Origin: Alphaproteobacteria bacterium
Lineage (GTDB): Bacteria; Pseudomonadota; Alphaproteobacteria; JAEULC01
Reading direction: 5' to 3'
Length of the DNA: 64,000 bases
NCBI GenBank assembly: GCA_020846275.1
Contig: JADLEG010000183.1
Span: 9,693 to 73,692, forward strand
Shown here: in pieces, positions 1-64,000 of the stretch
How positions within the stretch are numbered: the first letter of the stretch is position 1
Layout: the number at the start of each line of letters is the position of its first letter
Notes under the pieces: model-generated
What the model was told of the DNA's origin: nothing
Seen by the model: only the letters and a program-made list of their open reading frames with translations
Database searches by the model: none
Made by a program: the position numbers and the translations under genes

Positions 1-75
1 CCATCCCGCGCCGCCCAGCCGCGCGGCCAGCGATGCGCGCGGAAAGCCAGGCCCGGCAAGCGCCGCCGCGGTCAT
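1..75 (-). CDS. 5' end (N-terminal ~25 aa) of a downstream gene running off the window; probably an ABC transporter permease of the same operon
   Basis: The ATG at 73-75 on the minus strand overlaps the TGA stop of the upstream ATPase gene (ATGA coupling). The N-terminus MTAAALAGPGFPRASLAARLGGAGW is hydrophobic. The frame stays open to the window edge. Confidence 0.3.
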   Translation of the reverse strand, partial: MTAAALAGPGFPRASLAARLGGAGW

Positions 76-1163
76 AGCGCGACCGCCGCGACATCGCCCG
101 CGTGCCAGGAAACCCGCACGCTCTGCCCCACGCCAAGCGTCCGGCCGCGCAAGGGCGGCGATTGCACCGCCAAGGCCCGGGCCCCGAGCGCGACGCGATA
201 GTTCACCAGGTTGCCGAGATGCGAGACATGATCGACCCGCCCGACCAGGCCGGACGCGGTCGCCTCGGCCGCCTCGATGCACACCCGCTCCGGGCGCAGC
301 ACCAGCCAGGCGGTCTGGCCGACCGCGCAGTTCGCCGGCGCCGCGACATCGAAGCTGCCGATGCCGTCCACCGCGACACGGGCCTGTCCCTCGGCACGCG
401 CCTCGACGCGCCCCTCCCACTCGTTCACCGGCCCCAGGAATCCGGCGACGAAACGGTTGGCCGGCCGCTCGTAGAGCTCGGTCGGCGCGCCAAGCTGCTC
501 CACCTTGCCCGCCCGCATGACGGCGACGCGGTCCGACAGCGCGAAGGCCTCGTGGATGTCGTGGGTCACCAGCACGGTAGTGATGCCGACCCGCCGCTGC
601 AGCTCCAGCAGCTCGGCGCGCATGTCCTCGCGCAGGCGCGCGTCGAGGTTCGACAGCGGCTCGTCGAGCAGCAGCAGGTCCGGCTCGGTAACGATGGCGC
701 GGGCCAGCGCCACGCGCTGCTGCTGGCCGCCCGACAATTCGCTCGGCCGCCGCGCCTCGTAGCCGTCGAGCCGCACCGTGCCCAGCGCGCGCGCGACGCG
801 CGCCGTGCGCTCCTCGCGCGCCACGCCCTGCATCGACAGGCCGAAGGCGACGTTCTGGGCAACGCTCATGTGCGGGAACAAGGCGTAGTTCTGGAACACC
901 AGCCCGACGCGGCGCGTCCAGATCGGGGCGGCCGTCACGTCGCGACCGCCGATCGCGATGCGCCCGCCATCCGGCACCAGGATGCCCGAGACCATCCGCA
1001 GCAGCGTCGTCTTGCCGCAGCCCGACGGGCCGAGGACGGTGAAGAACTCGCCCGGACGCACCGACAGGTCGACGCCGGCCACCGCCACGCTCAGACCGAA
1101 GCGCTTGATCAGCCCCGCGACGTCAAGCCCCGCCTGCGGCCGGGCACGCCCTTCCTGCGGCAT
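72..1163 (-). CDS. ABC transporter ATP-binding protein (PotA/FbpC-type, family-1 importer)
   Basis: 363 aa ORF. Walker A GPSGCGKTT, ABC signature LSGGQQQRVALARA, Walker B LLLLDEPLSNLD, and a C-terminal TOBE-like domain. ATG start at 1163. Confidence 0.9.
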   Translation of the reverse strand: MPQEGRARPQAGLDVAGLIKRFGLSVAVAGVDLSVRPGEFFTVLGPSGCGKTTLLRMVSGILVPDGGRIAIGGRDVTAAPIWTRRVGLVFQNYALFPHMSVAQNVAFGLSMQGVAREERTARVARALGTVRLDGYEARRPSELSGGQQQRVALARAIVTEPDLLLLDEPLSNLDARLREDMRAELLELQRRVGITTVLVTHDIHEAFALSDRVAVMRAGKVEQLGAPTELYERPANRFVAGFLGPVNEWEGRVEARAEGQARVAVDGIGSFDVAAPANCAVGQTAWLVLRPERVCIEAAEATASGLVGRVDHVSHLGNLVNYRVALGARALAVQSPPLRGRTLGVGQSVRVSWHAGDVAAVAL

Positions 1164-1181
1164 CGAATCGGGCCGGAGGGA

Positions 1182-2237
1182 TTATTTCGGCGCGATCTCG
1201 CGCTCGAAGACCTTGATCCATTCCGGCCGCGCCTTGTTCACGACGTCGTAGTCGATCTTCTCCATCTTGGCCAACTCGGCGGCGGGGATCGGATTGCCGG
1301 TCACTTCCTTGTTCATCACCGTGTTGCCATATCCCTGCGCGCGGGCCTGCTGCACCTCGGTCGACAGCCACCAGTTAAGGAAGGCGCGCGCGCCCTGCGG
1401 GTTAGGCGCGTTCTTCATGATGCCCGCGGCCGTGCCGGTGAACATGACCGGCTTCGGCGTCACGTAGCTGACCGGAATGCCGCGCTTGCCGAGCTCGGCC
1501 GCGGTCGAGGAAGTGTAGAAGCCGACCGCGGCCGACCCGTCCTCGAGGAACTGGCCCATGCGGGCAAAGGTCGTCGGCCATTCCACGATTCCGGGCGCCA
1601 GCGCCTTCAGCGCCTTCACGCCGGGATCGATGTTGTTTTCGTTGCCGCCATTCAGCCGCGCCAGGATGATCATGACGTAGAGGCCATAGGTCGTGTTGGC
1701 CGGGGGCAGGACCATCGCGCCCTTGAACTCGGGCCGCGTCAGCTCCGACCATTCCGCCTTGGGCGGCGCCCAGCCCTTCTTCTTGAAGGTCTCGTGGTTG
1801 TAGATCAGCGAGAACACGTCGCCATAGGTCATGATGCCGTTCGGATTGAACTTCGCGGCATCCACGAGCTTGTCGATGTTCGGGATCTCCTTGGCGTCGA
1901 TCGGCACGAAGATGCCCTGGTCGTTGCCGGCCAGGAACGGCAGCAGGTCGGTCTGCACGACGTCGACCTGGGGCTTGTCCTTCTGCGCGATCGCCGCGGC
2001 AATGATCTCGGGGCCGGTCGCCTTGGGCACCAGCACGACCTTGTAGCCGGTGGCGGCGGTGAATTTCTGGTTCCAGCCCTCCTTCTCGAGAAACTGCTGG
2101 ACCGTGCCGCCCCAGGTCAGGAAGTAGACGGTCTTGTCGTCCTGCGCCGCCGCCCCGCCGGCCATCGCCGCCATCGCGGCCAGCAGCGCCGCCGCGCACG
2201 CGCCGATCCGCCCCAAGCCCCAATTGCCGAATGCCAT
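1182..2237 (-). CDS. ABC transporter periplasmic substrate-binding protein (extracellular solute-binding family 1; spermidine/putrescine/Fe3+-like)
   Basis: The ORF resembles PotD/AfuA-like binding proteins. Signal peptide MAFGNWGLGRIGACAAALLAAMAAMAGGAAAQ. I chose the internal ATG at 2237, which is preceded by a GAGGGGG Shine-Dalgarno sequence, over the GTG at 2258. It sits 18 bp upstream of the ATPase on the same strand. Confidence 0.8.
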   Translation of the reverse strand: MAFGNWGLGRIGACAAALLAAMAAMAGGAAAQDDKTVYFLTWGGTVQQFLEKEGWNQKFTAATGYKVVLVPKATGPEIIAAAIAQKDKPQVDVVQTDLLPFLAGNDQGIFVPIDAKEIPNIDKLVDAAKFNPNGIMTYGDVFSLIYNHETFKKKGWAPPKAEWSELTRPEFKGAMVLPPANTTYGLYVMIILARLNGGNENNIDPGVKALKALAPGIVEWPTTFARMGQFLEDGSAAVGFYTSSTAAELGKRGIPVSYVTPKPVMFTGTAAGIMKNAPNPQGARAFLNWWLSTEVQQARAQGYGNTVMNKEVTGNPIPAAELAKMEKIDYDVVNKARPEWIKVFEREIAPK

Positions 2238-2402
2238 GACTGCCCCCTCGAATTCCACCGCGTAACCAAGACGGCAATTGCCGTGCCGTCCCGTCGACCG
2301 CGCGCAAGAGCGAAAGCCCGATCTTAGCGGCAGGGGCGCGTCGTCAGCAACCGGCGGGCTTGGGCCGCAGCGCGTATCTAGAGCCGATACTTTCCCGGGC
2401 GG

Positions 2403-3290
2403 TCAGCCGCCGTCGAGCGGCCGCACCGTGACCGCCACGTCCAGGCTGTGCGTACCGCCCCCCAGGATGACCCCGCGCAGCGGCGTCACGTCCGAGAAAT
2501 CGCGGCCATAGGCGACGACGATATGCTCGTCGCGCACGACAAGGTCGTTGGTTGGATCGAAATCCACCCAGCCCAGCGCCTCGCCGCACCAGGCCGACAC
2601 CCAGGCATGGCTGGCGTCGGCGCCGCGAAGCCCGGCCGCATCGGCCGGCGGATAGGTGCGGATGTAGCCCGATGCGTAGCGCGCGGGCAGGCCAAGCCCC
2701 CGCAGCCCGGCAATCATCAGGTGGGCGAAGTCCTGGCACACCCCGCGCCGCGTCTCCATCACGCGGGCCACCGGCGTCGAGATGTCGGTCGAACCCGGCA
2801 CGTAGGCGAACTCGCGCCGAATGCGGGCCGTCAGGTCCCGCAGGCCGGCGACGATGCCCCGCCCCGGCGCAAAGGATTGCGCGGCGAAGGCGGTCGATGC
2901 CGGCTCGCGCCCGGCCTGCGGCGAGTTGTAGGCGAATTCGGCCACCTCCGGCCGCGCGGGGAACCCGTCCGCGCCGATCGACGCCGCGACCTGCGCCCAG
3001 GCCTCGCCTTCCGGCAGGTCCGCCGGATCGGCGCGCGCGACATCAACATCGGCGTCCAGGGTCACGCTGAACGTGTCGTGTCCCGCCTCGATCGCGACGT
3101 GGTGGACCGCATTGCCGAAATGGTCGCGGAACGCCACGTTGCGCGACGGTTCGGGCGCGATCCCCAGGCGATAGTCGAGCAGACGCTGCCCGATCACCGC
3201 CAGCGGCGTCAGTCGCAGCAGGTGCAGGCCAAGGTCGACCGTCGCGCCATAGGCGTAGCGCGTCTCGTGGCGGACGGCGTAGCGCGTCAT
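2403..3290 (-). CDS. transglutaminase-like family protein (small, about 295 aa)
   Basis: The N-terminus MTRYAVRHETRYAYGATVDLGLHLLRLTP is the typical bacterial transglutaminase-like N-terminal region, followed by the TGase core (…CQDFAHLMIAGLRGLGLPARYASGY…). The ORF-track N-terminal extension of 174 aa in a GC-junk frame was rejected. The ATG at 3290 overlaps the stop of the upstream gene (ATGA). Confidence 0.8.
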   Translation of the reverse strand: MTRYAVRHETRYAYGATVDLGLHLLRLTPLAVIGQRLLDYRLGIAPEPSRNVAFRDHFGNAVHHVAIEAGHDTFSVTLDADVDVARADPADLPEGEAWAQVAASIGADGFPARPEVAEFAYNSPQAGREPASTAFAAQSFAPGRGIVAGLRDLTARIRREFAYVPGSTDISTPVARVMETRRGVCQDFAHLMIAGLRGLGLPARYASGYIRTYPPADAAGLRGADASHAWVSAWCGEALGWVDFDPTNDLVVRDEHIVVAYGRDFSDVTPLRGVILGGGTHSLDVAVTVRPLDGG

Positions 3291-5776
3291 GCCGGCAAGG
3301 TCTCGCGCGCGGGGCGCGGCGCGAAGCCGAGCGGATGGGCCGTCACGACGTGCGAGAAATAGGTGTGGGTGATCATCTCGGACAGCGCCGTCAGGTCGCC
3401 GGCGATGCGGTCGAGCATCTCGACGACGGGCCCGACCGGCATGGCGTCCTGCACCTTCTCCACGCTCTCGACCGAGAAGTCCATCACCGTGCGGATCAAC
3501 TCGCGCACCAAGGTGCGCGCCGCCTCGAAGCCCGGCGACGGGGCCAGGGTCTCGATGAAATCGCGCAGGCGCACGATCTGGAACATCAGCGCCCGCGGGT
3601 TGCTGGCGTCCGCCACCACCAAGTCGAGCGCGCGCGCGGGGTGCAGCTCGGTCGGATAGCGGGTGCGGTACGTGATGGTGGAATCGCAGAGTTCGAGCGC
3701 CAGGCGCAGCCCGATCTCGAGCTGGGCCGCCGGGCCGCGCAGCACCGGCGCCAGCGTGTTGGCGATCGCCATGCCGCGTTCGATCCGCCGGCCGATGTCG
3801 AGAAAGCGCCACCCCGCGCCGCGCGTCATGTTCTCGGCCGCCAGCCCGGCGAAGGCGGCGATGCCGCGGATCAGGTCATCAAGCGCATCGAGCAGCCGGT
3901 CCATGTCGCCGTCGGCCGCGACCAGCTGCCCGCGCACCTCGTCGAGCAGATGGTTGAGGGTACGCCACATGTCGAGCGACAGGCGGTCGCGCACCGTGAA
4001 CGTCAGGCGCCGGATCGCGTCCAGGCAATCCTGCACCACGCCCTCCGGCGCCGTCGCGGCCTTGGCGATGCCGCCGGCGAAATTGCGGCCGTCCACGGGC
4101 GAACCGGCGATGGTCGCGCTGATCCACCCGTTGCGCTGCATGGCGCCGGCCAGGCGCGCAAGCTCGGCCATGTCGCGCGGGCCGAGCCCGCCGCCGGTCA
4201 GCCGGTTCATCACCGCGCGGAATACGCGCGCGGCGGCGTCCAGGCGCTCGACATAGCGGCCGAGCCAGAACAGGTCGTCGGCGACGCGGCTTTGCAGCGC
4301 GCCGGCGGACCGGTGCGCCCTGGCCGGCGTCATCGGCGCCGAGGGCGTGCGGACATCCTGTTCCTCCGTGGTCAGCACCCAGACGTCCTTGGCGACGCCG
4401 CCATGCAGCAGGCGGCTGCGGTACATGTCGTCGGCCTCGACCACGCGGGCCACGCCGCCGGGCATCACCGACCATTCGGACCCGTTCCACAACGCCACCA
4501 CGCGCAGCACGATCGGGCGCGGCGACAGTCCGTCCTTGCCAAGATTGGGCGCGACGCCGTGCACCACGCGCTCCAGCGCCACGAAGGCCTCGGGGTCGGC
4601 CGTCAGCCGGGCCAGCAGCCCCGCCTGCTCGTCGCGCGACAACCCGGCCGGGTCGACCGGCTTCTGGCCGGGATCGAAGGTCGGGCGGATCACGTAGGAG
4701 CCGAGCGACGCGCGAACGGCGTCGATCGCCGCCTTCTGCCCGCACCACCACGTCGTCACCGCCGGCAGCTTCAGCTCCTCGCCGAGCAGCCGGCGCGCCA
4801 GCGAGGGAAGGAACGGCGCGATCGCCGGCGTCTCGACCAGCGCCGATCCCGGCAGGTTCAGGATCGCAACCTTGCCGGCGCGCGCGGCATCGACCAGCCC
4901 GGCGACGCCCAGCGCCGAATCCTCGCGCAGCTCCAGGGGGTCGCAATACTCGCCGTCGACCCGGCGGTAGATCACGTCGACGCGCAGCAGCCCTTCCAGC
5001 GTCTTCAGGTACACGACATTGTCGCGGACCGTCAGGTCCGAGCCTTGCGCCAGGGTGATGCTGAGCTCGCGCGCCAGGTAGACATGCTCGAAATAGGCGT
5101 CGTTGTAAGGGCCGGGCGTCAGCAGCACGGCGCGCGAATCGTCGCCGTGATGCATTCCCAGGCGCTGCAGGCTCGCCTGCCACACATCCAGGAAGGGCTG
5201 CAGCCGGCGCATCGGGTAGACGCGGAAGGCCTCGGGAAAGGTTCGCGCCAGCAGGCGGCGGTTGCGCAACGCGTAGCCGACGCCCGACGGCGCCTGGGTG
5301 CGATCGGCGAACACGCGCCAGCCTCCGTCCGGCATGCGCACCAGGTCGGCGGCATAGACCTGCAGGTGCCCGGCGCCGCCGGCCTGGCCGACATGGCGCA
5401 TCGGGCGCAGGAACGCGGGGTTGGCATAGACGAGATAGGGCGGGACCAGACGGTCGGCGATCAGGCGCTGCTCGCCGTAGAGATCGGCCAGCACGAGGTC
5501 GAGCAGGCGGGCGCGCTGCGCCAGACCCTCGGCAATGACCCGCCACTCGTCCTCGGGCAGGATCAGCGGCAGCAGGTCGATCGACCACGGCGCGCGCTTC
5601 GGCTCCCGGCCATAGATGGCGACGAACTCGTCGGCATGCGCCAAGTGCGCGCCGGCGCGCGCCTGCTTCTCGGCGAGCTGCGCCGGCGGCATGCCCCAGA
5701 CCGTCGCCATGATGTTGCGCCAATGCGGCCGCAGCGCACCCTGGCCGGTTGCCATCTCGTCGTAGGCCGTGCTCAT
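3287..5776 (-). CDS. circularly permuted ATP-grasp (type 2) protein fused to an alpha-E domain (DUF404/DUF407 + DUF403-like), about 829 aa
   Basis: The N-terminus MSTAYDEMATGQGALRPHWRNIM is typical of CP-ATP-grasp-2 proteins. The C-terminal half resembles alpha-E domain proteins. I chose the ATG at 5776. The ORF track starts at a TTG at 5875, which is a possible alternative. Confidence 0.75.
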   Translation of the reverse strand: MSTAYDEMATGQGALRPHWRNIMATVWGMPPAQLAEKQARAGAHLAHADEFVAIYGREPKRAPWSIDLLPLILPEDEWRVIAEGLAQRARLLDLVLADLYGEQRLIADRLVPPYLVYANPAFLRPMRHVGQAGGAGHLQVYAADLVRMPDGGWRVFADRTQAPSGVGYALRNRRLLARTFPEAFRVYPMRRLQPFLDVWQASLQRLGMHHGDDSRAVLLTPGPYNDAYFEHVYLARELSITLAQGSDLTVRDNVVYLKTLEGLLRVDVIYRRVDGEYCDPLELREDSALGVAGLVDAARAGKVAILNLPGSALVETPAIAPFLPSLARRLLGEELKLPAVTTWWCGQKAAIDAVRASLGSYVIRPTFDPGQKPVDPAGLSRDEQAGLLARLTADPEAFVALERVVHGVAPNLGKDGLSPRPIVLRVVALWNGSEWSVMPGGVARVVEADDMYRSRLLHGGVAKDVWVLTTEEQDVRTPSAPMTPARAHRSAGALQSRVADDLFWLGRYVERLDAAARVFRAVMNRLTGGGLGPRDMAELARLAGAMQRNGWISATIAGSPVDGRNFAGGIAKAATAPEGVVQDCLDAIRRLTFTVRDRLSLDMWRTLNHLLDEVRGQLVAADGDMDRLLDALDDLIRGIAAFAGLAAENMTRGAGWRFLDIGRRIERGMAIANTLAPVLRGPAAQLEIGLRLALELCDSTITYRTRYPTELHPARALDLVVADASNPRALMFQIVRLRDFIETLAPSPGFEAARTLVRELIRTVMDFSVESVEKVQDAMPVGPVVEMLDRIAGDLTALSEMITHTYFSHVVTAHPLGFAPRPARETLPA

Positions 5777-5887
5777 CGCCTGTCCGCGCGGGCCCTGCCC
5801 GTCCTGGCCGAAGTGGCTGATTCGCGTGGACAAAGTGTCGCCGATCGGCCCGCCAAATTCCAGCGCAGGCGCCAAAGCCGCCTGCCG

Positions 5888-8800
5888 CTAGGTCGCGTGG
5901 CGCAGGTCCAGCGTGACGGGGTGCTCGCCGGCCGGAACGGCGATTCGCGCCTCGTAGGATGCCGGCGTATGCCCGATCGCGAAGAAGCGCGCCCGCCGGC
6001 GCGTCTCGGCCTCGTTGGCATTGACCGGAAACCGATCGAAATTGCGCCCGCCGGGATGGGCGACATGGTAGGTGCAGCCGCCGACCGCGCGCCCGTTCCA
6101 GGTGTCGAACAGGTCGAACACCAGGGGCGCATCGACCGGGATCGTCGGGTGCAGCGCGCGCGGCGGCTGCCAAGCGCGATAGCGCAGCCCGGCGACATAC
6201 TCGCCTCTCCGCCCGGTTGCGCGCAGCGGCACCGTGCGCCCGTTGCAGACCAGCACGTGGCGCTCCTCGGTGGCGCCGCTCAGCTTCACCTGCATGCGCT
6301 CGACCGAACTGTCGACGTAGCGCACCGTGCCGCCGGCGCCGGCATCCTCGCCCAGCACGTTCCACGGCTCCAGCGCGTGGCGCAGCTCGATCTCGATGCC
6401 GCGATAGGCCGCCTGGCCGATCAGTGGAAAGCGGAACTCGTGATGCGCGGCGAACCACTGCGGATCGAGCGCGTAGCCGGCGCGCCGCAGATCGTCGAGT
6501 ACGTCGGCGAAGTCGTTGGCGACGAAATAGGGCAGCATGAACTCGTCGTGCAGCCGCGTGCCGTAGCGCATCAGCCGGCGGTCATAGGGCTGGCGCCAGA
6601 ACGTCGCCAGCAGCGCGCGCAGCAGCAGTTGCTGCGCCAGGCTCATGCGCGCGTGCGGCGGCATCTCGAAGGCGCGCAGTTCCAGCAGGCCGCGACGGCC
6701 GGCGGCGCCGTCGGGCGAGTACAGCTTGTCGATGCAGAACTCGGCGCGGTGCGTGTTGCCGGTCACGTCCACCAGCACGTCGCGCAAGGCACGGTCGACC
6801 AGCCAGGGCGGCGGCGTCTCGGCGCGCTCCAGCGCCTTGAAGGCCAGCTCGAGCTGGTAGGTGGCGTCGTCGCGACCCTCATCGACACGCGGATGCTGGC
6901 TGGTCGCGCCGATGAACAGCCCCGAGAACAGGTAGGACAGCGAGGGATGGTTGTGCCAGTAGCCGACCAGGCTCCTTAGCAGGTCCGGCCGGCGCAGCAG
7001 CGGCGAGTCCGCCGGGGTGGAACCGCCGATCACGATGTGGTTGCCGCCGCCGGTGCCGACATGCCGGCCGTCCAGCATGAACTTCTCGGTCACCAGCCGC
7101 GTCGCGCGCGCCTCCTCGTAGACCGTGGTCGTATTGCGGACCAGTTCGTCCCAGGAGTCGGCGGGATGGACGTTGACCTCGATCACGCCCGGATCCGGCG
7201 TCACCGAGAAATGGTTGAGCCGCGGGTCGAAGGGCGGCGGGTAGCCCTCGAGAATCACCTTCTCCCCGCGATCGCCCGCCACATCCTCGACCGCGGCGAG
7301 GAGGTCGAGATAGTCCTCGGCCATCTCGACGGGCGGCATGAAGAGATGCAGCAGCCCGTTGCGCACCTCGGCGCACAGCGCGGTCCGCACGACATCGCTG
7401 GCCGACCAGCCCTGCAATGGCTTCAGCGGCGCCTGCTCGCGCCGTCCCTGCGGCGCCGCGTTGGGACGCACACCGTTTCGCGGCTCGCCGCGAGGCGCCT
7501 GAAATGCCTGGCGCGGCGGCAAGCCCCCGCGCGGCGCCATCGGGTCGGTCGGGTAGACATAGGGGTAGTCGCTTTCCTGGACCCAGGGCAGCGAGTCGAG
7601 CGGCAGGCGATAACCCATCGGCGAGTCGCCGGGGATGAGGAACATGGTGTCGGAGCGGAAGAACCATCGCCCGCTGCGCCAGTAACGCTGGCCATTCGTG
7701 CCCGCGCGGGCCAACGGCAAGGCGTAGCCGACGATCGCGTCCAGCCCCTGCTCGAACACCCGCGCCAGGCGCTCGCGCTCCAGAGGGTCGTGCAACTCGC
7801 TCTTCAGCGGGTCGACGTTGACCGGCAGCCGGCGCTCCTTCCACAGGTAGTACCAGGCGTCCTCGTAGCCCGCCGTGCAAAACGCGGGGTCGACCTGCAG
7901 CCGCTCGGCCAGTTGCGAAATGAAGCCGCGCGCGTCGTCGTGCGTCAGCCGGCCGTTGGTGTCCTCGTCCGACGCGAACAGGCGCTTGTCGCGCCAGACC
8001 GGCTCGCCATCGCGCCGCCAGTGGCAGCCCAGCGCCCAGCGCGGCAATTGCTCGCCCGGATACCACTTGCCCTGGCCGTAGTGCAGCAGGTAGCCGCCGG
8101 CGAAACGGTCGGCCAGGCGACGCAGCAGGCGGCCGGCATAGCGCCGCTTGGTGGGGCCCAGCGCGTGGGTGGTCCACTCGGCGCCGTCCGGGTCGTCGGC
8201 GGCGACGAAGGTCGGCTCGCCGCCCATGGTCAGCCGCATGTCGGCCGCCGCGATGTCGGCGTCCACCTTGCGGCCGAGCGCCAGCAGGCCCTGCCACTTC
8301 GCATCGCTGTAGGGCCTGGTGATCCGCGGCGCCTCGTCGATCCGCGTCACCGACATGCGGAAATCGAGGGTCGATTTCGCCTTCTCGATCGAGCCGGTGA
8401 TGGGCGCGGCGCTGCCGGGCTCGGGCGAGCACGCCAGCGGAATATGCCCCTCGCCTGCCATCAGTCCGGACGTGGGATCGAGCCCGATCCAGCCGGCGCC
8501 GGGCAGGTAGACCTCGCACCACGCATGCAGGTCGGTGAAATCGGCGATCGGGCCGACGGGGCCGTCAAGCGGCTTCTCGTCGGCGACGAGCTGGATCAGG
8601 TAGCCGGACACGAAGCGCGCGGCCAGGCCAAGATGGCGCAGCATCTGCACCAGCAGCCAGCCGCTGTCGCGGCACGAGCCCTCGCGCTTCGCCAGCGTTT
8701 CCTCGGGCGTCTGCACGCCGGGCTCCAGACGCACGATGTAGCCGACGTCGCGCTGCACGCGCTGGTTCAGCTCGACCAGGAAATCGATCGTCCGCCGCGG

Positions 8801-9211
8801 CCGGCGATCGACGCCGTCGAGGTAGCGCTGGAGCAACGGCCCCGGCTCGGCCGCCCGCCGGAACGGCGCCAGCTCCTCGTCCAGCACGTGGTCGTATTCG
8901 AACGGACAGGTCTCGGCCGCCGGCTCGAGGAAGAAATCGAACGGATTGATCACCGCCATGTCGGCGATCAGGTCGACCGTGAAGCAGAGCCGGTCCGTCC
9001 TTTCCGGGAACACGAACCGCGCCAGGTAGTTGGCCTGGGGATCCTGCTGCCAGTTGATGAAGTGCTGGGCTGGCTCGGCCTTCAGCGAATAGGCGAGGAT
9101 CGGGGTCCTGGAATGCGGGGTCGGCCGCAAGCGCACCACCTGCGGCCCGACGCCGACCAGCCGGTCGTAGCGATATTCCGTGCGGTGATGCAGCGCGACA
9201 TGGATTCCCAC
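5888..9211 (-). CDS. large transglutaminase family protein (Bact_transglu_N + transglutaminase core + DUF2126-like C-terminal region), 1107 aa
   Basis: The N-terminus MGIHVALHHRTEYRYDRLVGVGPQVVRLRP is the Bact_transglu_N signature. The length and architecture match the ~1100-aa proteins that co-occur with CP-ATP-grasp/alpha-E genes. GTG start with a GAGGGGAG Shine-Dalgarno sequence upstream. Confidence 0.8.
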   Translation of the reverse strand: MGIHVALHHRTEYRYDRLVGVGPQVVRLRPTPHSRTPILAYSLKAEPAQHFINWQQDPQANYLARFVFPERTDRLCFTVDLIADMAVINPFDFFLEPAAETCPFEYDHVLDEELAPFRRAAEPGPLLQRYLDGVDRRPRRTIDFLVELNQRVQRDVGYIVRLEPGVQTPEETLAKREGSCRDSGWLLVQMLRHLGLAARFVSGYLIQLVADEKPLDGPVGPIADFTDLHAWCEVYLPGAGWIGLDPTSGLMAGEGHIPLACSPEPGSAAPITGSIEKAKSTLDFRMSVTRIDEAPRITRPYSDAKWQGLLALGRKVDADIAAADMRLTMGGEPTFVAADDPDGAEWTTHALGPTKRRYAGRLLRRLADRFAGGYLLHYGQGKWYPGEQLPRWALGCHWRRDGEPVWRDKRLFASDEDTNGRLTHDDARGFISQLAERLQVDPAFCTAGYEDAWYYLWKERRLPVNVDPLKSELHDPLERERLARVFEQGLDAIVGYALPLARAGTNGQRYWRSGRWFFRSDTMFLIPGDSPMGYRLPLDSLPWVQESDYPYVYPTDPMAPRGGLPPRQAFQAPRGEPRNGVRPNAAPQGRREQAPLKPLQGWSASDVVRTALCAEVRNGLLHLFMPPVEMAEDYLDLLAAVEDVAGDRGEKVILEGYPPPFDPRLNHFSVTPDPGVIEVNVHPADSWDELVRNTTTVYEEARATRLVTEKFMLDGRHVGTGGGNHIVIGGSTPADSPLLRRPDLLRSLVGYWHNHPSLSYLFSGLFIGATSQHPRVDEGRDDATYQLELAFKALERAETPPPWLVDRALRDVLVDVTGNTHRAEFCIDKLYSPDGAAGRRGLLELRAFEMPPHARMSLAQQLLLRALLATFWRQPYDRRLMRYGTRLHDEFMLPYFVANDFADVLDDLRRAGYALDPQWFAAHHEFRFPLIGQAAYRGIEIELRHALEPWNVLGEDAGAGGTVRYVDSSVERMQVKLSGATEERHVLVCNGRTVPLRATGRRGEYVAGLRYRAWQPPRALHPTIPVDAPLVFDLFDTWNGRAVGGCTYHVAHPGGRNFDRFPVNANEAETRRRARFFAIGHTPASYEARIAVPAGEHPVTLDLRHAT

Positions 9212-9405
9212 GTGGCGGGGCTCCCCTCAACCTGACGACTTAGGTCCAGGGTAGCAATTCCGAGGCCATTGCGCCTTTCCGACACACGGGCGGAACCCCG
9301 GCCACCGGGTGCCCAAATTTAAGGCGCTTTGGAACGGACCTGTGACACAATACCGCCTCGGGCTGATAGGCTGCGGCACAACGTCAAGAAAGAGGGATCC
9401 GATCC

Positions 9406-9963
9406 ATGGCCGAACGCATCGTCTTTCGTACCGGAGAAGCACTCGTGGCCGGCGGGCCGCCGAACACCGCCGCCGAACCGGAGGTCGTGATCGGTGCGCT
9501 GGACGGACCCGTGGGCACGGCGATCGCCACCCAGCTTGCCGGCCAGGTGAAAGGTCACAGCCGGGTCTTCGCCATCCTGAACATCGACGTCCAGGTTCGC
9601 CCCGTGACCTTGATGGTCAGCAAGGTGACGGTGCAAGGGCCGAAGGCGCTCAAGTACACCAACATCCTCATGGGCACGGTGCAGGCCGCCATGGCCAACG
9701 GCGTGCTGGACGCCGTTCGCGCCGGCGACATTCCCAAGGACCAGGTCAACGATCTCGGCATCATCTGCGCGGTATGGCTGGCGCCGCAGATCGTCGACGT
9801 CGCGGACCTCGACCACCGCAAGCTGTTCGACATCCATCGCGAGGCCATGGCCAAGGCGATCCGAAAGGCGATGCGCCACGAGCCCACGATCGACTGGCTG
9901 TTGGCCAACCAGGACAAGATCACGCACAAGTATTTCCAGATGGGCCTCGACAAGCAGATCTGA
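9406..9963 (+). CDS. formaldehyde-activating enzyme (Fae) family protein / Fae-like
   Basis: 185 aa. It aligns along its length with Fae (5,6,7,8-tetrahydromethanopterin hydro-lyase): GEALVAGG…EVVIGALDGP…, …LMVSKVTV…, …AAMANGVLDAVRAGDIPKDQVNDLGIICAVWL…. Confidence 0.75.
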   Translation: MAERIVFRTGEALVAGGPPNTAAEPEVVIGALDGPVGTAIATQLAGQVKGHSRVFAILNIDVQVRPVTLMVSKVTVQGPKALKYTNILMGTVQAAMANGVLDAVRAGDIPKDQVNDLGIICAVWLAPQIVDVADLDHRKLFDIHREAMAKAIRKAMRHEPTIDWLLANQDKITHKYFQMGLDKQI

Positions 9964-10006
9964 CCGGGGCCGCCGGCCAACTGCCGCGGTCGGTTCGAGC
10001 ATGATA

Positions 10007-10042
10007 GGGCTCCGGAATTCCCCGGGGCCCTTTTTTGTTTTC
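10007..10042 (+). terminator. rho-independent terminator downstream of the fae-like gene
   Basis: GC hairpin GGGCTCCGG-AATTC-CCGGGGCCC followed by TTTTTTGTTTT. Confidence 0.6.
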
Positions 10043-10271
10043 ACGTGGAACCACGGCCAAGTTCAGCCGTTTTATGGTGGGTGTTTGCGGCTTTCAGTAT
10101 CTCAATAGTACCTTGCAATAATACCGGCGTTTTCCTACGCATCTATTTTGGTTTAGCAAAGACCCTCCCGCACGCTTCTTTGTCCTACCTTTACATTCCT
10201 GTCAGCTGACTTTACAAGCCGCGAGATGCGCGACCCCGGATTCCTTGGCGATCGCGCAGCTTTTCTTCATG

Positions 10272-10287
10272 TGGCCTGGATATTGCT
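10272..10287 (+). promoter_or_regulatory. putative sigma-54 (RpoN) -24/-12 promoter upstream of the PEP-CTERM gene
   Basis: TGGCCT-GGATA-TTGCT matches the TGGCAC-N5-TTGCA consensus at the GG and GC core with correct spacing. It lies about 45 bp upstream of the ATG at 10331, inside an unusually AT-rich 290-bp leader. Confidence 0.4.
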
Positions 10288-10330
10288 CCTCTCGGCTCGG
10301 GGGCGTTCTCGGAGCCGCACGGAGTAGCAA

Positions 10331-10999
10331 ATGTCGCTTTACAGACTTAGCGGAGGATTCATCGGAGCCATTCTGGGTATTGCATGCCTTGCCGGTACGG
10401 CATCGGCCCTGCCCAGCCAGACGACCTTCACCGCCGCGGGGCTCGGCAGCATCGGGGATTGGACCCTGGTGGGAACACCGGAGACCTTCGGTTCAGGCGG
10501 CGGCAACGGCGCATTCTCGTCGGGCGGCCTGGCCAATTTCGAGTTGCGCCTTGGCGACTATCGCAACATCTTCGGCGTCGCGCTGACCAACAGCACCGGC
10601 CTGGTGCCGATCTTCGACACCTCGTCCGATGCGGCCGGCGCCAGCGAAGCCTTCGCGCCGCCGGCCAATCCGTTCGTCTTCTACTTCCAGACGATCTGCA
10701 GCAGCTGCTCGAGCGATGACGGCATCATCTTCTCGGACGGCGACCGGACGAACGACGGGCTGGCCCAGCTCGACATGGCGATCTACCAGCAGGGCAGCAT
10801 CTTCGCCTTCTTCTTCGACGATGGCGGCCCGGATGGCGGAATCCTCTGCGGGATCGGCATCGGCTGCAACGACGACAACGACTTCAACGACATGGTCGTG
10901 ACGGTCAGCGCCAACAGCGTGCCCGAGCCGATGACGCTCGGTCTCCTGGGCGCCGGCCTGCTGGGCCTCGGCTTCGCCGGGCGCCGCCGCCGCAGCTAG
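10331..10999 (+). CDS. PEP-CTERM sorting-domain secreted protein (exosortase substrate)
   Basis: N-terminal signal peptide (…GIACLAGTASA). Low-complexity Gly/Ser/Asp/Cys-rich body. The C-terminus VPEPMTLGLLGAGLLGLGFAGRRRRS is the canonical PEP motif plus a TM helix plus an Arg cluster. Confidence 0.8.
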   Translation: MSLYRLSGGFIGAILGIACLAGTASALPSQTTFTAAGLGSIGDWTLVGTPETFGSGGGNGAFSSGGLANFELRLGDYRNIFGVALTNSTGLVPIFDTSSDAAGASEAFAPPANPFVFYFQTICSSCSSDDGIIFSDGDRTNDGLAQLDMAIYQQGSIFAFFFDDGGPDGGILCGIGIGCNDDNDFNDMVVTVSANSVPEPMTLGLLGAGLLGLGFAGRRRRS

Positions 11000-11022
11000 C
11001 ACAGCTCCCTCGGGGACAAACA

Positions 11023-11049
11023 GAACGGCCGCCCTTCCGGCGGCCGTTC
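11023..11049. terminator. bidirectional hairpin terminator between convergent genes
   Basis: Perfect inverted repeat GAACGGCCGCC-cttcc-GGCGGCCGTTC between the PEP-CTERM gene (+) and the ABC ATPase (-). Confidence 0.6.
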
Positions 11050-11070
11050 CTCGCCGCGGTGACAGGCGTC

Positions 11071-12171
11071 TCAATCGTCCAGCAGTGCGAAAATCGCATT
11101 GGGTGCCGGTTTCACGGCGACCGTCGCGCCGGGCTCCTGGCGCCCCTCCTCCAGACACTCGACCACGATCTCGGTGCCTCCGACGTCAACCAGGATGATG
11201 CTGCTCGATCCCTGGAAGGCGCTGCGCACCACCCGGCCGTGCCCCGCGCCGTCTGCGCGCTTTGCCCCCGCCTCGATCGTCAGCAGCGTGGCGCGAACGG
11301 CCACGGTGCAGCGCGCGCCGGCGGCGCGGTCGTCGCGCCACCCCCGCGCGTTCAGCGTGCCGAGCGCCGTGTCGACATGGACGACCTGCCCCGTCCGGCC
11401 GCGCACGGTGCCGTCCAGCAGGTTCTGGATGCCGACGAATTCGGCGGCGAAGCGCGTCCGCGGCCGGCGATAGACATCCTCGGGCGGGCCCGCCTGCTCG
11501 ATCTTCCCCGCGCGCATGACGACGACGCGATCGCCCAGGGTCATCGCCTCGAGCTGGTCATGCGTCACGTAGATCGACGTGAACGGCACCTTCTGGCGCA
11601 GGGCCAGCAATTCCATGCGCATGCGCTCGCGCAGCCGCGCGTCGAGATTCGACAGGGGCTCGTCGAACAGGATCGCCCGCGGCTTTCCCACCATGGCGCG
11701 CGCGAGCGAGATGCGCTGCTGTTGGCCCCCCGAAAGCTCGTGGATGTAGCGTCCGCCGATGCCGCCGAGGCCGACCCAGTCGAGCATCGCCGTGGCCTTT
11801 GCGGCGATCTCGGCCTTCGAGAGCCCGCTGGACAGGAGCGGATAGGCGATGTTTTCCGCGACCGTCATGTGCGGCCACAGGGCATAGCTCTGGAAGACCA
11901 TGCCCAGCCGGCGTTCCTCGGGCGGCACTTCCGTGCGGCGGGCATGATCGAAGGCGACCGTGTCGCCGATCATGATACGGCCTTCGTCGGGCGTGATCAG
12001 CCCTGCGATCGATCGCAGCACCGTGGTCTTGCCGCATCCGCTGGGTCCGAGCAGCACGGTGCATTGGCCGGCCGGGAACGCCAGGCTGAAGTCGTCGAGC
12101 GCTTTCACCTCCGACTGGCGTCCGTAGACTTTGCTGAGGCCCGATACCGACAGGTCGACAAGCTTGTCCAT
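11071..12171 (-). CDS. ABC transporter ATP-binding protein (FbpC/PotA-type)
   Basis: Walker A GPSGCGKTT, signature LSGGQQQRISLARA, Walker B ILFDEPLSNLD, and a C-terminal TOBE domain. Confidence 0.9.
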   Translation of the reverse strand: MDKLVDLSVSGLSKVYGRQSEVKALDDFSLAFPAGQCTVLLGPSGCGKTTVLRSIAGLITPDEGRIMIGDTVAFDHARRTEVPPEERRLGMVFQSYALWPHMTVAENIAYPLLSSGLSKAEIAAKATAMLDWVGLGGIGGRYIHELSGGQQQRISLARAMVGKPRAILFDEPLSNLDARLRERMRMELLALRQKVPFTSIYVTHDQLEAMTLGDRVVVMRAGKIEQAGPPEDVYRRPRTRFAAEFVGIQNLLDGTVRGRTGQVVHVDTALGTLNARGWRDDRAAGARCTVAVRATLLTIEAGAKRADGAGHGRVVRSAFQGSSSIILVDVGGTEIVVECLEEGRQEPGATVAVKPAPNAIFALLDD

Positions 12172-12224
12172 CTATTCCTGCATGGTCTTCTTGGGGAAAC
12201 GGATCATCGGCTCTTCCTCCGCGG

Positions 12225-13913
12225 TCATGCCGCGCTGAACCGGGCAAACTTCCACAGCAGCGCCACCGGCAACAGGCCCAGCACCATCAGCAACAGCGAA
12301 TAGACGGCGAGCTCCGGGTAGAACCCGTTGGACCACACGTCCATCAGCCCGACCGACAGCACGATCGTGCCGGGGTTGTAGAGCAGGATCACCAGCGAGA
12401 TCTCGCGCAGGATCACCACGTAGATCAGCAGCCAGCTTCCCAGCAGCGCCGGGCGCATCAGCGGGATGTCGATCCGGCGCAGCGTCGCCAGCCAGGAATG
12501 GCCGGAGACCCGGGACGCATCCTCCAGGTCGGCGTGGATGCCGTGCAGCGCGCTGCCGACGAACTGCATGGCGATCGGGATATGCGCGGTGACATAGGCG
12601 AGCAGCAGTATCCACAGCGTGCCGTAGAGCCCGCCGGGTATGGCGATCCAGGCGCCCAGGATACCCAGGCCCAGCGCGATGCCCGGGATTCCCAGCGGCA
12701 GAACCAGCGCATACTCGACCACGCGGGACAGGCGCCCGCGCAGGCGGATGACGTACCAGGCCAGCGCGATCGCCAGCAGCACGCAAACCGTGGCGCCCAG
12801 CACCGCCAGGAACAGGCTGTGGCGGGCGGACGGCCACACCTGCGGATACTTGAACAGGATGTAGCTGAAGTTATCGAGCGTGAAGTTCTTGGGCGTGAAG
12901 GCGTAGGGCGCCCAGTACTTCATGAAGGCCATCGAGCTGACCGCGAGCATCGGGATGACCGAGGAGCTGAGCGCGAAGACCATGGCGACGACCGCCAGCG
13001 GATAGCGCATCCGGCCCAGCCGGAACGGGATCGTCGTCGCACCCTTGCCGCCCAGCAGCGTGAACCGGCCACCGCGCGACAGCGCCCGGCGCTGGAAATA
13101 GATGCACACCAGGCCGAAGGCGACCAGCAGAAGTCCCTGCGCCGCCGCCATGCCCGGGCGCGGCGGGAACGAGTTCGAGTTCTGCCAGATCAGGCTGGGC
13201 AGCAGGTAGATGCGCGACTTCAGGCCGACCGTGGCGGGGATGATGAAATCCCCCGCGCTCATGATCAGGACCAGCAGCAGCGCGGCCAGCAGCGCCGGGC
13301 GCTGCAGCGGCAGGATGATCGTCGCGAGCAGCCGCAGCCGCCCCGCGCCGGAGACGCGCGCCGCCTCCTCGACCGCCGGATCGCTGTTGCTCAAGCCCGC
13401 CGCCACCAGCAGGTAGACATAGGGCGTCAGGAACAGGCCGGTGATCCAGACGATGCCGGCCATGGTGTTGACGTTGACCAGCGTCGTCTTCGACCCCATC
13501 GCCAGCGAGGCGATGATGTTGACGAAGCCGGCGTTCGGGTCGGCGATCGCGATCCAGCCGATCACCAGGATGAAGGGCGGCACCAGCATCGGCAGCACGG
13601 CCAGGATGCCGATCCAGCGTCCGCCCGGCATGTCGGTCCGGACCGCGACGACCGCCAGCCCCACCCCCACCACCATCGCGAGCGCGGACGACCCCGCGGC
13701 ATAGATGACGGTGTTGATCAGGGCATCGCGGCTGCGGCCGGATTCGAACAGCGCGGCGAGCCATTGCAGGGTCAGCTCGCTGCCGATGTCGTCCTTGGAA
13801 ATGCTGCGCAGGACGACGGAGACGACCGGATAGCTGACCATCACAACGGTCAGCACGCAGATCATGCCGAGGACCAGCTGGTCCCAGGACAGGGATCGCC
13901 GCCACATCGGCAC
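12225..13913 (-). CDS. ABC transporter permease, fused two-domain (FbpB/AfuB-type)
   Basis: 562 aa with two tandem BPD-type transmembrane permease domains. GTG start. Confidence 0.85.
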   Translation of the reverse strand: MPMWRRSLSWDQLVLGMICVLTVVMVSYPVVSVVLRSISKDDIGSELTLQWLAALFESGRSRDALINTVIYAAGSSALAMVVGVGLAVVAVRTDMPGGRWIGILAVLPMLVPPFILVIGWIAIADPNAGFVNIIASLAMGSKTTLVNVNTMAGIVWITGLFLTPYVYLLVAAGLSNSDPAVEEAARVSGAGRLRLLATIILPLQRPALLAALLLVLIMSAGDFIIPATVGLKSRIYLLPSLIWQNSNSFPPRPGMAAAQGLLLVAFGLVCIYFQRRALSRGGRFTLLGGKGATTIPFRLGRMRYPLAVVAMVFALSSSVIPMLAVSSMAFMKYWAPYAFTPKNFTLDNFSYILFKYPQVWPSARHSLFLAVLGATVCVLLAIALAWYVIRLRGRLSRVVEYALVLPLGIPGIALGLGILGAWIAIPGGLYGTLWILLLAYVTAHIPIAMQFVGSALHGIHADLEDASRVSGHSWLATLRRIDIPLMRPALLGSWLLIYVVILREISLVILLYNPGTIVLSVGLMDVWSNGFYPELAVYSLLLMVLGLLPVALLWKFARFSAA

Positions 13914-13939
13914 GGCTCCGGTCGTCCCCGCGGGTGAGG

Positions 13940-14989
13940 CTACTTAACGTGCTTGTCCCATTCGGCCAGCAGTTCCTGGGTCTTGCCAATGATCATCTTG
14001 TAGTCCGGCTGGACGAAGCTGTGCACCTTGCCGAGCTCGGCCAGCGATCCGGCCTTCGGCGCGCTCGCCTCGGGATGGGTCGGGATCGTGGCGCCGGCGA
14101 CATTGATCAGCGTCTGGCCCTCGCCCGAGCAGGCGAAGTCGCAGAACAGCCGCGCCGCGTTGGGATGGGGGGCCTTGCTGAAAACCGAGATGTTGCCGCC
14201 GAACAACACGGTGTTCTTGGGCACCACGCCGCCGATCGGCGCGCCGGTGTCGGCGAGCTGGATGACGCCGAAAGAGTTCGTCACGCCCATGTCGATCTCG
14301 CCCGATACGATCGCCTGCGACATGGCGTTGGTGCTGGCGTAGAGCTTGGGCTTGTTGGCGCCGAAGCCCTGCAGGTAGGAAGGCCCATAGAGCTGGCTGA
14401 CCATGACCTGCCAGGCCAGCGTGGTCGCGGTCACGTGCGGGTCGAGCGAGCCGAAGCGCCCTTTCCACTTGGGATCCAGCAGGTCCTTCCAGTCCTTCGG
14501 CGCATCGGCGGGCTTCACCGTGTTGGTGTTCCACCCGAGCTGCGCCATGTACATGCGGATCAGCGTGTACTGCGGCGCCTTGTAGGCCGCGTCGATCTTG
14601 GCACGCTCGGGCGAGTCATAGGCGGCCAGGTACGGCACCAGCAGGCTGAGCGCCGGCTCCTCGATGATCAGCGCATCGGCCTGCGGGCGCCCGGCCGATT
14701 CCTCGGTCTGCACCCGCGTCGCGACGTCGGCCGATCCCGCGCGGTAGACCGACACCTCGATCCCGTATTTCTTCTTGAACGCCTCGGCGGCGGCGTTGTT
14801 GGGACCGGTCGAGGCCGAGCTGTACAGGCTGACCGTGCCCTCTTTCTTGGCCGCCTCGACTAGCTTGGGATCGCTGGCGGCGCCGGCGGGGAAGGACGGC
14901 AGCACCGATCCCGCCGCCGCGGCCGATGCGCCAAGCTTCAAGAGGGTTCTGCGGTCGATGCCGGAGGATTGAGAAAATTCCGTCTTCAT
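13940..14989 (-). CDS. ABC transporter substrate-binding protein (Fe3+/FbpA-like, family 1) with Tat signal
   Basis: Twin-arginine signal DRRTLLKLGASAAAAG. Periplasmic binding protein fold. First gene of an SBP-permease-ATPase operon on the minus strand. GGGGAGA Shine-Dalgarno sequence before the ATG. Confidence 0.8.
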   Translation of the reverse strand: MKTEFSQSSGIDRRTLLKLGASAAAAGSVLPSFPAGAASDPKLVEAAKKEGTVSLYSSASTGPNNAAAEAFKKKYGIEVSVYRAGSADVATRVQTEESAGRPQADALIIEEPALSLLVPYLAAYDSPERAKIDAAYKAPQYTLIRMYMAQLGWNTNTVKPADAPKDWKDLLDPKWKGRFGSLDPHVTATTLAWQVMVSQLYGPSYLQGFGANKPKLYASTNAMSQAIVSGEIDMGVTNSFGVIQLADTGAPIGGVVPKNTVLFGGNISVFSKAPHPNAARLFCDFACSGEGQTLINVAGATIPTHPEASAPKAGSLAELGKVHSFVQPDYKMIIGKTQELLAEWDKHVK

Positions 14990-15014
14990 CGTGATCTCCC
15001 CTGTGAGCTTTCGA

Positions 15015-15902
15015 CTATGGTTGGCGTCTTCCCTGTTTCAGTCTGCGCGCGACGATCTCGCCGATCGACGTCACCCGGTCGGCGACGTCCAGCCCGGCGG
15101 ACGCGAAGGCTTTCATCTTGTTCTGCGGCCGGCTGCGCTCGTCGTCGCCCACAACCGCCCCGGCATGGCCCATGCGTGCGTCGGGCGGGCTGCCCTGGCC
15201 GGTAATATAGGCTACGACCGGGGTGCGCATCGTCGCGGCATAGGCAGCCGCGGGATATTCCAGCCCGCCGCCCGGCTCGCCGACCAGGATCACCAGGTCG
15301 GTGTCCGGGTCCGCCTCGAACAGACGCAATACATCCACGTAGCTGGTGCCGATCACCCGGTCGCCGCCCAGGCACACGACCGTGGATTCGCCCAGGCCGT
15401 GCTGGTGGATCTCGTCGATCACTTCATAGGTCAACGTGCCGCTCTTCGAGACGATGCCGATCCGCCCGGGCCGCAGGTTCGCGTCGTTGAGGTCGGCCAT
15501 GTTGGCCTGCCCCGGGCTTACGGCGCCGGCGGAGTTGGGGCCGAGGATCCGCGTGCCGCGCGCCTTGGCATAGGCGCACATCCGGATGGCGTCGTGGACC
15601 GGGATGTTCTCGATATAGAGGACCGCGAGCGCGATGCCGGCATCCACGATCTCATAGAGCCCGTCGACCACATAGGCCGGCGCGATGCAGCTCATCACCG
15701 CGTCGCCGCCGGTCGCCGCGACGGCTTCACGCATCGTGTCGAACACGGGAAGCCCGGCGATCGTGGTGCCGCCTTTTCCCGGCGTGACGCCGCCCACAAC
15801 CGGCGTGCCGCCCGCCGCCATGCGTTCCGCGAACAGCCGCCCGGTCTGGCCGGTGATGCCCTGGACCAGGATCTTGCTCTTCCGGTCGACCAGGATGCTC
15901 AT
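15015..15902 (-). CDS. succinyl-CoA synthetase alpha-subunit-like protein (CoA-binding/ligase-CoA domains; ADP-forming acyl-CoA ligase alpha)
   Basis: MSILVDRKSKILVQGITGQTGRLFAERM… resembles SucD/MtkB (295 aa). The ATG at 15902 overlaps the stop of the upstream beta subunit (ATGA). The upstream 360 aa of the ORF-track frame was rejected. Confidence 0.85.
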   Translation of the reverse strand: MSILVDRKSKILVQGITGQTGRLFAERMAAGGTPVVGGVTPGKGGTTIAGLPVFDTMREAVAATGGDAVMSCIAPAYVVDGLYEIVDAGIALAVLYIENIPVHDAIRMCAYAKARGTRILGPNSAGAVSPGQANMADLNDANLRPGRIGIVSKSGTLTYEVIDEIHQHGLGESTVVCLGGDRVIGTSYVDVLRLFEADPDTDLVILVGEPGGGLEYPAAAYAATMRTPVVAYITGQGSPPDARMGHAGAVVGDDERSRPQNKMKAFASAGLDVADRVTSIGEIVARRLKQGRRQP

Positions 15903-17062
15903 CGCACCGGCCCGCTGGCAGGCGTCATGGACCGGGTCAAGGCCAGTACGCGCTCGGTCGCCGCGCGCAGCGAGGGGCTGTAGAAGCAGCCGGCCGATTC
16001 CACGATCCGCTGCGAAGTCTCCTGCTTCACGCCGCGCATGCGCACGACCACCCGCTCGCGGCCCGGGGCGCCGGGTCGCTGCAGCGCCTGCACCAGCGCC
16101 TCCGCCAGCGCGTCGGTCGAGCGGAGCTGGTAGAAGGCGTTGATGAAATAGACATCGGCGTCCAGCATGAACAGCGCGCCGATAACCTCGGCGGTGTGGG
16201 CCACGCCGCGCGCCAGCGCGCCGTGCAGCTCGATGACGCCCGCGATGCCGACGCCGTGCAGCGAAACCTGGTCGTAGGTCGCCATGGTCAGCCCGGCGCC
16301 GTTGCCGAGGATGGCGACGCTCGGCCGCGCCGGCGCCGGCACCCGCTCGCGATTGTCGACCCCGATCGCGCCGAGCTCGCGGCAGCGCCGCATGAAGGCG
16401 CTGTCGGTGGCCCAGGCAACCGGTGCCGATCGGGCGGGGTGGCGCGACACCGCGTCGTCGTCCAGCACGATCTTGGCGTCGGCCGCCAGCAGCTGCCCCG
16501 AGCTTGTTGCGACCAGCGGATTGATCTCGGCCAGCTCGGCGTCCTCGTCGACCAGCGTCTCGTAAAGGCCCCGGGCCAGCGCCTCGAACTGCCGGTCGAG
16601 CGCCGGGTCCAGCGCCAGCGCGCGCTTCAATCCCTGGATCTGGAAACCGGCCAGCCCGATCAGCGGATCGACATCGACGCTGACGATGGCGGAGCGCGGC
16701 ACCTGCTCGATGTCGACGCCGCCGGCGGCGCTCGCCATCATCGTCACCTGGCCCCGGTCGCGATTGACGAAGGCGGCCAGGTAGTACTCGTGCCGGATCG
16801 CCAGCTTCTGCTCGACGTAGACGGCGTGCACCGCTTCGTTGCCGAGCTTCGCGCCTTGCAACCGGCCGGCCGCCTGTTCGAGCTCGCCGCGTCCGCCGGC
16901 CATCAGGATGCCGCCTCGCTTGCCGCGACCGCCTGCGAGCACCTGCGCCTTCACGACCCAGCCGGTTTCGGAAGGCGGGCATTGCGGCCAGATCGCGCCG
17001 GCGGGAATCGGCACGCGATGCTTGGCCAGCAGCGCCTTGCCTTCGTATTCGAGCAGCTTCAT
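15899..17062 (-). CDS. succinyl-CoA synthetase beta-subunit-like ATP-grasp protein (divergent SucC paralog)
   Basis: MKLLEYEGKALLAKHRVPIP…VKAQVLAGGRGK… matches the SucC N-terminal ATP-grasp region. 387 aa. It is clearly divergent from housekeeping SucC over the C-terminal half. ATG at 17062. Confidence 0.8.
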   Translation of the reverse strand: MKLLEYEGKALLAKHRVPIPAGAIWPQCPPSETGWVVKAQVLAGGRGKRGGILMAGGRGELEQAAGRLQGAKLGNEAVHAVYVEQKLAIRHEYYLAAFVNRDRGQVTMMASAAGGVDIEQVPRSAIVSVDVDPLIGLAGFQIQGLKRALALDPALDRQFEALARGLYETLVDEDAELAEINPLVATSSGQLLAADAKIVLDDDAVSRHPARSAPVAWATDSAFMRRCRELGAIGVDNRERVPAPARPSVAILGNGAGLTMATYDQVSLHGVGIAGVIELHGALARGVAHTAEVIGALFMLDADVYFINAFYQLRSTDALAEALVQALQRPGAPGRERVVVRMRGVKQETSQRIVESAGCFYSPSLRAATERVLALTRSMTPASGPVR

Positions 17063-17091
17063 GTCGCCCTGCGCCCCCGCCGCACCGGCCG

Positions 17092-17892
17092 CTAGCGGCC
17101 CTTGAACGGCCCCGCTGGCCGCTTCTCGGCGAACGCGCGCGCGCTTTCCTTGAAGTCCTCGGTCTGGTGCAGCTTCAGCGGGATGGTTTGCAGATAGGCC
17201 TCGCGCTCCGCCTGGTCCATGTACCAGCGCCTTGTGCGCACCGTGGCGCGGACGCTGAGCGGCGGATTGGCCACGATCTGCCGCGCCAGCTCCAGCGCAA
17301 CGCTCAGGTGCTGACCTTTGGGCGCCACGCGGTCGACGATGCCCGCCTTCAAGGCTTCTTCCGCCGTGAAGAACCGCCCGGTCAGCACGGCCTCGGTGGC
17401 GAAGGACCGCGCGCCGCGAAAGTTCAGCAGCGCCCAGTAGCGCGAGGCCGCGAGGCCGCGCGAGGTCTCGGTCACCTGGAATCGCGTGCCCTCCTCCGCG
17501 ACCACCAGCTCGCTTTCCAGCACCATGCCGAGGCCGAGGCCGACCGCGAAGCCATGCGGCGCGGCAATGACCGGCTTCCAGTTGATGGCGCGCGTCAGCA
17601 GGTCGGACGCATGGGCGCCCCAGCCCTGCGACCCGCCGTGCTTCTTCAGGTCCGCCTCGCTGCGGAGCTGGCGCTGGTGCACGTCGGCGCCGCTGGAGAA
17701 GGCGCGACCCTCGCCGCACAGGATGGCGACGTCGGCCGCTTCGTCGATGTCGAAATCGTGCAGCACGCGCGCCAGGCGCATCACCATGAAGTCGTTGAAG
17801 GCGTTGAGCTTCTCCGGACGGTTGAAGGTAATGGTCGCGATCCGGTCGCGGCAGGAATACTGGATCAGGTCATCGCTGTCGGGCTGCGGCAC
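17092..17892 (-). CDS. enoyl-CoA hydratase/isomerase (crotonase) family protein
   Basis: 266 aa. Crotonase fold motifs …ITFNRPEKLNAF… and …FSSGADV…. Confidence 0.85.
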   Translation of the reverse strand: MPQPDSDDLIQYSCRDRIATITFNRPEKLNAFNDFMVMRLARVLHDFDIDEAADVAILCGEGRAFSSGADVHQRQLRSEADLKKHGGSQGWGAHASDLLTRAINWKPVIAAPHGFAVGLGLGMVLESELVVAEEGTRFQVTETSRGLAASRYWALLNFRGARSFATEAVLTGRFFTAEEALKAGIVDRVAPKGQHLSVALELARQIVANPPLSVRATVRTRRWYMDQAEREAYLQTIPLKLHQTEDFKESARAFAEKRPAGPFKGR

Positions 17893-17955
17893 GGGAACCC
17901 CTTTGTCGGTGCTGCGCGGCGGGCGCCGCGACAGATGGTAGCAACGCGGACGAAC

Positions 17956-18789
17956 TTACTCGTAGGGCACGAGCGGATCGTACTGCAGGTCGATCCATTC
18001 GGACGTGAAATTTGGCTCGCGCCGCTCCCGGAAGGCGCGCGGTCCTTCGCGCGCGTCCCGGTGGAACATCAGCTCCACGTTCGCCAGTATCTGCGCCTCG
18101 AACCCCTTGACCGGGTCGAGCCCCAGCCCCTGGTTGCGCGCGTTCTTGATGGCGCCATAGGCCTGGGTGGGGCCTTTCGACAGCTTGTGGGCGAATTCCA
18201 TCGCGCGCTTTTCGATCTGCTCCAGCGGCACGACCTCGGTCACCAGGCCCAGGCGCAGCGCCTCCTCCATCTCGACGAAGCGGCCGAGCAGCAGCAACTC
18301 GGTGGCGCGGCCCAATCCCACGAAGCGCGGCAGGAGATAGGTCGATCCGCCGCCCAGGCCGCGGTTCACGTAGACGGCGCCGTACTTGGCCTTGGGATCG
18401 CTGAAGCGGAAATCGCAGGCCAAGGCGACATCAAGCCCCGCCCCCACCGCGTAGCCCTGGACGATGCCGACGATCGGCTTGCGCAGGGTCAGCATGTCGA
18501 GCACGGCGCGCGGGAAGCCGGTCCGCAGCCGGGTGTGCAGGTCCGGCGGGCCATACTTGAAGCGGTCCTCCGGCGACAGGTCGTCGCCCGAGCAGAACGC
18601 CCGCCCCTCGCCGCGCACCACAAGCGCGCGGACGGCATTGTCGCGGCGCGCCCGCTCGATCAGGTCGACCAGGCGCAGGATCATCTCGGGATACAGCGCA
18701 TTGAGCTTGTTCGGTCGGTCGAGCGTGATGATGCCAACCGCACCATCGACATCGTAGCGAACGCGATGTTCGGAATCGGACTCGGTCAT
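17956..18789 (-). CDS. enoyl-CoA hydratase/isomerase (crotonase) family protein
   Basis: 277 aa. …ITLDRPNKLNAL…, …FCSGDDL…, …GYAVGAGLDVALACD… are crotonase superfamily signatures. Confidence 0.85.
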   Translation of the reverse strand: MTESDSEHRVRYDVDGAVGIITLDRPNKLNALYPEMILRLVDLIERARRDNAVRALVVRGEGRAFCSGDDLSPEDRFKYGPPDLHTRLRTGFPRAVLDMLTLRKPIVGIVQGYAVGAGLDVALACDFRFSDPKAKYGAVYVNRGLGGGSTYLLPRFVGLGRATELLLLGRFVEMEEALRLGLVTEVVPLEQIEKRAMEFAHKLSKGPTQAYGAIKNARNQGLGLDPVKGFEAQILANVELMFHRDAREGPRAFRERREPNFTSEWIDLQYDPLVPYE

Positions 18790-19080
18790 CGAAGCTCCTG
18801 ACTGCCTGCGGCGGAACGCCGGGCCGCGATGTTAATGCACCATCCCCATGCAAGCCAAGCGATGCGAGTACGCGGCGCGCAGATCGCCCGCCCCTGCAAG
18901 GATCGGCGCATCGGCCGGGCGTGGCGGCAGGCGCTACGCAGGGACGGGCAAGCCTCGCATTGATGCTCGTTTGGCGGTTGCCGGCAACACCGCGTGGTGC
19001 GGTTCGCCGTTACATTTGCCACGCAGAAAAAACGCCGTCAGCGGCAAGCACGGCAAACGTCGGTCGCGTTGCCGCCCGGC

Positions 19081-19848
19081 TCAGGTCCAGCCGCCGTCCA
19101 CGACGAAGTTCTGCGCCGTGCAGTTCTCGCTGTCGTCGGCGGCGAGCCACAGCACCATGCGCGCGATGTCCGCCGGGTAGAGCTTGCGCTTCAGGCACTG
19201 GTTTTCCATCAGCTGCCGCTCGCCGTCGGCGTCGAGCCACAGCTTCACCTGGCGCTCGGTCATGATCCAGCCCGGCACAACGGTATTGACGCGGATGTTG
19301 TCGGGGCCGAAGTCGCGCGCGAGGCCGCGGGTGATGCCATGGACCGCGGCCTTGCTGGCCGTGTAGGCGGGATAGCCGCCCTCGGCGTTCATCCACGAGA
19401 TCGAGCCGAAATTGATGATCGATCCGCCGCCGGCCTGCTTCATCTGCGGGATCGCCGCCTGGGCGGCGAAAAACTGGTGGCGCAGGTTGGTGGCGATGCG
19501 CTCGTCCCAATAGGGCACGGTCACGTCTTCGACCTTGTGGCGGTCGTCGTTGGCGGCGTTGTTGACCAGCGCGCGGATCGGGCCCAGTTCGCGCCCCACG
19601 CGCGCGATCGCCGCGCGCAGCGCCTCGATGTCCCTGAGGTCGCATTCAATGAACTGCGGCCGCGCATGGCCCGCCGCGGCGATGCGCTCGGCCAGCTCGC
19701 GCGCGGCGGCGGCCGCGATGTCGACGAAGGCCACGCGGGAGCCCTGCGCCGCGAAATGCTCGACGATGCCGGCGCCGATGCCCGATCCGCCGCCGGTGAC
19801 GAACACGACGCGGTCGCGCAGGCTGGGATAGATGGCGTACGGGGCCAT
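19081..19848 (-). CDS. SDR family NAD(P)-dependent oxidoreductase
   Basis: 255 aa. TGGGSGIG Rossmann motif, NNAA, and the catalytic YTASK (YxxxK). Confidence 0.9.
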   Translation of the reverse strand: MAPYAIYPSLRDRVVFVTGGGSGIGAGIVEHFAAQGSRVAFVDIAAAAARELAERIAAAGHARPQFIECDLRDIEALRAAIARVGRELGPIRALVNNAANDDRHKVEDVTVPYWDERIATNLRHQFFAAQAAIPQMKQAGGGSIINFGSISWMNAEGGYPAYTASKAAVHGITRGLARDFGPDNIRVNTVVPGWIMTERQVKLWLDADGERQLMENQCLKRKLYPADIARMVLWLAADDSENCTAQNFVVDGGWT

Positions 19849-19879
19849 GCCTTCTCCTCCATACGGATCGACGGCGAGG

Positions 19880-20608
19880 CTATTCGGCGGCGTCGGCCAT
19901 GGCCAGCGGCTCGGCGCCGCGACGCCGGCGCGCCGCCACCGCCTGGCGCACGTCGCGCTCGGACTGGGCGAGCAGGCGCTCCATCGCCCGGCGCGCCCGC
20001 TGCGGCTGGCGATTGCGGATCGCGGTCAGCACGTCGCGATGCAGCGGCAGCGAATGCCGCTGGCCGCGCGGATTGTCGTTCGACAGGCGAAAGCTCATCA
20101 GCAGCGCGGTTTCGATCAGCATGCCCAGGGAACCGATCATCTCGTTGCCGGTCAGGCGCAGGATCGACTGGTGGAACCGGCGATCCGGCTCCTCGAACTT
20201 CTCGCCGTCGTCCCCGGCCGCGTCCATGCCGCGATAGGCGTGCTCCATGCGCCGAACGCCGGCATCGTCGGCGCGTTCCGCGGCGAGCGCCGCGGCCGCC
20301 GGCTCGATCACCCGGCGCAGCTGGAAGACGTCGCGGATATGGGTCTCGATCAACCCCGTGGAGAAGCGCCAGACCAGGACATCGGGATCGAGGAAGTTCC
20401 ATTCCTCGCGGGGGCGCACGCGCGTGCCGGTCTTGGGCTGCGAGGCGATCAGGCCCTTGGCCGCCAGCACCTTGATCGCCTCGCGCAGCGCGGTGCGGCT
20501 GACGCCAAGCTGCACGCTCCAAACGGCCTCGCTGGGCAAGGGCGTGTCCGGGCGCAGTTCGCCCTGGACGATGCGCCGGCCGATCGCATGCGCGATGCGC
20601 CCGTGCAG
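19880..20608 (-). CDS. GntR family transcriptional regulator (FadR/FCD subfamily); start codon uncertain
   Basis: HTH …IAHAIGRRIVQGELRPDTPLPSEAVWSVQLGVSRTALREAIKVLAAKGLI plus an FCD domain. The ORF-track TTG start at 20539 falls inside the HTH. The frame stays open upstream to 20701 with no ATG/GTG/TTG; the 20608 end assumes a CTG start. The true start is unresolved. Confidence 0.65.
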   Translation of the reverse strand: MHGRIAHAIGRRIVQGELRPDTPLPSEAVWSVQLGVSRTALREAIKVLAAKGLIASQPKTGTRVRPREEWNFLDPDVLVWRFSTGLIETHIRDVFQLRRVIEPAAAALAAERADDAGVRRMEHAYRGMDAAGDDGEKFEEPDRRFHQSILRLTGNEMIGSLGMLIETALLMSFRLSNDNPRGQRHSLPLHRDVLTAIRNRQPQRARRAMERLLAQSERDVRQAVAARRRRGAEPLAMADAAE

Positions 20609-20744
20609 GCTGCGTTGCGAGAAGGTGCGGCGGGGGCGCGCGTGGGGGGCGGGGCGGGGCGCGATGGGGTTGTCCTCCCAATCCTCATACGATATGAGTA
20701 GTTATTGCCGCGAACAAAAAGCCCGTCAAGCAACGGAAACAGGG

Positions 20745-21686
20745 ATGCCGCCTTCCGCAGACTCCGCGAGACGCCCGACGGCCGCCGAGGCCGTGGTGAC
20801 GCTTGTGGCCGGCCCCAGCACCCTGGCGGTCGCACCGGCGGCCGGCGGCGCCATCGCGTGCTATCGCACCGAGGCCGCGGGCGGCGCCATCGACTGGCTG
20901 CGGCCGGCAACGCCGGCGGCGATCGCGGCCGGCCAGTCGGACGCAATGGGCTGCTTTCCGCTGGTTCCGTTCTCGAACCGCGTGCGCGACGGACGATTCC
21001 GCTTCCGCGGCCGCGCGGTGGCGATGCCGGCCAACGTGCCCGGCCAGGCCCATGTCGAGCATGGCCACGGCTGGCAGCGGCCCTGGCGCGTCGTCGCCAA
21101 GGAACCGCGGATGCTGGCAATCGAGTACACGCACCAGGCGGACGCCTGGCCCTTCACCTATCGTGCCCGCCAGACCTTCCGCCTGGCCGAGGATATGCTC
21201 GACGTGACGATCGGCGCGCGCAATCTGGGCGACGCGCCGATGCCGGTCGGGCTGGGGTTGCATCCCTATTTCCCCCGCACGGCCACGACGCGGCTGACGG
21301 CCGCGGTCCAGCGGATGTGGGCGACGGACCACGAGGTGATGCCGACCGCGCTGGTCGACCTGCCGGCCGAGCGGCGCCTGGACGACGGCGTGGCGGTGGA
21401 CAGGGTCGCGATGGACAACGCGTTCACCGGCTGGGCCGGGCGGGCGACGATCGAATGGCCGGACAGCGGTGCCGTACTGACGATGACGGCGGCGGCGCCG
21501 CTGTCGTTCCTGGTCGTCTACACGCCGCCGGGTGAGGCCTATTTCTGCGTCGAGCCGGTCAGCAACTGCACGGACGCATTCAACCTGGCCGAATCCGGCC
21601 GCGACGACACGGGCATGATCGTGCTCGCGCCCGGCGCGTCGCTGCACACCAACGTCCGCTTCGCGATCAAGATCAACCGGAACTGA
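20745..21686 (+). CDS. aldose 1-epimerase (galactose mutarotase-like) family protein
   Basis: 313 aa from the internal ATG. …HVEHGHGWQRPW…, …GLHPYF… match the aldose-epimerase fold. The upstream 166 aa of the ORF-track frame overlaps the GntR gene and was rejected. Confidence 0.8.
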   Translation: MPPSADSARRPTAAEAVVTLVAGPSTLAVAPAAGGAIACYRTEAAGGAIDWLRPATPAAIAAGQSDAMGCFPLVPFSNRVRDGRFRFRGRAVAMPANVPGQAHVEHGHGWQRPWRVVAKEPRMLAIEYTHQADAWPFTYRARQTFRLAEDMLDVTIGARNLGDAPMPVGLGLHPYFPRTATTRLTAAVQRMWATDHEVMPTALVDLPAERRLDDGVAVDRVAMDNAFTGWAGRATIEWPDSGAVLTMTAAAPLSFLVVYTPPGEAYFCVEPVSNCTDAFNLAESGRDDTGMIVLAPGASLHTNVRFAIKINRN

Positions 21687-21704
21687 AAAGGGAAGGAGAA
21701 TCCG

Positions 21705-22697
21705 ATGTCCAAGGCGCTCAACGCACTACGCAACGCCGGCTTCGGGCTGGCGCTGGGGCTGGCGGCGACCGGCGCGCCCGCCTGGTCCGCGACCAACACC
21801 GTCGTCATCTACAACGCCGTCAGCACCAAGCTGATCCAGGCCTTCGCCGAGGAGTTCCAGAAGCAGAACCCGGGCGTCAAGGCCGAGATCATCAGCGGCG
21901 GCAGCGGCGAATTGCTGACCCGCATCAAGGCCGAGCGCGCCAATCCGCGCGGCGACGTGCTGGTCGGCCCGGATGCCGACGTGTTCGACGCCGAGATCGA
22001 CCTGTTCGAAGCGTATGATTCCAAGGAGAAGGCCGGCTTCGACAAGGCCGCCGTGCATCCCCAGGGCAAGTACTACGGTTTCTCCACCAACTTCCAGGCC
22101 TTCATCGTCAACACCAAGATGATGCCGCTGGACAAGGCGCCGAAGAGCTGGGCCGACCTCGCGAAGCCGGAATTCAAGGGCAAGATCCTGATGGCCAACC
22201 CGGCCCAGTCCGGCTCGGCCTATTCGCAGATGCACCAGATCCTGATGCTCTATGGCTGGGACGTGATGGGGAAGATCATCCAGAACGCCACCTTCGTGCC
22301 CAGCTCGAAGCTGGCGTTCCAGAACGTAGCCAAGGGCGAGATCGCGGTCGGGCTGACCAGCGAGTTCAACATCCTGGTATCGAAGCTCGAGGGCAACCCG
22401 GTCGACTTCGTCTATCCCAGCGACGGGACCGCGCTGATCAACGACGCCAACGGCATCATCAAGGGCGGGCCGAACGGCGAGAACGCGCGGAAGTTCATCG
22501 ACTACGTCAGTTCGAAGCAGGCCCACACGATCCTGGTCGACCTCGACAAGCGGCGCTCCGCCCGGCTCGACGTAGCACCGCCTCCCGGCCTGCCGGACGC
22601 CAAGGGCATCAAGACCTTCGCCTACGACTCGGCCGGCGCCGCCAAGAACCGCACCGAGGAGCTCGAGAAGTTCGACAAGCTCTTCTCGGCGAAATAG
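21705..22697 (+). CDS. ABC transporter substrate-binding protein (family 1)
   Basis: Signal peptide …ALGLAATGAPAWSA. PotD/AfuA-like binding protein. 18 bp after the epimerase gene. Confidence 0.85.
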   Translation: MSKALNALRNAGFGLALGLAATGAPAWSATNTVVIYNAVSTKLIQAFAEEFQKQNPGVKAEIISGGSGELLTRIKAERANPRGDVLVGPDADVFDAEIDLFEAYDSKEKAGFDKAAVHPQGKYYGFSTNFQAFIVNTKMMPLDKAPKSWADLAKPEFKGKILMANPAQSGSAYSQMHQILMLYGWDVMGKIIQNATFVPSSKLAFQNVAKGEIAVGLTSEFNILVSKLEGNPVDFVYPSDGTALINDANGIIKGGPNGENARKFIDYVSSKQAHTILVDLDKRRSARLDVAPPPGLPDAKGIKTFAYDSAGAAKNRTEELEKFDKLFSAK

Positions 22698-22775
22698 TTT
22701 CCTCTCTCCTTTGAGCGGGGAGCCCCGGCACGGGCTCCCCGCGCTCTTTTCACCGATCGCGCCTGGACCAGACGC

Positions 22776-23876
22776 ATGCTGTCCGTCCGCGAGCTGACCA
22801 AGACCTTCGGCGCGCCACCCGACCGGCTGGTGGCCGTCGACCGCGTGAGCCTGGACGTCAACGACGGCGAATTCTTCACGATGCTGGGGCCCTCCGGCTG
22901 CGGCAAGACGACGACGCTGCGGATGATCGCCGGGCTCGAGCAGGCGACGTCCGGCTCGATCATGTTCGACGGCCAGGACTACACGCGCGTGCCGCCCCAG
23001 CGCCGCAACATCGGCATGGTGTTCCAGTCCTACGCGCTGTTCCCGCATCTCAGCGTGTTCGAGAACGTGGCCTATGGCCTGCGGCCGCGCGGCGTGGCGC
23101 GTGAAGAGATCGCGAGCCGGACCGACGAGGTGCTGCGCGCGCTGCAGCTCGACCGGTATCGCGACCGCCTGCCGGCCACGCTGTCGGGCGGGCAGCAGCA
23201 GCGCGTGTCGATCGCCCGCGCGCTGGTCTACCGCCCCTCGATGCTGCTGCTCGACGAACCGCTGGCCAACCTGGACGCCAAGCTGCGCGTGCAGATGCGC
23301 GAGGAGATCCGGCGCATCCAGCGCGAGTTCGGGATTCTGTCGCTCTACGTCACGCACGACCAGGAAGAGGCGATGGCGATCTCCGATCGCCTGGCGCTGT
23401 TCAACGCGGGCCGGCTGGTCCAGCTCGGCCGCCCGCGCGATGTCTATCGCCACCCGGCCTCGCTGTTCGCCGCCGAGTTCATCGGCCGGGCCAACCTCCT
23501 GCGCGCCAAGGTACTGGACCGCGCCGCCGGCGCGGCGAAGGTCATGCTGCCCGGCGGCGGCATGGTCGCGGTCCCGCGCGTCGTGGCGCTCGGCGACGCC
23601 GAGACGGCGCGCGTGCCGCCGGATGCCGACGCGCTGCTGATGGCACGGCCGGAATCGATGAAGCTCGGCCCGATCGAGGGCCGCATGCCCGGAAGGATCC
23701 TCCGCGCGCAGGATCTGGGCGGGACGAACCGATATATCATTGCGGCCGAGGCGGCGCTGGGCGAGCTGACGGTCGAGGCCGCGCGCTCGGCGCCGGAATA
23801 CGGCGAGGGTGCGTCGGTCGGGCTGGCGCTCAACGCCGAGGAATGCGTGCTGTTCATCCGGCCGGACCCGCGATGA
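22776..23876 (+). CDS. ABC transporter ATP-binding protein (PotA/FbpC-type)
   Basis: GPSGCGKTT, LSGGQQQRVSIARA, LLLDEPLANLD, and a TOBE C-terminus. Confidence 0.9.
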   Translation: MLSVRELTKTFGAPPDRLVAVDRVSLDVNDGEFFTMLGPSGCGKTTTLRMIAGLEQATSGSIMFDGQDYTRVPPQRRNIGMVFQSYALFPHLSVFENVAYGLRPRGVAREEIASRTDEVLRALQLDRYRDRLPATLSGGQQQRVSIARALVYRPSMLLLDEPLANLDAKLRVQMREEIRRIQREFGILSLYVTHDQEEAMAISDRLALFNAGRLVQLGRPRDVYRHPASLFAAEFIGRANLLRAKVLDRAAGAAKVMLPGGGMVAVPRVVALGDAETARVPPDADALLMARPESMKLGPIEGRMPGRILRAQDLGGTNRYIIAAEAALGELTVEAARSAPEYGEGASVGLALNAEECVLFIRPDPR

Positions 23877-25549
23877 CCGATCGGCGCATGCCCGGCCAGG
23901 CCTTGCCGCTCGTCCTCGGCACCTGCGCGGTCGTCATCGCCCTGCTGTTCCTGGTCTACCCGATCGGCAGCGCGACGCTGGGCGCCTTCCTGCGCAACGG
24001 CAAGCCGCTCGCGATCGAGAACCTGACCCTGGCCAATTTCGAGCGCTTCCTGACCTCCGGCAGCTACCAGCGCGCGTTCTGGCATTCGGTCGTGACGGGC
24101 GCGGCGTCGACCATCGTCGCCACCGCCCTGTCGCTGCCGATGGCCTATGCCGTCGCCCGCGCCGCCATGCCGCTGCGCTCGCTGGTGCTGGCGCTGTCGG
24201 TGCTGCCGCTGATCTCGCCGCCCTTCATCGGCGCCTATGCCTGGGTGATCCTGCTCGGCAACAACGGCATCATCAGCAACCTGCTGCGCGACTATGTCGG
24301 CCTCGGCCTGCCGTCGATCTACGGGCCGTTCGGCGTGACCGTGGCCCTGGCGCTGAGCTACTTCCCCTACACCTTTCTGGTGCTGCAGGGCGCGATGGCG
24401 GCGGTCGACACCAGCATCGAGGAGGCCGCCACCATCGCCGGCGCGTCGCGCTGGCGCGTGCTGCGCACGGTCACCTTTCCGATGATCCTGCCCTCGATCG
24501 CCGCCGGCATGCTGATCGTGTTCATCAAGGCGATCGGCGATTTCGGCGTGCCGGCGATCCTCGGCGGCGAATACCAGGTCCTGCCGACGCTGATCTACTA
24601 CCAGATCCACGGCTTCTTCAACCTGAACGCAGCGGCGGCCATCGCCATGGTGAACGTAGCCCTGACCGTGCTGGCGCTCGGCGCCCTGGCCTGGATCAAC
24701 CGCACGCGCGGCGTCGCGACGGTGACCGGCACGGCACGGCGCGCGGCGCGGCCCCTGCCGGCGGGACTGCGCTGGAGCGCCATCGCCTATGTCTGGCTCG
24801 TGCTCCTGGTCGCCAACCTGCCGCAGCTCGTGGTGGTGTTGTACTCCTTCTCCGAGCGCTGGGGCGACACGCTGCTGCCCTCGGTCTACGGGCTCGAGAA
24901 TTATCGCCGGGTGATGGGCGAGCTTGGCACCGTCGTGTGGAATACGGTGGTGCTGGCCGGCGCGGCCACGATCCTGTGCCTGGCGTTCGGGGCGGTGGCC
25001 GCGCACGCGACCGCGCGCGGGCGGATCTACGGGCGATGGGCGGTCGATCTGATCATCATGGTGCCGTTCGTCCTGCCCGGGCTGGTGATCGGCGTTGCCT
25101 ACCTGACCGCCTTCAACGAAGGGCCGCTGGTGCTGACCGGCACGGCGGCGATCCTGATCCTGGCCTATTTCACGCGGCGCGTGGCCTTCGTGTTCCGCTC
25201 GGCCAGCGCCGCCATCACCCAGGTCGACCGCCGGCTCGAGGAGGCCTCGACGATCTGCGGTGCGGACTGGGCGATGACGATGCGCCGCGTCGTGCTGCCC
25301 CTGATCGCGCCGGCGCTGTTGGCCGGGGGCATCCTGGTCTTCGCCACGCTGATCGGCGAGATCAGCGTCACGGTGCTGCTGTATTCCGCGCGCTGGAAGA
25401 CCATCACCATCGCGATCTACGAGTACCTGCTGGGCAACGACATCGCCAAGGCGAGCGCGCTCGGCACCGTGACGATCGTGCTGACGCTGATCCTGGTCGC
25501 CGGCGCCAGCAGGCTCGCCGGGCGCAACATGGCCGACATGTTCCGCTAG
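23873..25549 (+). CDS. ABC transporter permease, fused two-domain
   Basis: Two tandem BPD_transp_1 domains. I chose the ATG at 23873, which overlaps the ATPase stop (ATGA); the ORF track lists 23843. Confidence 0.8.
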   Translation: MTDRRMPGQALPLVLGTCAVVIALLFLVYPIGSATLGAFLRNGKPLAIENLTLANFERFLTSGSYQRAFWHSVVTGAASTIVATALSLPMAYAVARAAMPLRSLVLALSVLPLISPPFIGAYAWVILLGNNGIISNLLRDYVGLGLPSIYGPFGVTVALALSYFPYTFLVLQGAMAAVDTSIEEAATIAGASRWRVLRTVTFPMILPSIAAGMLIVFIKAIGDFGVPAILGGEYQVLPTLIYYQIHGFFNLNAAAAIAMVNVALTVLALGALAWINRTRGVATVTGTARRAARPLPAGLRWSAIAYVWLVLLVANLPQLVVVLYSFSERWGDTLLPSVYGLENYRRVMGELGTVVWNTVVLAGAATILCLAFGAVAAHATARGRIYGRWAVDLIIMVPFVLPGLVIGVAYLTAFNEGPLVLTGTAAILILAYFTRRVAFVFRSASAAITQVDRRLEEASTICGADWAMTMRRVVLPLIAPALLAGGILVFATLIGEISVTVLLYSARWKTITIAIYEYLLGNDIAKASALGTVTIVLTLILVAGASRLAGRNMADMFR

Positions 25550-26331
25550 AGGCCGGTGACCCGCTTGAGGTCGTCGACCAGTCCCGGCGTCGCGGCCAGG
25601 ACCGAATTGCCCCTGGTCATGCCGTCGCCGGCCAGGAAATCGCTGAAGCGCCCGCCTGCCTCCTCGACCAGCAGCATGCCGGCCAGCACGTCCCAGCTGT
25701 TCAGGTGGAGTTCGCAATAGGCGTCGAGGCAACCCTCGGCGACGCGCGCGAGGCCGAGCGCGGCCGAACCGACCTGGCGCACGTCGCAGCCCGCGTCGAG
25801 CAGCCGGCGCGCCAGGTCGAGGTTGTCGGCAACCGGCCGGCGCTCGGCATAGCCGTACTCGATCATCGCCTGGTCCAGCGCGCCGACATCGCTGACGCGG
25901 ATCGGCGCTTCGTCGCGAAACGAACCGCCGCCCTTCCGGGCCGTGTAGATCGCACCTGTCACCGGCTCCGCGATCGCGCCGACCACCGGCCGGCCGTCCA
26001 CGCAGAAGGCGATCGACACCGCGAAGGACGGCAGGCCGCGCGCGAAGTTGTTGGTGCCGTCGATCGGGTCCACGACCCACAGAAGCGGCGCGCTGGCGCC
26101 GCCGCCTTCCTCGCCCAGGAAACCGTCCCCTGGAAACTCGCGTGATATCCGCTCGCGGATCAACCGTTCGACCGCCAGGTCGGCGGCGGTGACGAAGTCG
26201 CGCCGCCCCTTGGCCTGCACGTTCATCCGCGCCGGGTCGCGGCGATGCTCGAGCGCCAGGGCGGCGCATTCCCGGGCCAGCGCCGTGGCGGTGGCCATGC
26301 GCCGGGCAATGTCGCGATCGGAGATCGTCAT
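25546..26331 (-). CDS. inositol monophosphatase family protein (IMPase/SuhB-like sugar phosphatase)
   Basis: 261 aa from MTISDRDIARRM. Motifs …EEGG…, WVVDPIDGTNNF, …WDVLAG…. The upstream 423 aa of the ORF-track frame was rejected. Confidence 0.85.
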   Translation of the reverse strand: MTISDRDIARRMATATALARECAALALEHRRDPARMNVQAKGRRDFVTAADLAVERLIRERISREFPGDGFLGEEGGGASAPLLWVVDPIDGTNNFARGLPSFAVSIAFCVDGRPVVGAIAEPVTGAIYTARKGGGSFRDEAPIRVSDVGALDQAMIEYGYAERRPVADNLDLARRLLDAGCDVRQVGSAALGLARVAEGCLDAYCELHLNSWDVLAGMLLVEEAGGRFSDFLAGDGMTRGNSVLAATPGLVDDLKRVTGL

Positions 26332-27578
26332 GGATGGTCCCGCGGGGTGGCTACCAGCGAAATACTGCCCGGCAGCCTTGTCGACAAGCTGGAAAGCGGG
26401 ACGCGGATGCGCCGATGGCGCAGCAGGCGCCGCACCGGCCCCCGCCACAGCAGGGCCTGATCGTGCCGCAGCCCGACGCGCGCCGAGTCCAGGTCGGCGC
26501 CGACGCGCAGGCTGGTCGGAAGCGTTGCCAGCCCGGGCACCTCGAAACTCCAGCATTGCGGCACGACGTAGCGGAACTGGGGCGCGATCGCGATGGTCGA
26601 AACCTGCCCCCGCCAGCCGATCCTTCCACCCAGGAAGGCCGCCGTGGCAGCGCCCACGCGCGCGCCCTCGATCGCCGCGAACCCGCTGCTTTCCACCGCC
26701 CGCAGCAGGTTGCCGGCGGCAAAAACGCAAGGCGCACTGGTGCGGCCGATCTGGTCGACCTGGGGTCCGCCGGTGGCGGGGTCCAGGGTCAGCCCGGCCG
26801 AGCGCGCCAGGGGCGAATCCGGCACGAAGTCGCCGGAGAACACGACGGCATCGCAAGGAATCACGCGGCGTCCCTCCGGCGATTCGATCTCGACGCCACT
26901 CACACAGGTTTCGCCGTGGATGTCCGAGATGCGCGTCGTGGCATGGATCGGCACGCCGGCAATGCAGCGGACCAGGGTCGCCACGGGCGCATAGGACATC
27001 GGCCGGTCTTCCGCCTCGACCATCGCCACGACGCTCAATCCGGCATGGCGCGCGGTCAGCAGCACCGAGAACGCGACATGCTCGGTGCCGACCACCACCA
27101 GGCGCTTGCCGTGCAGCGGCACGCCGCGTGCGATCATCTGCTGCAACTGGCCCGTGGTCAGGATGCCGCGTTCCGGCCGTCGCCCGGGAACCAGCCGTGC
27201 CGTCCGGGGCCGTTCGCGGATGCCGGTCGCCAGGATCACCGCCTTGGCGTGGACCGTCGCGGCGCCGGCGCCAGACGACAGGATCTCCAGGCGGGGACCG
27301 GCGTGCAACGCCTGCACCGTCGTGCCGGTGCGGATCTGCACGCGCGCGGGGTCCAGGGCGCCGATCAGCCGGCGGACAAGGCCCGGGCCGGTTTCCAGGC
27401 GGCGCGTGTATTCCCAGCCGAAGCCGGGATGGCGGCAGAAGCGCGGCAGGCCGCCCGGCGCATCGTCGCGATCGATGACCAGCACCGAGCGAACCCCGCC
27501 GTCGATCGCCGCGCGCGCGGCCGCCAGCCCGGCCGGGCCCGCGCCGACGATGGCACAATCGGTCTCGATCGCGCTCAT
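26328..27578 (-). CDS. NAD(P)/FAD-dependent oxidoreductase (pyridine nucleotide-disulfide oxidoreductase-like; HcnB/OoxA/GlpB-type partner subunit)
   Basis: 416 aa. N-terminal CAIVGAGPAGLAAA FAD Rossmann and a second GKRLVVVGTEHVA dinucleotide-binding motif. The ATG at 27578 overlaps the upstream stop (ATGA). Confidence 0.75.
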   Translation of the reverse strand: MSAIETDCAIVGAGPAGLAAARAAIDGGVRSVLVIDRDDAPGGLPRFCRHPGFGWEYTRRLETGPGLVRRLIGALDPARVQIRTGTTVQALHAGPRLEILSSGAGAATVHAKAVILATGIRERPRTARLVPGRRPERGILTTGQLQQMIARGVPLHGKRLVVVGTEHVAFSVLLTARHAGLSVVAMVEAEDRPMSYAPVATLVRCIAGVPIHATTRISDIHGETCVSGVEIESPEGRRVIPCDAVVFSGDFVPDSPLARSAGLTLDPATGGPQVDQIGRTSAPCVFAAGNLLRAVESSGFAAIEGARVGAATAAFLGGRIGWRGQVSTIAIAPQFRYVVPQCWSFEVPGLATLPTSLRVGADLDSARVGLRHDQALLWRGPVRRLLRHRRIRVPLSSLSTRLPGSISLVATPRDHP

Positions 27579-28960
27579 TCCGCCGCCCGCCGGCTGGCAT
27601 GCTCGAACGCGGCCTGCACGCGGGCGCCGCAGAAGAACCCCTGGCAGCGCCCGAACATCGCGCGGGTGCGGCGCTTCAGCGCCTTCAGCGTGCGCGGGGC
27701 CAGCGGCGAGGCGAGCGCGTCGCGGATCTCGCCCATGCTGACGCCCTCGCAATGGCAGACCATCTCGCCATAGGCGGGATCGCGGGCGACGCGCGCCGCG
27801 TCGCGCCATGGGCGCTCGCCGCCCTCGAGAAGCGAGGGAACGCGAACCGGCGCGAGCTCCGCCTTGCGTTCCGCCCGCAGCATGCCATCGAACGCCAGCG
27901 CGGCGACATGTTCCGCGATGCCCAGCGCGCCCGAAAGCCCCGTCGACCGGATGCCGCCGACGGTGATCCAGCGCCGGTCGCGATGGGCGGCGATGCGGTA
28001 TTCCGGCCGCTCGGTCGCGGGCCGGACCCCGCAATAGATCGCCGTCACGTCGTGATCGAGCAGCGCCGGCATCATGGCGCGCGCCGCGGCGTCAAGCTTC
28101 GCCAGCCCGTCGCGCGTGACGCGCCAGTCATCCGGGTCGTCGATGTCCTCGGCGGTCGGGCCGAGCAGCACGTTGCCGAACGCCGTCGGCGCCATGAGCA
28201 CCCCGCGATAGGTGGGCGAAGGGACCGGCTTCAGGATCACGTCGAGCAGGGGCCGCGCGCTCTTGTCGAAAACCATGAACTCGCCGCGGCGCGGCCGGAT
28301 CGCGAAGTCCGCCAGTCCCGCCAGGGCATCGACCTTGTCGCCCCACAACCCGCCGCAATTCACCACGAGGCCGCAGGCGACCGCGCCCGTGGCGGTGGAC
28401 AGCGTCCAGCCGGCCTCCTCGCGCAAGGCGCTCGACACGGCGCTCGACGAGCGGAACTCGACGCCATTGGTCACGGCATCCAGCGCATAGGCATAGGGTG
28501 TCGAGAACGGGTCGACGATCGCTTCCTCGGGCTCCCACATCGCGGCCAGCGCGCCGGGCGCGAGCGACGGCACCCGGCGGTAGATCGCGTCGCGATCGAC
28601 CAGTTCGGCCGAGCGATAGCCGGCGGCGACCGTGGCGCGATGCATCTCCGCCAGGCTCGCGGCCTGTGCCTCGTTCCAGGCGACGGTCAGACTGCCGACC
28701 GACAGGATCGGCAGGCCCATCGCCGGCGCCTCGGCGCGGTAGCGCTGGTGGCCGCGCGTGACGAGCCGGTTCTCCAGCGTGCCGAACGGCGTGTCCGAGC
28801 CGGTCGACAGGATCGCCGAGTTGCCCTTGCTGGCGCCGTCGCCGAGGTCGCTGCGCGCTTCGATCAGGATTGTCCGCAGGCGATAGCGCGAAAACTCGCG
28901 GGCGACGGCGCAGCCCACCACCCCGGCGCCGACGACCGCGACGTCGTAACGCTCGCTCAC
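27575..28960 (-). CDS. FAD-dependent oxidoreductase, GlpA-like, with C-terminal BFD-like [2Fe-2S]-binding domain
   Basis: GTG start with a GGAGG Shine-Dalgarno sequence 10 nt upstream. VAVVGAGVVGCAVAREF…ILIEARSDLGDGASKGNSAILSTG resembles the GlpA/GlpD N-terminus. The C-terminal CHCEGVSMGEIRDA…GRCQGFFCG is a BFD-like 2Fe-2S motif. The 303-aa N-terminal extension in the ORF track is low-complexity and was rejected. Confidence 0.75.
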   Translation of the reverse strand: MSERYDVAVVGAGVVGCAVAREFSRYRLRTILIEARSDLGDGASKGNSAILSTGSDTPFGTLENRLVTRGHQRYRAEAPAMGLPILSVGSLTVAWNEAQAASLAEMHRATVAAGYRSAELVDRDAIYRRVPSLAPGALAAMWEPEEAIVDPFSTPYAYALDAVTNGVEFRSSSAVSSALREEAGWTLSTATGAVACGLVVNCGGLWGDKVDALAGLADFAIRPRRGEFMVFDKSARPLLDVILKPVPSPTYRGVLMAPTAFGNVLLGPTAEDIDDPDDWRVTRDGLAKLDAAARAMMPALLDHDVTAIYCGVRPATERPEYRIAAHRDRRWITVGGIRSTGLSGALGIAEHVAALAFDGMLRAERKAELAPVRVPSLLEGGERPWRDAARVARDPAYGEMVCHCEGVSMGEIRDALASPLAPRTLKALKRRTRAMFGRCQGFFCGARVQAAFEHASRRAAE

Positions 28961-29793
28961 GGCGCGAACGCCTCCACGCGGCGCCAGCACAAGGTGCGGT
29001 ACTCCGGCAGGTCGCCGCGAATGCCGACGTGATGCGCCTGCACCTCGCACCACAGCGCCTCGCGAACCGCTAGGACGGGCGCCAGCGCGCGCGCCAGCTC
29101 CATGTCCACGCCGCCATGGCGGGCAAGAAGCCGCGCGGCCTGGCGGTCGTCCAGCCCGAACAGGACGATGATCTGCGCCAGGTCGACGGCGGGATCGCCG
29201 TAGCCGGCGTATTCCCAATCGACGACATAGGCGCGCGGCCCGGCCATGATGAAGTTCTCGGGGATGAGGTCGGCGTGGATCAGGCAGCGCGGCGTCAAGG
29301 CCGGCGCCGCCGCGAGCAGCGCTTCCGCCAGACGTCTCCGCTCCGCTGCGAACGCGGTTGCCGGCAAGCCGGCCAGGTTGCCGCGACAGATCGCGACCGG
29401 GTCGAACCGGTTGAGGTCCATGGGCGCCGGATAGGCATGGACGCGGCGCAGCGCCTCGGCCACCAAGTCCAGATCGGCATCGGCGATCGGGTCTTCGTGG
29501 CGCAAGGTGCGCCCCTCGATGAAGGCCGTCACCAGCATGCCGTCGCCCTGGTGGATCACCGTCGGCGCGACGCCCGCGTCGGCCGCCAGGCGCGCGCAGC
29601 GCGCCTCGTTCTCGCGCCGCACGAAGTGGTGCGGCAGGTCGATCCCCACGCGCGCGAAATAGGTTTCGCCGCCCGCCGTCACCCGGAAGTTCTGGTTGGT
29701 GCGCCCGCCCGGCCAGGGCTCGATGCGGGGGACGCCGCGCCAGCACGGCAGGGCGCGAAGGCGATCGGCGGCGCCGATGGCGGAACTGTCCAT
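28957..29793 (-). CDS. phosphotransferase family kinase (APH/choline-ethanolamine kinase/ThiK-like)
   Basis: 278 aa. Brenner motif LIHADLIPENF and VDWEYAGYGDP are typical of LicA/ThiK/APH kinases. Its stop overlaps the downstream GTG (GTGA). Confidence 0.8.
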   Translation of the reverse strand: MDSSAIGAADRLRALPCWRGVPRIEPWPGGRTNQNFRVTAGGETYFARVGIDLPHHFVRRENEARCARLAADAGVAPTVIHQGDGMLVTAFIEGRTLRHEDPIADADLDLVAEALRRVHAYPAPMDLNRFDPVAICRGNLAGLPATAFAAERRRLAEALLAAAPALTPRCLIHADLIPENFIMAGPRAYVVDWEYAGYGDPAVDLAQIIVLFGLDDRQAARLLARHGGVDMELARALAPVLAVREALWCEVQAHHVGIRGDLPEYRTLCWRRVEAFAP

Positions 29794-29795
29794 GG

Positions 29796-30584
29796 TCAGG
29801 GCTGGATGATCTCGATCCGCGTGCCGGCCAGTCCGGCCGCGAAATCCGGCGGCGCCGCGTCGGTGACAAGGTGATCGATCTCGCCGGGGGGCACGGCGTT
29901 CAGCCGCGCGGACCAGCCCAGCTTGGGCCCGATCGCCAGCGCGGCGCAGCGCCGGGACTGCGCGGCCATGCAGCGCGCGACGGCCGCGTCGTCGGGATGC
30001 GCGAAGCTCAAGCCGCCCTTGGCGTCGAAGGCGTCGCACGACAGCAGCGCGAGATCGGCATTGAACTGGCGGATCATCGACTCGGCGAACATGCCGCCGG
30101 TCGCCAGCGACGTGCGCCGCACGAAGCCTCCGAGCAGGCAGACCGTGATGCGCGGGTTCTCGACCAGTATATGCGCGACATTCACGGCGGAGGTCACGAT
30201 GAACAGTTCGTACTCGGCCATGGCGAGCGCGCGCGCGAGCGCCGTCACGGTCGAGCCGTCGTTGAGGAACAGCGTGTTGCCGGGTTCGATCAGGCCCAGC
30301 GCGGCCTCCGCGACCCGGCGCTTCTCGTCGACATGCTTCTGCTCGCGCACCGTCAGCGCTTCTTCCGCCGGGCGGACGGCGCGCATCGCGGCACCGCCAT
30401 AGCTGCGATCCAGCACGCCCTCGCGCGCGAGCGCCTCCAGATCCCGCCGGATCGTCACCGGCGACGCGCCCAGCACCTCGCTCAATTCCGCCACCGAAAC
30501 GGCGCCGCGGGCCGCCAGCTCGCGCTTCAGCACATGGCGCCGCGCGATCGGATTGCGCCGGGCGGTCGTTGCTGCCTCGGTCAT
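29796..30584 (-). CDS. DeoR/GlpR family transcriptional regulator
   Basis: 262 aa. N-terminal HTH …RRHVLKRELAARGAVSVAELSEVLGASPVTIRRDLEAL plus a DeoR C-terminal sugar-phosphate sensor domain. First gene of the operon. Confidence 0.85.
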   Translation of the reverse strand: MTEAATTARRNPIARRHVLKRELAARGAVSVAELSEVLGASPVTIRRDLEALAREGVLDRSYGGAAMRAVRPAEEALTVREQKHVDEKRRVAEAALGLIEPGNTLFLNDGSTVTALARALAMAEYELFIVTSAVNVAHILVENPRITVCLLGGFVRRTSLATGGMFAESMIRQFNADLALLSCDAFDAKGGLSFAHPDDAAVARCMAAQSRRCAALAIGPKLGWSARLNAVPPGEIDHLVTDAAPPDFAAGLAGTRIEIIQP

Positions 30585-30608
30585 TGCGGATACCCACGGC
30601 GGGTGATT

Positions 30609-30682
30609 GCCATGCCTGCTGATATCATTTCGATCACTAACGTTCAAAAAAAATATATAGACAATCATTATTATGATCGATA
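30609..30682. promoter_or_regulatory. divergent promoter/operator region with candidate DeoR-type repeats
   Basis: AT-rich 129-bp intergenic region. TTTCGATC occurs twice (30617-30624 and 30675-30682). Palindromes TGATATCA and ATCATTATTATGAT. GGGGGAGAGGG Shine-Dalgarno sequence before the SBP ATG. Confidence 0.35.
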
Positions 30683-30713
30683 GCGTTTCGATCGGAGCAG
30701 GGGGAGAGGGCTC

Positions 30714-32717
30714 ATGCAAAAGCGGAATCGGTTCGCCATTGCCGTTGCTTGCTTGGCGGGCGCCTGGTGCGCCTTTCCCGGGGGAGCGAACGCGAGCAGC
30801 TGTCCGACGGTCGCCGATCCCAAGGGCGTCAAGACGAAATTTCCGCAGCAGGCCGAGCGCGCCGAACTGGAGCAGGCCGGCCACAAGCTCGCGCTTGCCG
30901 AGAACCCGCTATTCAAGGGTCTGGTCCAGAGCGGCGCCTTGCCGCCGGTCGACCAGCGCCTGCCGGCGGAGCCGCTGGTCCTGCTTCCCTACGAGGAATG
31001 CGGCAAGTACGGCGGCACGCTGCGCGGCCTGTCGCGCGCGCTGGAATCCGGCACTTCGGAGATCCTGAGCTGGCGCCAGGTCAACCTGGTGCGCCTCAGC
31101 GACGATCTGACGACGCTGGTGCCGAACGTCGCCAAGTCCTGGACCTGGTCCGACGACCGCAAGTCGATCACCTTCGTGCTGCGCAAGGGCCATCGCTGGT
31201 CGGACGGCAAGCCGTTCACCACCGACGACGTGATGTTCTATTTCGAGGACATCATCAAGAACAAGGACCTGCATCCCTCGACGCCGTCGCCCTGGGCGGC
31301 CGGCGGCAAGCCGGTGGAGGTGGAGAAGATCGATGACGTCACGTTCAAGCTGACCTTCGCCGCGCCGCTTCCCAGCCTGCTGCACTACCTGGCGACGGGC
31401 GGTTCGTTCTTCGAGGTGTGGGCGCCGAAGCACTACTACACGGCCTATCACATCCGCTACAACCCGAAGGCCGATGAAGAAGCCAAGGCGGCCGGCGCCG
31501 AGAACTGGGTCAAGCGGTTCAAGCAGCTCTGGGACAAGTGGAAGGACGCCGAGACCATCAATCCCGCCGCGGTCAAGCGGCCGACGCTCGAGAGCCATAT
31601 CCTCGAGGTCGAGACCAACACCCAGCGGCGCGCCTTCATCGCCAACCCCTACTATTTCAAGGTCGACAGCGCGGGTAACCAGCTTCCCTACATCGACCGG
31701 CACAACGAGCGCTTCCTCGAGAAGGAGGTCGGTCTGCTGGCCGTGCTGAACGGCGAGATCGACCAGAAGGCGCAGGGGCTCGGCCTCGAGAACTACGCGG
31801 TACTGAAGGAGAACGAGGCCAAGGGCGCCTATCGGCTGACCATGCCGCCGGGTGCGGCAGGCGATCCGATCGCGTTCAACATCACGCACACCGACCCGGT
31901 CCTGCGCCAGATCTTCGCCGACGTGCGGTGGCGGCAGGCGATGTCGCTGGCGCTCAACCGGGCCGAGATGAACGAAACCTTGTGGTACGGGCTCGGCCGG
32001 CCGCAGCAAGCCCTGCCCCTGGGCGTTCCGTTCGTCACCGACGCGGATCGCGACTACATGATCCGGCACGATCCGAAGAAGGCGAACCAGCTTCTCGACG
32101 AGATGGGCCTTAAGCGCGGCGCGAACAACATGCGCGTGCGGCCCGACGGCAAGCCGCTGACCCTGCTGTGGGAGTACACGACGCAATTCGCCTCGCCCGG
32201 CTATGTCCAACTCGTACAGGGCTACTGGCGCGCCGTCGGCGTGGAAGTGAACCTGAAGGAGATCACCACGGCGCTGACGCGGCAGAAGGCCAGGGCCGGC
32301 GACGCCGACATCAACATGGAATGGGACATCCCCTTCGAACCCAACCTGATCAGCCAGGTCGAGCTGTATACGCCGCCGTATCGCGGGGAATCGCCGCTGT
32401 TCGGCGCCGCCTGGCGCGAATGGCACAGCTCGAAGGGCGCCAAGGGCCAGGAGCCGCCGGCCTGGGCGAAGCGGCTCTACCAGCTCGAGGACGAATGGAG
32501 CACGATCGTGCCCGGCAGCCCGCGCTACATGGAGATCGGGCGCGAGATGGTGAAGCTGAACCTGGAGAACATGACGATCATCGGCACCGTCGCGAACCTG
32601 CCGGGGCCGACCATCGTGTCGCGCAAGCTCGCCAACGTGCACGACTGGACGATCCAGCACTACAACTACGCGCGCACCTATCCGTTTCGTCCCGACCAGT
32701 GGTACTACAAGCAGTAG
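30714..32717 (+). CDS. ABC transporter substrate-binding protein, family 5 (DppA/OppA-like; peptide/opine/nickel type)
   Basis: 667 aa with signal peptide and SBP_bac_5 architecture. First gene of a DppABCDF-like operon. Confidence 0.9.
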   Translation: MQKRNRFAIAVACLAGAWCAFPGGANASSCPTVADPKGVKTKFPQQAERAELEQAGHKLALAENPLFKGLVQSGALPPVDQRLPAEPLVLLPYEECGKYGGTLRGLSRALESGTSEILSWRQVNLVRLSDDLTTLVPNVAKSWTWSDDRKSITFVLRKGHRWSDGKPFTTDDVMFYFEDIIKNKDLHPSTPSPWAAGGKPVEVEKIDDVTFKLTFAAPLPSLLHYLATGGSFFEVWAPKHYYTAYHIRYNPKADEEAKAAGAENWVKRFKQLWDKWKDAETINPAAVKRPTLESHILEVETNTQRRAFIANPYYFKVDSAGNQLPYIDRHNERFLEKEVGLLAVLNGEIDQKAQGLGLENYAVLKENEAKGAYRLTMPPGAAGDPIAFNITHTDPVLRQIFADVRWRQAMSLALNRAEMNETLWYGLGRPQQALPLGVPFVTDADRDYMIRHDPKKANQLLDEMGLKRGANNMRVRPDGKPLTLLWEYTTQFASPGYVQLVQGYWRAVGVEVNLKEITTALTRQKARAGDADINMEWDIPFEPNLISQVELYTPPYRGESPLFGAAWREWHSSKGAKGQEPPAWAKRLYQLEDEWSTIVPGSPRYMEIGREMVKLNLENMTIIGTVANLPGPTIVSRKLANVHDWTIQHYNYARTYPFRPDQWYYKQ

Positions 32718-32763
32718 CCGCGTCCTGGCCGCGCCGGCCGGGGCCGGCGTCGGGAGCTGAGCG

Positions 32764-33750
32764 ATGATCCGATTGCTGGCGCAGCGGCTGCTCTACATGG
32801 CGCTGACGCTGTGGCTTGTCTCCGTGGTCGCCTTCGTGCTGATCCAGCTTCCGCCGGGCGACTATGCCGAGACCTACCTGACCGAGAAGCAGCAGTCCGG
32901 CGCGGCGGTCAGCCAGGAAGAGCTGCAGAACATGCGCCAACTCCTGGGCATCGACCGCCCGTGGCACGCACAGTACCTCTCCTGGGCCACGGGCATCGTG
33001 ACGCGGGGCGATTTCGGCTACTCGTTCGAATGGCGCCGACCGGTGACCGAGGTGATCGGCGAGCGGCTGCCGCTGACCCTCGTCATCGCGTCCTGCACCC
33101 TCGTCTTCATGTATGCCGTATCGCTGCCGATCGGCATCTACTCCGCGGTGCGGCAGTACTCGATCGCCGACCACGCCTTCTCGCTGGTCGGCTATGTCGG
33201 CCTGGCGACGCCGAACTTCCTGCTCGCCCTGGTGCTGATGTACATGGGCCAGCAATGGTTCGGCCAGAGCGTCGGCGGGCTGTTCTCGCCGCAATACGCG
33301 GAAGCGCCGTGGAGCCTCGACAGGCTGGTCGACCTCGCCGCCCATCTCTGGGTTCCGATCGTCGTCCTCGGCATGGCGGGCACCGCCAACCTGATCCGCT
33401 CGATGCGCGCGCTGATGCTGGACGAGCTGGGCAAGATGTACGTGGTCGCCGCCCGCGCGTCCGGGCTTTCGCCGCTGCGGCTGCTGCTCAAGTACCCGGT
33501 GCGCATGGCCATCAACCCGATCGTGGCAACGCTGGGATGGCGCCTCACCTTCGTCATCTCCGGCGCGCCGATCGTGGGCGTCGTGATGGCCCTGCCCGAC
33601 ACCGGCCCGCTGTTCCTGCACGCGCTGCTGAACCAGGACATGCAGCTTGCCGGCGCCATGGTGTTCATCTACTGCGCGCTGACCATCCTCGGCACGTTCG
33701 TCTCGGACCTGCTGCTGGTCGTGGTCGACCCGCGCATCAAGATGTCCTGA
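32764..33750 (+). CDS. ABC transporter permease (DppB/OppB-like)
   Basis: 328 aa. N-terminal …LWLVSVVAFVLIQLPPGDYAE…, BPD_transp_1. Confidence 0.9.
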   Translation: MIRLLAQRLLYMALTLWLVSVVAFVLIQLPPGDYAETYLTEKQQSGAAVSQEELQNMRQLLGIDRPWHAQYLSWATGIVTRGDFGYSFEWRRPVTEVIGERLPLTLVIASCTLVFMYAVSLPIGIYSAVRQYSIADHAFSLVGYVGLATPNFLLALVLMYMGQQWFGQSVGGLFSPQYAEAPWSLDRLVDLAAHLWVPIVVLGMAGTANLIRSMRALMLDELGKMYVVAARASGLSPLRLLLKYPVRMAINPIVATLGWRLTFVISGAPIVGVVMALPDTGPLFLHALLNQDMQLAGAMVFIYCALTILGTFVSDLLLVVVDPRIKMS

Positions 33751-33757
33751 GGCCGCA

Positions 33758-34873
33758 ATGGTCGCCGCCGCCACGCCGATCGCCTCGCGGATCAAGCGTC
33801 CCGACATAGCGTCGCAATGGCAGCTCATGTGGTGGCGCTTCAAGCGGCATCACATGGCGATCGCCGGCGCGTCGGTGCTGGCGGTGTTCGTCGCCGTCGC
33901 CCTGCTGGCCGAGTTCCTGGCGCCCTGCGCGCCGCTGACGCGCAATCCGCGCTACCTCTCCGGGGCCCCAATGCTGGTGCATGTCCTCGACGCCCAGGGC
34001 GGACTCCATTCGCCGTTCGTCCACGCGCGGTCGAGCAAGCGCGACCCGGTGACCCTGCGGCAGCTTGCCGTTGTCGACGAATCGCGCCCCTGGCCGATCG
34101 AATTCTTCGTTCGTGGCGACCCCTACCGGTTCTGGGGCCTGGTCGAAACCGATCTGCACCTGTTCGGCGTGAAGGGCGGCTTCATCCATCTGTTCGGCAC
34201 CGACCATCTCGGCCGCGACCTTTTCACCCGCTGCATGTACGCGACGCGCGTCTCGCTGTCGGTCGCGGTGATCGGCGTGCTGGTGTCGTTCGTGCTGGGC
34301 GCGGTGATCGGGGGCATCGCCGGGTATTTCGGCGGCGCCATCGACGTGTTCGTCATGCGGCTGATCGAGTTCATCCGCTCGGTCCCGACACTGCCGCTCT
34401 GGCTGTCGCTGACGGCTGCCTTGCCGCGCGACTGGACGTCGCTGCAGATCTACGTGGCGGTCACGGTGATCCTGGGCCTGCTCGGCTGGACCCATCTGGC
34501 GCGCACCGTGCGTAGCAAGCTCCTGTCGCTGCGCGAGGAGGACTTCGTGGTGGCGGCGCGGCTTGCCGGCTGCACCGACACGCGGCTGATCGGCCGGCAT
34601 TTGCTGCCCGCCTTCCTCAGCTACCTGATCGTCGATCTAACCATCGCCTTCCCCGAGATCCTGTTGGCCGAAACCTCGCTCAGCTTCCTCGGCCTGGGGC
34701 TGCGCGAGCCGGCGGAAAGCTGGGGCGTGCTGCTCTACGCGGCGCAGAACATCCGCTCGATCGCCCATATGCCCTGGCTCTTGATTCCCGGCCTGTTCGT
34801 GATCGTCGCGGCGCTTGCCTTCAACTTCGTCGGCGACGGCATGCGCGACGCGGCCGATCCCTACGCGAAGTAG
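33758..34873 (+). CDS. ABC transporter permease (DppC/OppC-like)
   Basis: 371 aa. OppC N-terminal region plus BPD_transp_1. Confidence 0.9.
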   Translation: MVAAATPIASRIKRPDIASQWQLMWWRFKRHHMAIAGASVLAVFVAVALLAEFLAPCAPLTRNPRYLSGAPMLVHVLDAQGGLHSPFVHARSSKRDPVTLRQLAVVDESRPWPIEFFVRGDPYRFWGLVETDLHLFGVKGGFIHLFGTDHLGRDLFTRCMYATRVSLSVAVIGVLVSFVLGAVIGGIAGYFGGAIDVFVMRLIEFIRSVPTLPLWLSLTAALPRDWTSLQIYVAVTVILGLLGWTHLARTVRSKLLSLREEDFVVAARLAGCTDTRLIGRHLLPAFLSYLIVDLTIAFPEILLAETSLSFLGLGLREPAESWGVLLYAAQNIRSIAHMPWLLIPGLFVIVAALAFNFVGDGMRDAADPYAK

Positions 34874-34882
34874 GCCGAAGCG

Positions 34883-35908
34883 GTGGGGACCGACGCGCTC
34901 CTGGAGATCCAGGACCTTCGCATCGACCTGCGCGCCGAGGGCGGATCGGTTCCCGTGATCGATGGGGTCAGCCTTTCGCTTCGACCCGGAAAGGTGCTGG
35001 CGATCGTCGGCGAAAGCGGATCCGGCAAGAGCGTGACCGCGCAGTCGATCCTGCGCCTGCTGCCGCGGCAGATGCCGATCGTCGGCGGGCGCATCCTGTT
35101 CCGGCTCGACCCGTCCGCGCCGCCGGTCGACCTGGCGGCGGTCGAACCGGACGGGGCCGTGATCCAGTCGATCCGCGGCAACCGCATCGCCATGATCTTC
35201 CAGGAGCCGATGAGCTCGTTCTCGCCGGTGCACACGATCGGCAGCCAGATCGGCGACGTGCTGCGGCTGCATCGCGGCCTCAACGGGCAGGCGCTGCGCG
35301 ATGCGATGGCCGAGCTGCTGCGCAAGGTCGGGATTCCCGACCCGGCGCGCGCGATCGACCGCTATCCGCACGAGTATTCCGGCGGCATGCGCCAGCGTGC
35401 GATGATCGCCAAGGCGCTGGCGTGCAATCCCGCGCTCTTGATCGCCGACGAGCCGACGACGGCGCTCGACGTCACGATCCAGGCCCAGGTCCTGGACCTG
35501 ATGCGCGGGCTCAAGGCCGAGCTCGGCATGGCCATGATCTTCATCACCCACGATCTCGGCATCGTGGCGCAGATGGCCGACGATGTGGCGATCATGTACA
35601 CCGGGCGGATCGTGGAACAGGGGCCGGTGCGCGCCATCTTCCGCCAGCCCCAGCACCCCTACACGCAGAACCTGCTGCGCGCCGTGCCGCGGCTGGGCGG
35701 GGTCGGGGGCTGGCGCAGCCTGAAGCCGATCCAGGGCAGCGTGCCGAACCTCTACGCCATGCCCGCGGGCTGCACGTTCCATCCCCGCTGCGGCCGGTTC
35801 ATCGCCGGGACGTGCGACGTGATCGCGCCAGCCACCACCGGCCTCGCCGGTGGGCACAGCGTGAGCTGCCATCTCTACCGGGATGCGCCGGCCGGGGCGG
35901 TCGCATGA
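34883..35908 (+). CDS. ABC transporter ATP-binding protein (DppD/OppD-like)
   Basis: GESGSGKS Walker [20 protein letters not shown] signature, and an oligopeptide-transporter C-terminal domain. Confidence 0.9.
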
Positions 35909-36951
35909 CGGCGCTGATCGAACTCGACGACGTCAAGGTGCACTATGGCGTGCGCAAGGGTGTCTTCGCGCGCCGCCTGGTGGGCGTCGTCCATGCGGTC
36001 GATGGCGTCAGCATCACGATCGACCGCGGCGAGACGCTCGGCCTGGTCGGCGAGAGCGGCTCGGGCAAGACCACGCTCGGCCGGGCGATTCTGCGCGTGG
36101 TGGAGCCGACCCACGGGCGCGTGCTCTTCCATCGCGACGGCAAGCCGGTCGACCTGCGCGGCCTGGAGCGGGCGGAGATGCGGCGCATGTGGCGGCACAT
36201 GCAATTGATCTTCCAGGATCCCTACGCCTCGCTGAATCCGCGCATGACCGTGCGCGACATCATCGCCGAGCCGCTGGTCGCCAACGGGATCGGCAACGCG
36301 GCGGAGATCGCCGATCGCGTGGCGGACATGGTGCGCCGCGTCGGCCTGTCGCTGGAGCATCTCGGCCGATACCCGCACGCCTTCAGCGGCGGCCAGCGCC
36401 AGCGCATCTCGATCGCCCGCGCGCTGGTGCTGCGGCCCGAGTTCATCGTCTGCGACGAGCCGGTCTCCGCCCTCGACGTCTCGATCCAGGCGCAGATCCT
36501 GAACCTGCTGAAGGAACTGCAGGAAGAACTCGGCCTGACCTACCTGTTCATCGCCCACGACCTGGCGGCCGTGTCCTACGTCAGCGACCGCGTCGCCGTC
36601 ATGTATCTCGGCCAGATCGTCGAGCTGGCGCCGACGTCGCAGCTCTACTACGCGCCACGCCATCCCTATACCGAGGCGCTGATGTCGGCGATCCCGGTCG
36701 CGGACCCCGACCGCGCGATGCGCCCGCAGCTGCTGCCGGGCGAGCGCCCGGATCCGGCGAACCCGCCGTCCGGCTGCCGCTTCCATACGCGCTGCCCCTA
36801 CGCCGATGCGGCCTGCCGGAACGATCCGCCCGCGCTCGTCGAACGCGCGGCGGGGCACTGGGTCGCCTGCCACCACGCCGATCGACTGACCCTGCGCGGC
36901 GCGACGGTCGATGCCGCCGTGCCGCAACCAGCCCTTTCCACGACAGCCTGA
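35905..36951 (+). CDS. ABC transporter ATP-binding protein (DppF/OppF-like)
   Basis: The ATG overlaps the upstream stop (ATGA). GESGSGKTT, FSGGQRQRISIARAL, and an oppF C-terminal domain with Cys residues. Confidence 0.9.
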   Translation: MTALIELDDVKVHYGVRKGVFARRLVGVVHAVDGVSITIDRGETLGLVGESGSGKTTLGRAILRVVEPTHGRVLFHRDGKPVDLRGLERAEMRRMWRHMQLIFQDPYASLNPRMTVRDIIAEPLVANGIGNAAEIADRVADMVRRVGLSLEHLGRYPHAFSGGQRQRISIARALVLRPEFIVCDEPVSALDVSIQAQILNLLKELQEELGLTYLFIAHDLAAVSYVSDRVAVMYLGQIVELAPTSQLYYAPRHPYTEALMSAIPVADPDRAMRPQLLPGERPDPANPPSGCRFHTRCPYADAACRNDPPALVERAAGHWVACHHADRLTLRGATVDAAVPQPALSTTA

Positions 36952-36967
36952 GGATACGCGCCTACAA

Positions 36968-38536
36968 ATGTACAACGTACTGCTGATCACCGCCGACCAA
37001 TGGCGGGCGGAATGCCTGTCCGGTCTCGGCCATCCGACGGTCAAGACGCCCAATCTCGATGCCCTGGCGGCGGACGGGGTGCTGTTCCGCGAGCACTACA
37101 CCCAGTGCACGCCCTGCGGGCCCAGCCGCACCTCGCTGCTCACCGGCATGTACATGATGAACCACCGGTCGGTGCGCAACGGCACACCGCTCGACTCGCG
37201 CTTCACCACTCTCGCGCTCGAGATGCGCAAGCTGGGCTATGCGCCGTCGCTGATCGGCTATACCGATATCAGCCTGGATCCGCGCGGCCGCGACCGCAAC
37301 GACCCTGCGCTGAAGACCTATGCCGGCACCTTGCCCGGCTTCACGCAGCTCGTGCCCGGCAGCGAGGGCGAAAGCGCCTGGCGCAAGCATCTCACGCGCA
37401 AGGGATACCACTTCCCGCCCGAGCCCGACGCGGCCTATGTGCCTGTTTCCGGCTATGCGCGCGGGCCGGGCTGGGGCCCGACCTTCGCCCCGGCGCCGTT
37501 CAAGGCCGAGGACGGCGACACGGCCTTCACGACCGACCAGGCGATCGAGTTCATCGCCAACGAGCGCAAGCCGTGGTTTCTGCATCTGAGCCTGCTGCGG
37601 CCGCATCCGCCCTTCATCGCGCCCGAGCCTTACAACGCCATGTACGATCCGGCCAAGGTGCCCGGCTTCAACGGGCTTGCCTCGCGCGACGAGGAGGCGC
37701 TGCAGCATCCCTACATGGCCTACATGATGCGCGACTTCCGCGACCACAAGCGCGACGGCCACGCGCGCGGCCTGCACAAGCCCGAGGATCGCGCCAAGCG
37801 GCAGCTCCGCGCCACCTACTACGGCCTGATCACCGAGGTCGACCATCATCTCGGCCGGCTGCTGAACGCGGTTCGCCAGGCGGGGGCTTACGACAACACG
37901 CTGGTGATCTTCACGACCGACCACGGCGAGCAGCTGTGGGATCACTGGGCGCTGGGCAAGGAGTTCTATTTCGACCAGAGCTTCCACATTCCCCTGATCG
38001 TGCGCCTGCCCGGCGCCGATGCCGATCGCGCGCGCGGCCGCGTGGTGGACGACTTCAGCCAGAGCATCGACCTCATGCCGACGATTCTCGATTGCCTGGG
38101 CGGGCGGCCCCCGGTGCAGTGCGACGGCGCCTCGCTGAAGCCGTGGGTTCTGGGCGAAACGCCGGCGAACTGGCGCCAGGAGGTGTTCTTCGAGCTCGAC
38201 TTCCGCGACGTCGGCGACCCGGCGCCGGAGCGCGAGCTGGGGATCACGCTCGACGAATGTTCGCTGGCGGTGGTGCGCGACCGCCGGCACAAATACGTCC
38301 ATTTCGCCGCCTTGCCGGCGCTGCTGTTCGACATGGCCGCCGACCCGCAGGAGCACCGGAACTGCCTGGCCGATCCGGCGTACGCGCCGGCGGCGCTGCA
38401 GATGGCGCAGAAGATGCTGAACTGGCGCCTGGCCATGGCGGACCGCACCATGACCGGGATGAAGCTGTCCTCGAAGGGGCTGCTGGAATGCCCGCCGGAA
38501 CGACGGGTCGGCGCGCCGCGACCGCCCGCGGCTTGA
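36968..38536 (+). CDS. alkaline-phosphatase-superfamily sulfatase-like hydrolase, phosphonate monoester hydrolase (PMH)-like
   Basis: 522 aa. NVLLITADQWRAE, formylglycine-type motif CGPSRTSLLTG, FTTDHGEQLWDHWALGK, and a C-terminal …WRLAMADRTMTG… closely resemble rhizobial/Burkholderia PMH-type promiscuous phospho/sulfo-ester hydrolases. Confidence 0.8.
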   Translation: MYNVLLITADQWRAECLSGLGHPTVKTPNLDALAADGVLFREHYTQCTPCGPSRTSLLTGMYMMNHRSVRNGTPLDSRFTTLALEMRKLGYAPSLIGYTDISLDPRGRDRNDPALKTYAGTLPGFTQLVPGSEGESAWRKHLTRKGYHFPPEPDAAYVPVSGYARGPGWGPTFAPAPFKAEDGDTAFTTDQAIEFIANERKPWFLHLSLLRPHPPFIAPEPYNAMYDPAKVPGFNGLASRDEEALQHPYMAYMMRDFRDHKRDGHARGLHKPEDRAKRQLRATYYGLITEVDHHLGRLLNAVRQAGAYDNTLVIFTTDHGEQLWDHWALGKEFYFDQSFHIPLIVRLPGADADRARGRVVDDFSQSIDLMPTILDCLGGRPPVQCDGASLKPWVLGETPANWRQEVFFELDFRDVGDPAPERELGITLDECSLAVVRDRRHKYVHFAALPALLFDMAADPQEHRNCLADPAYAPAALQMAQKMLNWRLAMADRTMTGMKLSSKGLLECPPERRVGAPRPPAA

Positions 38537-38555
38537 ACCGCCGCGAGGGGCGCGC

Positions 38556-39692
38556 ATGAGGATCACCGCTGTCCGCGCCACGGCGGTGGCCGTTCCGGTG
38601 CGCCATCCCCGCGTCAGGCTCTGGTACCAGCGCACGCATGTGCCGCGCACGATCGTGGAGGTCGAAACCGACGCCGGCATTGCGGGAATCGGCGAGACGC
38701 GCGGGCGGTGGTCGGCCGCGACGATCAACGATCGCCTGCGTCCGCGCCTGATCGGCCTCGACCCGCTCGACCGCGAAGCTGCGCGCGCGCGCTGCGTCGT
38801 CGCGCACGAGGATTTCGGCTTTCCCGAGGACGCGGCCGACCGCATCGCCTTTGCCGGGGTGGAGCTGGCCCTTTGGGATATCGCGGGGAAGACTGCCGGC
38901 AAGCCGCTCTACGACCTGCTGGGCGGCAAGGTCCGCGACGCCGCCGCATTCGCCGCCTATGGCTATCCGATCGACCCCGCGAGCGGCATTGGCGAGGACG
39001 CCATCCCGGCGACGCTCGCCGCACTCGCCGCCGAGTCGATCGCGGCCAGCGGCGCGCGGCTCTACGAGTTCAAGATCGGCCGCCATTCCGTCACGACCGA
39101 CATCGCCACGGTGAACGCGATGCGGCGCGCCCTGGGGCCGGACGTCGCGATCCATGTCGATGCGAACATGAACTATACGATGGACGATGCCCGCCGCTTC
39201 CTCGCAGGGGTTGCGGGGGCCGACCTCGGGAATTTCGAGGAACCGGTCGAGAGCCTTGCCGACATGGAGGTGCTGCGGGCCGAGTTCGGCGTGCCCGTCT
39301 CGACCCATTGCACGCGGTTGGATGTCGTCCGCCGCTTTGCGCGCATCGACGCGGTCGTCAGCGACCTGCCCTATCACGGCGGCATCGACGGTATACGCGC
39401 GCTGATGCGCGACGTGGCGGCTGCCGGGCGCGGGTTCTGGCTGCGCTCGACCTGGGAGCTGGGCATCTCCTGGGCGGCCGTTTGCCACCTGGGCGTCGCC
39501 TGCCGCGAGATCACCCGCGGCGCGCAAGGGTTGCTGAATCTGGTCGGCGACGACTTGGTCCTGGGCGAGCCCTGGTCGGTCAAGAGCGGCGGAGTCGTCC
39601 CGCCGCCGACACCCGGGCTGGGAGTCGAACTCGACCGGACCGCCCTGGCTCGATTCGCTGTTCCGGGCAGCCCGCACGACAGCTTTGCCTAG
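38556..39692 (+). CDS. mandelate racemase/muconate lactonizing enzyme (enolase superfamily) family protein
   Basis: 378 aa. N-terminal capping domain plus barrel with …IHVDANMNYT…EEP… metal-ligand pattern. GAGGGG Shine-Dalgarno sequence. Confidence 0.8.
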   Translation: MRITAVRATAVAVPVRHPRVRLWYQRTHVPRTIVEVETDAGIAGIGETRGRWSAATINDRLRPRLIGLDPLDREAARARCVVAHEDFGFPEDAADRIAFAGVELALWDIAGKTAGKPLYDLLGGKVRDAAAFAAYGYPIDPASGIGEDAIPATLAALAAESIAASGARLYEFKIGRHSVTTDIATVNAMRRALGPDVAIHVDANMNYTMDDARRFLAGVAGADLGNFEEPVESLADMEVLRAEFGVPVSTHCTRLDVVRRFARIDAVVSDLPYHGGIDGIRALMRDVAAAGRGFWLRSTWELGISWAAVCHLGVACREITRGAQGLLNLVGDDLVLGEPWSVKSGGVVPPPTPGLGVELDRTALARFAVPGSPHDSFA

Positions 39693-39981
39693 CCGTCCGA
39701 GCCACTGGCCCCGGAACCTTCATCGCGACTTGGACGATGCGCCCTGCACCCGTTACCTCCCGCTGATCTGGACATGTCATTGAATCCACCGGTCGTACGA
39801 AAGGCCGGAAGTTTCAACGAAACTGTCAGCGCTCCCGGGTGCGTCGCACCCAATTCATTCAGCCAGAAATGCGACCTGTATAAGAATTGTTTATAGTGGC
39901 AGCATATGCCCAGCAACGGCGAGCCGCGCAAATCCTCTTGGATACGGCTGCAACGCAGAACGGATGAAGGAGATAGGCAGA

Positions 39982-40959
39982 ATGCTGACACCTACTCGCG
40001 CAAGGCGGCACATCGGGCTCGGCCTGCTGGCCTTGGCCTTGTCGGTCGGGCCGGCCGTGGGACCGGCCGTTGCCCAGAAGCTTGTGCTTTATACCGCCAG
40101 CAACGAAGAGATCGAAAAATCGGTCATGGCCGCCTTCGCCAAGGCTCACCCCGAAATCAAGGTCGAGGCGATCAATCTTTCGACGGGCCCGGTGGTACAG
40201 CGCGCGATCGCCGAGAAGGCCAACCCCCAGGCCGACGTGATCTGGATGATCAACGACGTTGCGCTGAACCAGCTCAAGGCGGCGGGGGTGTTCGAGCCCT
40301 ACGAACCGAAAGGCGCCAAGGTGCCCGACGATTTCCGCGATCCCGACGGGTTCTGGCTGGCCCACAACGCGACCATCATGGCCATGGGGGTCAACACGAA
40401 GCTGCTGAAAGAGAAGAACCTGCCGATGCCGGCGGTGTGGCAGGACCTGACCAATCCGGCCTACAAGGGCACGATCAGCGTCGCAGCGGCGACCAAGTCC
40501 GGCACCGGCCTAACCATCGCCGCGACGATGTACGATGCCTTCGGCTGGGACTTCCTCGACAAGCTTCACGCCAATGTCTTCCAGTATCAATCCAGCGGGG
40601 GCGCGCCGGCCCGCCAGGCCGCCGCGGGCGAGGTCGTAATCGGCCTGACGTATGACACCGCGATCGTGCAGCAAGTGCGTGCCGGCCAGCCGATCGAGAT
40701 GGTCTACGGCGGCTGGTCGCCCAACATCCTGGAGGGCGCGGGCCTCGTTGCCAAAGGACCGAACCCGAAGGAAGGCAAGGTGTTCATGGACTTCCTGTTC
40801 GGGCCGGATGCCGGCCAGGCGTTTGCCCCCTATGTCGGCATCGGCGCGGCGCCCGGCGTGACGAACGTCGACCTCAGCAAGGTCAAGATGTGGAAGATGA
40901 AGAAACCGATCGACGCCGACGCGTTCAAGCGCGAATGGGCCGCCAAGTACGAAAAATAG
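39982..40959 (+). CDS. ABC transporter substrate-binding protein (family 1; 2-aminoethylphosphonate/Fe3+/polyamine-like)
   Basis: I chose the ATG at 39982, preceded by an AGGAG Shine-Dalgarno sequence; the ORF track starts at 39964. Signal peptide …LALALSVGPAVGPAVA. PhnS/AfuA-like fold. Confidence 0.8.
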   Translation: MLTPTRARRHIGLGLLALALSVGPAVGPAVAQKLVLYTASNEEIEKSVMAAFAKAHPEIKVEAINLSTGPVVQRAIAEKANPQADVIWMINDVALNQLKAAGVFEPYEPKGAKVPDDFRDPDGFWLAHNATIMAMGVNTKLLKEKNLPMPAVWQDLTNPAYKGTISVAAATKSGTGLTIAATMYDAFGWDFLDKLHANVFQYQSSGGAPARQAAAGEVVIGLTYDTAIVQQVRAGQPIEMVYGGWSPNILEGAGLVAKGPNPKEGKVFMDFLFGPDAGQAFAPYVGIGAAPGVTNVDLSKVKMWKMKKPIDADAFKREWAAKYEK

Positions 40960-41043
40960 GACAGGTCGGGTAAGCTAGGTGCCGCCGCGCCGATTCCAGG
41001 CGGCGCAGCGGCACCGTTTACGGCGAAGACGCGGGACCAGGCC

Positions 41044-42111
<1,068 letters not shown>

Positions 42112-42117
42112 TCGGGC

Positions 42118-44193
42118 ATGGGCATTGCCGCTCGCCATCTGCCGGGATACGCCGTCACCGCCGCGGTGGGCCTGCTGCTGTTCGTGTTCATCGCGTTGCC
42201 GATCGGCTTGGTCTTGGTCGAGAGCGTCCGCCTCGCCGGACCGATTCCGCTCGCGGAGATGTCGCGCATCACCCAGGGCGGCCTCGACCGGCTCGACCCC
42301 GATGATCGTCAACGCCAGATGACGCGGTGGATTGCAACGCTGAAGCCGGACGAGCGCACAGCGGCGGTTGCGGCGGCGATCGAGCTGTTGGGCCATCGGG
42401 TCCCATGGGATCGCAATGCGCCCTTCGACGACCAGGCCGTAGCAGCGGCCGCCGCCGTCGACGCCATGAGCGCCGCCGACCGCAAGAAATTCGATGCGAT
42501 CTATCCCCTGGCGGTTGCCACCGTGCACAAGCGCATCCCGCTGGCATTCCGCCTGCGGGACAAGATTTCGCCGGAAGAGTTCGATGTCCTGCGCGAGGGG
42601 GTCCGCCAGGGCTATGGGCTCGACCACTATGTCGAGGTCCTGACATCGCCGCGCCTGCACAAGGCGTTCCGCAACAGCCTCGTCCTCTCCTCGACGGTGT
42701 CCGTCCTGACGACCGTGCTGGGCTTCGCGATCGCCTACGGCATCAATCGCAATGCGATCTTCTGGCCGCGACTGGTGCGTTACCTGGCGATGGTTCCGCT
42801 TGTGTCACCGCCGGTCGTGATCGCCACCGCCGCCATCCTGTTGTTCGGCCGCAACGGCGCCATCACCAAAGGGCTGCTGCAGGATCATCTGGGTTGGATC
42901 AATGCGGACACGGCGAACCTCTACGGCTGGAGCGGTGTGATCCTGGCGCAGATATTGGGTCACCTTCCGGCCGCGTTCATCGTGCTCGACAATGTCCTTT
43001 CCAAGCACGATGGCCGGATCGAGGAAGCGGCGGCCGGCCAAGGCGCCGGCGCCTGGCAGGTATTCACCCAGGTGACGCTGCCGATGGCGCAGCCCGGCAT
43101 TGTCCGCAGCCTGATCCTGGTCTTCATGCTGATCATGACCGATTTCGGGAATCCGCTGGTCATCGGCAAGGACATCCCGGTCCTTGCGGGGATCCTGTAC
43201 GATGAAATGACCGGCTTCCAGAACACGCGGCTCGCCGCGGTGCTTGCGGTATGGCTGATCGTGCCGGCACTGTCGGTCTACGTGCTGGTCGAGCGTCTGG
43301 GCCGCCGCAAGCGTTATGCTTCGTCCGGCGGCGCCCCGCCGGAGTTGCCGGTGCCGGCGACAACCCGTGCGCTCCTTACGACGGTGGCCTGGTCCGTCGT
43401 GGGGATGATGGTCGTGCTTTACGGCTCCATCGTATTCGCCTCCTTCGTGAAAATCTGGCGCGTCGACAATTCATTCACCCTGGCCTGGTACACGTCCAGC
43501 GGCATTGCCGGCTTCGTGTCTGGCCAGCGCGGGGTTAGCGTCGTGCTGGACAGCATGAAAGTCGCCGCCATTGCCGCTCCCATCGGCGGCCTGCTCGCCG
43601 TCACCCTCGCGTATCTGGTCGAGCGCGTGCGCGCGCCCGGCAGCAATCTCTTGGGATTCGTTGCGCTGCTGCCGGCGGTCCTGCCGGGCGTCATCCTGGG
43701 CGTCGGCTATGTCGTGGCATTCAACCTGCCGTTCGGGATCAAGAGCATCGCGCTGACCGGCACAATGTGGATCCTGGTGATCAACATTCTGTTCGCCAAT
43801 ATCTTCATCGGGTACCTAGCGGGACGGGCGTTGCTGCAGCGCTACGACGAGTCGATCGACGAGGCCGCCGAGGCCCTCGGCGCATCGCTTTGGCAACGCT
43901 TCAGCAGGGTGACCTTACCGACCATGCGCCATGCGCTGATGCTGGGAACCCTGTATATTTTCGTCCATGGGCTGACCACGCTGTCCGCCGTGGTCTTCCT
44001 GGTAAGCCCGGCGCATCGCCTGGCGTCCGAGGCCATATTCGACACGGCGGACAAGGGGTACTACGGCGTGGCCAGCGCGCTCAGCGTCACAATCCTGGTG
44101 ATCGCAGTGACCGTGATGGCCGCTATCCATCTGACCGAACGCTATGGGCCGGTTTGGGCGCGGGTCGGCGCCGCCGCGTCCGGCCGCACCTAG
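42118..44193 (+). CDS. ABC transporter permease, fused two-domain
   Basis: 691 aa with two BPD_transp_1 domains and about 12 predicted TM helices. Confidence 0.85.
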   Translation: MGIAARHLPGYAVTAAVGLLLFVFIALPIGLVLVESVRLAGPIPLAEMSRITQGGLDRLDPDDRQRQMTRWIATLKPDERTAAVAAAIELLGHRVPWDRNAPFDDQAVAAAAAVDAMSAADRKKFDAIYPLAVATVHKRIPLAFRLRDKISPEEFDVLREGVRQGYGLDHYVEVLTSPRLHKAFRNSLVLSSTVSVLTTVLGFAIAYGINRNAIFWPRLVRYLAMVPLVSPPVVIATAAILLFGRNGAITKGLLQDHLGWINADTANLYGWSGVILAQILGHLPAAFIVLDNVLSKHDGRIEEAAAGQGAGAWQVFTQVTLPMAQPGIVRSLILVFMLIMTDFGNPLVIGKDIPVLAGILYDEMTGFQNTRLAAVLAVWLIVPALSVYVLVERLGRRKRYASSGGAPPELPVPATTRALLTTVAWSVVGMMVVLYGSIVFASFVKIWRVDNSFTLAWYTSSGIAGFVSGQRGVSVVLDSMKVAAIAAPIGGLLAVTLAYLVERVRAPGSNLLGFVALLPAVLPGVILGVGYVVAFNLPFGIKSIALTGTMWILVINILFANIFIGYLAGRALLQRYDESIDEAAEALGASLWQRFSRVTLPTMRHALMLGTLYIFVHGLTTLSAVVFLVSPAHRLASEAIFDTADKGYYGVASALSVTILVIAVTVMAAIHLTERYGPVWARVGAAASGRT

Positions 44194-44201
44194 GGGCAGA
44201 G

Positions 44202-45542
44202 ATGAACCGGCAGGAATGGCAGGAACGCAATGTCGGCGAGGACGGGCGCTCTTGGCTGGACCGCGACGCCGTTGCGTATCTGCACCAGGCCGGGTCGACG
44301 CCCTGCATCACGTCGATCCAGTCCGCCGACGGAGTGTGGCTGGAAGCCCATGGCGGCAAGCGCTATCTCGATCTCTACGGCAACAGCGTCCACCATGTCG
44401 GCTATCGTCATCCGCGGATGATCGCAGCGCTGACGGCCCAGCTGAACGAGCTGACCTTCGCGCCGCGGCGATTCACGAACGAGCCGGCAGTACGGCTGGC
44501 GGAAATGTTGTTGAAGCGTTGGCCGGGCGGCAGGGGCCAGGTGCTCCTCACAACGGGCGGATCCGATGCGATCGAGTTGGCGATGAAGATCGCCCGCGTC
44601 TCGACCGGCCGGTACAAGACCATCTCGTTCTACGATTCCTATCATGGGAACGGCTTCGGCGCGCTCAGCGTCGGCGGGAGGTACGCCGACCGCTCTCCGC
44701 GGTTGGGGCCGCTGCTCGAAGGCGCCCTGCACGTTCCGCCGTTCTACGCCCGCGATGACGCCTGGGATACGCCGGCCGAAGCGTCGCTGGATGCCATGCG
44801 CTACGTCTTCGCGCGCGAGCGCGACATAGCGGCGGTGATTGCCGAGCCGATCCGTTCGACCCCGCACATCCCGCCGGATTGGTATTGGCCGGAGGTCCGC
44901 AAGCTGTGCGATCAACATGGCGCGCTGCTGATTTTCGACGAGATCCCAACCGGGCTTGGCAAGATGGGCAAGCTGTTCACCAGTGAGCATGTCGGCGCCC
45001 GGCCCGACATGACCGTGCTGGGCAAGGCGCTGGGTGGCGGCGTCGTACCGGTCGCAGCCGTGATCGCGCGAAGCGACCTGAACTGCGCGACCGAGCTGTC
45101 CCTGGGCCACTACACGCACGAAAAGAATCCGTTTTGCGCGCGCGCCGCGCTGACCATGCTGCAGATCGTCGAGGACGAGGGACTCGTCGAGCATGCCGCC
45201 ACGCTCGGCGCGCACGCGTTGACGCGCGTGGCGTCGATGTCCACACGCCAGCCCCTCGTGAAATGCGGCCGCGGTCGCGGATTGCTGTTCGCAATCGAAC
45301 TGCAGTCGGCCGGCGCCGGGAAGCCGGTGAACGAGATCGTGCAATCCGTCTTTTGGCGCGTGCTGGATCGAGGAATAAATCTGTCGGCAAGCGAGGGCCG
45401 CGACCTCTCCATCACGGCACCTCTTGTCATTTCACGGGACCAGCTAGATCACGCCCTTGATCAGATCGAAGGCGCAATAGCGGAGGAATGGGGCGGATTG
45501 AATTCTGCAAGTCGACCTGGTCACCGTGGCGGGACCAGCTAG
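44202..45542 (+). CDS. class-III (omega) aminotransferase, PLP-dependent
   Basis: 446 aa. …TTGGSDAIELAMKIAR…, FDEIPTGLGKMGKLF (PLP-lysine region), VLGKALGGG. The ATG lies 9 nt after the permease stop. The upstream 145 aa of the ORF-track frame was rejected. Confidence 0.85.
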   Translation: MNRQEWQERNVGEDGRSWLDRDAVAYLHQAGSTPCITSIQSADGVWLEAHGGKRYLDLYGNSVHHVGYRHPRMIAALTAQLNELTFAPRRFTNEPAVRLAEMLLKRWPGGRGQVLLTTGGSDAIELAMKIARVSTGRYKTISFYDSYHGNGFGALSVGGRYADRSPRLGPLLEGALHVPPFYARDDAWDTPAEASLDAMRYVFARERDIAAVIAEPIRSTPHIPPDWYWPEVRKLCDQHGALLIFDEIPTGLGKMGKLFTSEHVGARPDMTVLGKALGGGVVPVAAVIARSDLNCATELSLGHYTHEKNPFCARAALTMLQIVEDEGLVEHAATLGAHALTRVASMSTRQPLVKCGRGRGLLFAIELQSAGAGKPVNEIVQSVFWRVLDRGINLSASEGRDLSITAPLVISRDQLDHALDQIEGAIAEEWGGLNSASRPGHRGGTS

Positions 45543-45609
45543 AGCGGGATGGCGGCACGCGGTTGCGATCCGACGGTGGCTCGGTATTGGCGAGGTTCGC
45601 TCGACATCC

Positions 45610-47145
45610 TCACAAGAGATCTTTCTCCGTCAGCGTTTGTTCCATTTTGGCATTCGTCCACGCTCGACCGAACGCCCTGCTTAGGTAGTGTTCGTATTCC
45701 GCGGAAAATGCATTCGCGTCCTTGGAAGGATAGTGCCGCGCCAGTGCCGCGGCGACGTCGGGCAATGTGGATAGGCCGAGATCGATTGCCCATCCCCACC
45801 CTGTCCTGCCAAACATTACATCGGCGACGGACGCTGGCGCTTCACACCGAACGATGTGATCGAGATCAACTCCTTTCGGGATGCTCGCCCCAGGAGTGCC
45901 GGCCTTCACGGTCGCTCTCGAAGGAACGCCCAACCTGTCTGCAACGCAGGCAAGAACGTCCCTGGATGTGATGGCATGATCGGCCAGGCGTCCCCACGAC
46001 ATGCTGAGCCAAAGCGAGCGACCTTTGCGCTGGTCCACGTAGATCCGACGCTTCCACCCGCCGAGCGGATTGCCCGGCTCGAAGGTCGCCGGACGCATAC
46101 CCGCCCATCGAAATAGCACGTCCTTCCGTGTGATGCTGGCACCCGGGATCACAGCGCCAGCTTCGCGCAACAGCCTGTCGATGTCTTCATCGCCCGCCTC
46201 GACCTGATCGCTTGCACCGTCGATCGCCGTCTCGGAGGGGCCTATGATGTGGAAGTCCTTCCACGGCAAGCAGATGAACATATGGCCGATGGTGTTGCGG
46301 CTGACGATCCCGACGTCCCGGAAGGCAGGCGGAAGGCGAACGGCGAAGTGACAGCCCTTGTTTGGTGTGACCGTCGGCCCGGCATCGGCATCGGCAAGCC
46401 GATTGACGCCGTTTGACCAAGGCCCCGCCATATTGACGACGACGCGCGCGATCACCTGCGGACGGCTTTTCCCCGTCAAACTATCGACAAGAGTCAGACG
46501 CCATCCGCCCTCGCACGCCTCAGCGCCCGTCAGCGTCACATAGTTAAGCACGGTGGCGCCGTAGCCGGCAGCTTCGAGCGCATACTCGACGCACACACGT
46601 TCCGGCCAGTCAAACACCAACTCCGAATAAGAGGCAATTCCCACAAGATCGTTTCCGAGATACGGCGCCAGTGGATGAGATATGAGGCTCTGCTTCGAGG
46701 TTCGGCGATAGTTCAGCGGAACCGAGTACCCGCCCATGCCCTTGAGCATGGCGAAGGCGAAATCGAACTGCCAGGGCTTGACGGCGTCGGCCTCGCGCAG
46801 GGGAATGTGAAGGGTGACTGGCTTCAGGCGCCCCGGCAGCTCTTGGGACAGGCGCTCGCGCTCCCGCATCATATTGCGAGCAAGAAGCACATTACTCAGC
46901 TTCTCGCCGAGCGTCCGAGCGTCCTTGGCAATGGCGAGATAGTTGAGACCGCAATGAAACATGCGGCTGGACCGGGACGTACTCTCCGAGCCGAAATCGT
47001 TCCTCTCCACGAGGAGCACGTTGTAGCCGGCAGCAGCGAGCGTCTTGACAACCGCGCTGCCATTGATGCCGCCGCCGATAACCGCGGCATCGAACGATCG
47101 ACCGTCTAGTTCGGCCAAGTTGTCGCGGGTCAGAAAGCTAGCCAC
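45610..47145 (-). CDS. FAD-dependent oxidoreductase, glycerol-3-phosphate dehydrogenase (GlpD)-like
   Basis: FDAAVIGGGINGSAVVKTLAAAGYNVLLVERNDFGSESTSRSSRMFHCGLNYL is a GlpD-type N-terminus. I chose the GTG at 47145, which overlaps the upstream OCD stop. A TTG at 47118 is an alternative. The longer ORF-track start overlaps the OCD gene by 130 nt and was rejected. Confidence 0.7.
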   Translation of the reverse strand: MASFLTRDNLAELDGRSFDAAVIGGGINGSAVVKTLAAAGYNVLLVERNDFGSESTSRSSRMFHCGLNYLAIAKDARTLGEKLSNVLLARNMMRERERLSQELPGRLKPVTLHIPLREADAVKPWQFDFAFAMLKGMGGYSVPLNYRRTSKQSLISHPLAPYLGNDLVGIASYSELVFDWPERVCVEYALEAAGYGATVLNYVTLTGAEACEGGWRLTLVDSLTGKSRPQVIARVVVNMAGPWSNGVNRLADADAGPTVTPNKGCHFAVRLPPAFRDVGIVSRNTIGHMFICLPWKDFHIIGPSETAIDGASDQVEAGDEDIDRLLREAGAVIPGASITRKDVLFRWAGMRPATFEPGNPLGGWKRRIYVDQRKGRSLWLSMSWGRLADHAITSRDVLACVADRLGVPSRATVKAGTPGASIPKGVDLDHIVRCEAPASVADVMFGRTGWGWAIDLGLSTLPDVAAALARHYPSKDANAFSAEYEHYLSRAFGRAWTNAKMEQTLTEKDLL

Positions 47146-48085
47146 GATTGTCACCGGCAGGAGTCGCGACGGCATCGGCCTCTTGCTTGCAGAGTTCGTA
47201 GGCGAGTCTGATGTCGATTGCTCCGAGGCCCGTCGGCAAGAAGTAGCCTCCGCTTCCGCCGCCAAAGCCATTCGCCTCCAGAACGGAGAGCAAGGACGAG
47301 GGGGTGACCTTTTCGAACGCCGCTATATTGCCGTCGCGTGAAAGGGCATCGAATTGCGGCAGGTCGTCGACGACGAACGTACTGTCGGCTGGAAGTCCTT
47401 GTGTATCGAACGACCTGCCCAAATCGACAAGACTGCAGAAGCAGGATTGATCGAGCCACTCGGCCTTAAGCAGCGTGCTCGAGGGACTAGGCGTGCTGGA
47501 AATTACGATGTCGGCATCGTGCACGCACTCCTGTAGAGATCCGTAGGCGTGAGCCTCACAACCCAATGCCTGGCGCGCGAAATCGGCAAATTGCGACGCG
47601 GTTTCCATTGATCGGCTATATGAAGCGACACTGCGGACTTCAAAACGTTGTGCGAAGAACGCGAGGTGAAGGCGGGCCTGTTCACCGCAGGCGACAAAGG
47701 CAATTCGATGGCTGTCTCGGCGAGCCAAGGCCAGTGCGGCGAGAAGGCTGACGCATGCAGTCCTTGTTGCCGTGATCCTTCTCGCATCGACGACTGCAAA
47801 CGGCTTCGCGCTGTCCGTCTTGCTCAGTACGATGACTGAACCGCCCCGGCCGCCGGCCGACGGTCCCGAAGTCGTGCCAAGCCATTTGACCCCCGCAATG
47901 CCGACCTCTTCCAGTATCGCGGGGAAAGCCATGAAACGGACACCGTCCCGGGTCGAGATGGTAGGCCGGGGAGCAACGACGATGTCGCCGCGTGCTATTC
48001 CATGGAGCGTGTTCTCCGCGATCGGAATGACTGTGTCCGGAGTCAGTCGAAAAGCCTGAACGGCATCGTCGGAGATGAACTGCAT
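47138..48085 (-). CDS. ornithine cyclodeaminase/mu-crystallin family protein
   Basis: MQFISDDAVQAF… N-terminus and Rossmann region typical of OCD/ketimine-reductase proteins. I chose the internal ATG at 48085; the ORF track starts at 48130. Confidence 0.75.
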   Translation of the reverse strand: MQFISDDAVQAFRLTPDTVIPIAENTLHGIARGDIVVAPRPTISTRDGVRFMAFPAILEEVGIAGVKWLGTTSGPSAGGRGGSVIVLSKTDSAKPFAVVDARRITATRTACVSLLAALALARRDSHRIAFVACGEQARLHLAFFAQRFEVRSVASYSRSMETASQFADFARQALGCEAHAYGSLQECVHDADIVISSTPSPSSTLLKAEWLDQSCFCSLVDLGRSFDTQGLPADSTFVVDDLPQFDALSRDGNIAAFEKVTPSSLLSVLEANGFGGGSGGYFLPTGLGAIDIRLAYELCKQEADAVATPAGDNRG

Positions 48086-48232
48086 TCTAGCCTTCGTAAT
48101 CGTTCCACCCGCAAGTCTCGCGAGGCGCAACAGTCCGTTGAGTGTTCAATCTTCTACGATCTGCATCGGAAGCGGCGTGGGCATGAGCGGAGTTCTGCAG
48201 GAATGCGGCTCCCAATGAGGCAAGCCGAAGCG

Positions 48233-48952
48233 TCATGCGCGTTTTCGGACTCGGCGCGGCGGGAGGGCCGCTTGCTCCTGCTTGTATCGACGCAAGGCTT
48301 CCAGGGACGACCCCAGGTCGGCGAGAATGGAGTTTCGCAATTCCTCCGGGTCGCGACGTTCCGCTGCCTCTATGATGTCTTCGTGGCGCCGATGATCCCC
48401 GCGCCCCTTGTGCAATAGGGGATACATGTACCGCAAGGTCGGCCCGATTCTCAGCCAAAGAATGCGTGCAAATTCGAGGCGCAATGGCGATTCGGCACGC
48501 TGGTATATCAAGAAGTGGAATACCGAGTTCAGCTGAAGAACCTTCTGGTAGTCGCCAGCGTCGAGGGCAGCAAGAAAGGACTCTTGTGTATCCTTCAAAT
48601 TCTGGACGTCGGTATCGGTGATCTTTTTCGCGGCGGCGATCGCCATGTCGCCTTCGAGCGTGCGCCTGATATCGAATATTTCCGCAATCTCGTCCAAGCC
48701 CCGTTCCGGAACAACGATCGCGCTTTTTTCGGTGACGCCCAGCACTCCGTCTGCCACGAGTCGCAATACGGCTTCGCGCACGGGCGTGACGCTCGCCCCC
48801 ATCTCGACCGCCAACCGACGCACGTTGATACGCTCCTTCGGTGCGTACGAGCCGGCGATAATGGCCCCCACTAGCTGCCGGTGAATTTGCTCGGCGAGCG
48901 TGTCGCCCCGGGACAATGCTTCATAGTTCAAGATGTCCCCCACCCGATTCAT
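48233..48952 (-). CDS. GntR family transcriptional regulator (FadR/FCD subfamily)
   Basis: 239 aa. HTH …ERINVRRLAVEMGASVTPVREAVLRLVADGVL plus an FCD domain. Confidence 0.85.
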   Translation of the reverse strand: MNRVGDILNYEALSRGDTLAEQIHRQLVGAIIAGSYAPKERINVRRLAVEMGASVTPVREAVLRLVADGVLGVTEKSAIVVPERGLDEIAEIFDIRRTLEGDMAIAAAKKITDTDVQNLKDTQESFLAALDAGDYQKVLQLNSVFHFLIYQRAESPLRLEFARILWLRIGPTLRYMYPLLHKGRGDHRRHEDIIEAAERRDPEELRNSILADLGSSLEALRRYKQEQAALPPRRVRKRA

Positions 48953-48962
48953 TTGACTTGCC

Positions 48963-49005
48963 TTGACAGTCTCGATCTTCGGAAATATGATATATCAAAT
49001 TGCGG
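48963..49005 (+). promoter_or_regulatory. sigma-70-like promoter with overlapping operator-like motif (copy 1 of 3)
   Basis: TTGACA-N17-TATGAT followed by ATATCAAATTGCGG; contains the palindrome GATATATC. It lies in the divergent region between the GntR gene and the dapA-family gene. Confidence 0.5.
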
Positions 49006-49045
49006 CGGAATCAACGGCTTTCGTTTATCACGGAGTTCTCCCTTC

Positions 49046-49981
49046 ATGGCAACCAATTGGAATGGCGTATTCCCTGCGATGGTGACCCCTTTCGCGGCGG
49101 ATGGCAGGCTCGATAAGTCGCAGATCGCCGAGCTGGCCGACCTACTCTTGTCCGAAGGGGTTTCCGGCATCGTGATCGGCGGAAGCACCGGCGAATATTA
49201 CTCGATGACCGTACCGGAAAGGATCGAGCTGTTCTCGATCGTCAAATCCCACGTTGCGGGGAAGGCGGTGCTCATTGCCGGCACCTCGTCGATCAACCAT
49301 GCCGAAACGTTGCAGCTGACTTCCGAGGCAAAGCAGATCGGTTATGACGGCTGCATGGTACTCCCTCCCGTTTACTCGCTACCGACGCCTGTGGAGATCG
49401 TCAAGGCGTTTGAAGACGTCGCTGCAATCGGCCTTCCGGTGATGGTGTACAACAACCCGGCGCGCGCCGCCGTCGGCCTCACGCCGGACCTGGTCCAGAA
49501 GCTGGCGCGAATCAAGAACATCGTCGCCTACAAGGAAAGCTCGCGCGATCTCTATCCGATCGCGGAAATCTTCCACACGAACCGCGACCGCCTCTCGCTG
49601 TTTGCGGGCCTCGAGCCCTATGCCGGCGCCTTGCTCTCTCGCGGTGCCGTCGGCATCGTCTCGACAATTTCAAACGTGTGCGCCCGAGAGGTTGTCGCCT
49701 ACTACGAAGCCTACAAGAACAATGATCGGGCGACGCTCGTGAGGGTGCAGCAGATCATCGATGAACTCTATGCCCTGATTCCGCGCGTGCGCATGTCGAA
49801 CTATGCGTTTGTGAAGTGCGCGATGAAGGCCCTCGGGCGGCCGGGCGGCTTTCCTCGTCGTCCGCATTACCTCGCCGATGAAACGCTCCTCCAGGAGATC
49901 GGCAGCGAGATCAAGAAGATCTACGCCCGTGCCGGCATCGCGCCATTGGGATCCGTTTCAGAAATGCGCAAGGCGGTGTGA
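49046..49981 (+). CDS. dihydrodipicolinate synthase/N-acetylneuraminate lyase (DapA) family protein
   Basis: 311 aa. …GIVIGGSTGEYYSMT…, Schiff-base Lys region …VAYKESS…. GGAG Shine-Dalgarno sequence. In-frame upstream ORF-track codons were rejected. Confidence 0.85.
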   Translation: MATNWNGVFPAMVTPFAADGRLDKSQIAELADLLLSEGVSGIVIGGSTGEYYSMTVPERIELFSIVKSHVAGKAVLIAGTSSINHAETLQLTSEAKQIGYDGCMVLPPVYSLPTPVEIVKAFEDVAAIGLPVMVYNNPARAAVGLTPDLVQKLARIKNIVAYKESSRDLYPIAEIFHTNRDRLSLFAGLEPYAGALLSRGAVGIVSTISNVCAREVVAYYEAYKNNDRATLVRVQQIIDELYALIPRVRMSNYAFVKCAMKALGRPGGFPRRPHYLADETLLQEIGSEIKKIYARAGIAPLGSVSEMRKAV

Positions 49982-50035
49982 TGCTATTGCGGCCCAGGTG
50001 AAGCGGCGCGCGGGCTCCAGTCGCCGCTCCTATCG

Positions 50036-51121
50036 TCATCGATCGGGATCGAGCATCGTGGTGGCGTGGCGCGGCCATCCGATCCGGACCTTTGTCCCTG
50101 CCGCCAAGCCGCCGATCTTGTCGCTGGTTAGGCAGGAGACAGTGACGTTGAGTCCATCGCCAACGTCGACCAGGAACTGGGTAATCTGCCCGGACAGGAT
50201 CACTTCAGAGATCGCGCCCACCAGGACGTTATCTTCCTTCTCCTCCGGCTCGAGAAATCGCAGCCGCTCCGGTCGGACCATCCATCCGACCTCTCCGCGA
50301 ACCGGTATGCAAGAGGAAGCAACCTTAATTGGGCCGAATTTGTCGTGGGCGATCACCGGATCGTCGCCTTGTCTATCGGCAACTCCTTGGAAAATATTCG
50401 TCGCGCCGAAGAAATCCGCGGAAAAGACCGAACTGGGGTTGGCATAGATTCGCCTTGGCGCGCCCACGTCCTTGATCTTGCCACCGCCCATCAGGCAGAT
50501 CCGATCCGACATGGTGAGCGCCTCCTCCTGATCGTGCGTCACATAGATCATGGAAAGCCCGAGATCGTCGTGAATGCGTTTGATCTCGAACTGCATCTGC
50601 TGACGAAGCTTGCGATCCAGCGCGCCGAGCGGTTCATCCATGAGAATCAATGGAGGCCGATAGACAAGCGCCCTGGCGATCGCGATGCGCTGCTGCTGCC
50701 CGCCGGAGAGCTGCTTCGGCCTACGGTCTTCCACGCCAGGCAGCTTGATCAGTTCCAGCGCCTCGGCGACCCGCTCCTTGACCTCGACCTTCGGCATCTT
50801 TCGGATCCGGAGCGGAAACGCGATGTTCTCGAACACTGACAAGTGCGGCATCAGCGCAAAGTTCTGAAACACCATGCCGATGCCCCGCACGCGCGCCGGC
50901 AGGTAGGATATGTCGCGACCATCGAGAAACAGGGATCCGGAGGTCGGGAAAAGCGCGCCCGAGATGATGTTTAGCAGCGTCGTCTTGCCGGAACCGCTCG
51001 GGCCCAGCAACGTGACGAACTCTCCCTTGCCAATGTCCAGCGAGACGTCGCTCAGCGCTTCGACGGAACCGTAGCGCTTGGTCACATTGGCAATTCTCAA
51101 AATGGGCGTTTCGCTATTCAT
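50036..51121 (-). CDS. ABC transporter ATP-binding protein (PotA-type)
   Basis: GPSGSGKTT, LSGGQQQRIAIARA, ILMDEPLGALD, and a TOBE C-terminus. ATG at 51121 (MNSETPIL…). Confidence 0.9.
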   Translation of the reverse strand: MNSETPILRIANVTKRYGSVEALSDVSLDIGKGEFVTLLGPSGSGKTTLLNIISGALFPTSGSLFLDGRDISYLPARVRGIGMVFQNFALMPHLSVFENIAFPLRIRKMPKVEVKERVAEALELIKLPGVEDRRPKQLSGGQQQRIAIARALVYRPPLILMDEPLGALDRKLRQQMQFEIKRIHDDLGLSMIYVTHDQEEALTMSDRICLMGGGKIKDVGAPRRIYANPSSVFSADFFGATNIFQGVADRQGDDPVIAHDKFGPIKVASSCIPVRGEVGWMVRPERLRFLEPEEKEDNVLVGAISEVILSGQITQFLVDVGDGLNVTVSCLTSDKIGGLAAGTKVRIGWPRHATTMLDPDR

Positions 51122-51184
51122 GCCGGGCCAACGACTCTCACTTGCTCCAAATCTCACCTCAACCGATCCAACCGCCGTCCCTGC

Positions 51185-51997
51185 CTAATTTTCCCGTTCC
51201 TCCGGCTTCTGAAAAGCCGCGTAGAATAGAATGATCGCGATCGATGTGAGCGCCAGCATCGTCGCGGCCGCCGCGATCTCCGGTGCCACTTCGACCTTGA
51301 GACTGCTGTACATTACGACCGGCAGCGTCGTCGCGCTCGTGCCGGCAATGAACCACGAGATAACGACCTCGTCGAACGAGATGAGGAACGCGAAGAGGAA
51401 AGCAGACGCCAGGGAATACCATATCTGCGGCACGACGACGCGCGTGTAGATGGCCATCGGCGTCGCACCCATCACCGCAGCGGCGGTCTCCACATTCTGG
51501 TCGATCTGTTTGAGGCCGGAGGTCACGACGACGATGACATAGGGAATGGTCAGGAGCGAATGCGCGAGCACCAAACCCGAGGTCGTGCCAATCAGTCCCA
51601 GTTGCGAAAAATAGAAATAGACCCCGAGCGCGATAACGATCGATGGCACCAGGATTGGGCTGAGGAGGATCACGCCCACCAGCTTCTGACCGGGGAATGC
51701 TCCTCGCACCAAGCCAAAGGCCGCAAGCGAGCCGATGAGCGTCGCCAGCATGGCCGTGCCACATCCGACGATCAGGCTCTCGACAAGCGAACCGGTCCAG
51801 ACCGGCGACGAGAAGAACCGCTCGTACAGTTCAAAGGAAAATGTGCGCGGAGGAAACGTCAGCGATGTCGCGCCGCCGAACGAGATCGGTATCGTCAGGA
51901 TGCTGGGAAGCGTTAGGAAAACATAGATGCAACCGATCAGAAGGGCGAAAAGCAACTCGCGCAGATTCCAGCCCGACGGTTCGAGCGGGCGGTTCAT
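51185..51997 (-). CDS. ABC transporter permease (PotC-like)
   Basis: 270 aa. BPD_transp_1. ATG at 51997. Confidence 0.85.
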   Translation of the reverse strand: MNRPLEPSGWNLRELLFALLIGCIYVFLTLPSILTIPISFGGATSLTFPPRTFSFELYERFFSSPVWTGSLVESLIVGCGTAMLATLIGSLAAFGLVRGAFPGQKLVGVILLSPILVPSIVIALGVYFYFSQLGLIGTTSGLVLAHSLLTIPYVIVVVTSGLKQIDQNVETAAAVMGATPMAIYTRVVVPQIWYSLASAFLFAFLISFDEVVISWFIAGTSATTLPVVMYSSLKVEVAPEIAAAATMLALTSIAIILFYAAFQKPEEREN

Positions 51998-52884
51998 GTC
52001 AGCGGCTTCGATTGATCGGAAACTCGCGACAGTCCGAACACCAGCAGCCCGCTTGCCACGAGCAGCACCACCGCGACCGCCGACGACACGGTCCAGTTCA
52101 AGGTTTCGCGCGTGTAAAGGTCGATCAGGTTGGCAAGCATAATGTCCGTCCGGCCGCCCAGCAGGGCGGGGGTCACGAAGAACCCGAAGCCGATGATCAT
52201 GCACATTAGGGCGCCGGCTAGGATAGCAGGTGAGCTGAGCGGCAGCGTCACCCGCAAGAAGATGGTCCAGGGCGTGGCGCCCATGATCTCCGCCGCCTTC
52301 GCGAGTGTGCGGTCTTGCATGAGAAGATTTGTCAGGACGGGAAACACCACGAACGGGAGCAAATGATTCGACATTCCGATGAGGACGCCAATCCCATTGA
52401 ATATCAATGGAATCTCTGGATTCCCGCCCAATATCCAGCCGAGAACGCTGTTGATCAGCCCATTCCTTCCCAAGATGACCGTGAAGGAGTAGCTCTTCAC
52501 CAGGATGCTGGTCCAGAATGGAAATAGGACCAGCACCAATCCGATTGCCCGCTTTCGCGCAGACAGCCGGGAAAGGTAAAGCGCGAGCACATAGCCCAAT
52601 AGGACGCTTACCAGCGTGGCGAGGACCGCAATCTCGATACTCGTCCAGAGCACGCGCGAGAAAAGCGTGCTCGTGAGTAGCCAGCGGTACCCATCAAGCG
52701 AATAGCCGCCATGGCTCTGAAAGCTGAAGAGAACGATGTATCCGATCGGCACGGCGAAGATCGCGCCGAACAGCAAGATGGCGGGAGCGGCGAATTCCAG
52801 TCCTTGCCAGCGGCGAGGCCCCGACCACTCCGCCTTAGGGGGCGATGTGGTACCGAGGTTGCCTACGCTCTGGATCGACGCCAT
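51994..52884 (-). CDS. ABC transporter permease (PotB-like)
   Basis: 296 aa. BPD_transp_1. Its stop overlaps the downstream ATG (ATGA). Confidence 0.85.
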   Translation of the reverse strand: MASIQSVGNLGTTSPPKAEWSGPRRWQGLEFAAPAILLFGAIFAVPIGYIVLFSFQSHGGYSLDGYRWLLTSTLFSRVLWTSIEIAVLATLVSVLLGYVLALYLSRLSARKRAIGLVLVLFPFWTSILVKSYSFTVILGRNGLINSVLGWILGGNPEIPLIFNGIGVLIGMSNHLLPFVVFPVLTNLLMQDRTLAKAAEIMGATPWTIFLRVTLPLSSPAILAGALMCMIIGFGFFVTPALLGGRTDIMLANLIDLYTRETLNWTVSSAVAVVLLVASGLLVFGLSRVSDQSKPLT

Positions 52885-52913
52885 CTTCGCCGTCTAGGCG
52901 GATCATTGGACGC

Positions 52914-53972
52914 TCAGGTCAGCAGGAACTCCTGAAACCGCTGCTGAACGGCGGCGAATTCCACCGCCCACCAATCGTCGTTCTGAACGATATGATGCTT
53001 GCTCGACACGTCCGGCAGCCACTTCTTGCCTTCCGCACTGACCAGATCCATCGCACGCGGATTGCCAGGAAGGTAGCTGATCATTTCGGCGAATGCCGCC
53101 TGTCGATCCGGTCTGAGGCAGAACGCCACGAACCGCATGGCAACGTCTTTCCGCGGCGTGCCCTTCACGACACCGATATACTCGTGGCTGAGGAACGTCT
53201 GGTCCAGGTTGATTGCGAGCGGGGCCGGCGAACCGATGGTCGCCCTGACGCGGCCATTGGGCAGGTAGTCGAAGTCGACCTCGTTGGTGGTCAACAGCGT
53301 CACAAGCTGCGACGTCGAATCGGCCCATTTCGGCACGCTCGGCTTTAGCTTCTCGAGAGACTTGAGCGCCCGATTCACATCCAGCGGATAGAGGCGCGCC
53401 GGATCAACGCCGTCTGCCACGAGCGCGATCTCGAGCACGAAATCGGCACGAGCCCGCATCGAACGCTTTCCGGGGAATTTCTTTACGTCCCAGAACTGGG
53501 CGCAGTCCTTCGGCGCATTCTGCGCGTTATGCTTGCCGGCATTCCAACCAACGCCATAGGGCGTGTGATAGAAAGGGGCATAGTCCTTGCGTTCGCCGAG
53601 GACCAGGTCCTTGTCGGTGATGACAGCGGGATCCAAAGGCTCGAACAGCCCTTCTTTGGATCCTACCGGAAACCATGCGCCCCCTGCGTCGAACACGTCC
53701 CATTCGACGTTGCCCGCCGACACTTGCGCCTTCAAGCGGGCAAAATCCGGCACGCCGGAGAACACCACCTCGACGCCCGTTTCCTTGGTGAAGGGATCGG
53801 TGTAGGCCGCCTTGACCATGTCCTGATAGCTGCCGCCATAGGTCGGGAAGATCAGCCGCTTGTTCTGCGCCCGCGCGACCCTGGAGATGAACGGCATTGC
53901 CACAGCGGACGCTGAAGCCGCCAGAAATGCACGGCGATGCAAAGAGACATGGCCCCTTGTTTCCACGGTCAT
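52914..53972 (-). CDS. ABC transporter substrate-binding protein (family 1, PotD/PotF-like) with Tat signal
   Basis: 352 aa from MTVETRGHVSLHRRAFLAASASAVAMPFISRVARAQ, a twin-arginine signal. The upstream 67 aa of the ORF-track frame was rejected. Confidence 0.8.
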   Translation of the reverse strand: MTVETRGHVSLHRRAFLAASASAVAMPFISRVARAQNKRLIFPTYGGSYQDMVKAAYTDPFTKETGVEVVFSGVPDFARLKAQVSAGNVEWDVFDAGGAWFPVGSKEGLFEPLDPAVITDKDLVLGERKDYAPFYHTPYGVGWNAGKHNAQNAPKDCAQFWDVKKFPGKRSMRARADFVLEIALVADGVDPARLYPLDVNRALKSLEKLKPSVPKWADSTSQLVTLLTTNEVDFDYLPNGRVRATIGSPAPLAINLDQTFLSHEYIGVVKGTPRKDVAMRFVAFCLRPDRQAAFAEMISYLPGNPRAMDLVSAEGKKWLPDVSSKHHIVQNDDWWAVEFAAVQQRFQEFLLT

Positions 53973-54000
53973 CTCCCGTCGAGTTGCGCACGCTTGGGTG

Positions 54001-54045
54001 CTGCCATAATTTGAGATATCATATTGCGAATAACATTTCCGGTCA
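54001..54045 (-). promoter_or_regulatory. sigma-70-like promoter with overlapping operator-like motif (copy 3 of 3, minus orientation)
   Basis: The reverse complement reads TTGACC-N18-TATGAT followed by ATCTCAAATTATGG. It lies about 35 bp upstream of the SBP start at 53972. Confidence 0.45.
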
Positions 54046-54279
54046 AGCGCCGAATCGGTAACCGGGATGTCCGCGGTCGTGTTCGTAAAGACCATGCCCA
54101 AGCCCGTCGGTTGACGGTTGTAGTTTCGTCTGCCACGCGCGCGGGCCGCGCGCCGCGCAGACCAAATGGCCACTCCTCATCCGCAGGCCCGCGCCCAGGG
54201 TCTAATTGCCCGACGGCCTTCGCCTGGACATCGCTTGCTGAAATCTGCAGACCGCCGCCCAGCCGCGACGCCAAGCGGC

Positions 54280-54323
54280 TTGACAGGTCGTCAAACACAG
54301 AAATACGATATATCAAATTACGG
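54280..54323 (+). promoter_or_regulatory. sigma-70-like promoter with overlapping operator-like motif (copy 2 of 3)
   Basis: TTGACA-N18-TACGAT followed by ATATCAAATTACGG. It matches copy 1 at 21 of 23 positions. It lies about 180 bp upstream of the OYE-fusion gene. Confidence 0.5.
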
Positions 54324-54505
54324 TAGTTTCGATGAGCGGCTTCAATGACCGCGCGGCGCGCGCTGCAATCCAATTGTGGGCAAGCTTTGAAATGCTTGGC
54401 AGTCCGCATTTCAATGGTAGCGGTCGCCGCAGTCCGGAATATGACCAAGGCATTTGACGCTTGCGAAGCGCGGGGAAGCCGTCAATCACCCAGAGGGCCG
54501 TGGCG

Positions 54506-56545
54506 ATGACCAGTTACCAAGTGCTCCTGACGCCGTTCAAACTACGCAATCTGACGTTGCGCAATCGCTTCGTAAGCACGGCGCACGCGCCGGCTTATGG
54601 CGTCAACTCGATGCCCGGCGAGCGCTATCGCCTCTATCATGTCGAGAAAGCGAAAGGAGGGATCGGCCTGACCATGATCGGCGGATCGACCGCCGTTTCA
54701 CCTGACGCCGTCGCACCGTTCGGTCAGCTCACGCTGGCGGATGACCGCGCCATATCCGCCATCCGCGAGCTCGTTGAGGCCGTGCACAGCCACGGCGCAG
54801 CATGTTTCTGCCAAATCTCTCACCCAGGCCGGCGTGGCCGGTGGGATTCGGGATCTTGGCTCCCGCCGGTCGGCCCGTCTCATATCCGGGAACCCCAGCA
54901 TCGGGCCTTTCCAAAGGAAATGGAGGACTGGGACTTCGAGCGCATTGTCAACGACTACGAAGCCGCGGCGCGCCGTTGCAGGGCAGCCGGACTAGACGGC
55001 GCCGAATTGCTGTTCGCCGGCGGGCATCTCCTGCTGCAGTTCCTCTCGCCCGCCGTGAACATGCGCACCGATCAATATGGCGGAAGCCTGGAAAATCGCC
55101 TGCGCTATGCATTTGAAGTGATCGCCGCAGCCCGCCGCGGGCTCGGGGATGATCTGGTGCTAGGGGTCCGCCTCACCGCGGACGAGTTCATTGCCGAAGG
55201 ACTCAACCAAGCGGAATGTCTCGAGATCGCCAAGGCGATCGCCGCAACCGGCAATGTCGACTACCTGAGTGTCATGGCCAGTCAAACCTACGATTGGCGC
55301 TCGTCCACCTATTCGATTCCAAGCATGGCGTTTCCGCTTGCCCCGTATCTCTCGATGGCACGAGCCATCAAGGCGGCGGTGCCCGTCCCGGTCCTCCATG
55401 CCGGCCGCATTCTCGATCTCGCCACCGCTTCGCGCGCGATTGAGGAAGGCATGATCGACCTGGTTGCGATGACTCGAGCGCAGATCGCCGATCCTCACAT
55501 GGTCCGCAAATTGGCCGAGCGCCGCCCGAACGACATTCGCCCGTGCGTCGGCGCCAACTACTGCATCAATCGCATCTACGCACATGCGGAAGCGTTGTGC
55601 CTGCAGAATCCGGCGACGGGGCGCGAGGCGACAATGCCACACGTGTTCACGCGCTCCGAAACGCCAAAGAACATCGTGGTGGTCGGAGGCGGCCCCGCGG
55701 GCCTGGAGGCGGCACGCGTCAGCGCCGAACGCGGGCACAAGGTCACCCTCATCGAAGCCGAACCCAAGGTCGGCGGCCAGATCAATGTCGCGACCAAGCT
55801 CGGTTGGCGGGACGCGCTTGCGACCATTCCGCAATGGCTCGAGGACCAGTGCCGCAAGCTCGGCGTCGACATGTGGCTGGGCTACACGGCCGATGTCGCG
55901 ATGGTCGAGCGATTCAATCCCGACATCGTCATCGTCGCAACAGGCGGCTATCCCAACATCGGAGAGATCGATGGGGCGGAGCACGTGTTCAGCACCTGGG
56001 ACATCTTGGGTGGCCGCGTAAAGCCCGGAGAACGTGTGCTGATGTTCGACGATCAGGGCTCCGACTCGGGCATGAGCTGCGCTGATTTCTTGTCTCAGAA
56101 TGCTGGCCATCTGGAAGTGGTGACGCCCGAGCGACATCTTGGCATCGAGACCGGTTCGACAACCTATCCCGTCTACCTGGCGAATCTCTACAAGCGCGGC
56201 GCCGCGATTTCGCCTGATCTGCGGTTGCGCCGCGTAGAAACCAGAGGCAACGTCCTGCTAGCGGTGCTGCGCAATGAATACACGCTGAAGGAGGAAACCC
56301 GCGAGGTCGATCAGGTGGTCAGCGACCACGGGACGCTTCCCAACGCCGATCTCTATTTCGAGCTGAAGCCTCGCTCGATCAATCTTGGCGCGGTCGATTA
56401 TCATGCCCTGGTAGCGGGCAAGCCGCAGACGCACGGCGCAAACCCTGAAGGCAAGTACTTTGTCTACAGAGTTGGCGATTCAGTCGCAGGCCGCAACATC
56501 CATGCCGCGCTGTTCGACAGTCTCAGGCTGTGCAAGGACTTCTAA
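54506..56545 (+). CDS. NADH:flavin oxidoreductase (Old Yellow Enzyme) fused to FAD/NAD(P)-binding domain; N-methylproline demethylase (StcD)/2,4-dienoyl-CoA reductase-like
   Basis: 679 aa. OYE TIM-barrel N-terminus (…FVSTAHAPAY…, …GGHLLLQFLSP…), Cys-rich linker (…CVGANYCINR…), and a C-terminal VVVGGGPAGLEAA Rossmann domain. AGAGGG Shine-Dalgarno sequence. ATG at 54506. Confidence 0.8.
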   Translation: MTSYQVLLTPFKLRNLTLRNRFVSTAHAPAYGVNSMPGERYRLYHVEKAKGGIGLTMIGGSTAVSPDAVAPFGQLTLADDRAISAIRELVEAVHSHGAACFCQISHPGRRGRWDSGSWLPPVGPSHIREPQHRAFPKEMEDWDFERIVNDYEAAARRCRAAGLDGAELLFAGGHLLLQFLSPAVNMRTDQYGGSLENRLRYAFEVIAAARRGLGDDLVLGVRLTADEFIAEGLNQAECLEIAKAIAATGNVDYLSVMASQTYDWRSSTYSIPSMAFPLAPYLSMARAIKAAVPVPVLHAGRILDLATASRAIEEGMIDLVAMTRAQIADPHMVRKLAERRPNDIRPCVGANYCINRIYAHAEALCLQNPATGREATMPHVFTRSETPKNIVVVGGGPAGLEAARVSAERGHKVTLIEAEPKVGGQINVATKLGWRDALATIPQWLEDQCRKLGVDMWLGYTADVAMVERFNPDIVIVATGGYPNIGEIDGAEHVFSTWDILGGRVKPGERVLMFDDQGSDSGMSCADFLSQNAGHLEVVTPERHLGIETGSTTYPVYLANLYKRGAAISPDLRLRRVETRGNVLLAVLRNEYTLKEETREVDQVVSDHGTLPNADLYFELKPRSINLGAVDYHALVAGKPQTHGANPEGKYFVYRVGDSVAGRNIHAALFDSLRLCKDF

Positions 56546-56655
56546 GCTGCAGGGCGCATTGCTCGGACACCGATCGAAGCGCCGCACGAACGCTAGCAGA
56601 GCAGGGACCGGTTGGATTCCGCCATGCCTTAACTTGCGTGCCGGGCGCGATGCCA

Positions 56656-58569
56656 CTACGAGTTCTCCGCGGCCGACAGCCTCGCCAACGTCGTGATGCG
56701 AGCGGCAGACGCAGAGGGTGCGGCATACTCGATCGTCCCAATGATCGCTGCCGTGCTACCATTTTCGTGCAGATCGGCGACGCACGCTCCCGCTTCGGCT
56801 TGGCGAACACCGGCAAGGAGACCGCCTGCGGTCTGGGGATCGAACAGGAGCGCCAGGGTGGCTGGGTCCGCTTCGCCGTCGATCAAGCCGCGGAGCGAAA
56901 GATTCTCGGGCAGCAGGGTCGATGCGATGCCCTGGCCGACCAGGGAAAGGGCTTCGGGCAAGACGGGAATGGCGGATAGGTCGAGCCGGGCATCGCAGCC
57001 GCTTGCCGCCAGCATCTCGCCGAGATGCCCCGCCAGGCCGAACCCCGACACATCGGTCATCGCGGTCGCCCCGTGGGCGATCAGGATCTCCGCCGCCCGG
57101 CGGTTCGACCGTCGCATCTCCGTCAGGGCCGCCTCAATCGCCCGCGCTGACGTTCGGCCACGCATGGCGCCCGCAAACAAAATCCCGGTGCCGAGGAGCT
57201 TGGTCAGGATCAGCGCGTCGCCCGGCTTGAGGCCGCCCTTGCGAAGGGCGGAACCGGGTGCCAGCTCGCCCGTGACCGAGAAGCCCAGCGCCAGTTCGGG
57301 GCCTTCGCTGGAGTGACCGCCGACCAGCGCGACGCCCTCGCGGTCCAGGCAGGCGCGGGCGCCGGCGAGCACCTGGAACAGCGCCTCCTCCACCTTCGCC
57401 GCCGGCCCCGGTGGCACCACGCCGATCGCCAAGGCATAGCGTGGCAAGCCGCCCATGGCGTAGACGTCGCCCAGCGCATGATTGGCGGCGCAGCCGCCAC
57501 AACGCATTTCCGGCGGCGGAGAGGCGGTGCCCGCGGCCGGCCGCTGCTTCGCCATGCGCGCTGTCAGCCGCCCGGTGTCCTGGTACATCCGCATCCAGCG
57601 CCGGTCGATCCAGTCCTTGAGGGTCCAAACCCAGGCGCCCTCGGCCTTGAACCAGCCGCGCGACGCAACCGCACGGCGCTCGCCCGTGGAGATCAGGGCC
57701 AGGTGACGCTGCTGCGGCGTCCAGGGGCGCGGGGGGTTGCCGCGGGCACGCCGCCGCAGATTGGCCGCCAATGGCGGTCCCGCCCGTACGGCGAAAACGC
57801 CCGCCTTCGGGCGCGGCGTTTCCACCAGGGCCGCGCAATCGCCGGCGGCGAACACGTCCGCATCGCCGAGACTCTGCAGGGTCGGCCCGGCCGCGAGGAA
57901 CCCCTGCGGGTCAAGCACCAGGCCGGTGTCGCGAAACCATGCCGGCGCCGCCGCGTGCGTGGTCACCAGCACCGCATCGGCCGGCAGGCTCGGGCCGTCC
58001 GCAAGGTCGATCAGGCCGGCCCGCAGCGCCCGCACCTTGCAGCCTTCATGCAGCGCCACGGCGCGGCTCTGCAGGATGCGGCGGAACGCGTCGCGGACCT
58101 TCGGGTCATGCGAGGCAAGGATCTCGCCGTCCGTGACCAGGGTGAAGGCGAACGCCGCGCGGTCCTGTCCCGCCGCGTCAGCATCCGCGAGCAGGCGCGA
58201 GCGCACGGATAGCAGCAGCTCGACTCCGCCCGCGCCGCCGCCCACGACTGCGATCCGCCGCGGCCCCGCAAGGTCCCGGCACCGGGACCGCAGCGTCTCG
58301 AACTTCGCCAGGAACGCGCCGATCGGCTTGACCGCGATTGCGCACTGGGCAGCGCCAGCGATCTGTTCCAGGGCCGGTTCGATGCCCACGTCGATCGACA
58401 ACAGGTCATAGGCGATCGGCGGTCGCCCTTTCAGCAGCACGCGCTTTTCAGCACGGTCCAGCCCGACTGCCTCGGCGTGGATCAATCGCGCGCCGGCGAC
58501 GGCGGTCAGGCGCAGGAGGTCGAGGCGTTTGCCCGCGGCGACGGGTTCACCGTCTACGCCAACGCGCAA
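56656..58569 (-). CDS. NADH-dehydrogenase-like (pyr_redox) domain fused to SelD-like (selenide, water dikinase/PurM-fold) domain; apparently degenerate
   Basis: The C-terminal ~300 aa matches SelD (VYAMGG, VGGHSSEGPE, LTKLLGTGIL, AMTDVSGFGLAGHLGEM, FDPQTAGGLL). It lacks about 60 aa between the Cys motif and the FAMGG-equivalent. The N-terminal half is NDH-2-like with the NAD Rossmann IAVVGGGAGG and GDCA, but has no first FAD GxGxxG. An in-frame stop lies immediately upstream of the TTG start. Confidence 0.65.
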   Translation of the reverse strand: MRVGVDGEPVAAGKRLDLLRLTAVAGARLIHAEAVGLDRAEKRVLLKGRPPIAYDLLSIDVGIEPALEQIAGAAQCAIAVKPIGAFLAKFETLRSRCRDLAGPRRIAVVGGGAGGVELLLSVRSRLLADADAAGQDRAAFAFTLVTDGEILASHDPKVRDAFRRILQSRAVALHEGCKVRALRAGLIDLADGPSLPADAVLVTTHAAAPAWFRDTGLVLDPQGFLAAGPTLQSLGDADVFAAGDCAALVETPRPKAGVFAVRAGPPLAANLRRRARGNPPRPWTPQQRHLALISTGERRAVASRGWFKAEGAWVWTLKDWIDRRWMRMYQDTGRLTARMAKQRPAAGTASPPPEMRCGGCAANHALGDVYAMGGLPRYALAIGVVPPGPAAKVEEALFQVLAGARACLDREGVALVGGHSSEGPELALGFSVTGELAPGSALRKGGLKPGDALILTKLLGTGILFAGAMRGRTSARAIEAALTEMRRSNRRAAEILIAHGATAMTDVSGFGLAGHLGEMLAASGCDARLDLSAIPVLPEALSLVGQGIASTLLPENLSLRGLIDGEADPATLALLFDPQTAGGLLAGVRQAEAGACVADLHENGSTAAIIGTIEYAAPSASAARITTLARLSAAENS

Positions 58570-58586
58570 GCCCTGCGGAATGCATC

Positions 58587-58844
58587 ATGACCGCAGCCGC
58601 GGAGAAGCTGGTCCGCATGGCTAACCAGATATCGCGCTTCTTCACGTCCTCAGGCGAAACCCAGGCCATCGCCGACACGGCCGACCACATCGTCAAGTTC
58701 TGGGACCCGCGGATGCGCGCCCAACTGCTGGCACACGTGGACGCGGGTGGTACGGGGCTGGACCCTGTGGCGCTGCAAGCGGCCAAGGATTTGGCCAAAC
58801 GAAGTTTGGCCAAAAAGCCGTTGCCCACGACCGCGTGCAACTAG
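58587..58844 (+). CDS. formate dehydrogenase delta-subunit (FdsD)-like small protein
   Basis: 85 aa. …LVRMANQISRFF…IADHIVKFWDPRMRAQLLAHVDAGGTGLDP… matches the FdsD family pattern. There are no other fds genes in the window. Confidence 0.6.
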   Translation: MTAAAEKLVRMANQISRFFTSSGETQAIADTADHIVKFWDPRMRAQLLAHVDAGGTGLDPVALQAAKDLAKRSLAKKPLPTTACN

Positions 58845-58963
58845 GCCGGCGCGTAGCAATCGACCGATTGCAAGCTCAGCGCCCCAGGGGGCGTATCTCT
58901 TGTAGGTAGGATTGCGAGTAGGAAGGCTCTCTATATGCCAAAATATTGATTTGGCATGATAAT

Positions 58964-59055
<92 letters not shown>

Positions 59056-59262
59056 GCACCTCTCCGCGGGGCTCCGCCGGCCCGCCCCGATTGCAGGGGC
59101 CGGCCCGGGGCTGGCGAGCGGCGGAACCTAGCCAAGACCGCGCCCGCTCGCAAGCGCGATTGCCCTTTCGCCCTGGATTCTATAGACAACCGGCGCTGCC
59201 GCGGCCTTGGCGAGAGGCCCGCGGGGCCATTCCGGCCCCGTCCCGGCGCATGGACGCGAACC

Positions 59263-60426
59263 ATGGACGACCAACAGCCCTTCGGCGATCCGGGCAGCAA
59301 GCTGTTGCCCGCGGGCCTGGCCGACGGCCTGCCGCCGGAGGCCGGGCACGAATCCATGCTGGTCGCTCGGCTGGTTGCCCGCTTCGCCGCCCAGGGCTAT
59401 GCGCTGGTCAAGCCGCCGCTGGTCGAGTTCGAGGAATCGCTGCTGAGCGGCATCGGCGCGGCGCTGCGCCAGCACTGCTTCCGGCTGATGGACCCGGTCT
59501 CGCAGCGCATGATGGGAGTCCGCCCCGACATCACGCCGCAGGTCGCCCGCATCGCCCGCACACGGTTGGCCCGCGCGCCGCGGCCGCTGCGCCTGTGCTA
59601 CGCGGGCGAGGTATTGCGGGTGCGCGGAACCCAGCTTCGTCCGACCCGGCAGTTCGAGCAGGTCGGCGCCGAGGTGATCGGCGCATCCTCGGCCGCCGCC
59701 GACGCCGAGGCGGTGGTGCTGGGGGCCGGCGCGCTGGAGGCGATCGGCGTCGCCGGCCTGTCGGTCGATCTGTGCGTGCCGACGCTGGTTCCGCAGCTTG
59801 CCGAGGCGCTGGGCCTCGCGCCGGGGCAGGTGACCGGCCTACGGGCGGCGCTCGACCGCAAGGACATCGCCGCGGTGGAGACCGCGCTGGCGGGAACCCA
59901 TGCCCGGGCGATCCCCACGGTCACGGCCCTGCTGCGGGCAACCGGCGCGGCCGACCAGGCCCTGGCGGGGCTGCGCCGTCTCGACCTGCCCCCTGCCGCC
60001 GCGGCCGAGCGCGACCGGCTGACCGAGGTGGTGGAGTTGGTGCGCCGCGCCATGCCCGCGCTGACGCTGACGATCGATCCGGTCGAGATGCGCGGCTTCG
60101 AGTATGACATCGGCGTCAGCTTCACCTTTTTCGCCCGCGGCGTGCATGGCGAGCTGGGACGCGGCGGGCGCTACATGGCGGCCGGGGCCGAGCCGTCCAC
60201 CGGCTTCACCCTGTTCATGGACGCGATCGCCCCTGCCCTGCCGCCGCCGCCCGCGCCGCGCCGCGCGTTTCTGCCGCTCGATACGCCGCAGCCGGTGGGC
60301 GCCGCGTTGCGCGCGGAGGGGTGGACAACCGTCGCCGGGCTGGACGCCGTAACCGACGCGCCGGCCGAGGCGCGCCGCCAGGGCTGCACCCATTGCTGGC
60401 GCGACGGGGCGGTGGTCGCGGTCTGA
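59263..60426 (+). CDS. hisZ: ATP phosphoribosyltransferase regulatory subunit HisZ
   Basis: 387 aa. Class-II aaRS-like HisZ pattern (…LLPAGLADGLPPEA…, …MMGVRPDITPQVARI…, …LCYAGEVLR…) immediately upstream of purA, as in many alphaproteobacteria. Confidence 0.8.
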   Translation: MDDQQPFGDPGSKLLPAGLADGLPPEAGHESMLVARLVARFAAQGYALVKPPLVEFEESLLSGIGAALRQHCFRLMDPVSQRMMGVRPDITPQVARIARTRLARAPRPLRLCYAGEVLRVRGTQLRPTRQFEQVGAEVIGASSAAADAEAVVLGAGALEAIGVAGLSVDLCVPTLVPQLAEALGLAPGQVTGLRAALDRKDIAAVETALAGTHARAIPTVTALLRATGAADQALAGLRRLDLPPAAAAERDRLTEVVELVRRAMPALTLTIDPVEMRGFEYDIGVSFTFFARGVHGELGRGGRYMAAGAEPSTGFTLFMDAIAPALPPPPAPRRAFLPLDTPQPVGAALRAEGWTTVAGLDAVTDAPAEARRQGCTHCWRDGAVVAV

Positions 60427-60473
60427 CCGAGGTTACTTTATATCTGCATAGCTAGCCGAAAGGGGTTTGCCTG

Positions 60474-61769
60474 ATGGCGAACGTGGCGGTTGTGGGCGCC
60501 CAGTGGGGCGACGAAGGCAAGGGCAAGATCGTCGATTGGCTGAGCGAACGCGCCGACGTGGTGGTGCGCTTCCAGGGCGGCCACAACGCCGGCCACACGC
60601 TGGTGATCGGCAACGCCACCTATAAGCTGAGCCTGCTGCCATCGGGCGTGGTGCGTCCGGGCAAGCTGGCGCTGATCGGCAACGGCGTGGTGGTCGATCC
60701 CTGGGCGCTGCTGGCGGAGATCGAGACGGTGCGCGGCCAGGGCGTGTCGGTCGGGCCCGAGAACCTGCGCGTCGCCGACAACGCGCCCTTGATCCTGCCG
60801 CTGCATTCCGAGCTCGACAAGGCGCGCGAGGCGGCGCAGGGCGGCGCGCACAAGATCGGCACGACCGGCCGCGGCATCGGTCCGGCCTACGAGGACAAGG
60901 TGGGCCGCCGCGCGATCCGCCTGTGCGACCTGGCCGACCCGGCGGGGCTGGAGGCGCGCATCGCCTCGCTGCTGGCGCACCACAACATCCTGCGCAAGGG
61001 CCTGGGCCTGCCGGAGGTGACGCCGGAGGCGCTGAAGGCGAAGCTGATGGAGATCGCCCCGCGCCTGCTGCCCTTCGCCGAGCCGGTGTGGCAGAGGCTG
61101 GACGGGCTGCGCCGCGCCGGTCGTCGCATCCTGTTCGAGGGCGCGCAGGCGATCATGCTCGACGTCGACCACGGCACCTATCCCTACGTCACCTCGTCCA
61201 ACGCCGTGTCCGCCATGGCGGCGGTGGGATCGGGGCTGGGGCCACAGGCCGTGGGCTACGTGCTGGGGATCGTCAAGGCCTACACCACGCGCGTCGGCTC
61301 CGGCCCCTTCCCGACCGAACAGGCCAACCCCACGGGCGAGCGCCTGGGCGAGCGCGGGCGCGAGTTCGGCACGGTCACCGGGCGCAAGCGGCGCTGCGGC
61401 TGGTTCGACGCGGTGATGGTGCGCCAGGCGATCAAGATGGGTGGCATCGCCGGCATCGCGCTGACCAAGCTCGACGTGCTGGACGGATTCGACGAACTGC
61501 AGGTCTGCACGGCCTATCGGCTGGGCGGGACGGTGATGCACCACCTGCCCGCCGCCGCGGCGGCGCAGGCCAAGGTCAAGCCGGTCTACGAGACGCTGCC
61601 AGGCTGGAAAGAGAGTACGCGCGGCGCGCGGTCGTGGATCGACCTGCCGGCGCAGGCGGTGAAGTACATAAGGCGCATCGAGGAGCTGATCGAGTGCCCC
61701 GTGGCGCTGCTCTCCACCAGCCCCGACCGCGATGACACGATCATGGTCAAGGATCCCTACGCCGACTAG
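60474..61769 (+). CDS. purA: adenylosuccinate synthetase
   Basis: [43 protein letters not shown]… is the canonical PurA N-terminus. 431 aa. Confidence 0.95.
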
Positions 61770-61775
61770 GGGCGG

Positions 61776-62507
61776 GTGAAGCAGGCCCGCCTGGACCCGA
61801 TGCGGCACGACCGTACAGAACGGCGCCGCACCGGCCTGCTCCGCCGCCTGTGGCGCGCCATCAAGATCGCCGTCGTGGCGCTGGCAGCCCTGTGGGCTGG
61901 CGGCATCCTTGCCTACCGCTTCGTCGATCCGCCCATGACGCCGCTGATGCTGCTACGCCTGGGCGATGGCGTGGGGATCAATCACGCTTCGATCGGGCTT
62001 GGCCAGGTCGCGGCAAGCCTGCCGCGCGCGGTGATCGCGGCGGAGGACAACCGCTTCTGCCAGCACCACGGCATCGATTTCGCGGCGATCCAGGACGCGA
62101 TCGACGAGCACGAGGAGGGGCGCGCGCTGCGCGGCGCCAGCACCATCACCATGCAGCTCGCGCGCAACTTGTTTCTCTGGCCGGGCGGCGGGTTCGCGCG
62201 CAAGGGCATCGAGGCCGCCACGGCGCTCGCGATCGACGTGGCCTGGCCCAAGCGCCGCCAGATCGAGGTCTACCTCAACATCGTGGAATGGGCGCCGGGC
62301 GTCTATGGCGCCGAGGCCGCCGCGCGCCACCATTTCCGCAAGCCGGCGGCGCAATTGACGGCACGCGAATCCGCGCTGCTGGCCGCGGTCCTGCCCAGCC
62401 CGCGGCGCTGGTCGGCGGGCCAGCCCGGCGGCTACGTGCAGAACCGCGCGGATATCATCCAGCAACGCGTCGGCCAACTGGGGCCGCTCTTGGCCTGCAT
62501 CGGATAG
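61776..62507 (+). CDS. mtgA: monofunctional biosynthetic peptidoglycan transglycosylase
   Basis: 243 aa. N-terminal TM helix, …AVIAAEDNRFCQHHGIDF…, …GASTITMQLARNLFL… are GT51 transglycosylase motifs. Confidence 0.85.
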   Translation: MKQARLDPMRHDRTERRRTGLLRRLWRAIKIAVVALAALWAGGILAYRFVDPPMTPLMLLRLGDGVGINHASIGLGQVAASLPRAVIAAEDNRFCQHHGIDFAAIQDAIDEHEEGRALRGASTITMQLARNLFLWPGGGFARKGIEAATALAIDVAWPKRRQIEVYLNIVEWAPGVYGAEAAARHHFRKPAAQLTARESALLAAVLPSPRRWSAGQPGGYVQNRADIIQQRVGQLGPLLACIG

Positions 62508-62513
62508 CGCGGC

Positions 62514-62825
62514 TCAACCCGGCTCGACGACATCGCCGATATGGATATCGCCGCCGGCGAGGATCCGGCAGTTCAGGCCCGAGCGGTTGATTACGACCCC
62601 GTGATCGGGCGCCAGCGCCTCGAGGGTTTCAACCTCGAACAGCGTGATCGGCCGGCCCTCCTCGGGCTTGTTCGAGTAGAAACCGGTGCCGTCCTTGTAG
62701 CGGCCGCCCGCGACGCCCTGGCCGGCCAGCAGCGCGAGCGCCTGACGCGGCTGCATCGGCAGGCCCGCCCCTGCCGCCAGATGCAGATGCACCACGGCGC
62801 CGCGCCAAGAGCCATCCGTTGGCAT
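62514..62825 (-). CDS. MOSC domain-containing protein (small)
   Basis: 103 aa from the internal ATG. …GRYKDGTGFYSNKPEEGRPITLFE… resembles small MOSC-domain proteins. The upstream 73 aa of the ORF-track frame is Arg/Ser/Pro-rich junk and was rejected. Confidence 0.65.
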   Translation of the reverse strand: MPTDGSWRGAVVHLHLAAGAGLPMQPRQALALLAGQGVAGGRYKDGTGFYSNKPEEGRPITLFEVETLEALAPDHGVVINRSGLNCRILAGGDIHIGDVVEPG

Positions 62826-62847
62826 TGCGCTTCTCCGGCCTCGGGAC

Positions 62848-64000
62848 TCAGGAAGGGTTGAACGGCGTGTAGATGGTCTCGACCGAGTCGATAACCTGGC
62901 ACAGGACATCGCCGGGCGCGGAACCGCCGACGGCGACGGCGATATGAACCAATCCCTCGGCTGTGGTCCAGGCGCGATGGACCAGCGCGGCAGGCTTGAT
63001 CGCGCGCGTGCATGCATCCATCGATTCGAACGCCGTCGTGTCATAGGCGTCGTTGATCCAGCCTCTCTTCACGAGCCCCGCCCGAGCGCGCGCCAGCAGC
63101 CCCGCGCTCTGCCGCTTCGACTCGGCCTCGTTTCCGCGCGGCGTCAGAAAGCTGTACAGGATGACCGCGGGTCGCAGGCCGCCTTGGACCCGCGCGAAGA
63201 GGCCGTTGATCATCTCATCGCCGCGTTTCGGCGCACCCGATAGCTCCAGATCCTGCCAGCGCAGCCATCCGGGCGGCCGGCACACGCGCAGATTGAGATT
63301 GTGGAAGTTCGTTGGTATGAAGCGGTCGATTTCGGCCGGATAGACAAGCGTGAATTCGCGGTCCTTGTCCGCGATGTCGACAAGGCGGCCGTTGACATAG
63401 AGTTCCGCCCGGTAGCGCCCGGGACCAAGGCAGGAACCGACACGCGCAGAGTAGGATCGGTAGAGCGAGATCGAATCGCCAACGGACACCAGCGTGTCGT
63501 TGGCCGTCACGGGTCCGGTCACGCCCTGCAGCGTGTACCAGGTGTTCCACGCCTCGTCGTGGCCGTACCAGGCGACGGAAATCCGGTCGCGCTTGGAATC
63601 GAAGCCGGGCAATCGCGCGTCGAAAAGCACGCTGCCAGGCGTCACCGAAACATGAACGCCGCCGACCGTCATGGCCGGGGCCGGTCCTTGCGGCGCCGCT
63701 TCGCTGGCGCCGATAAACTGTTCCTTCAAGCGCCGAACCTCGTCCGCGAGCGCCTTGACCTTGTCGTCCGCCTCGGATGAATGGCGCGTCGCCAGCAGCA
63801 GCTCGAGATCTGTCGCCACCGAGGCCCGCAGCTTTGGCGGCATGGGGGGCTCGCCCTTGAGGGCGGCCATGTACATCGCATGCCCGCGTTCGATGTTGCC
63901 CTTGGCCAGCAAGGCCAATCCAAGATTGGCGCGCACAAGGGGAACGCTGGAAGTCAGCGCATCGCCGGCAAGGTCGATGCCGCGAAGGGCGCGCTCCAGC
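62848..64000 (-). CDS. hypothetical protein with TPR-like N-terminal region (5' end beyond window)
   Basis: The frame stays open to the window edge (…DALTSSVPLVRANLGLALLAKGNIERGHAMYMAAL…). No recognisable catalytic motifs. Confidence 0.5.
   Translation of the reverse strand, partial: LERALRGIDLAGDALTSSVPLVRANLGLALLAKGNIERGHAMYMAALKGEPPMPPKLRASVATDLELLLATRHSSEADDKVKALADEVRRLKEQFIGASEAAPQGPAPAMTVGGVHVSVTPGSVLFDARLPGFDSKRDRISVAWYGHDEAWNTWYTLQGVTGPVTANDTLVSVGDSISLYRSYSARVGSCLGPGRYRAELYVNGRLVDIADKDREFTLVYPAEIDRFIPTNFHNLNLRVCRPPGWLRWQDLELSGAPKRGDEMINGLFARVQGGLRPAVILYSFLTPRGNEAESKRQSAGLLARARAGLVKRGWINDAYDTTAFESMDACTRAIKPAALVHRAWTTAEGLVHIAVAVGGSAPGDVLCQVIDSVETIYTPFNPS

Follow-up and report, generated by a model that had tools for sequence, protein, structure and literature searches.

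A DUF2126 three-gene operon with a candidate sigma-54 promoter in an alphaproteobacterial metagenome-assembled genome

Gene content and domain architecture

Three minus-strand genes, A, B and C, encode a large transglutaminase/DUF2126 protein, a fused ATP-grasp/Alpha-E protein and a small transglutaminase-like protein (Table 1). They lie at positions 2403 to 9211 of the window, by which we mean the whole 64,000-nt stretch of DNA analysed. A preliminary description made from the sequence had given their strand, sizes and domains correctly: all three gene models equal those in GenBank, the gene A product being 100% identical to its record. The Pfam matches are strong, and the HMM search found every family that had been predicted (CP_ATPgrasp_2, Alpha-E, Transglut_core, Bact_transglu_N and DUF2126). 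NCBIfam has no curated name for A, B or C.

Table 1. Coordinates of genes, domains and other features at the locus
Feature	Position	Strand	Details
Fae-like gene	9406..9963	plus	PF08714, E 3e-55; TIGR03126 just above cut-off
Candidate sigma-54 (-24/-12) promoter	9254..9268	minus	TGGCCTCGGAATTGC; 57 nt upstream of gene A GTG
Gene A	5888..9211	minus	1107 aa; GTG start, RBS GAGGGGAG; model = MCC6470139.1
Gene A, Bact_transglu_N	9196..8966 (aa 6-82)	minus	PF08379, E 2e-22
Gene A, Transglut_core	8812..8474 (aa 134-246)	minus	PF01841, E 2e-15; Cys180/His229/Asp245
Gene A, DUF2126	8386..5900 (aa 276-1104)	minus	PF09899, E 0, 1310 bits
A-B intergenic spacer	5777..5887	minus	111 nt; short GC hairpin just past gene A stop, no U-tract
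Gene B	3287..5776	minus	829 aa; model = MCC6470138.1
Gene B, circularly permuted ATP-grasp (CP_ATPgrasp_2)	5569..4442 (aa 70-445)	minus	PF14403, E 4e-133
Gene B, Alpha-E	4297..3356 (aa 494-807)	minus	PF04168, E 5e-64
B-C overlap	3287..3290	minus	ATGA; gene B stop / gene C start; translational coupling
Gene C	2403..3290	minus	295 aa; model = MCC6470137.1
Gene C, Bact_transglu_N	3281..3045 (aa 4-82)	minus	Pfam
Gene C, Transglut_core	2846..2553 (aa 149-246)	minus	Pfam; Cys185/His228/Asp245

Gene A is a member of the DUF2126 (PF09899) "large transglutaminase" family, resembling Rv2566 of Mycobacterium tuberculosis. Its DUF2126 match runs the full length of the profile (positions 1-826 of 826), and a protein search found the same Bact_transglu_N, Transglut_core and DUF2126 architecture in at least 8000 homologues. 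Related gene A proteins share 56-70% identity across phyla, and the triad C180, H229, D245 is invariant among 120 homologues. AlphaFold2 models of two parts of the protein (pLDDT 77 and 74) were compared with solved structures, and Foldseek matched the N-terminal part to 3isr (E 1e-12). Gene C matches the same structure by sequence (E 3e-11), as well as 6g49, and is paralogous to the gene A N-terminal part (26% identity, E 1e-15); its triad, C185, H228 and D245, is at least 97% conserved in 65 sequences. By triad and fold, both are predicted to be transglutaminase-like (papain-fold) thiol enzymes.

The name "large transglutaminase", used for gene A in the preliminary description, captures its transglutaminase domains but misses a predicted second amidoligase. 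The DUF2126 region (~830 aa) is predicted to comprise a GS/GCS2-like amidoligase and a C-terminal beta-sandwich; the amidoligase assignment is published for the Rv2566 family on profile evidence (PMC2588565) and also given in the Pfam description of DUF2126. The top Foldseek PDB matches of the C-terminal part, all weak, were YbdK/GCS2 (1r8g, E 0.03) and glutamine synthetases, and further weak GS-family matches were 5dm3 and the gamma-glutamylmethylamide synthetase 9qur; these weakly suggest the same direction as the published assignment. Neither phmmer nor hmmsearch linked DUF2126 by sequence to solved GS/GCS2 structures, and hhalign gave a negative result with E. coli YbdK. A search for DUF2126 by name in the literature library used retrieved no paper.

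Gene B joins a circularly permuted type 2 ATP-grasp domain (PF14403/PF04174) to an Alpha-E domain (PF04168) with the conserved ER motif. The PF14403 match spans profile positions 1-373 of 374, with PF04174 matching as well (E 2e-89), and the PF04168 match spans 1-294 of 294. All 67 sequences compared keep two Alpha-E motifs unchanged, GRYVER (506-511) and GRRIER (662-667). Among solved structures the grasp domain is closest to PDB 3n6x, whose depositors named it a putative glutathionylspermidine synthase and which matches residues 4-468 (E 5e-73). Phosphate release from ATP by an ATP-grasp homologue of Yersinia bercovieri is the sole published evidence of activity (PMC6376114); Rv2567, the M. 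tuberculosis counterpart by annotation, did not make GABA-trehalose (bioRxiv 10.64898/2026.04.15.718621).

The two gene junctions differ. The three genes had been described as translationally coupled, which holds for B and C, through their overlap, but not for A and B, which are separated by a spacer. We considered a TTG at 5875, 12 nt past the gene A stop, that would bring gene B close to coupling, and rejected it as the start because homologues have a common Met directly before a conserved xxAYDE(L/M) and the sequence upstream is unconserved; the PGAP model is likewise 829 aa. Related loci repeat this layout, with B and C mostly -7 to +35 nt apart and an A-B spacer of at least 27 nt (median ~125 nt) in all 70 of them. 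From one related locus to another, the spacers share neither sequence nor length. Here the spacer folds no better than its shuffles (z -0.12), which gives no sign of a structured RNA or attenuator, and an Rfam search of 2000..10200 had no match. Simple scans found neither a terminator nor a promoter inside the operon, spacer included, and the spacer has no sigma-54 motif. The conserved spacer leaves room for A to be expressed separately from B-C.

Conserved gene order and relatives of the cluster

The locus is an ordinary member of an already known, widespread cluster and has no new component. We compared 80 related loci, 74 of them with enough downstream sequence for gene order. Gene B lies downstream of A in 70/74 loci, within 410 nt in 66, and gene C follows B in 64. 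The A-B-C order occurs in at least four phyla (Proteobacteria, Acidobacteriota, Verrucomicrobiota and Planctomycetes) and also holds in close relatives, which bears out the earlier claim of a conserved bacterial neighbourhood. Gene A, the fused grasp/Alpha-E gene and the small transglutaminase gene, adjacent and on one strand, thus form here the DUF2126 three-gene neighbourhood. The fusion in gene B, presented earlier as a local feature, is universal: ATP-grasp and Alpha-E share one polypeptide in 69/69 DUF2126-linked loci. A paralogous grasp/Alpha-E/transglutaminase set stands directly upstream of A in 12/80 loci, while this window contains no second module. No additional conserved partner gene of at least 90 aa emerged across the 80 loci.

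Iyer, Burroughs & Aravind described the cluster from comparative genomics in 2008 (PMC2588565). It matches more than 600 of 185,579 species-representative genomes, a lower bound, and its carriers are mostly free-living soil and water bacteria. A second comparative-genomics description is said to be that of Iyer et al. 2009. Of bacterial gene sets lacking a known substrate, this cluster is one of the more widespread, and one version is found in M. tuberculosis. The literature on it reports no established function (PMC2588565, PMC5666114, PMC6376114).

Four known systems resemble this locus to different degrees. The M. tuberculosis cluster has Rv2566 as the counterpart of gene A, with Rv2567 and Rv2569c as counterparts of B and C by annotation only; both clusters contain a CP-ATP-grasp/Alpha-E fusion along with a small transglutaminase-like protein, and no structural difference is apparent, the present copy coming from an alphaproteobacterial MAG. 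Anbu operons (Pseudomonas putida PP_2685-2688, Y. bercovieri) hold the grasp, Alpha-E and transglutaminase families in the same order. Unlike them, this locus has grasp and Alpha-E fused (31-35% identity to the stand-alone paralogues) and is led by an additional 1107-aa transglutaminase/GS-like ligase protein. No Anbu gene, for the proteasome beta-like Ntn-hydrolase, lies beside gene C, so the locus is not an Anbu operon. When Anbu-operon proteins were expressed together, no complexes between them were detected (PMC6376114). The Pup enzymes PafA and Dop belong to the GS/GCS2-like superfamily predicted for DUF2126 (PMC2588565; the fold support is weak) and likewise pair ligation with deamidation or cleavage. 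Unlike in that system, the surroundings here lack a proteasome, an AAA ATPase and any Pup-like gene, and cleavage would fall to a thiol enzyme of papain fold where the Pup system uses a second GS-like protein. E. coli GspSA offers an analogy only: it couples an ATP-dependent amide-forming synthetase to a papain-like Cys-His amidase, and 3n6x is named after glutathionylspermidine synthetase. Its amidase fold is CHAP, as against the transglutaminase core here, its architecture differs, and glutathione or polyamine substrates are unevidenced for this locus.

The genes flanking the operon are real but not part of the conserved unit. A Fae-like gene is divergent from gene A, as had been described, across a 194-nt intergenic region; it is an unconserved neighbour, with a Fae homologue within 10 kb in 0/80 related loci. 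An ABC substrate-binding-protein gene directly follows gene C. We rejected a functional link to this downstream transporter, as the binding protein is present in 0/80 related loci.

A candidate sigma-54 promoter before gene A

A sigma-54-like motif precedes gene A here and in many related loci. Its -24 GG and -12 GC elements, exact spacing and distance from the start make this a candidate sigma-54-dependent operon. A strict motif, TGGC-N7-TTGC, searched within 250 nt upstream of gene A, occurs in 36/79 related loci from several phyla, with ~0.9 expected. Under a relaxed score the count rises to 52/79 on the forward strand versus 14/79 in a reverse-strand control. In the 12 loci with a paralogous module before A, the motif is absent before A and instead precedes the first gene in 10. 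The window's own site scores only 9/12 against the consensus, and its closest relatives carry TTGA, not TTGC, at -12. We found no sigma-70-like promoter in 2100..9500, and no activator-binding site, NtrC gene or other regulator gene was identified in the window among the ORFs scanned.

The conserved motif fits published findings that nitrogen limitation induces homologous clusters through NtrC and sigma-54. Anbu operons are induced in this way (PMC7801951, PMC5666114): in P. putida, PP_2685-2688 are assigned to NtrB/NtrC control, with PP_2686-2688 induced 11-37-fold and PP_2685 only 1.1-4.8-fold (PMC7801951). The preliminary description had neither the sigma-54 promoter nor the known nitrogen-limitation regulation. 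The motif and its conservation across loci are the new element of the present comparison.

A proposed role and its alternatives

We consider it probable that this is a typical DUF2126 operon, derived from an Anbu module and switched by sigma-54/NtrC, whose paired ligases and thiol enzymes act on an amide-linked conjugate. Transcription would most likely start from the sigma-54 promoter that precedes A, with an NtrC-type activator turning it on during nitrogen shortage. The operon would have arisen from the ATP-grasp/Alpha-E/transglutaminase module of Anbu operons. Its three proteins, presumed cytoplasmic, would include two carboxylate-amine ligases that use ATP, one being the ATP-grasp domain of B and the other the DUF2126 region of A with its GS/GCS2-like character, each activating a carboxylate as an acyl-phosphate and then joining it to an amine. 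Each ligase may be paired with a papain-fold Cys-His-Asp enzyme, namely the N-terminus of A and gene C. Acting on an amide substrate of gamma-glutamyl type, these enzymes would pass through a thioester, resolved by water (deamidation or cleavage) or by an amine (transfer). The net effect would be a conjugate that is formed and then trimmed or turned over as part of nitrogen scavenging or recycling. An ATP-dependent amidoligase acting with a transglutaminase/cysteine enzyme had been proposed before; the domains fit it, and the same reading appears in PMC2588565, PMC5666114 and PMC6376114.

What the conjugate might be divides the two main alternatives. Small-molecule nitrogen salvage is possible, though we hold it only tentatively: the ligases would gamma-glutamylate or otherwise amidate an imported amine or peptide, leaving hydrolysis of the product to the thiol enzymes. 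Parallels exist in glutathionylspermidine synthetase/amidase and in the PuuA/PuuD and GmaS routes, which use amines as nitrogen sources, and a ligase fused to or paired with a thiol amidase, as in GspSA, also counts for this reading. So do the deposition of 3n6x as a putative glutathionylspermidine synthase and the presence of 9qur among the weak GS-family fold matches. Neighbouring genes in the window and in close relatives encode transporters and N-catabolic enzymes, the adjacent gene for the ABC substrate-binding protein has a sigma-54-like site of its own before it, the second in this region, and in marine metagenomes the abundance of these domains tracks that of urea-metabolism domains (PMC3597751). 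Salvage is weakened by the transporter neighbour, which is not conserved, and by the lack of any known metabolite, and proteins of 1100 and 830 aa with Alpha-E and N-terminal beta-sandwich domains seem unusually elaborate for a simple pathway. Pupylation-like tagging strikes us as unlikely. Here the ligases would add an amino acid or peptide tag, or a cross-link, to proteins under nitrogen starvation as a turnover mark, and the enzymes with a transglutaminase fold would either ready the tag, by deamidating Gln to Glu like Dop, or take it off. Published profile analysis places the DUF2126 ligase and the Pup ligase PafA in one superfamily (PMC2588565), and a related module adjoins the proteasome homologue Anbu in many genomes, where a tagging role has been proposed (PMC5666114, PMC6376114). 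Induction by nitrogen limitation fits protein recycling (PMC5491218, PMC7801951), and the extreme conservation of gene A fits a conserved macromolecular partner. Yet this locus has no linked protease gene, Anbu included, no modified protein has ever been reported, and these neighbourhoods have no Pup-like small ORF (PMC2588565). The lack of an extra conserved gene of at least 90 aa and the unrelated A-B spacers also speak against a tag encoded with the cluster.

Two further readings are far less probable. A report on Rv2569c counts against a cytoplasmic thiol-enzyme role for gene C: it describes a surface serine-type protease with cell-wall localisation, blocked by serine-protease inhibitors and not by cysteine-protease inhibitors (PMC11081392). 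This would favour a secreted or surface protease or virulence factor, but gene C is the counterpart by annotation only, such inhibitor sensitivity is at odds with its Cys-His-Asp triad, and its start, MTRYAVRHETRYAYG, has no hydrophobic stretch resembling a signal peptide. The free-living habit of most carriers also disfavours this reading and the related one of anti-phage defence, which we discarded because A, B and C match no PADLOC defence model; we regard the whole group as very improbable. Scarcely credible is a link to one-carbon (formaldehyde) metabolism, suggested by the intergenic region that Fae and gene A have in common; it is contradicted by the missing Fae homologues in related loci and by the different neighbours in close relatives.

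A bolder extension of the proposed ligase-thiol enzyme pairing is, in our judgement, a long shot. The cluster might be a cross-phylum, sigma-54/NtrC-controlled nitrogen-starvation pathway in which the pairs deamidate and re-ligate a gamma-glutamyl-type linkage on proteins, Pup-like but without Pup or proteasome, recycling protein nitrogen. If so, the cross-phylum identity of gene A would reflect a universally conserved protein target. The conserved sigma-54 promoter, which shifts to the start of the paralogous module where one stands before A, points to nitrogen limitation as the setting in which to seek the product or target. This handle applies to any cultivable carrier, including Pseudomonas, Burkholderia, Variovorax and Ferrovibrio.

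A known three-gene neighbourhood

The locus is an ordinary, already annotated copy of a known kind of system, since it carries every tested defining feature of the DUF2126/CP-ATP-grasp-Alpha-E/transglutaminase neighbourhood reported by Iyer, Burroughs and Aravind (PMC2588565; also a 2009 paper of theirs, which PMC5666114 and PMC6376114 cite). GenBank holds identical models of its three genes, here A, B and C, from an alphaproteobacterial MAG (MCC6470139.1, MCC6470138.1 and MCC6470137.1), under the product names 'transglutaminase family protein' and 'circularly permuted type 2 ATP-grasp protein'. None of the three has a curated NCBIfam name, and PADLOC matched the locus to no known defence system. 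It is not the related Anbu operon, as it lacks a gene for the proteasome homologue Anbu.

Gene-order comparison bore out the conserved neighbourhood proposed in the preliminary description. Homologues of A with the same three domains number at least 8000, and a one-genome-per-species scan returned more than 600 loci with an A homologue. The best 80 of these (A 56-70% identical over full length) span Alpha-, Beta- and Gammaproteobacteria, Acidobacteriota, Verrucomicrobiota and Planctomycetes. B lies 3' of A on the same strand in 70 of 74 loci with enough downstream sequence, at most 410 nt away in 66. In 64 loci C comes next after B, the usual distance being -7 to +35 nt. The A-B-C order also holds in two close relatives for which annotation was already available. 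Wherever both halves are visible (69 of 69 loci), ATP-grasp and Alpha-E form a single reading frame, so their fusion, earlier presented as a feature of this locus, is the rule for the DUF2126 cluster type. The divergent Fae-like gene is real, judging by its profile matches, but its association with A is conserved in 0 of 80 loci. Among related loci the ABC binding-protein gene 3' of C is not conserved, and no other gene of at least 90 aa is consistently linked across the 80. Twelve loci carry a paralogous unfused set (ATP-grasp, Alpha-E and often transglutaminase; 31-35% identical to B) immediately upstream of A, making five- or six-gene arrays; the window has no second set.

Translational coupling, previously ascribed to all three genes, holds for B and C, which overlap by ATGA; a 111-nt gap separates A from B. 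Starting B at TTG 5875 would almost close this gap, but homologues have a common Met immediately before a conserved xxAYDE(L/M) motif, their sequence ahead of that Met is unrelated, and tblastn alignments start at residues 1-5 of the 829-aa B. Only B and C are thus coupled. An A-B spacer is constant across related loci (at least 27 nt, median about 125 nt) and holds no conserved sequence; the window's shows no significant fold (z -0.12) and no Rfam match. Strong hairpins directly follow the A stop in several related loci (L009, L010, L016, L021 and L039), and the one in Azonexus (L009, 13327..13433), followed by a U-tract, resembles an intrinsic terminator. These hairpins hint that A may be expressed more than B-C in some lineages.

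Features of the window (about 70% G+C), with the related loci that carry a paralogous set
Feature	Position	Strand	Details
Gene A	9211..5888	-	1107 aa; GTG start with GAGGGGAG ahead
A, Bact_transglu_N	residues 6-82		Pfam E 2e-22
A, Transglut_core	residues 134-246		Pfam E 2e-15
A, DUF2126	residues 276-1104		Pfam E 0, 1310 bits, entire model
A, least confident loops	residues 382-389, 710-722, 764-778, 818-823		window ~8068..6743
Gene B	5776..3287	-	829 aa
B, CP_ATPgrasp_2	residues 70-445		Pfam E 4e-133
B, Alpha-E	residues 494-807		Pfam E 5e-64
Gene C	3290..2403	-	295 aa
C, Bact_transglu_N	residues 4-82		Pfam E 9e-23
C, Transglut_core	residues 149-246		Pfam E 2.5e-18
Fae-like gene	9406..9963	+	
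Candidate sigma-54 site of A	9268..9254		TGGCCTCGGAATTGC; 57 nt upstream of A
Sigma-54-like site, ABC gene	2274..2287	-	GGCACGGCAATTGC; 37 nt upstream of ATG (2237)
Sigma-54-like site, third	10272..10286	+	TGGCCTGGATATTGC; 45 nt upstream of gene 10331..10999
ABC uptake sets	72..2237, 11071..14989, 21705..23876, 30714..34873, 42118..44193, 52914..54173		
Paralogous set in related loci	upstream of A match (~10001)		L003, L006, L011, L022, L051, L053, L056, L057, L058, L060, L062, L069

A sigma-54-type motif upstream of A

Upstream of A lies a candidate sigma-54 promoter with the characteristic GG-N10-GC spacing; scanning the operon found no sigma-70-like promoter or terminator. In the window, the site agrees only modestly with the consensus (9/12). 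Across loci, strict TGGC-N7-TTGC occurs in forward orientation within 250 nt upstream of A in 36 of 79, at -30 to -99, where a rate of 4.7e-5 per base per strand predicts about 0.9. Relaxed scores of at least 9/12 are reached in 52/79 loci forward versus 14/79 on the reverse-strand control, and of at least 11/12 in 17 versus 2. The nearest relatives (L082 and L083; A 76-77% identical) conserve TTGGTACGCTTCTTGA at 7940..7965, about 60 nt upstream of A, which is spaced like a sigma-54 site but with the C at -12 replaced by A. The motif is not one inherited sequence, since its variable bases differ between genera or groups (Pseudomonas, Variovorax, Hydrogenophaga, Limnohabitans, Paraburkholderia, Reyranellaceae, Arenibaculum, Akkermansiaceae). 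Where the paralogous set precedes A, the motif stands before A in 0 of 12 loci and before the first gene of the set in 10.

Published transcriptomics agree with sigma-54 regulation, which we infer for the operon in this organism. P. putida PP_2686-2688, within the Anbu-type module PP_2685-2688, were induced 11-37-fold, and the paper places the module under NtrB/NtrC control (PMC7801951). The abundance of these domains co-varies with urea-metabolism domains in marine metagenomes (PMC3597751). The underlying nitrogen regulation is already published for single species. Our sole addition concerns the promoter, namely its conservation across phyla and its positional behaviour; a search of the accessible literature, which covered a 2025 comparative study of sigma-54 regulons, turned up no description of this conservation. 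This addition generalises scattered transcriptome reports and shows experimenters which condition to use.

The window holds further sites of this type. A near-consensus one upstream of the ABC substrate-binding-protein gene suggests that the transporter is transcribed from a nitrogen-regulated promoter of its own and that C is the last gene of the operon. That gene has weak PhnS/PotD-like NCBIfam matches. A third, strict TGGC-N7-TTGC motif precedes an ORF of 222 aa whose C-terminus bears a PEP-CTERM sorting motif (PF07589, E 3e-5), so that about 8 kb contain three sigma-54-like sites placed as promoters would be. The window ORFs that were scanned include no nitrogen regulator gene. The window is unusually rich in ABC uptake systems: genes for binding proteins, permeases or ATPases form at least six sets, adjoining oxidoreductases, a sulfatase and an enolase-superfamily enzyme.

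Predicted enzymes and a proposed mechanism

A Pfam search recovered every domain foreseen for the three proteins. The Cys-His-Asp triad is intact in both transglutaminase cores: C180/H229/D245 of A is invariant in 120 sequences, and C185/H228/D245 of C is at least 97% conserved in 65. C is a paralogue of the A N-terminus (26% identity, E 1e-15). In B, the grasp half matches structural-genomics entry 3n6x (E 5e-73), and the Alpha-E half has two invariant GR..ER motifs.

DUF2126 resembles no solved structure in sequence, and AlphaFold models built with 120 homologues point weakly to a second predicted ligase in the operon. The full-length A model (pLDDT 77, pTM 0.76) and that of residues 296-1107 (pLDDT 74, pTM 0.78) were searched with Foldseek. 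The N-terminal part matched 3isr (E 1e-12). For the C-terminal part, the top PDB match was the GCS2-family ligase YbdK (1r8g, E 0.03, probability 0.90; 1tt4, E 0.07), with glutamine synthetases ranking next; beta-sandwich matches came from the last ~180 residues. The least confident loops of both models coincide with the most invariant DUF2126 motifs (KWYPGE, DGRHVGTGGGNH, GxTSQHPRVDE and GNTHR) and are probably active-site loops ordered by ligand.

The best-supported account of the operon is an induced set of two ligases and two thiol enzymes. Under nitrogen limitation, the cell would produce two cytoplasmic, ATP-dependent carboxylate-amine ligases. Each would have a papain-fold Cys-His-Asp enzyme as its partner, fused to it in A and encoded by a translationally coupled gene in B/C; together these proteins may build an amide-linked conjugate and trim it or turn it over. 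The question of what the operon does is real and long-standing, and this window makes it no more tractable than do model organisms carrying the same operon.

This two-ligase account has two candidate sub-models: one is nitrogen salvage from small molecules, along the lines of glutathionylspermidine synthetase/amidase or of gamma-glutamyl-amine routes, and the other is Pup-like protein tagging. The Anbu-operon ATP-grasp protein hydrolyses ATP, and neither complexes nor peptidase activity was found (PMC6376114, PMC5666114). Rv2567, by annotation the M. tuberculosis counterpart of B, did not make GABA-trehalose (bioRxiv 10.64898/2026.04.15.718621). Rv2569c, the annotated counterpart of C, was reported as a serine-type surface protease (PMC11081392), which fits poorly with C, given its invariant thiol triad and its lack of a signal peptide.

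Follow-up and report, generated by a model that had tools for sequence, protein, structure and literature searches.

Which genes work together with a pair resembling the two subunits of succinyl-CoA synthetase, and on what kind of acid, is the question raised by this locus. A sequence-only reading had joined the pair (SucC'D') to two crotonases (ECH_A and ECH_B), an SDR dehydrogenase, a GntR regulator and divergent epimerase and ABC importer genes. Our analysis of the window (the whole stretch of 64,000 nucleotides) points to another partition: we consider it probable, at about 60%, that positions 11071-18789 form one operon by which an organic acid is imported, activated with CoA and processed as its thioester, the neighbouring genes being an unrelated sugar-oxidation unit.

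Limits and conservation of the operon

The five minus-strand genes from which the question started were confirmed, with their folds backed by Pfam and NCBIfam and a GC3 of 0.88-0.93 in each frame (SDR, ECH_A, ECH_B, SucC' and SucD'; Table 1). The translational coupling of the ligase genes was confirmed as well: the TGA stop of SucC' overlaps the ATG of SucD' (ATGA; GCGATGAGC).

Table 1. Position of the operon genes, the operon leader and the adjacent SDR gene in the window.
Feature	Position	Strand	Length	Remarks
ATPase of the ABC importer, with TOBE_2	11071-12171	(-)		Last operon gene; ABC_tran and TOBE_2 (Pfam)
Fused two-domain ABC permease	12225-13913	(-)		Two BPD_transp_1 stretches (Pfam)
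Binding protein, Tat-type RR signal	13940-14989	(-)		SBP_bac_8/1/11/6; FbpA/AfuA/PhnS cluster
SucD' (SucD-like, alpha)	15015-15902	(-)	295 aa	
SucC' (SucC-like, beta)	15899-17062	(-)	387 aa	
Crotonase ECH_B	17092-17892	(-)	266 aa	
Crotonase ECH_A	17956-18789	(-)	277 aa	
5' leader/promoter region of the operon	18790-18868	(-)		Edge of the conserved block
SDR	19081-19848	(-)	255 aa	

The conserved unit is a seven-gene minus-strand operon with the order ECH_A, ECH_B, SucC', SucD', Tat-signal binding protein, fused permease and ATPase. All genes are co-directional, with intergenic gaps of 25-63 nt next to the single ATGA overlap. Two features had been overlooked before: the three importer genes that continue 3' of SucD' (at gaps of 25-53 nt) and a gap of 291 nt between SDR and ECH_A. 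The latter contains a weak hairpin with a T-run at 19046-19033, while terminator-like matches in the region are no commoner than in shuffled sequence. ECH_A is preceded by a ribosome-binding site (AGGAG, 7 nt upstream of the ATG), and a consensus scan gave no match to a sigma-70 promoter before this gene. Alignment with blastn to the closest relative (L006) yields 89.7% identity over window positions 18868-13698 and nothing further upstream. Homology at the DNA level thus ends 79 bp upstream of ECH_A (approximately the last 100 bp before the gene align), beyond which L006 has an MFS gene. Transcription may read through from SDR into ECH_A in this organism. Beyond the ATPase end of the operon, the convergent neighbour is a PEP-CTERM gene with its end at 10999.

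The seven-gene order is unchanged in approximately 14 non-redundant loci of Alpha-, Beta- and Gammaproteobacteria. Among them are loci from Variovorax, Caldimonas, and Burkholderiales and Alphaproteobacteria MAGs, as well as from soil and lake metagenomes; the genes flanking the module are otherwise unrelated between loci. In every relative examined the SucCD-like pair is accompanied by two crotonases and a transporter. Binding protein, permease and ATPase are syntenic, the binding protein being present in every locus that reaches that far, and the ABC type is swapped for SBP_bac_5 in two variant loci (L091 and L094). In the distant variant L091 the identities are 72% for ECH_A, 66% for SucD' and 48% for SucC', which makes ECH_A the best conserved of the module proteins compared.

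Of 14 related loci, 12 have a kynureninase paralogue (KynU'; TIGR01814 score 260.6 bits, cut-off 246.4; 1qz9 match 312 bits) next to the module, where its position and orientation vary between three arrangements. In L091 and L094 it is co-operonic (ECH_A, SucC', SucD', KynU'). It is absent from the available flanks of the other two whole-module loci (L010 and L022) and of the partial locus L006. Because the window has no kynureninase (nor an IclR gene or third crotonase), the link is here by orthology only.

The ligase has a rebuilt acid pocket

Pfam assigns CoA_binding and Ligase_CoA domains to SucD' and ATP-grasp_2 (128 bits) to SucC', the latter with no Ligase_CoA match; the best PDB match of SucC' is 3ufx_B. 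Both subunits stay below the NCBIfam cut-offs: SucC' scores 227.5 bits for SucC (cut-off 370) and 157 bits for MtkA (cut-off 604), and SucD' scores 305 bits for SucD (cut-off 336). The strong divergence claimed for the beta subunit is borne out by an identity of at most 38% to 64 ordinary SucC sequences; inside its own clade the identity is 63%, dropping to 38% outside.

The divergence includes the acid-binding site. In SucC', NAFYQLRS stands for N[IV]FGGITR and ELHGA for DxGGG; all 18 clade members share both replacements, and none of the 64 outgroup sequences has them. The GG(I/V) loop that binds succinate occurs in all 64 ordinary SucC and in no clade member: GG(I/V)T has become an invariant YQLR (GIV to QLR, and the preceding Gly to Tyr), and the YQLR/ELHGA signature is kept even in the 48%-identical variant. 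In pig SCS, it is alpha-Tyr167, together with the beta GIV backbone, that binds the C4-carboxylate of succinate (PMC11489063). There are 20 clade-specific positions in beta and 27 in alpha (e.g. FVPAP to CIAPA in SucD'), and the acid pocket has gained an Arg and a His.

The motifs needed for catalysis can be read directly in the two sequences. SucD' retains GITGQTG, SKSGTLTYE, GEPGGG and MGHAGA, and the ligase motifs kept overall are GxTGxxG, SKSGTLTYE, GEPGG, MGHAGA, EINPL, DAK and GNGAGL. Judged from these motifs, SucC'D' keeps its catalytic machinery (phospho-His loop, ATP-grasp domain and GNGAGL). The sub-cut-off scores and the substituted motifs YQLR and ELHGA thus indicate a paralogue whose acid specificity differs, rather than a housekeeping enzyme, as the sequence-only reading had held, and given the rebuilt pocket the substrate is probably not succinate. 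Also in line with that reading, the pair does not lie with TCA genes: there are none across the 64 kb, nor is there a second sucCD anywhere within the window.

Crotonases and importer

Both crotonases belong to Pfam ECH_1 (161 bits for ECH_A, 134 bits for ECH_B). The best PDB matches of ECH_A are 2ej5 and Thermus PaaG (6sla); Asp and Tyr occupy the positions of the first and second catalytic Glu in all 15 of its orthologues. When aligned to the canonical hydratase 9qwv, ECH_B has Gly for the first Glu and retains the second, a Gly/Glu combination seen in 18/18 orthologues. As the Glu/Glu hydratase pair occurs in neither enzyme, neither is a canonical hydratase.

The nearest PDB relatives of the binding protein are a Thermus FbpA-like protein (7f6t), AfuA (4r72), P5PA (6wce) and PhnS (4r6y). 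These nearest relatives include Fe(III) binders, which counts against the assignment of an organic acid as ligand. Matches to the NCBIfam models of 2-AEP binding proteins are weak (45-64 bits against cut-offs above 310). The permease is PhnU2-like (136 bits, cut-off 593) and the ATPase PhnT2/PotA-like (approximately 300 bits, under the NCBIfam cut-offs).

Proposed function and alternatives

We propose that the Tat-exported binding protein, fused permease and ATPase would take up a small organic acid of anionic or zwitterionic character, a substrate class that, like the crotonase roles below, we infer. SucC'D' would then act as an ADP-forming ligase of the succinyl-CoA synthetase type, from the ATP-grasp domain via phospho-His and acyl-phosphate to the thioester; its flux direction is an assumption, since ADP-forming ligases are reversible. 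Both non-canonical crotonases, ECH_A being PaaG-like with Asp/Tyr at its catalytic positions and ECH_B having a single Glu, would act on the acyl-CoA without redox chemistry. The chemistry probably starts with proton-shift isomerisation or beta-elimination and continues with hydration, decarboxylation or hydrolysis, and the product would enter general metabolism. A lyase, thiolase or thioesterase to complete a catabolic route is missing from the module, and no characterised counterpart of the seven genes was found. As most other genomes have the kynureninase paralogue in the same unit, the acid may also arise intracellularly, through C-beta/C-gamma hydrolysis of a beta-acyl-alanine (gamma-oxo amino acid) with release of L-alanine.

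A single route in which GntR, SDR, crotonases, ligase and the divergent epimerase/ABC genes serve uptake, oxidation, CoA activation and hydration, as had been suggested, is very improbable. The genes do adjoin, the SDR is co-directional with the operon and the promoter scan before ECH_A was empty. Nonetheless, a search of 25 related loci, and of the window-type locus L092, revealed neither SDR nor GntR; the divergent epimerase/ABC genes are confined to this window; homology with a 90%-identical locus stops just before ECH_A, and the long gap with hairpin and T-run follows the SDR. The SDR is moreover XylB-like (347 bits to the NCBIfam D-xylose 1-dehydrogenase model, cut-off 400) and adjoins the divergent aldose 1-epimerase. 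It more likely belongs with the epimerase than with the ligase module, and SDR, GntR, aldose epimerase and second ABC system look like an unrelated sugar-oxidation unit. Since the SDR is absent from the conserved module, no oxidation step belongs to it, and import is assigned to the module's own downstream, co-directional ABC system instead of the divergent one. What stands of the suggested route is the paralogous ligase in a unit with two crotonases and a transporter. To the idea that SucC'D' is the organism's own succinyl-CoA synthetase, oddly placed, we give almost no credence: subunit sizes are canonical, the genes are coupled, the catalytic motifs are intact and SucD' is only slightly under its cut-off, but SucC' is far below, the GG(I/V) loop is lost throughout the clade and the genes are always set between crotonases and importer. 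Carriers such as Variovorax presumably also have canonical sucCD.

Two further alternatives concern the chemistry. SucC'D' might form the thioester of a beta-substituted short acid (3-sulfopropionate, an N-substituted aspartate or a beta-amino dicarboxylate), with one crotonase expelling the substituent (sulfite or amine) via the thioester enolate and the other hydrating the enoyl-CoA. This is unlikely, even though two crotonases without a redox enzyme suit such a scheme, the Arg and His in the pocket and the phosph(on)ate-group binders among the binding-protein relatives favour it, and 3-sulfopropionate breakdown in Bilophila wadsworthia is stated to be unclear. The SucCD paralogue HpfYZ, specific for 3-sulfopropionate, is changed at the same GIV motif (PMC11489063), but its signature (alpha-Tyr to His, GIN) is absent here, where alpha retains its Tyr and beta reads QLR. 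In addition, no sulfite exporter or sulfite dehydrogenase turned up in the flanks (genes annotated in 9 related loci, Pfam-sampled in 5 more), the Glu/Glu pair is missing from both crotonases and the kynureninase partner is left unexplained. It is slightly less likely still that SucC'D' ends the pathway, freeing the acid and making ATP after the crotonases have remodelled a CoA ester, e.g. one that the kynureninase-like enzyme would form by cleaving a gamma-oxo amino acid thiolytically rather than hydrolytically. The reversibility of such ligases, the ATP-forming physiological role of HpfYZ and SqwKL and the co-operonic kynureninase paralogue in the variants fit this. However, L010, L022, L006 and this window keep importer, ligase and crotonases without a kynureninase in the available flanks, and the kynureninase family is not known to catalyse thiolysis. 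Substrate-level phosphorylation would also be of little use to the carriers, soil and freshwater Proteobacteria expected to be aerobic heterotrophs.

Comparison with known systems

Like SucCD (EC 6.2.1.5, ADP/GDP-forming), SucC'D' has two subunits from coupled genes, an ATP-grasp beta subunit and an alpha subunit with the CoA-binding Rossmann fold, the phospho-His loop GHAGA, the Tyr of SxSGTLTYE and GNGAGL. Identity to solved or ordinary SCS is approximately 55% for alpha and 30-38% for beta. Differences are the scores below the NCBIfam cut-offs, YQLR for GG(I/V)T and ELHGA for DxGGG, and a position never beside TCA genes and always with crotonases and importer. MtkAB (malate thiokinase) and CcsAB (citryl-CoA synthetase) are likewise natural SucCD paralogues, for hydroxy-, di- and tricarboxylates, but they belong to the serine cycle and reverse TCA; SucC' is far from the MtkA model, and among PDB matches the chains of citryl-CoA synthetase score much lower (beta 53.7 bits, alpha 129.9 bits).

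HpfYZ (for 3-sulfopropionate; PMC11489063) and SauCD (for sulfoacetate; PMC10413351), together with SqwKL, were compared with SucC'D' by published description. They too are SucCD paralogues acting on non-TCA acids, with specificity changed at the distal-anion site alpha-Tyr167/beta-GIV (PMC11489063, PMC10413351). SauCD also shares the clustering with its own importer. HpfYZ and SauCD/SqwKL are, however, partnered by acylating aldehyde dehydrogenases, occur in anaerobes and lack crotonases, and HpfYZ has alpha-His and GIN where SucC'D' has alpha-Tyr and QLR.

For ECH_A, the best named structural relatives are PaaG proteins (1,2-epoxyphenylacetyl-CoA / enoyl-CoA isomerase; 6sla with 146 bits, and E. 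coli 4fzw_C), in which the second catalytic Glu is missing as well. It nevertheless scores 150 bits to the NCBIfam PaaG model (cut-off 345), differs from Thermus PaaG in having Asp instead of Ser at the first position, and lies outside a paa gene context. The 4-chlorobenzoate dehalogenation module comprises a ligase, a crotonase-fold dehalogenase, a thioesterase and sometimes a transporter. Its ligase is AMP-forming, its thioesterase has the hotdog fold, and the dehalogenase carries its Asp at the second catalytic position (Tyr in ECH_A). The overall logic is alike: within a compact, self-contained set of genes an acid is converted to its CoA ester, crotonase-fold, non-redox chemistry proceeds via the thioester enolate, and the product is passed on.

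Operon limits and gene content

GC3 by frame (0.88-0.93) combined with ORF calling yields the same five minus-strand genes, at the same coordinates, that a sequence-only reading of this DNA had proposed, and the Pfam folds agree: an SDR, two crotonases (ECH_A and ECH_B) and the beta and alpha subunits of a SucCD-like CoA ligase (SucC' and SucD'). The proposed coupling of both subunits is present as well, the stop of SucC' overlapping the start of SucD' (GCGATGAGC). Genes for a binding protein, a permease and an ATPase are co-directional with SucD', separated by gaps of 25-53 nt. As had been claimed, the ligase does not reside with TCA genes: neither a TCA gene nor a second sucCD is annotated in the rest of the 64 kb.

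Genes of the module and the adjoining SDR (window positions)
Gene	Position	Strand	Protein	Domains and remarks
SDR	19081-19848	minus	255 aa	adh_short (Pfam)
ECH_A crotonase	17956-18789	minus	277 aa	ECH_1, 161 bits (Pfam)
ECH_B crotonase	17092-17892	minus	266 aa	ECH_1, 134 bits (Pfam)
SucC' (SucC-like, beta)	15899-17062	minus	387 aa	ATP-grasp_2, 128 bits (Pfam)
SucD' (SucD-like, alpha)	15015-15902	minus	295 aa	CoA_binding + Ligase_CoA (Pfam)
Binding protein	13940-14989	minus		RR (Tat-type) signal; 3' of SucD'
Permease	12225-13913	minus		fused two-domain; 3' of SucD'
ATPase	11071-12171	minus		TOBE domain; 3' of SucD'

Relatives of SucC' were taken from genomes and metagenomes, and every module protein was then mapped onto their loci. 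The order of the seven genes from ECH_A to the ATPase is identical in every locus that is long enough (about 14 non-redundant loci). Carriers include Variovorax sp. PBL-E5, Caldimonas and Burkholderiales MAGs, one alphaproteobacterial MAG and contigs from soil and lakes; a clade member is also found in a Steroidobacteraceae MAG. The closest related locus (L006) encodes proteins 91-99% identical to those of the window. Its DNA aligns with 89.7% identity across window positions 18868-13698, with no homology beyond this stretch, and an MFS gene lies upstream at the place of the window's SDR. The SDR and GntR genes are absent from all 25 related loci searched and also from a further related locus, L092. 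Given the seven-gene synteny, the absence of SDR and GntR elsewhere and the limit of homology with L006, the operon is 11071-18789 and has its own leader.

This changes the composition of the route as read from the sequence alone, where the SDR, the GntR regulator and a divergent epimerase/ABC importer had been joined to the crotonases and the ligase. The ligase paralogue stands, while SDR and GntR drop out. The true importer is encoded by the downstream co-directional genes (11071-14989) instead of the divergent system, and the presumed oxidation step disappears because the module includes no redox enzyme.

The hairpin with T-run at 19046-19033, just past the SDR stop, is weak, and terminator-like hits are no commoner than in shuffled sequence. 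Upstream of ECH_A no motif for a shared operator is kept across five loci; alignment in this stretch is confined to the window and L006, a close pair. When flanking ORFs from 17 loci are clustered all against all, no partners emerge besides crotonases, a kynureninase paralogue and IclR, and Pfam results for ten flanking proteins of related loci are heterogeneous.

Importers and neighbouring genes

All components of the module importer score below the NCBIfam equivalog cut-offs for 2-aminoethylphosphonate importers (PhnS2/T2/U2, PhnSTUV): 45-64 bits against 310-395 for the binding protein, 136 against 593 for the permease and 303 against 458 for the ATPase. The nearest solved relatives of the binding protein include Fe(III) binders and also proteins that bind sugar phosphates, PLP or 2-aminoethylphosphonate. 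In total the 64 kb hold five ABC importers of the Fe(III)/polyamine/2-aminoethylphosphonate type (72-2258, 11071-14989, 21705-25549, 39964-44193 and 50036-54173). Their binding proteins are of the SBP_bac_1/6/8/11 types, their ATPases bear a TOBE domain, and all three systems whose permease was examined have a fused one. This is unusually dense for one transporter class, and each importer adjoins different catabolic genes.

The SDR is XylB-like, scoring 347 bits with the D-xylose 1-dehydrogenase model XylB, whose cut-off is 400. This SDR and the GntR/FCD gene, both on the minus strand, lie opposite a divergent aldose 1-epimerase, with its Pfam domain at approximately 20796-21686, and another ABC system of PhnS2/U2-like type, whose binding protein scores 144 bits. 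A mutarotase and an aldose 1-dehydrogenase form a coherent sugar-oxidation pair, apart from the CoA module. The whole region 19081-25549 looks like a separate unit for sugar oxidation and uptake; its transporter type is unusual for a sugar.

Several other features of the window were recorded. A recurrent gene trio at 2403-9211 encodes a transglutaminase-like protein, a circularly permuted ATP-grasp/Alpha-E protein (862 aa) and a DUF2126 protein (1107 aa; putative amidoligase with N-terminal transglutaminase domain). It is followed by a stand-alone homologue of formaldehyde-activating enzyme (Fae; 187 bits, 9406-9963), which a small secreted, Gly/Ser/Asp-rich PEP-CTERM protein adjoins (10331-10999). 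A sulfatase (541 aa) and a protein of the mandelate racemase/muconate-lactonising-enzyme family (36911-39692) come after an oligopeptide-type ABC operon (30714-36951). The GC content of 45600-56600 is 0.59-0.62 against 0.68-0.72 elsewhere; its genes encode a DAO flavoprotein, an ornithine cyclodeaminase/mu-crystallin protein, a GntR/FCD regulator, a DHDPS-family protein, a PotD-type ABC system and an OYE + Pyr_redox_2 fusion, and the region looks like an acquired island for opine or imino acid catabolism.

Specificity of the ligase

Over its full length SucD' can be aligned with solved SucD chains (238-252 bits), and it retains the CoA-binding motif GITGQTG (GxTGxxG), SKSGTLTYE, GEPGG and the phospho-His loop RMGHAGAVV. 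SucC' aligns with Thermus SucC (3ufx_B, 145 bits) and retains the ATP-grasp signatures, with EINPL, DAK and GNGAGLTMAT (the C-terminal GNGAGL loop) invariant across the clade. Judged by these motifs, namely the CoA motif and phosphohistidine loop in alpha and the ATP-grasp and GNGAGL in beta, SucC'D' can be assigned to the SucCD superfamily, and since its catalytic motifs are kept the phospho-His route should work.

Nonetheless, both subunits remain below the NCBIfam equivalogs for housekeeping SucC and SucD (NF001913 and NF004230), with 227.5 bits against a cut-off of 370 for SucC' and 305.4 against 336 for SucD'. On the model for the beta subunit of malate thiokinase MtkAB (NF010647) SucC' reaches 157 bits against 604. 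Identity of SucC' is at least 63% within the clade and at most 38% to an outgroup of 64 ordinary SucC sequences that come from the same scan.

Pig SCS binds succinate at its distal (C4) carboxylate through alpha-Tyr167 and the GIV motif backbone of the beta subunit, whereas in the 3-sulfopropionate ligase HpfYZ the Tyr is replaced by His and GIV by GIN (PMC11489063). SucD' retains the alpha Tyr of the acid site (in SKSGTLTYE). In beta, N(I/V)FGGITR has become NAFYQLRS in 18 of 18 clade members and in none of the outgroup (0/64); YQLR is thus invariant in the clade, whereas GG[IV] is kept in all 64 ordinary sequences. SucC'D' consequently fails the succinate-site test (alpha Tyr plus the beta GG(I/V)(T/V) helix N-terminus) at the beta loop. 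The second pocket loop of SucC' has changed from DxGGG to ELHGA, and overall the clade shows fixed differences from ordinary sequences at 20 beta and 27 alpha positions. FYQLR and E-x-HGA are still present in a distant variant (L091) that is 48% identical.

The family scores below cut-off, the drop in identity and the rewritten YQLR/ELHGA acid site make it well supported that SucC'D' is a divergent paralogue with a specificity other than succinate, in agreement with the sequence-only reading. With Arg, His and Gln introduced, the pocket may suit a distal group of stronger anionic character or with more hydrogen-bond acceptors than a simple carboxylate has, or else an amino-acid head group.

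An exhaustive HMMER search places the clade within a wider set: GG(I/V) is missing in 67 of the 137 best full-length representatives at 50% identity, and eight clusters (39-64% identity) combine ELHG with Tyr/Phe-Gln/His in place of Gly-Gly. Such sequences suggest that SucCD-like ligases lacking the succinate loop form a large set. The representatives without GG(I/V), about half of the nearest ones, bear aromatic-x-Gln instead (e.g. FFQL, YFQT, FLQL). No characterised member of this set was found in the literature, nor do we know of one.

Crotonases

Crotonase orthologues were aligned to the canonical two-Glu hydratase segment from the 9qwv alignment, including a third crotonase (ECH_C) that is found in relatives only. 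ECH_A and ECH_B pass the ECH_1 fold test, and all three fail the two-glutamate test (rat E144/E164 positions). The first and second catalytic positions are Asp and Tyr in ECH_A, Gly and Glu in ECH_B, and Gln and Glu in ECH_C, each invariant across orthologues. None of them is a classical enoyl-CoA hydratase. The best named structural relatives of ECH_A are PaaG isomerases. Typical reactions of single-base crotonases, which run through the thioester enolate, are proton shift, elimination, decarboxylation or hydrolysis.

Kynureninase paralogue and distant variants

A kynureninase paralogue (KynU') adjoins the module in 12 of 14 complete loci, either upstream co-directional, upstream divergent or downstream; it is absent from the window. 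Its 260.6 bits on TIGR01814 (cut-off 246.4) would class it as a kynureninase by a small margin. It aligns with P. fluorescens kynureninase (1qz9) at 312 bits and conserves the PLP-Lys motif CTYKYLNGGPG. At the positions that we take to be Trp64 and Thr282 of the P. fluorescens enzyme (presumably His102 and Asn333 in human) KynU' has Trp and Ile, an assignment that carries little weight.

The operon of the distant variants L091 and L094 consists of ECH_A, SucC', SucD' and KynU' with a LysR-type regulator, and the importer is swapped for an SBP_bac_5 ABC system accompanied by two Gln/Glu crotonases. In a Dormiibacterota variant hydantoinase A/B comes after ECH_A, SucC' and SucD'. Because these variants keep ECH_A and SucC'D' and change the importer and partners, the functional core is ECH_A and SucC'D' with extra single-Glu crotonases, with KynU' as usual companion and an exchangeable importer type.

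Hydantoinase A/B (ATP-dependent lactamase family) lies directly 3' of ECH_A-SucC'-SucD' in L091 (11302-18264) and in another distant variant, L093 (12311-16237), with M20, S9 and S58 peptidases nearby, which hints that these variants may handle a lactam- or peptide-derived compound. In L006 a second, analogous cluster (1-6495) precedes the module. It codes for a binding protein and two permeases, for a fused ADP-forming acyl-CoA synthetase of the ACD type (705 aa), and for a crotonase and an ABC ATPase, a further design of importer, NDP-forming ligase and crotonase that uses a different ligase family. A link to the kynurenine pathway (ACMSD-type), considered for TctC/Amidohydro_2 genes in two related loci (L007 and L008), was rejected because the only real PDB relative of the Amidohydro_2 protein is the fuconolactonase-type 4dlf; its NCBIfam match is likewise fuconolactonase (73 bits).

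Proposed pathway and substrate

In the general scheme that we favour (probability roughly 0.6) an acid would be imported and thioesterified via phospho-His at the expense of ATP, assuming this direction of flux. The acyl-CoA would then be remodelled without redox chemistry; ECH_A would catalyse isomerisation or elimination and ECH_B hydration, decarboxylation or hydrolysis, and the product would enter central metabolism. Counting against the scheme, the module holds no terminal lyase or thioesterase, no sulfite-handling genes were found among the flanking genes covered in related loci (annotated in 9, sampled by Pfam in 5 more), and Fe(III) binders are among the nearest solved relatives of the binding protein.

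In the simplest reading the acid freed by the kynureninase-like enzyme would be the ligase substrate, so that loci lacking KynU', such as the window, would import this acid or encode KynU' elsewhere. Our first candidate for the substrate is the acid moiety of a gamma-oxo amino acid resembling kynurenine, followed by a beta-substituted C3-C5 acid (e.g. 3-sulfopropionate or an aspartate derivative) and then a phosphono-carboxylate.

It might further be argued that the module and its kynureninase-like partner form an undescribed redox-free CoA pathway with a crotonase bond cleavage new to the fold, which we regard as improbable. Here a PLP hydrolase would split a gamma-oxo amino acid into L-alanine and an acid, the rebuilt SucCD-type ligase would thioesterify the released acid (or the same acid after import), and the non-canonical crotonases would cleave a bond via the thioester enolate. 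This cleavage could be the hydrolytic deamination of an ortho-aminoaroyl-CoA (e.g. anthraniloyl-CoA), the loss of sulfite from 3-sulfopropionyl-CoA by beta-elimination, or the splitting of the C-P bond in phosphonoacetyl-CoA.

Significance and comparison with known systems

The module occurs widely, is clearly delimited and has cultured carriers (Variovorax sp. PBL-E5 or SRS16); its enzyme families are familiar. The clade, with its invariant pocket signature (YQLR and ELHGA) and fixed gene partnership, is common in soil, rhizosphere and lake metagenomes, with more than 120 clusters at 90% identity among the matches listed. SucCD paralogues have repeatedly marked unrecognised catabolic routes (malate, citrate, sulfoacetate, 3-sulfopropionate). 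Identifying the substrate would give this gene family a function, test for new chemistry by single-acid crotonases together with a kynureninase paralogue, and correct the annotations "succinyl-CoA synthetase beta subunit" and "ATP-grasp domain-containing protein". What the window itself gains in practice is a corrected operon map.

A full-text literature search gave no description of the module, its clade or SucCD-like ligases coupled to crotonases, and yielded only SauCD, HpfYZ and SqwKL as precedents. The module ligase shares the superfamily and way of working of SucCD but fails the succinate-specific SucCD tests, and it equally fails the equivalog test for MtkAB. The signature of HpfYZ (alpha His plus beta GIN) is absent, the module ligase having alpha Tyr and beta QLR. 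Conceptually SauCD/SqwKL and HpfYZ are nearest, being likewise SucCD paralogues that have taken on new acids, but their partners are aldehyde dehydrogenases, not crotonases as for the module ligase.

Follow-up and report, generated by a model that had tools for sequence, protein, structure and literature searches.

A kinase-flavoprotein operon that may be a glycerol module re-tooled for another small alcohol

The operon described here, a rare one, probably burns a small alcohol or amino alcohol through an uncharacterised route. It lies on the minus strand of a 64,000-nucleotide stretch of an alphaproteobacterial contig (the window), and its five genes, A to E (Table 1), span exactly 25546-30584 as mapped from third-position GC and from starts and stops. 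Judged by sequence comparison, C and D share ancestry with a large family of two-subunit dehydrogenases whose genes normally follow that of an FGGY glycerol kinase. Within the window's clade B has taken the place of this kinase, and in C the His proposed to deprotonate the substrate hydroxyl has given way to Ser (or Ala, Cys or Thr) and a nearby Lys to Arg. Because the FGGY kinase is replaced and the His and Lys of the dehydrogenase are changed, the best explanation appears to be a re-tooled "phosphorylate, then oxidise" module for a non-glycerol substrate, which as a whole we put at somewhat under an even chance.

The five genes are one translationally coupled unit, with a 2-nt spacer between A and B, a GTGA overlap between B and C and ATGA overlaps at C/D and D/E, and no promoter-like or terminator-like sites were found when looked for inside the operon. 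An earlier note, made by reading this DNA alone, had described five tightly coupled genes in this way, and Pfam upheld its domain assignments for all five.

Table 1. Predicted genes and regulatory region of the operon and its surroundings in the window
Feature	Position	Strand	Remarks
A, DeoR/GlpR-family repressor	29796..30584	-	262 aa, first operon gene; Pfam HTH_DeoR + DeoRC
B, choline/ethanolamine-kinase-family small-molecule kinase	28957..29793	-	278 aa; Pfam APH + Choline_kinase
C, FAD dehydrogenase (DAO fold) with C-terminal BFD-type [2Fe-2S] domain, catalytic subunit	27575..28960	-	461 aa, GTG start
D, FAD-binding PNDR (pyridine-nucleotide-disulfide-oxidoreductase)-fold partner subunit	26328..27578	-	416 aa; C-terminal extension of ~110 aa; Pfam Pyr_redox_2
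E, IMPase/SuhB/HisN-family phosphatase, lineage-specific last gene	25546..26331	-	261 aa; Pfam Inositol_P
Divergent regulatory region with candidate DeoR operators	30585..30713		AT-rich 129-bp spacer
Divergent Opp/Nik-type ABC importer	30714..36986	+	667-aa SBP_bac_5 binding protein, two permeases, two ATPases (second ATPase 35883..36986, start approximate); Pfam/NCBIfam
PehA-like phosphonate-monoester/phosphodiester/sulfate-ester hydrolase (alkaline-phosphatase superfamily)	36911..38536	+	NF045661 PehA 584 bits, cutoff 900
Enolase-superfamily (MR/MLE) protein, last gene of divergent operon	38556..39692	+	NCBIfam matches weak only
Convergent PhnS2/T2/U2-like ABC importer	21705..25549	+	Binding protein, ATPase, fused permease; all three under NCBIfam cutoffs

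The kinase and the two flavoprotein subunits

B scored 95 bits against Pfam APH and 43 bits against Choline_kinase and carries both a Brenner motif (HADLIPEN) and a DWEY motif, in agreement with the small APH/choline-kinase-like kinase proposed earlier. When the suggested HMM and structure comparison with LicA, ThiK, MtnK and aminopropanol kinases was run, B fell in the choline/ethanolamine-kinase subgroup: its closest PDB sequences were 3dxq and LicA, and its AlphaFold model (pLDDT 94.6) had 3dxq, LicA and a P. vivax ethanolamine kinase as top Foldseek matches, while methylthioribose kinase and aminopropanol kinase were absent from the sequence matches and from the 50 best structural matches. 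LicA Thr29, Asp176 and Tyr197 correspond to conserved T32, D175 and Y195 of B, and the position of LicA Glu213 is taken by L211. About 113 relatives of B share at least 43% identity, the next ones following only at 34%, and of 70 loci of more distant relatives, 42 have the kinase gene next to that of a DMGDH-like flavoenzyme of the amine-demethylating kind; seven of these 42 also encode an IMPase.

A salvage or biosynthetic role, that is, thiamine salvage through ThiK or a LicA-like supply of phosphocholine for envelope decoration with the flavoproteins as unrelated neighbours, would suit the detectable kinship of ThiK and LicA to B and the JGI label "thiamine kinase-like enzyme" carried by many homologues. 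However, B falls far short of the ThiK cutoff (it scored 73 bits where 299 are required), neither lic nor thi genes turned up nearby among the scanned window genes, and DeoR control with attached importers is typical of catabolism; the B/C and C/D overlaps, and a B-C-D trio that is invariant over kinase identities of 40-82%, also argue against unrelated neighbours, and we regard this explanation as highly improbable.

C scored 193 bits against DAO and 39 bits against Fer2_BFD and has four invariant Cys (C402, C404, C439 and C444), so that the FAD dehydrogenase with a BFD-type 2Fe-2S domain of the earlier note stands. Its description as GlpA-like needs amending, as C is closer to the Mycoplasma-type GlpO (NF033460, 191 bits, versus 122 bits for E. 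coli-type GlpA; nearest solved structure M. pneumoniae GlpO 4x9m, 117 bits) and has lost the catalytic His and a Lys. It retains Arg313 and Ser339, in common with GlpO, and carries Ser52 in place of GlpO His51 and Arg252 in place of Lys258. The GlpO His is the proposed base for the C2-OH, a role that another residue could serve; mutation of the equivalent His abolished L2HGDH activity, and this His is outside the set of conserved residues of D-amino-acid oxidase (PMC10726252). Glycine oxidase has Gly at the equivalent position.

His and Lys are kept in 121 of the 150 nearest 50%-cluster representatives of the family, whereas S/A/C/T with Arg is found in sixteen kinase-linked orthologues and the His is missing from 16 of 17, counts whose members are not phylogenetically independent. 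The exception, L006, pairs a kinase of B's family with a His/Lys-type C at a locus flanked by transposases. Two other clades have a small residue with Arg, one (P0152) beside a divergent FGGY kinase (381 bits), an APC permease and DeoR, the other (P0165) beside a class II aldolase. With other residues at the positions of the catalytic His and a Lys, C is unlikely to be a G3P dehydrogenase.

D (Pyr_redox_2, 84 bits), whose gene follows that of C in every case, had been called a two-Rossmann FAD/NAD(P) oxidoreductase; the FAD partner part of this holds, but the second Rossmann motif is degenerate (VVGTEHVAFS instead of GxGxxG) and NAD(P) binding by D is therefore doubtful.

A conserved core and its kinship with glycerol modules

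The B-C-D trio is present in every one of the 18 related loci (L001, L003-L010, L081-L085 and L173-L175; L002 ends inside C) over kinase identities from 82% down to 40%, and a DeoR gene lies upstream of the kinase in most of them. The conserved unit is thus B-C-D with DeoR; the five genes as a set, which the co-occurrence check addressed, recurred beyond the window in only one assembly (L173). The supposed logic of GlpR, kinase and GlpAB with a non-FGGY kinase was borne out by the locus P0124/L086, where the order is GlpK, DAO/BFD, PNDR: its GlpK scored 547 bits, above the NCBIfam cutoff of 498; C shares 46% identity with the DAO/BFD protein encoded there, and D is 35% identical over its full length to the PNDR partner. 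Among 80 metagenome loci, an FGGY kinase stands beside the dehydrogenase gene in 42 of the 76 of His/Lys type. No characterised pathway of the window's composition was found in NCBIfam or in the literature searched, as the first reading had supposed.

This kinship also suits plain use of glycerol or a small polyol, in which B would be a non-orthologous replacement of GlpK and C-D an ordinary glycerol-phosphate dehydrogenase oxidising C-OH, or, in a sub-version, a stereo-inverted enzyme acting on sn-glycerol-1-phosphate. The GlpR-like regulator and the His/Lys-type C of L006 are in keeping with it, as are the CUT1 sugar/polyol/G3P-type (Ugp-like) transporter within the operon in L084 and the P0091 contig (UgpC-like ATPase, 418 bits) and the glycerol-1-phosphate-dehydrogenase-like and IolG-like genes beside the core in L003, L005 and L081-L083; given these two contexts, a polyol suits better than an amine. 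Set against it are the near-complete loss of the His in the kinase-linked orthologues and the fate of L2HGDH without its counterpart; moreover, B's family is not known for glycerol, its nearest characterised members using choline, ethanolamine and thiamine, and high-affinity Opp-type and PhnS-type importers are unexpected for this substrate. This reading, for glycerol or another small polyol, is rather unlikely in our estimate.

A has AgaR and haloarchaeal GlpR as its best NCBIfam matches, both under cutoff. In the spacer between A and the Opp genes, GATAnCnTTTCGATC occurs twice as a direct repeat (30621-30635 and 30679-30693), and the spacer also holds the inverted repeat TCGATCA/TGATCGA. Its block ATGATTGTCTAT...TGATC is kept across five genomes with protein identities of only 57-91%. 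The operon is best explained as DeoR-repressed and catabolic.

Neighbouring importers, the ester hydrolase and the phosphatase

Opp genes head-to-head with DeoR and followed by a PehA-like gene recur in seven loci (the window, L001, L002, L004, L009, L173 and L174), with MR_MLE genes at the equivalent place in L001, L173 and L174, and this divergent operon is the conserved partner in the window's lineage. The earlier note did not mention it. Its PehA-like protein shares 36% identity with a sulfatase-like protein of a Rhodobacteraceae plasmid, encoded after PhnW/PhnX in an operon of Opp type; a homologous binding protein (41%) is also encoded there. On the other side, the stop of the PhnS2/T2/U2-like importer overlaps that of E by 4 nt; the block recurs with aldose epimerase and GntR genes in L173, and L003, L004, L009 and L081-L083 have related fused-permease transporters within the operon or next to it. 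This importer is a possible partner of the operon, and its adjacency may be chance, since the window carries four such systems. With three unrelated transporter families attached to the core, the imported compound may differ by lineage.

E scored 206 bits against Inositol_P and did not reach the NCBIfam cutoffs of 275 bits for HisN (it scored 169) and 332 bits for SuhB (it scored 143). An IMPase gene directly follows D in two of the 18 loci, the window and L173 (67% identical to E), and is absent from this place in L174, L001 and others; in L004 a homologue (50%) lies 9 kb off, adjoining the PehA-like gene. Dephosphorylation, which had been taken as part of the system, is thus not a conserved step, and the comparison marks E as a recent add-on.

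These neighbours resemble the acc operon for agrocinopine, in which a DeoR-family repressor accompanies an ABC importer of the SBP_bac_5 kind, a phosphodiesterase and an IMPase-like phosphatase. In such ester scavenging, Opp would import an ester (phosphodiester, phosphonate monoester or sulfate ester), the PehA-like enzyme would split it, the IMPase would dephosphorylate the monoester, and B-C-D would process one moiety, placing the phosphatase upstream of the kinase and not after the dehydrogenase. The seven divergent Opp/PehA-like loci, the L004 arrangement and the homologues flanking PhnW/PhnX on the plasmid speak for it. Yet B-C-D is kept without Opp or PehA-like genes in other lineages, the phosphodiesterase of acc is of GlpQ and not PehA type, the IMPase homologues of Agrobacterium Ti plasmids are only 31-36% identical to E, and the scheme is silent on the role of B-C-D, overlapping the best explanation instead of replacing it. 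As a separate account we consider it of low probability.

Proposed route and comparison with known systems

Under the preferred reading of a re-tooled module, B would phosphorylate the hydroxyl of a small non-glycerol alcohol and C would oxidise the phospho-ester at the carbon adjoining the esterified one, electrons passing from FAD through [2Fe-2S] and the FAD of D to quinone or O2 as acceptor, NAD(P) being unlikely. In the window's lineage the Opp-type transporter probably imports an ester that the PehA-like hydrolase cleaves inside the cell, releasing the substrate. The likeliest candidate for this substrate, although at well under even odds, is a small amino alcohol of ethanolamine or serinol type; oxidation of its phospho-ester would then be an oxidative deamination yielding phosphoglycolaldehyde or dihydroxyacetone phosphate with ammonia. 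E might hydrolyse the phospho-carbonyl product, as PhnX does phosphonoacetaldehyde, or a phosphomonoester from PehA-like cleavage.

B resembles LicA (4r77/4r7b), Plasmodium ethanolamine kinase (2qg7) and the uncharacterised Mesorhizobium loti 3dxq, its top sequence and fold matches, at only 19-28% identity. It shares the Brenner and choline-kinase motifs, the hydroxyl-binding Thr and Asp and the pocket Tyr of LicA-type kinases, and differs in forming a separate small clade with other neighbour genes. LicA Glu213, which pairs with choline's charge, is missing from B, a point against the preferred reading. C has the fold of GlpO (4x9m), with the N-S motif Ser, Arg320 and Ser348 conserved, and Ser52 replaces GlpO His51/L2HGDH (8w75) His92; GlpO, however, works alone as a soluble oxidase, whereas C has a partner subunit and, in addition, a BFD [2Fe-2S] domain.

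The FGGY glycerol kinase modules with DAO/BFD-PNDR G3P dehydrogenase (L086 and about 40 metagenome loci) share the window's order of kinase, DAO+[2Fe-2S] and PNDR and are often DeoR-controlled, whereas the window operon has a choline/ethanolamine-type kinase and Ser and Arg in place of His and Lys. The GlpTk-NOX-MOX system of Thermococcus kodakarensis (PMC11962113) is assigned to the same type, an FGGY glycerol kinase with a two-subunit DAO/BFD-PNDR dehydrogenase; no DUF1667/MOX gene or domain was detected in the window operon or the related loci examined.

The chemistry proposed for C is that of PbfC/PbfD, DAO-family enzymes that oxidatively deaminate 2-aminoethylphosphonate, the phosphonate isostere of phosphoethanolamine, to an aldehyde that the hydrolase PhnX then dephosphorylates (PMC10590968). 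This likeness is one of proposed chemistry and is joined by the PhnS-like transporters and PehA-like hydrolase near the operon; unlike C and D, PbfC/D are single-subunit members of other DAO subfamilies that act on C-P substrates and require no kinase. Neither phnW nor phnX was found among the scanned window genes. Other phosphorylate-first amine catabolism is known from pathways that pair an ethanolamine or aminopropanol kinase with a phospho-lyase. In Eubacterium limosum, choline is phosphorylated before its amine is acted on (MthK/MthB; PMC12155760). As proposed here, the kinase in such pathways activates the amino alcohol before the nitrogen-bearing part is attacked, but they rely downstream on a corrinoid methyltransferase or a PLP lyase, whereas the window operon encodes a predicted flavin/Fe-S dehydrogenase.

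Organization and conservation of the operon

At a G+C content of ~69%, raw ORF lists for the window were uninformative, and the reading frame of each stretch was chosen by third-position GC. Gene mapping and overlaps bore out the five coupled genes that the earlier note had placed at 25546-30584, a span filled by five minus-strand genes (A to E), and Pfam agreed with each of its five domain calls. A and B are separated by a 2-nt spacer, B and C overlap by GTGA, and the C/D and D/E junctions overlap by ATGA. Promoter and terminator scans inside the operon revealed nothing promoter-like or terminator-like, no Rfam family was matched in 19-45 kb of the window, and none of the five proteins reached an NCBIfam equivalog cutoff.

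Coordinates of the operon genes and of other features in the window and related loci
Feature	Location	Strand	Basis or remark
A, DeoR	window 30584..29796	minus	third-position GC, start/stop mapping, Pfam
B, kinase	window 29793..28957	minus	third-position GC, start/stop mapping, Pfam
C, DAO + BFD flavoprotein	window 28960..27575	minus	GTG start; Pfam
D, PNDR partner	window 27578..26328	minus	third-position GC, start/stop mapping, Pfam
E, IMPase	window 26331..25546	minus	third-position GC, start/stop mapping, Pfam
Direct repeats GATATCATTTCGATC / GATAGCGTTTCGATC	window 30621-30693		15 nt each, 58 nt apart
Four PhnS2/PotD-like ABC systems	window 72-2258, 11071-14989, 21705-25549, 39964-44193		mostly fused-permease
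GntR/FCD regulator	window 19880-20539		opposite strand to epimerase gene
Aldose-1-epimerase-family gene	window 20700-21686		
Large ORF, 862 aa	window 3287-5875	minus	
Large ORF, 1107 aa	window 5888-9211	minus	
Low-G+C stretch	window 46000-55000		~9 kb
SelD-related fusion protein	window 56656-58569	minus	
Glycerol-1-phosphate-dehydrogenase-like gene (example)	L081 7808-9100		
220-aa protein (example)	L081 13439-14104		
Kinase-C-D trio between transposase genes	L006 5600-15600		
Operon of Mesorhizobium sp. B2-1-8 (L175)	NZ_CP083953.1 421148-425273		plasmid pB2-1-8
Opp-type operon of Rhodobacteraceae bacterium SC52 (L176)	CP049030.1 178000-187891		plasmid pSC52_2

Relatives of B at ≥43% identity numbered ~113 among 5.8 billion clusters, with the next step down at 34%, and nearly all came from uncultured Alphaproteobacteria. 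The order kinase-C-D was invariant in 18 related loci (L001-L010, L081-L085 and L173-L175), and a DeoR gene preceded it in most of them. Apart from the window itself, only L173, a fully syntenic locus with an 82%-identical kinase, had an IMPase gene directly after D; the gene was absent from L174 (kinase 74%), L001 (kinase 77%) and every more distant locus, while L004 carried a 50%-identical IMPase 9 kb away, adjoining a PehA-like gene. Because of this restriction to two loci, the dephosphorylation step, which the earlier note had counted as part of the system, falls outside its conserved core.

The settings of this core differ between lineages. In the window type (the window, L001, L002, L004, L009, L173 and L174), an operon divergent from DeoR codes for an Opp-type ABC importer, whose SBP_bac_5 protein is 667 aa long, together with a PehA-like hydrolase (NF045661, 584 bits vs a cutoff of 900; a clear relative under equivalog level) and an MR/MLE enolase-superfamily protein. 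The Tagaea type (L003, L005 and L081-L083) has a 430-aa glycerol-1-phosphate-dehydrogenase-like gene (192 bits; PDB 9h4x, 147 bits) divergent from DeoR and also a PhnS2/T2/U2-like importer downstream of D, with an IolG-like gene found in L003 and L081. A third setting (L084 and the P0091 contig) places two CUT1-type permeases within the operon, and the genes divergent from it encode a UgpC-like ATPase and a binding protein. In L003, L005, L007, L008 and L081-L083, D is followed by a 220-aa protein that is absent from the window; it gave only weak phosphate-binding TIM-barrel signals and no family assignment in our searches.

In L006, the trio is bounded by transposase genes on both sides (Mutator, IS110 and DDE). 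A cultured carrier was found in the soil isolate Mesorhizobium sp. B2-1-8, making the question of function directly testable. Its plasmid-borne operon has a DeoR gene and is 40% (kinase, WP_140758425.1), 54% (C, of Thr/Arg type, WP_140758424.1) and 50% (D, shorter, WP_140758423.1) identical to that of the window; it is divergent from a Dpp/Opp-type ABC system, beyond which lie two aminotransferase genes. Annotation of these genes is generic throughout, as are the source annotations of the other relatives.

Within the DeoR/Opp intergenic region of the window lie two direct repeats, GATAnCnTTTCGATC, and a sequence block that is conserved in five genomes. With the inverted repeat TCGATCA/TGATCGA, the direct repeats flank an AT-rich core, itself conserved in five genomes, and we regard these elements as candidates for DeoR operators and for divergent promoters.

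Elsewhere in the window, the aldose-1-epimerase-family gene is the first gene of the convergent transporter operon and has the GntR/FCD regulator upstream, an arrangement repeated in L173. G+C falls from ~0.68-0.72 to 0.59-0.62 across a stretch that may be horizontally acquired DNA. The two large, well-supported minus-strand ORFs had no NCBIfam match at E≤1e-8, and the pyridine-nucleotide-disulfide-oxidoreductase/SelD-related fusion protein scored above the cutoff of TIGR03169 (332 bits) and under that of the full-length fusion model TIGR04369 (342 bits vs 700).

Kinase family and active site of the dehydrogenase

The kinase B matched PF01633 (42.6 bits vs a cutoff of 29) and carries a Brenner motif, HADLIPEN, and the choline-kinase motif DWEY. 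Its structural model (pLDDT 94.6) gave 3dxq, the choline kinase LicA and the Plasmodium ethanolamine kinase 2qg7 as top Foldseek matches, concordant with the sequence search, and B groups with the choline and ethanolamine kinases. Of the LicA residues, B conserves the pocket Tyr197 and the two that bind the hydroxyl, Thr29 and Asp176; Glu213, the partner of choline's charge, is not conserved. A ThiK identity was rejected (TIGR02721, 73 bits vs a cutoff of 299; NF007620, 26 bits vs 206), as was a thiamine-salvage or methylthioribose-cycle context, since ThiK fell far under cutoff and no MtnK appeared among sequence or fold matches.

More distant kinases, at 30-38% identity to B, have a wide distribution across several phyla. 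A ~850-aa DMGDH-like enzyme (DAO + FAO_M + GCV_T) is encoded next to the kinase at 42 of the 70 loci of this kind (L011-L080), with an IMPase also present in 7 of the 42 and an APC permease in many; hosts include Actinomycetota, Chloroflexota, Dormibacterota, Planctomycetota and Alphaproteobacteria (examples are L019, L025, L034, L035, L045, L074 and L079). The wider kinase family therefore habitually works with amine-oxidising flavoenzymes, and the cluster, of which we found no published description, may demethylate N-methyl amino-alcohol phosphates.

The flavoprotein C contains Pfam DAO (193 bits) and Fer2_BFD (39 bits) domains with four invariant Cys, and its solved-structure matches were, in order, Mycoplasma pneumoniae GlpO, Bordetella 3dme, glycine oxidase and L-2-hydroxyglutarate dehydrogenase (L2HGDH). 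An exhaustive search at E<1e-30 returned a family of 844 clusters, in which full-length DAO+BFD proteins predominate and some members carry a fused D-like half. One member, P0124 (locus L086), is 46% identical to C and lies downstream of a GlpK passing its NCBIfam subfamily cutoff; the next gene encodes a PNDR partner 35% identical to D over its full length. The His/Lys type described below accounted for 76 of 80 metagenome loci from this family, and in 42 of these 76 an FGGY kinase adjoined the dehydrogenase within the stretch covered. The same DAO/BFD + PNDR architecture forms the Thermococcus "GlpTk-NOX-MOX" G3P dehydrogenase (PMC11962113). Because of the context of P0124, the FGGY neighbours and the Thermococcus architecture, C-D is, judged by homology, descended from a glycerol-kinase-linked G3P dehydrogenase. 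The suggestion in the earlier note of glycerol-type logic with a non-FGGY kinase thus held.

Many soil metagenome loci contained a module of (DeoR), an APC permease of the 2A0304 amino-acid/choline family, a GlpK-like FGGY kinase, a His/Lys DAO/BFD protein and a PNDR protein (L104, L107, L114, L118, L123 and L128, for example), with FGGY kinases scoring 350-406 bits, under the GlpK cutoffs. A choline-kinase-type kinase is divergent beside this module in L130 and L106, L130 also has a DMGDH-like gene, and a DMGDH-like gene is divergent beside it in L110; the two gene sets look as if they cooperate.

Two aligned active-site positions set the clade of the window apart from the rest of the family. 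His51 of GlpO is replaced by Ser52 in C and by Ser, Ala, Cys or Thr in kinase-linked orthologues, and Lys258, which from its alignment position we take to act in the active site, is replaced by Arg252, with Arg320 and Ser348 retained. His+Lys occurred in 121 of the 150 nearest family representatives, among which small residues paired with Arg as S/R, C/R (two), V/R (three) and T/R. Kinase type and active-site signature were strongly associated in these alignments, an APH/choline-kinase-type neighbour accompanying 16 small+Arg and 1 His+Lys proteins and an FGGY-type neighbour 3 and 42, respectively, in counts that are phylogenetically non-independent. The single exception was L006, which combines a B-family kinase with a His/Lys-type C. 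A canonical GlpK is likewise missing from two further small+Arg clades: P0152 lies with DeoR, an APC permease and a divergent FGGY kinase (381 bits vs cutoffs of 590 and 498), and P0165 lies with a class II aldolase. By alignment and gene context, the operon is shown to comprise a kinase and a phospho-ester dehydrogenase from the glycerol module, with the kinase swapped and the active site altered. The signature, His+Lys or a small residue+Arg, offers a simple means of sorting several thousand proteins annotated as "FAD-dependent oxidoreductase" or "glycerol-3-phosphate dehydrogenase".

Proposed reaction and source of the substrate

B would phosphorylate a small non-glycerol alcohol and C would oxidise the carbon adjacent to the ester-bearing one, its FAD handing electrons to D by way of the [2Fe-2S] cluster. 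NAD(P) is an unlikely acceptor because the second dinucleotide motif of D is degenerate (VVGTEHVAFS). With less confidence, we infer an amino alcohol as the substrate and oxidative deamination as the reaction. His51 of GlpO is the proposed, rather than proven, base for the C2 hydroxyl proton, mutation of the equivalent His92 abolishes L2HGDH activity, and the conserved residues of D-amino-acid oxidase do not include an equivalent His (PMC10726252); the corresponding residue of glycine oxidase is Gly in our alignment. Loss of the base together with a kinase of the choline/ethanolamine family, the DMGDH-like partners of distant kinases, the PotD/PhnS-type binding proteins and the HisN-like phosphatase all argue for an amine. 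The substrate of HisN itself is an amino-alcohol phosphate. From phosphoethanolamine the product would be phosphoglycolaldehyde, and from serinol phosphate it would be dihydroxyacetone phosphate, a product that would account for the lack of a further conserved enzyme. Each step has a precedent: PbfC/PbfD oxidatively deaminate the phosphonate isostere before PhnX hydrolyses the product (PMC10590968), and E. limosum phosphorylates choline before attack on nitrogen (PMC12155760).

A polyol, including a stereo-inverted glycerol phosphate, is nevertheless a serious rival, because some lineages carry a sugar/polyol/G3P-type transporter, others have glycerol-1-phosphate-dehydrogenase-like and IolG-like neighbours, B is without LicA Glu213, L006 breaks the active-site signature, and the role of the GlpO His is only proposed. 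Were the substrate glycerol, the operon would represent a plain non-orthologous kinase displacement. Returning to the amino alcohol, we consider it rather doubtful, although possible, that C-D is a flavin/iron-sulfur amino-alcohol-phosphate dehydrogenase, a new activity that arose from G3P dehydrogenase through the His to Ser and Lys to Arg changes and oxidatively deaminates phosphoethanolamine or serinol phosphate, and that the operon and the widespread kinase/DMGDH-like (+ IMPase) clusters are two faces of an unrecognised amino-alcohol degradation at the phospho-ester level, the latter being the aerobic folate-linked counterpart of E. limosum phosphocholine demethylation.

In the lineage of the window, the conserved divergent operon suggests that the Opp-type system could bring in an ester for cleavage by the PehA-like hydrolase. 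A related Opp-type operon in Rhodobacteraceae bacterium SC52 (41% identity between the binding proteins, and 36% between its sulfatase-like hydrolase and the PehA-like one of the window) runs on into PhnW, PhnX and that hydrolase, which suggests aminoethylphosphonate ester uptake and cleavage; by analogy, it points to an amino-alcohol or related ester as the source in the window, where no phosphonate catabolic genes were found among the ORFs scanned. The convergent PhnS2-like transporter was downgraded as a sure partner because the window has four such systems, an unusual density that weakens arguments from adjacency.

The phosphatase E belongs to PF00459 and scored under the equivalog cutoffs of both HisN (TIGR02067, 169 bits vs 275) and SuhB (NF008027, 143 bits vs 332). 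Ti-plasmid IMPases are 31-36% identical to E; the closest plasmid homologue, on S. meliloti pSymB, sits amid phosphatases and a Na/Pi transporter and is uninformative for this operon. By analogy with AccG of the agrocinopine operon, E might act on the monoester released by PehA-like cleavage; alternatively, its substrate could be the C-D product.

If correct, these proposals would mean that exchanging the kinase family and two active-site residues can turn a central-metabolism module, glycerol kinase + G3P dehydrogenase, towards a new substrate, and would add a third bacterial route for amino alcohols from lipids and other esters, after lyases and gamma-glutamylation.

Comparison with known systems

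No NCBIfam equivalog and no paper describing this operon composition was found, and the literature searched offered only analogies to a pathway that pairs a kinase with a phospho-amine flavoenzyme. Against GlpABC, C scored 122 bits vs a cutoff of 553 on the GlpA model TIGR03377, and no GlpB-like or GlpC-like genes were found in the operon and its neighbours with Pfam and NCBIfam. D is only weakly similar to SoxA of the sarcosine oxidase type (61 bits in NCBIfam and 29 bits against 2gag), and C, at 49 bits to 1y56_B, the beta subunit of Pyrococcus proline dehydrogenase, is nearer GlpO. The C-D architecture appears analogous to the amine dehydrogenases HcnABC, opine oxidase and heterotetrameric sarcosine oxidase, which have a separate small Fe-S subunit, whereas in C the Fe-S domain is fused.

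With G3P dehydrogenases of the GlpTk-NOX type, C shares a DAO-fold catalytic subunit with a C-terminal BFD [2Fe-2S] domain and D the position of a PNDR/NOX-like partner directly downstream. The third Thermococcus subunit, MOX/DUF1667, had no match in D including its C-terminal extension (Pfam, E≤0.01), and no gene for it was found in the related loci scanned with Pfam. The GlpTk-NOX type has an adjacent FGGY glycerol kinase and active-site His and Lys, whereas the window has an APH/choline-kinase-type enzyme and Ser52 and Arg252. The acc (agrocinopine) locus combines a DeoR-family repressor, an SBP_bac_5 ABC importer, a phosphodiesterase and an IMPase-like phosphatase, and all four gene kinds also occur in the window, where the hydrolase is of the PehA type.
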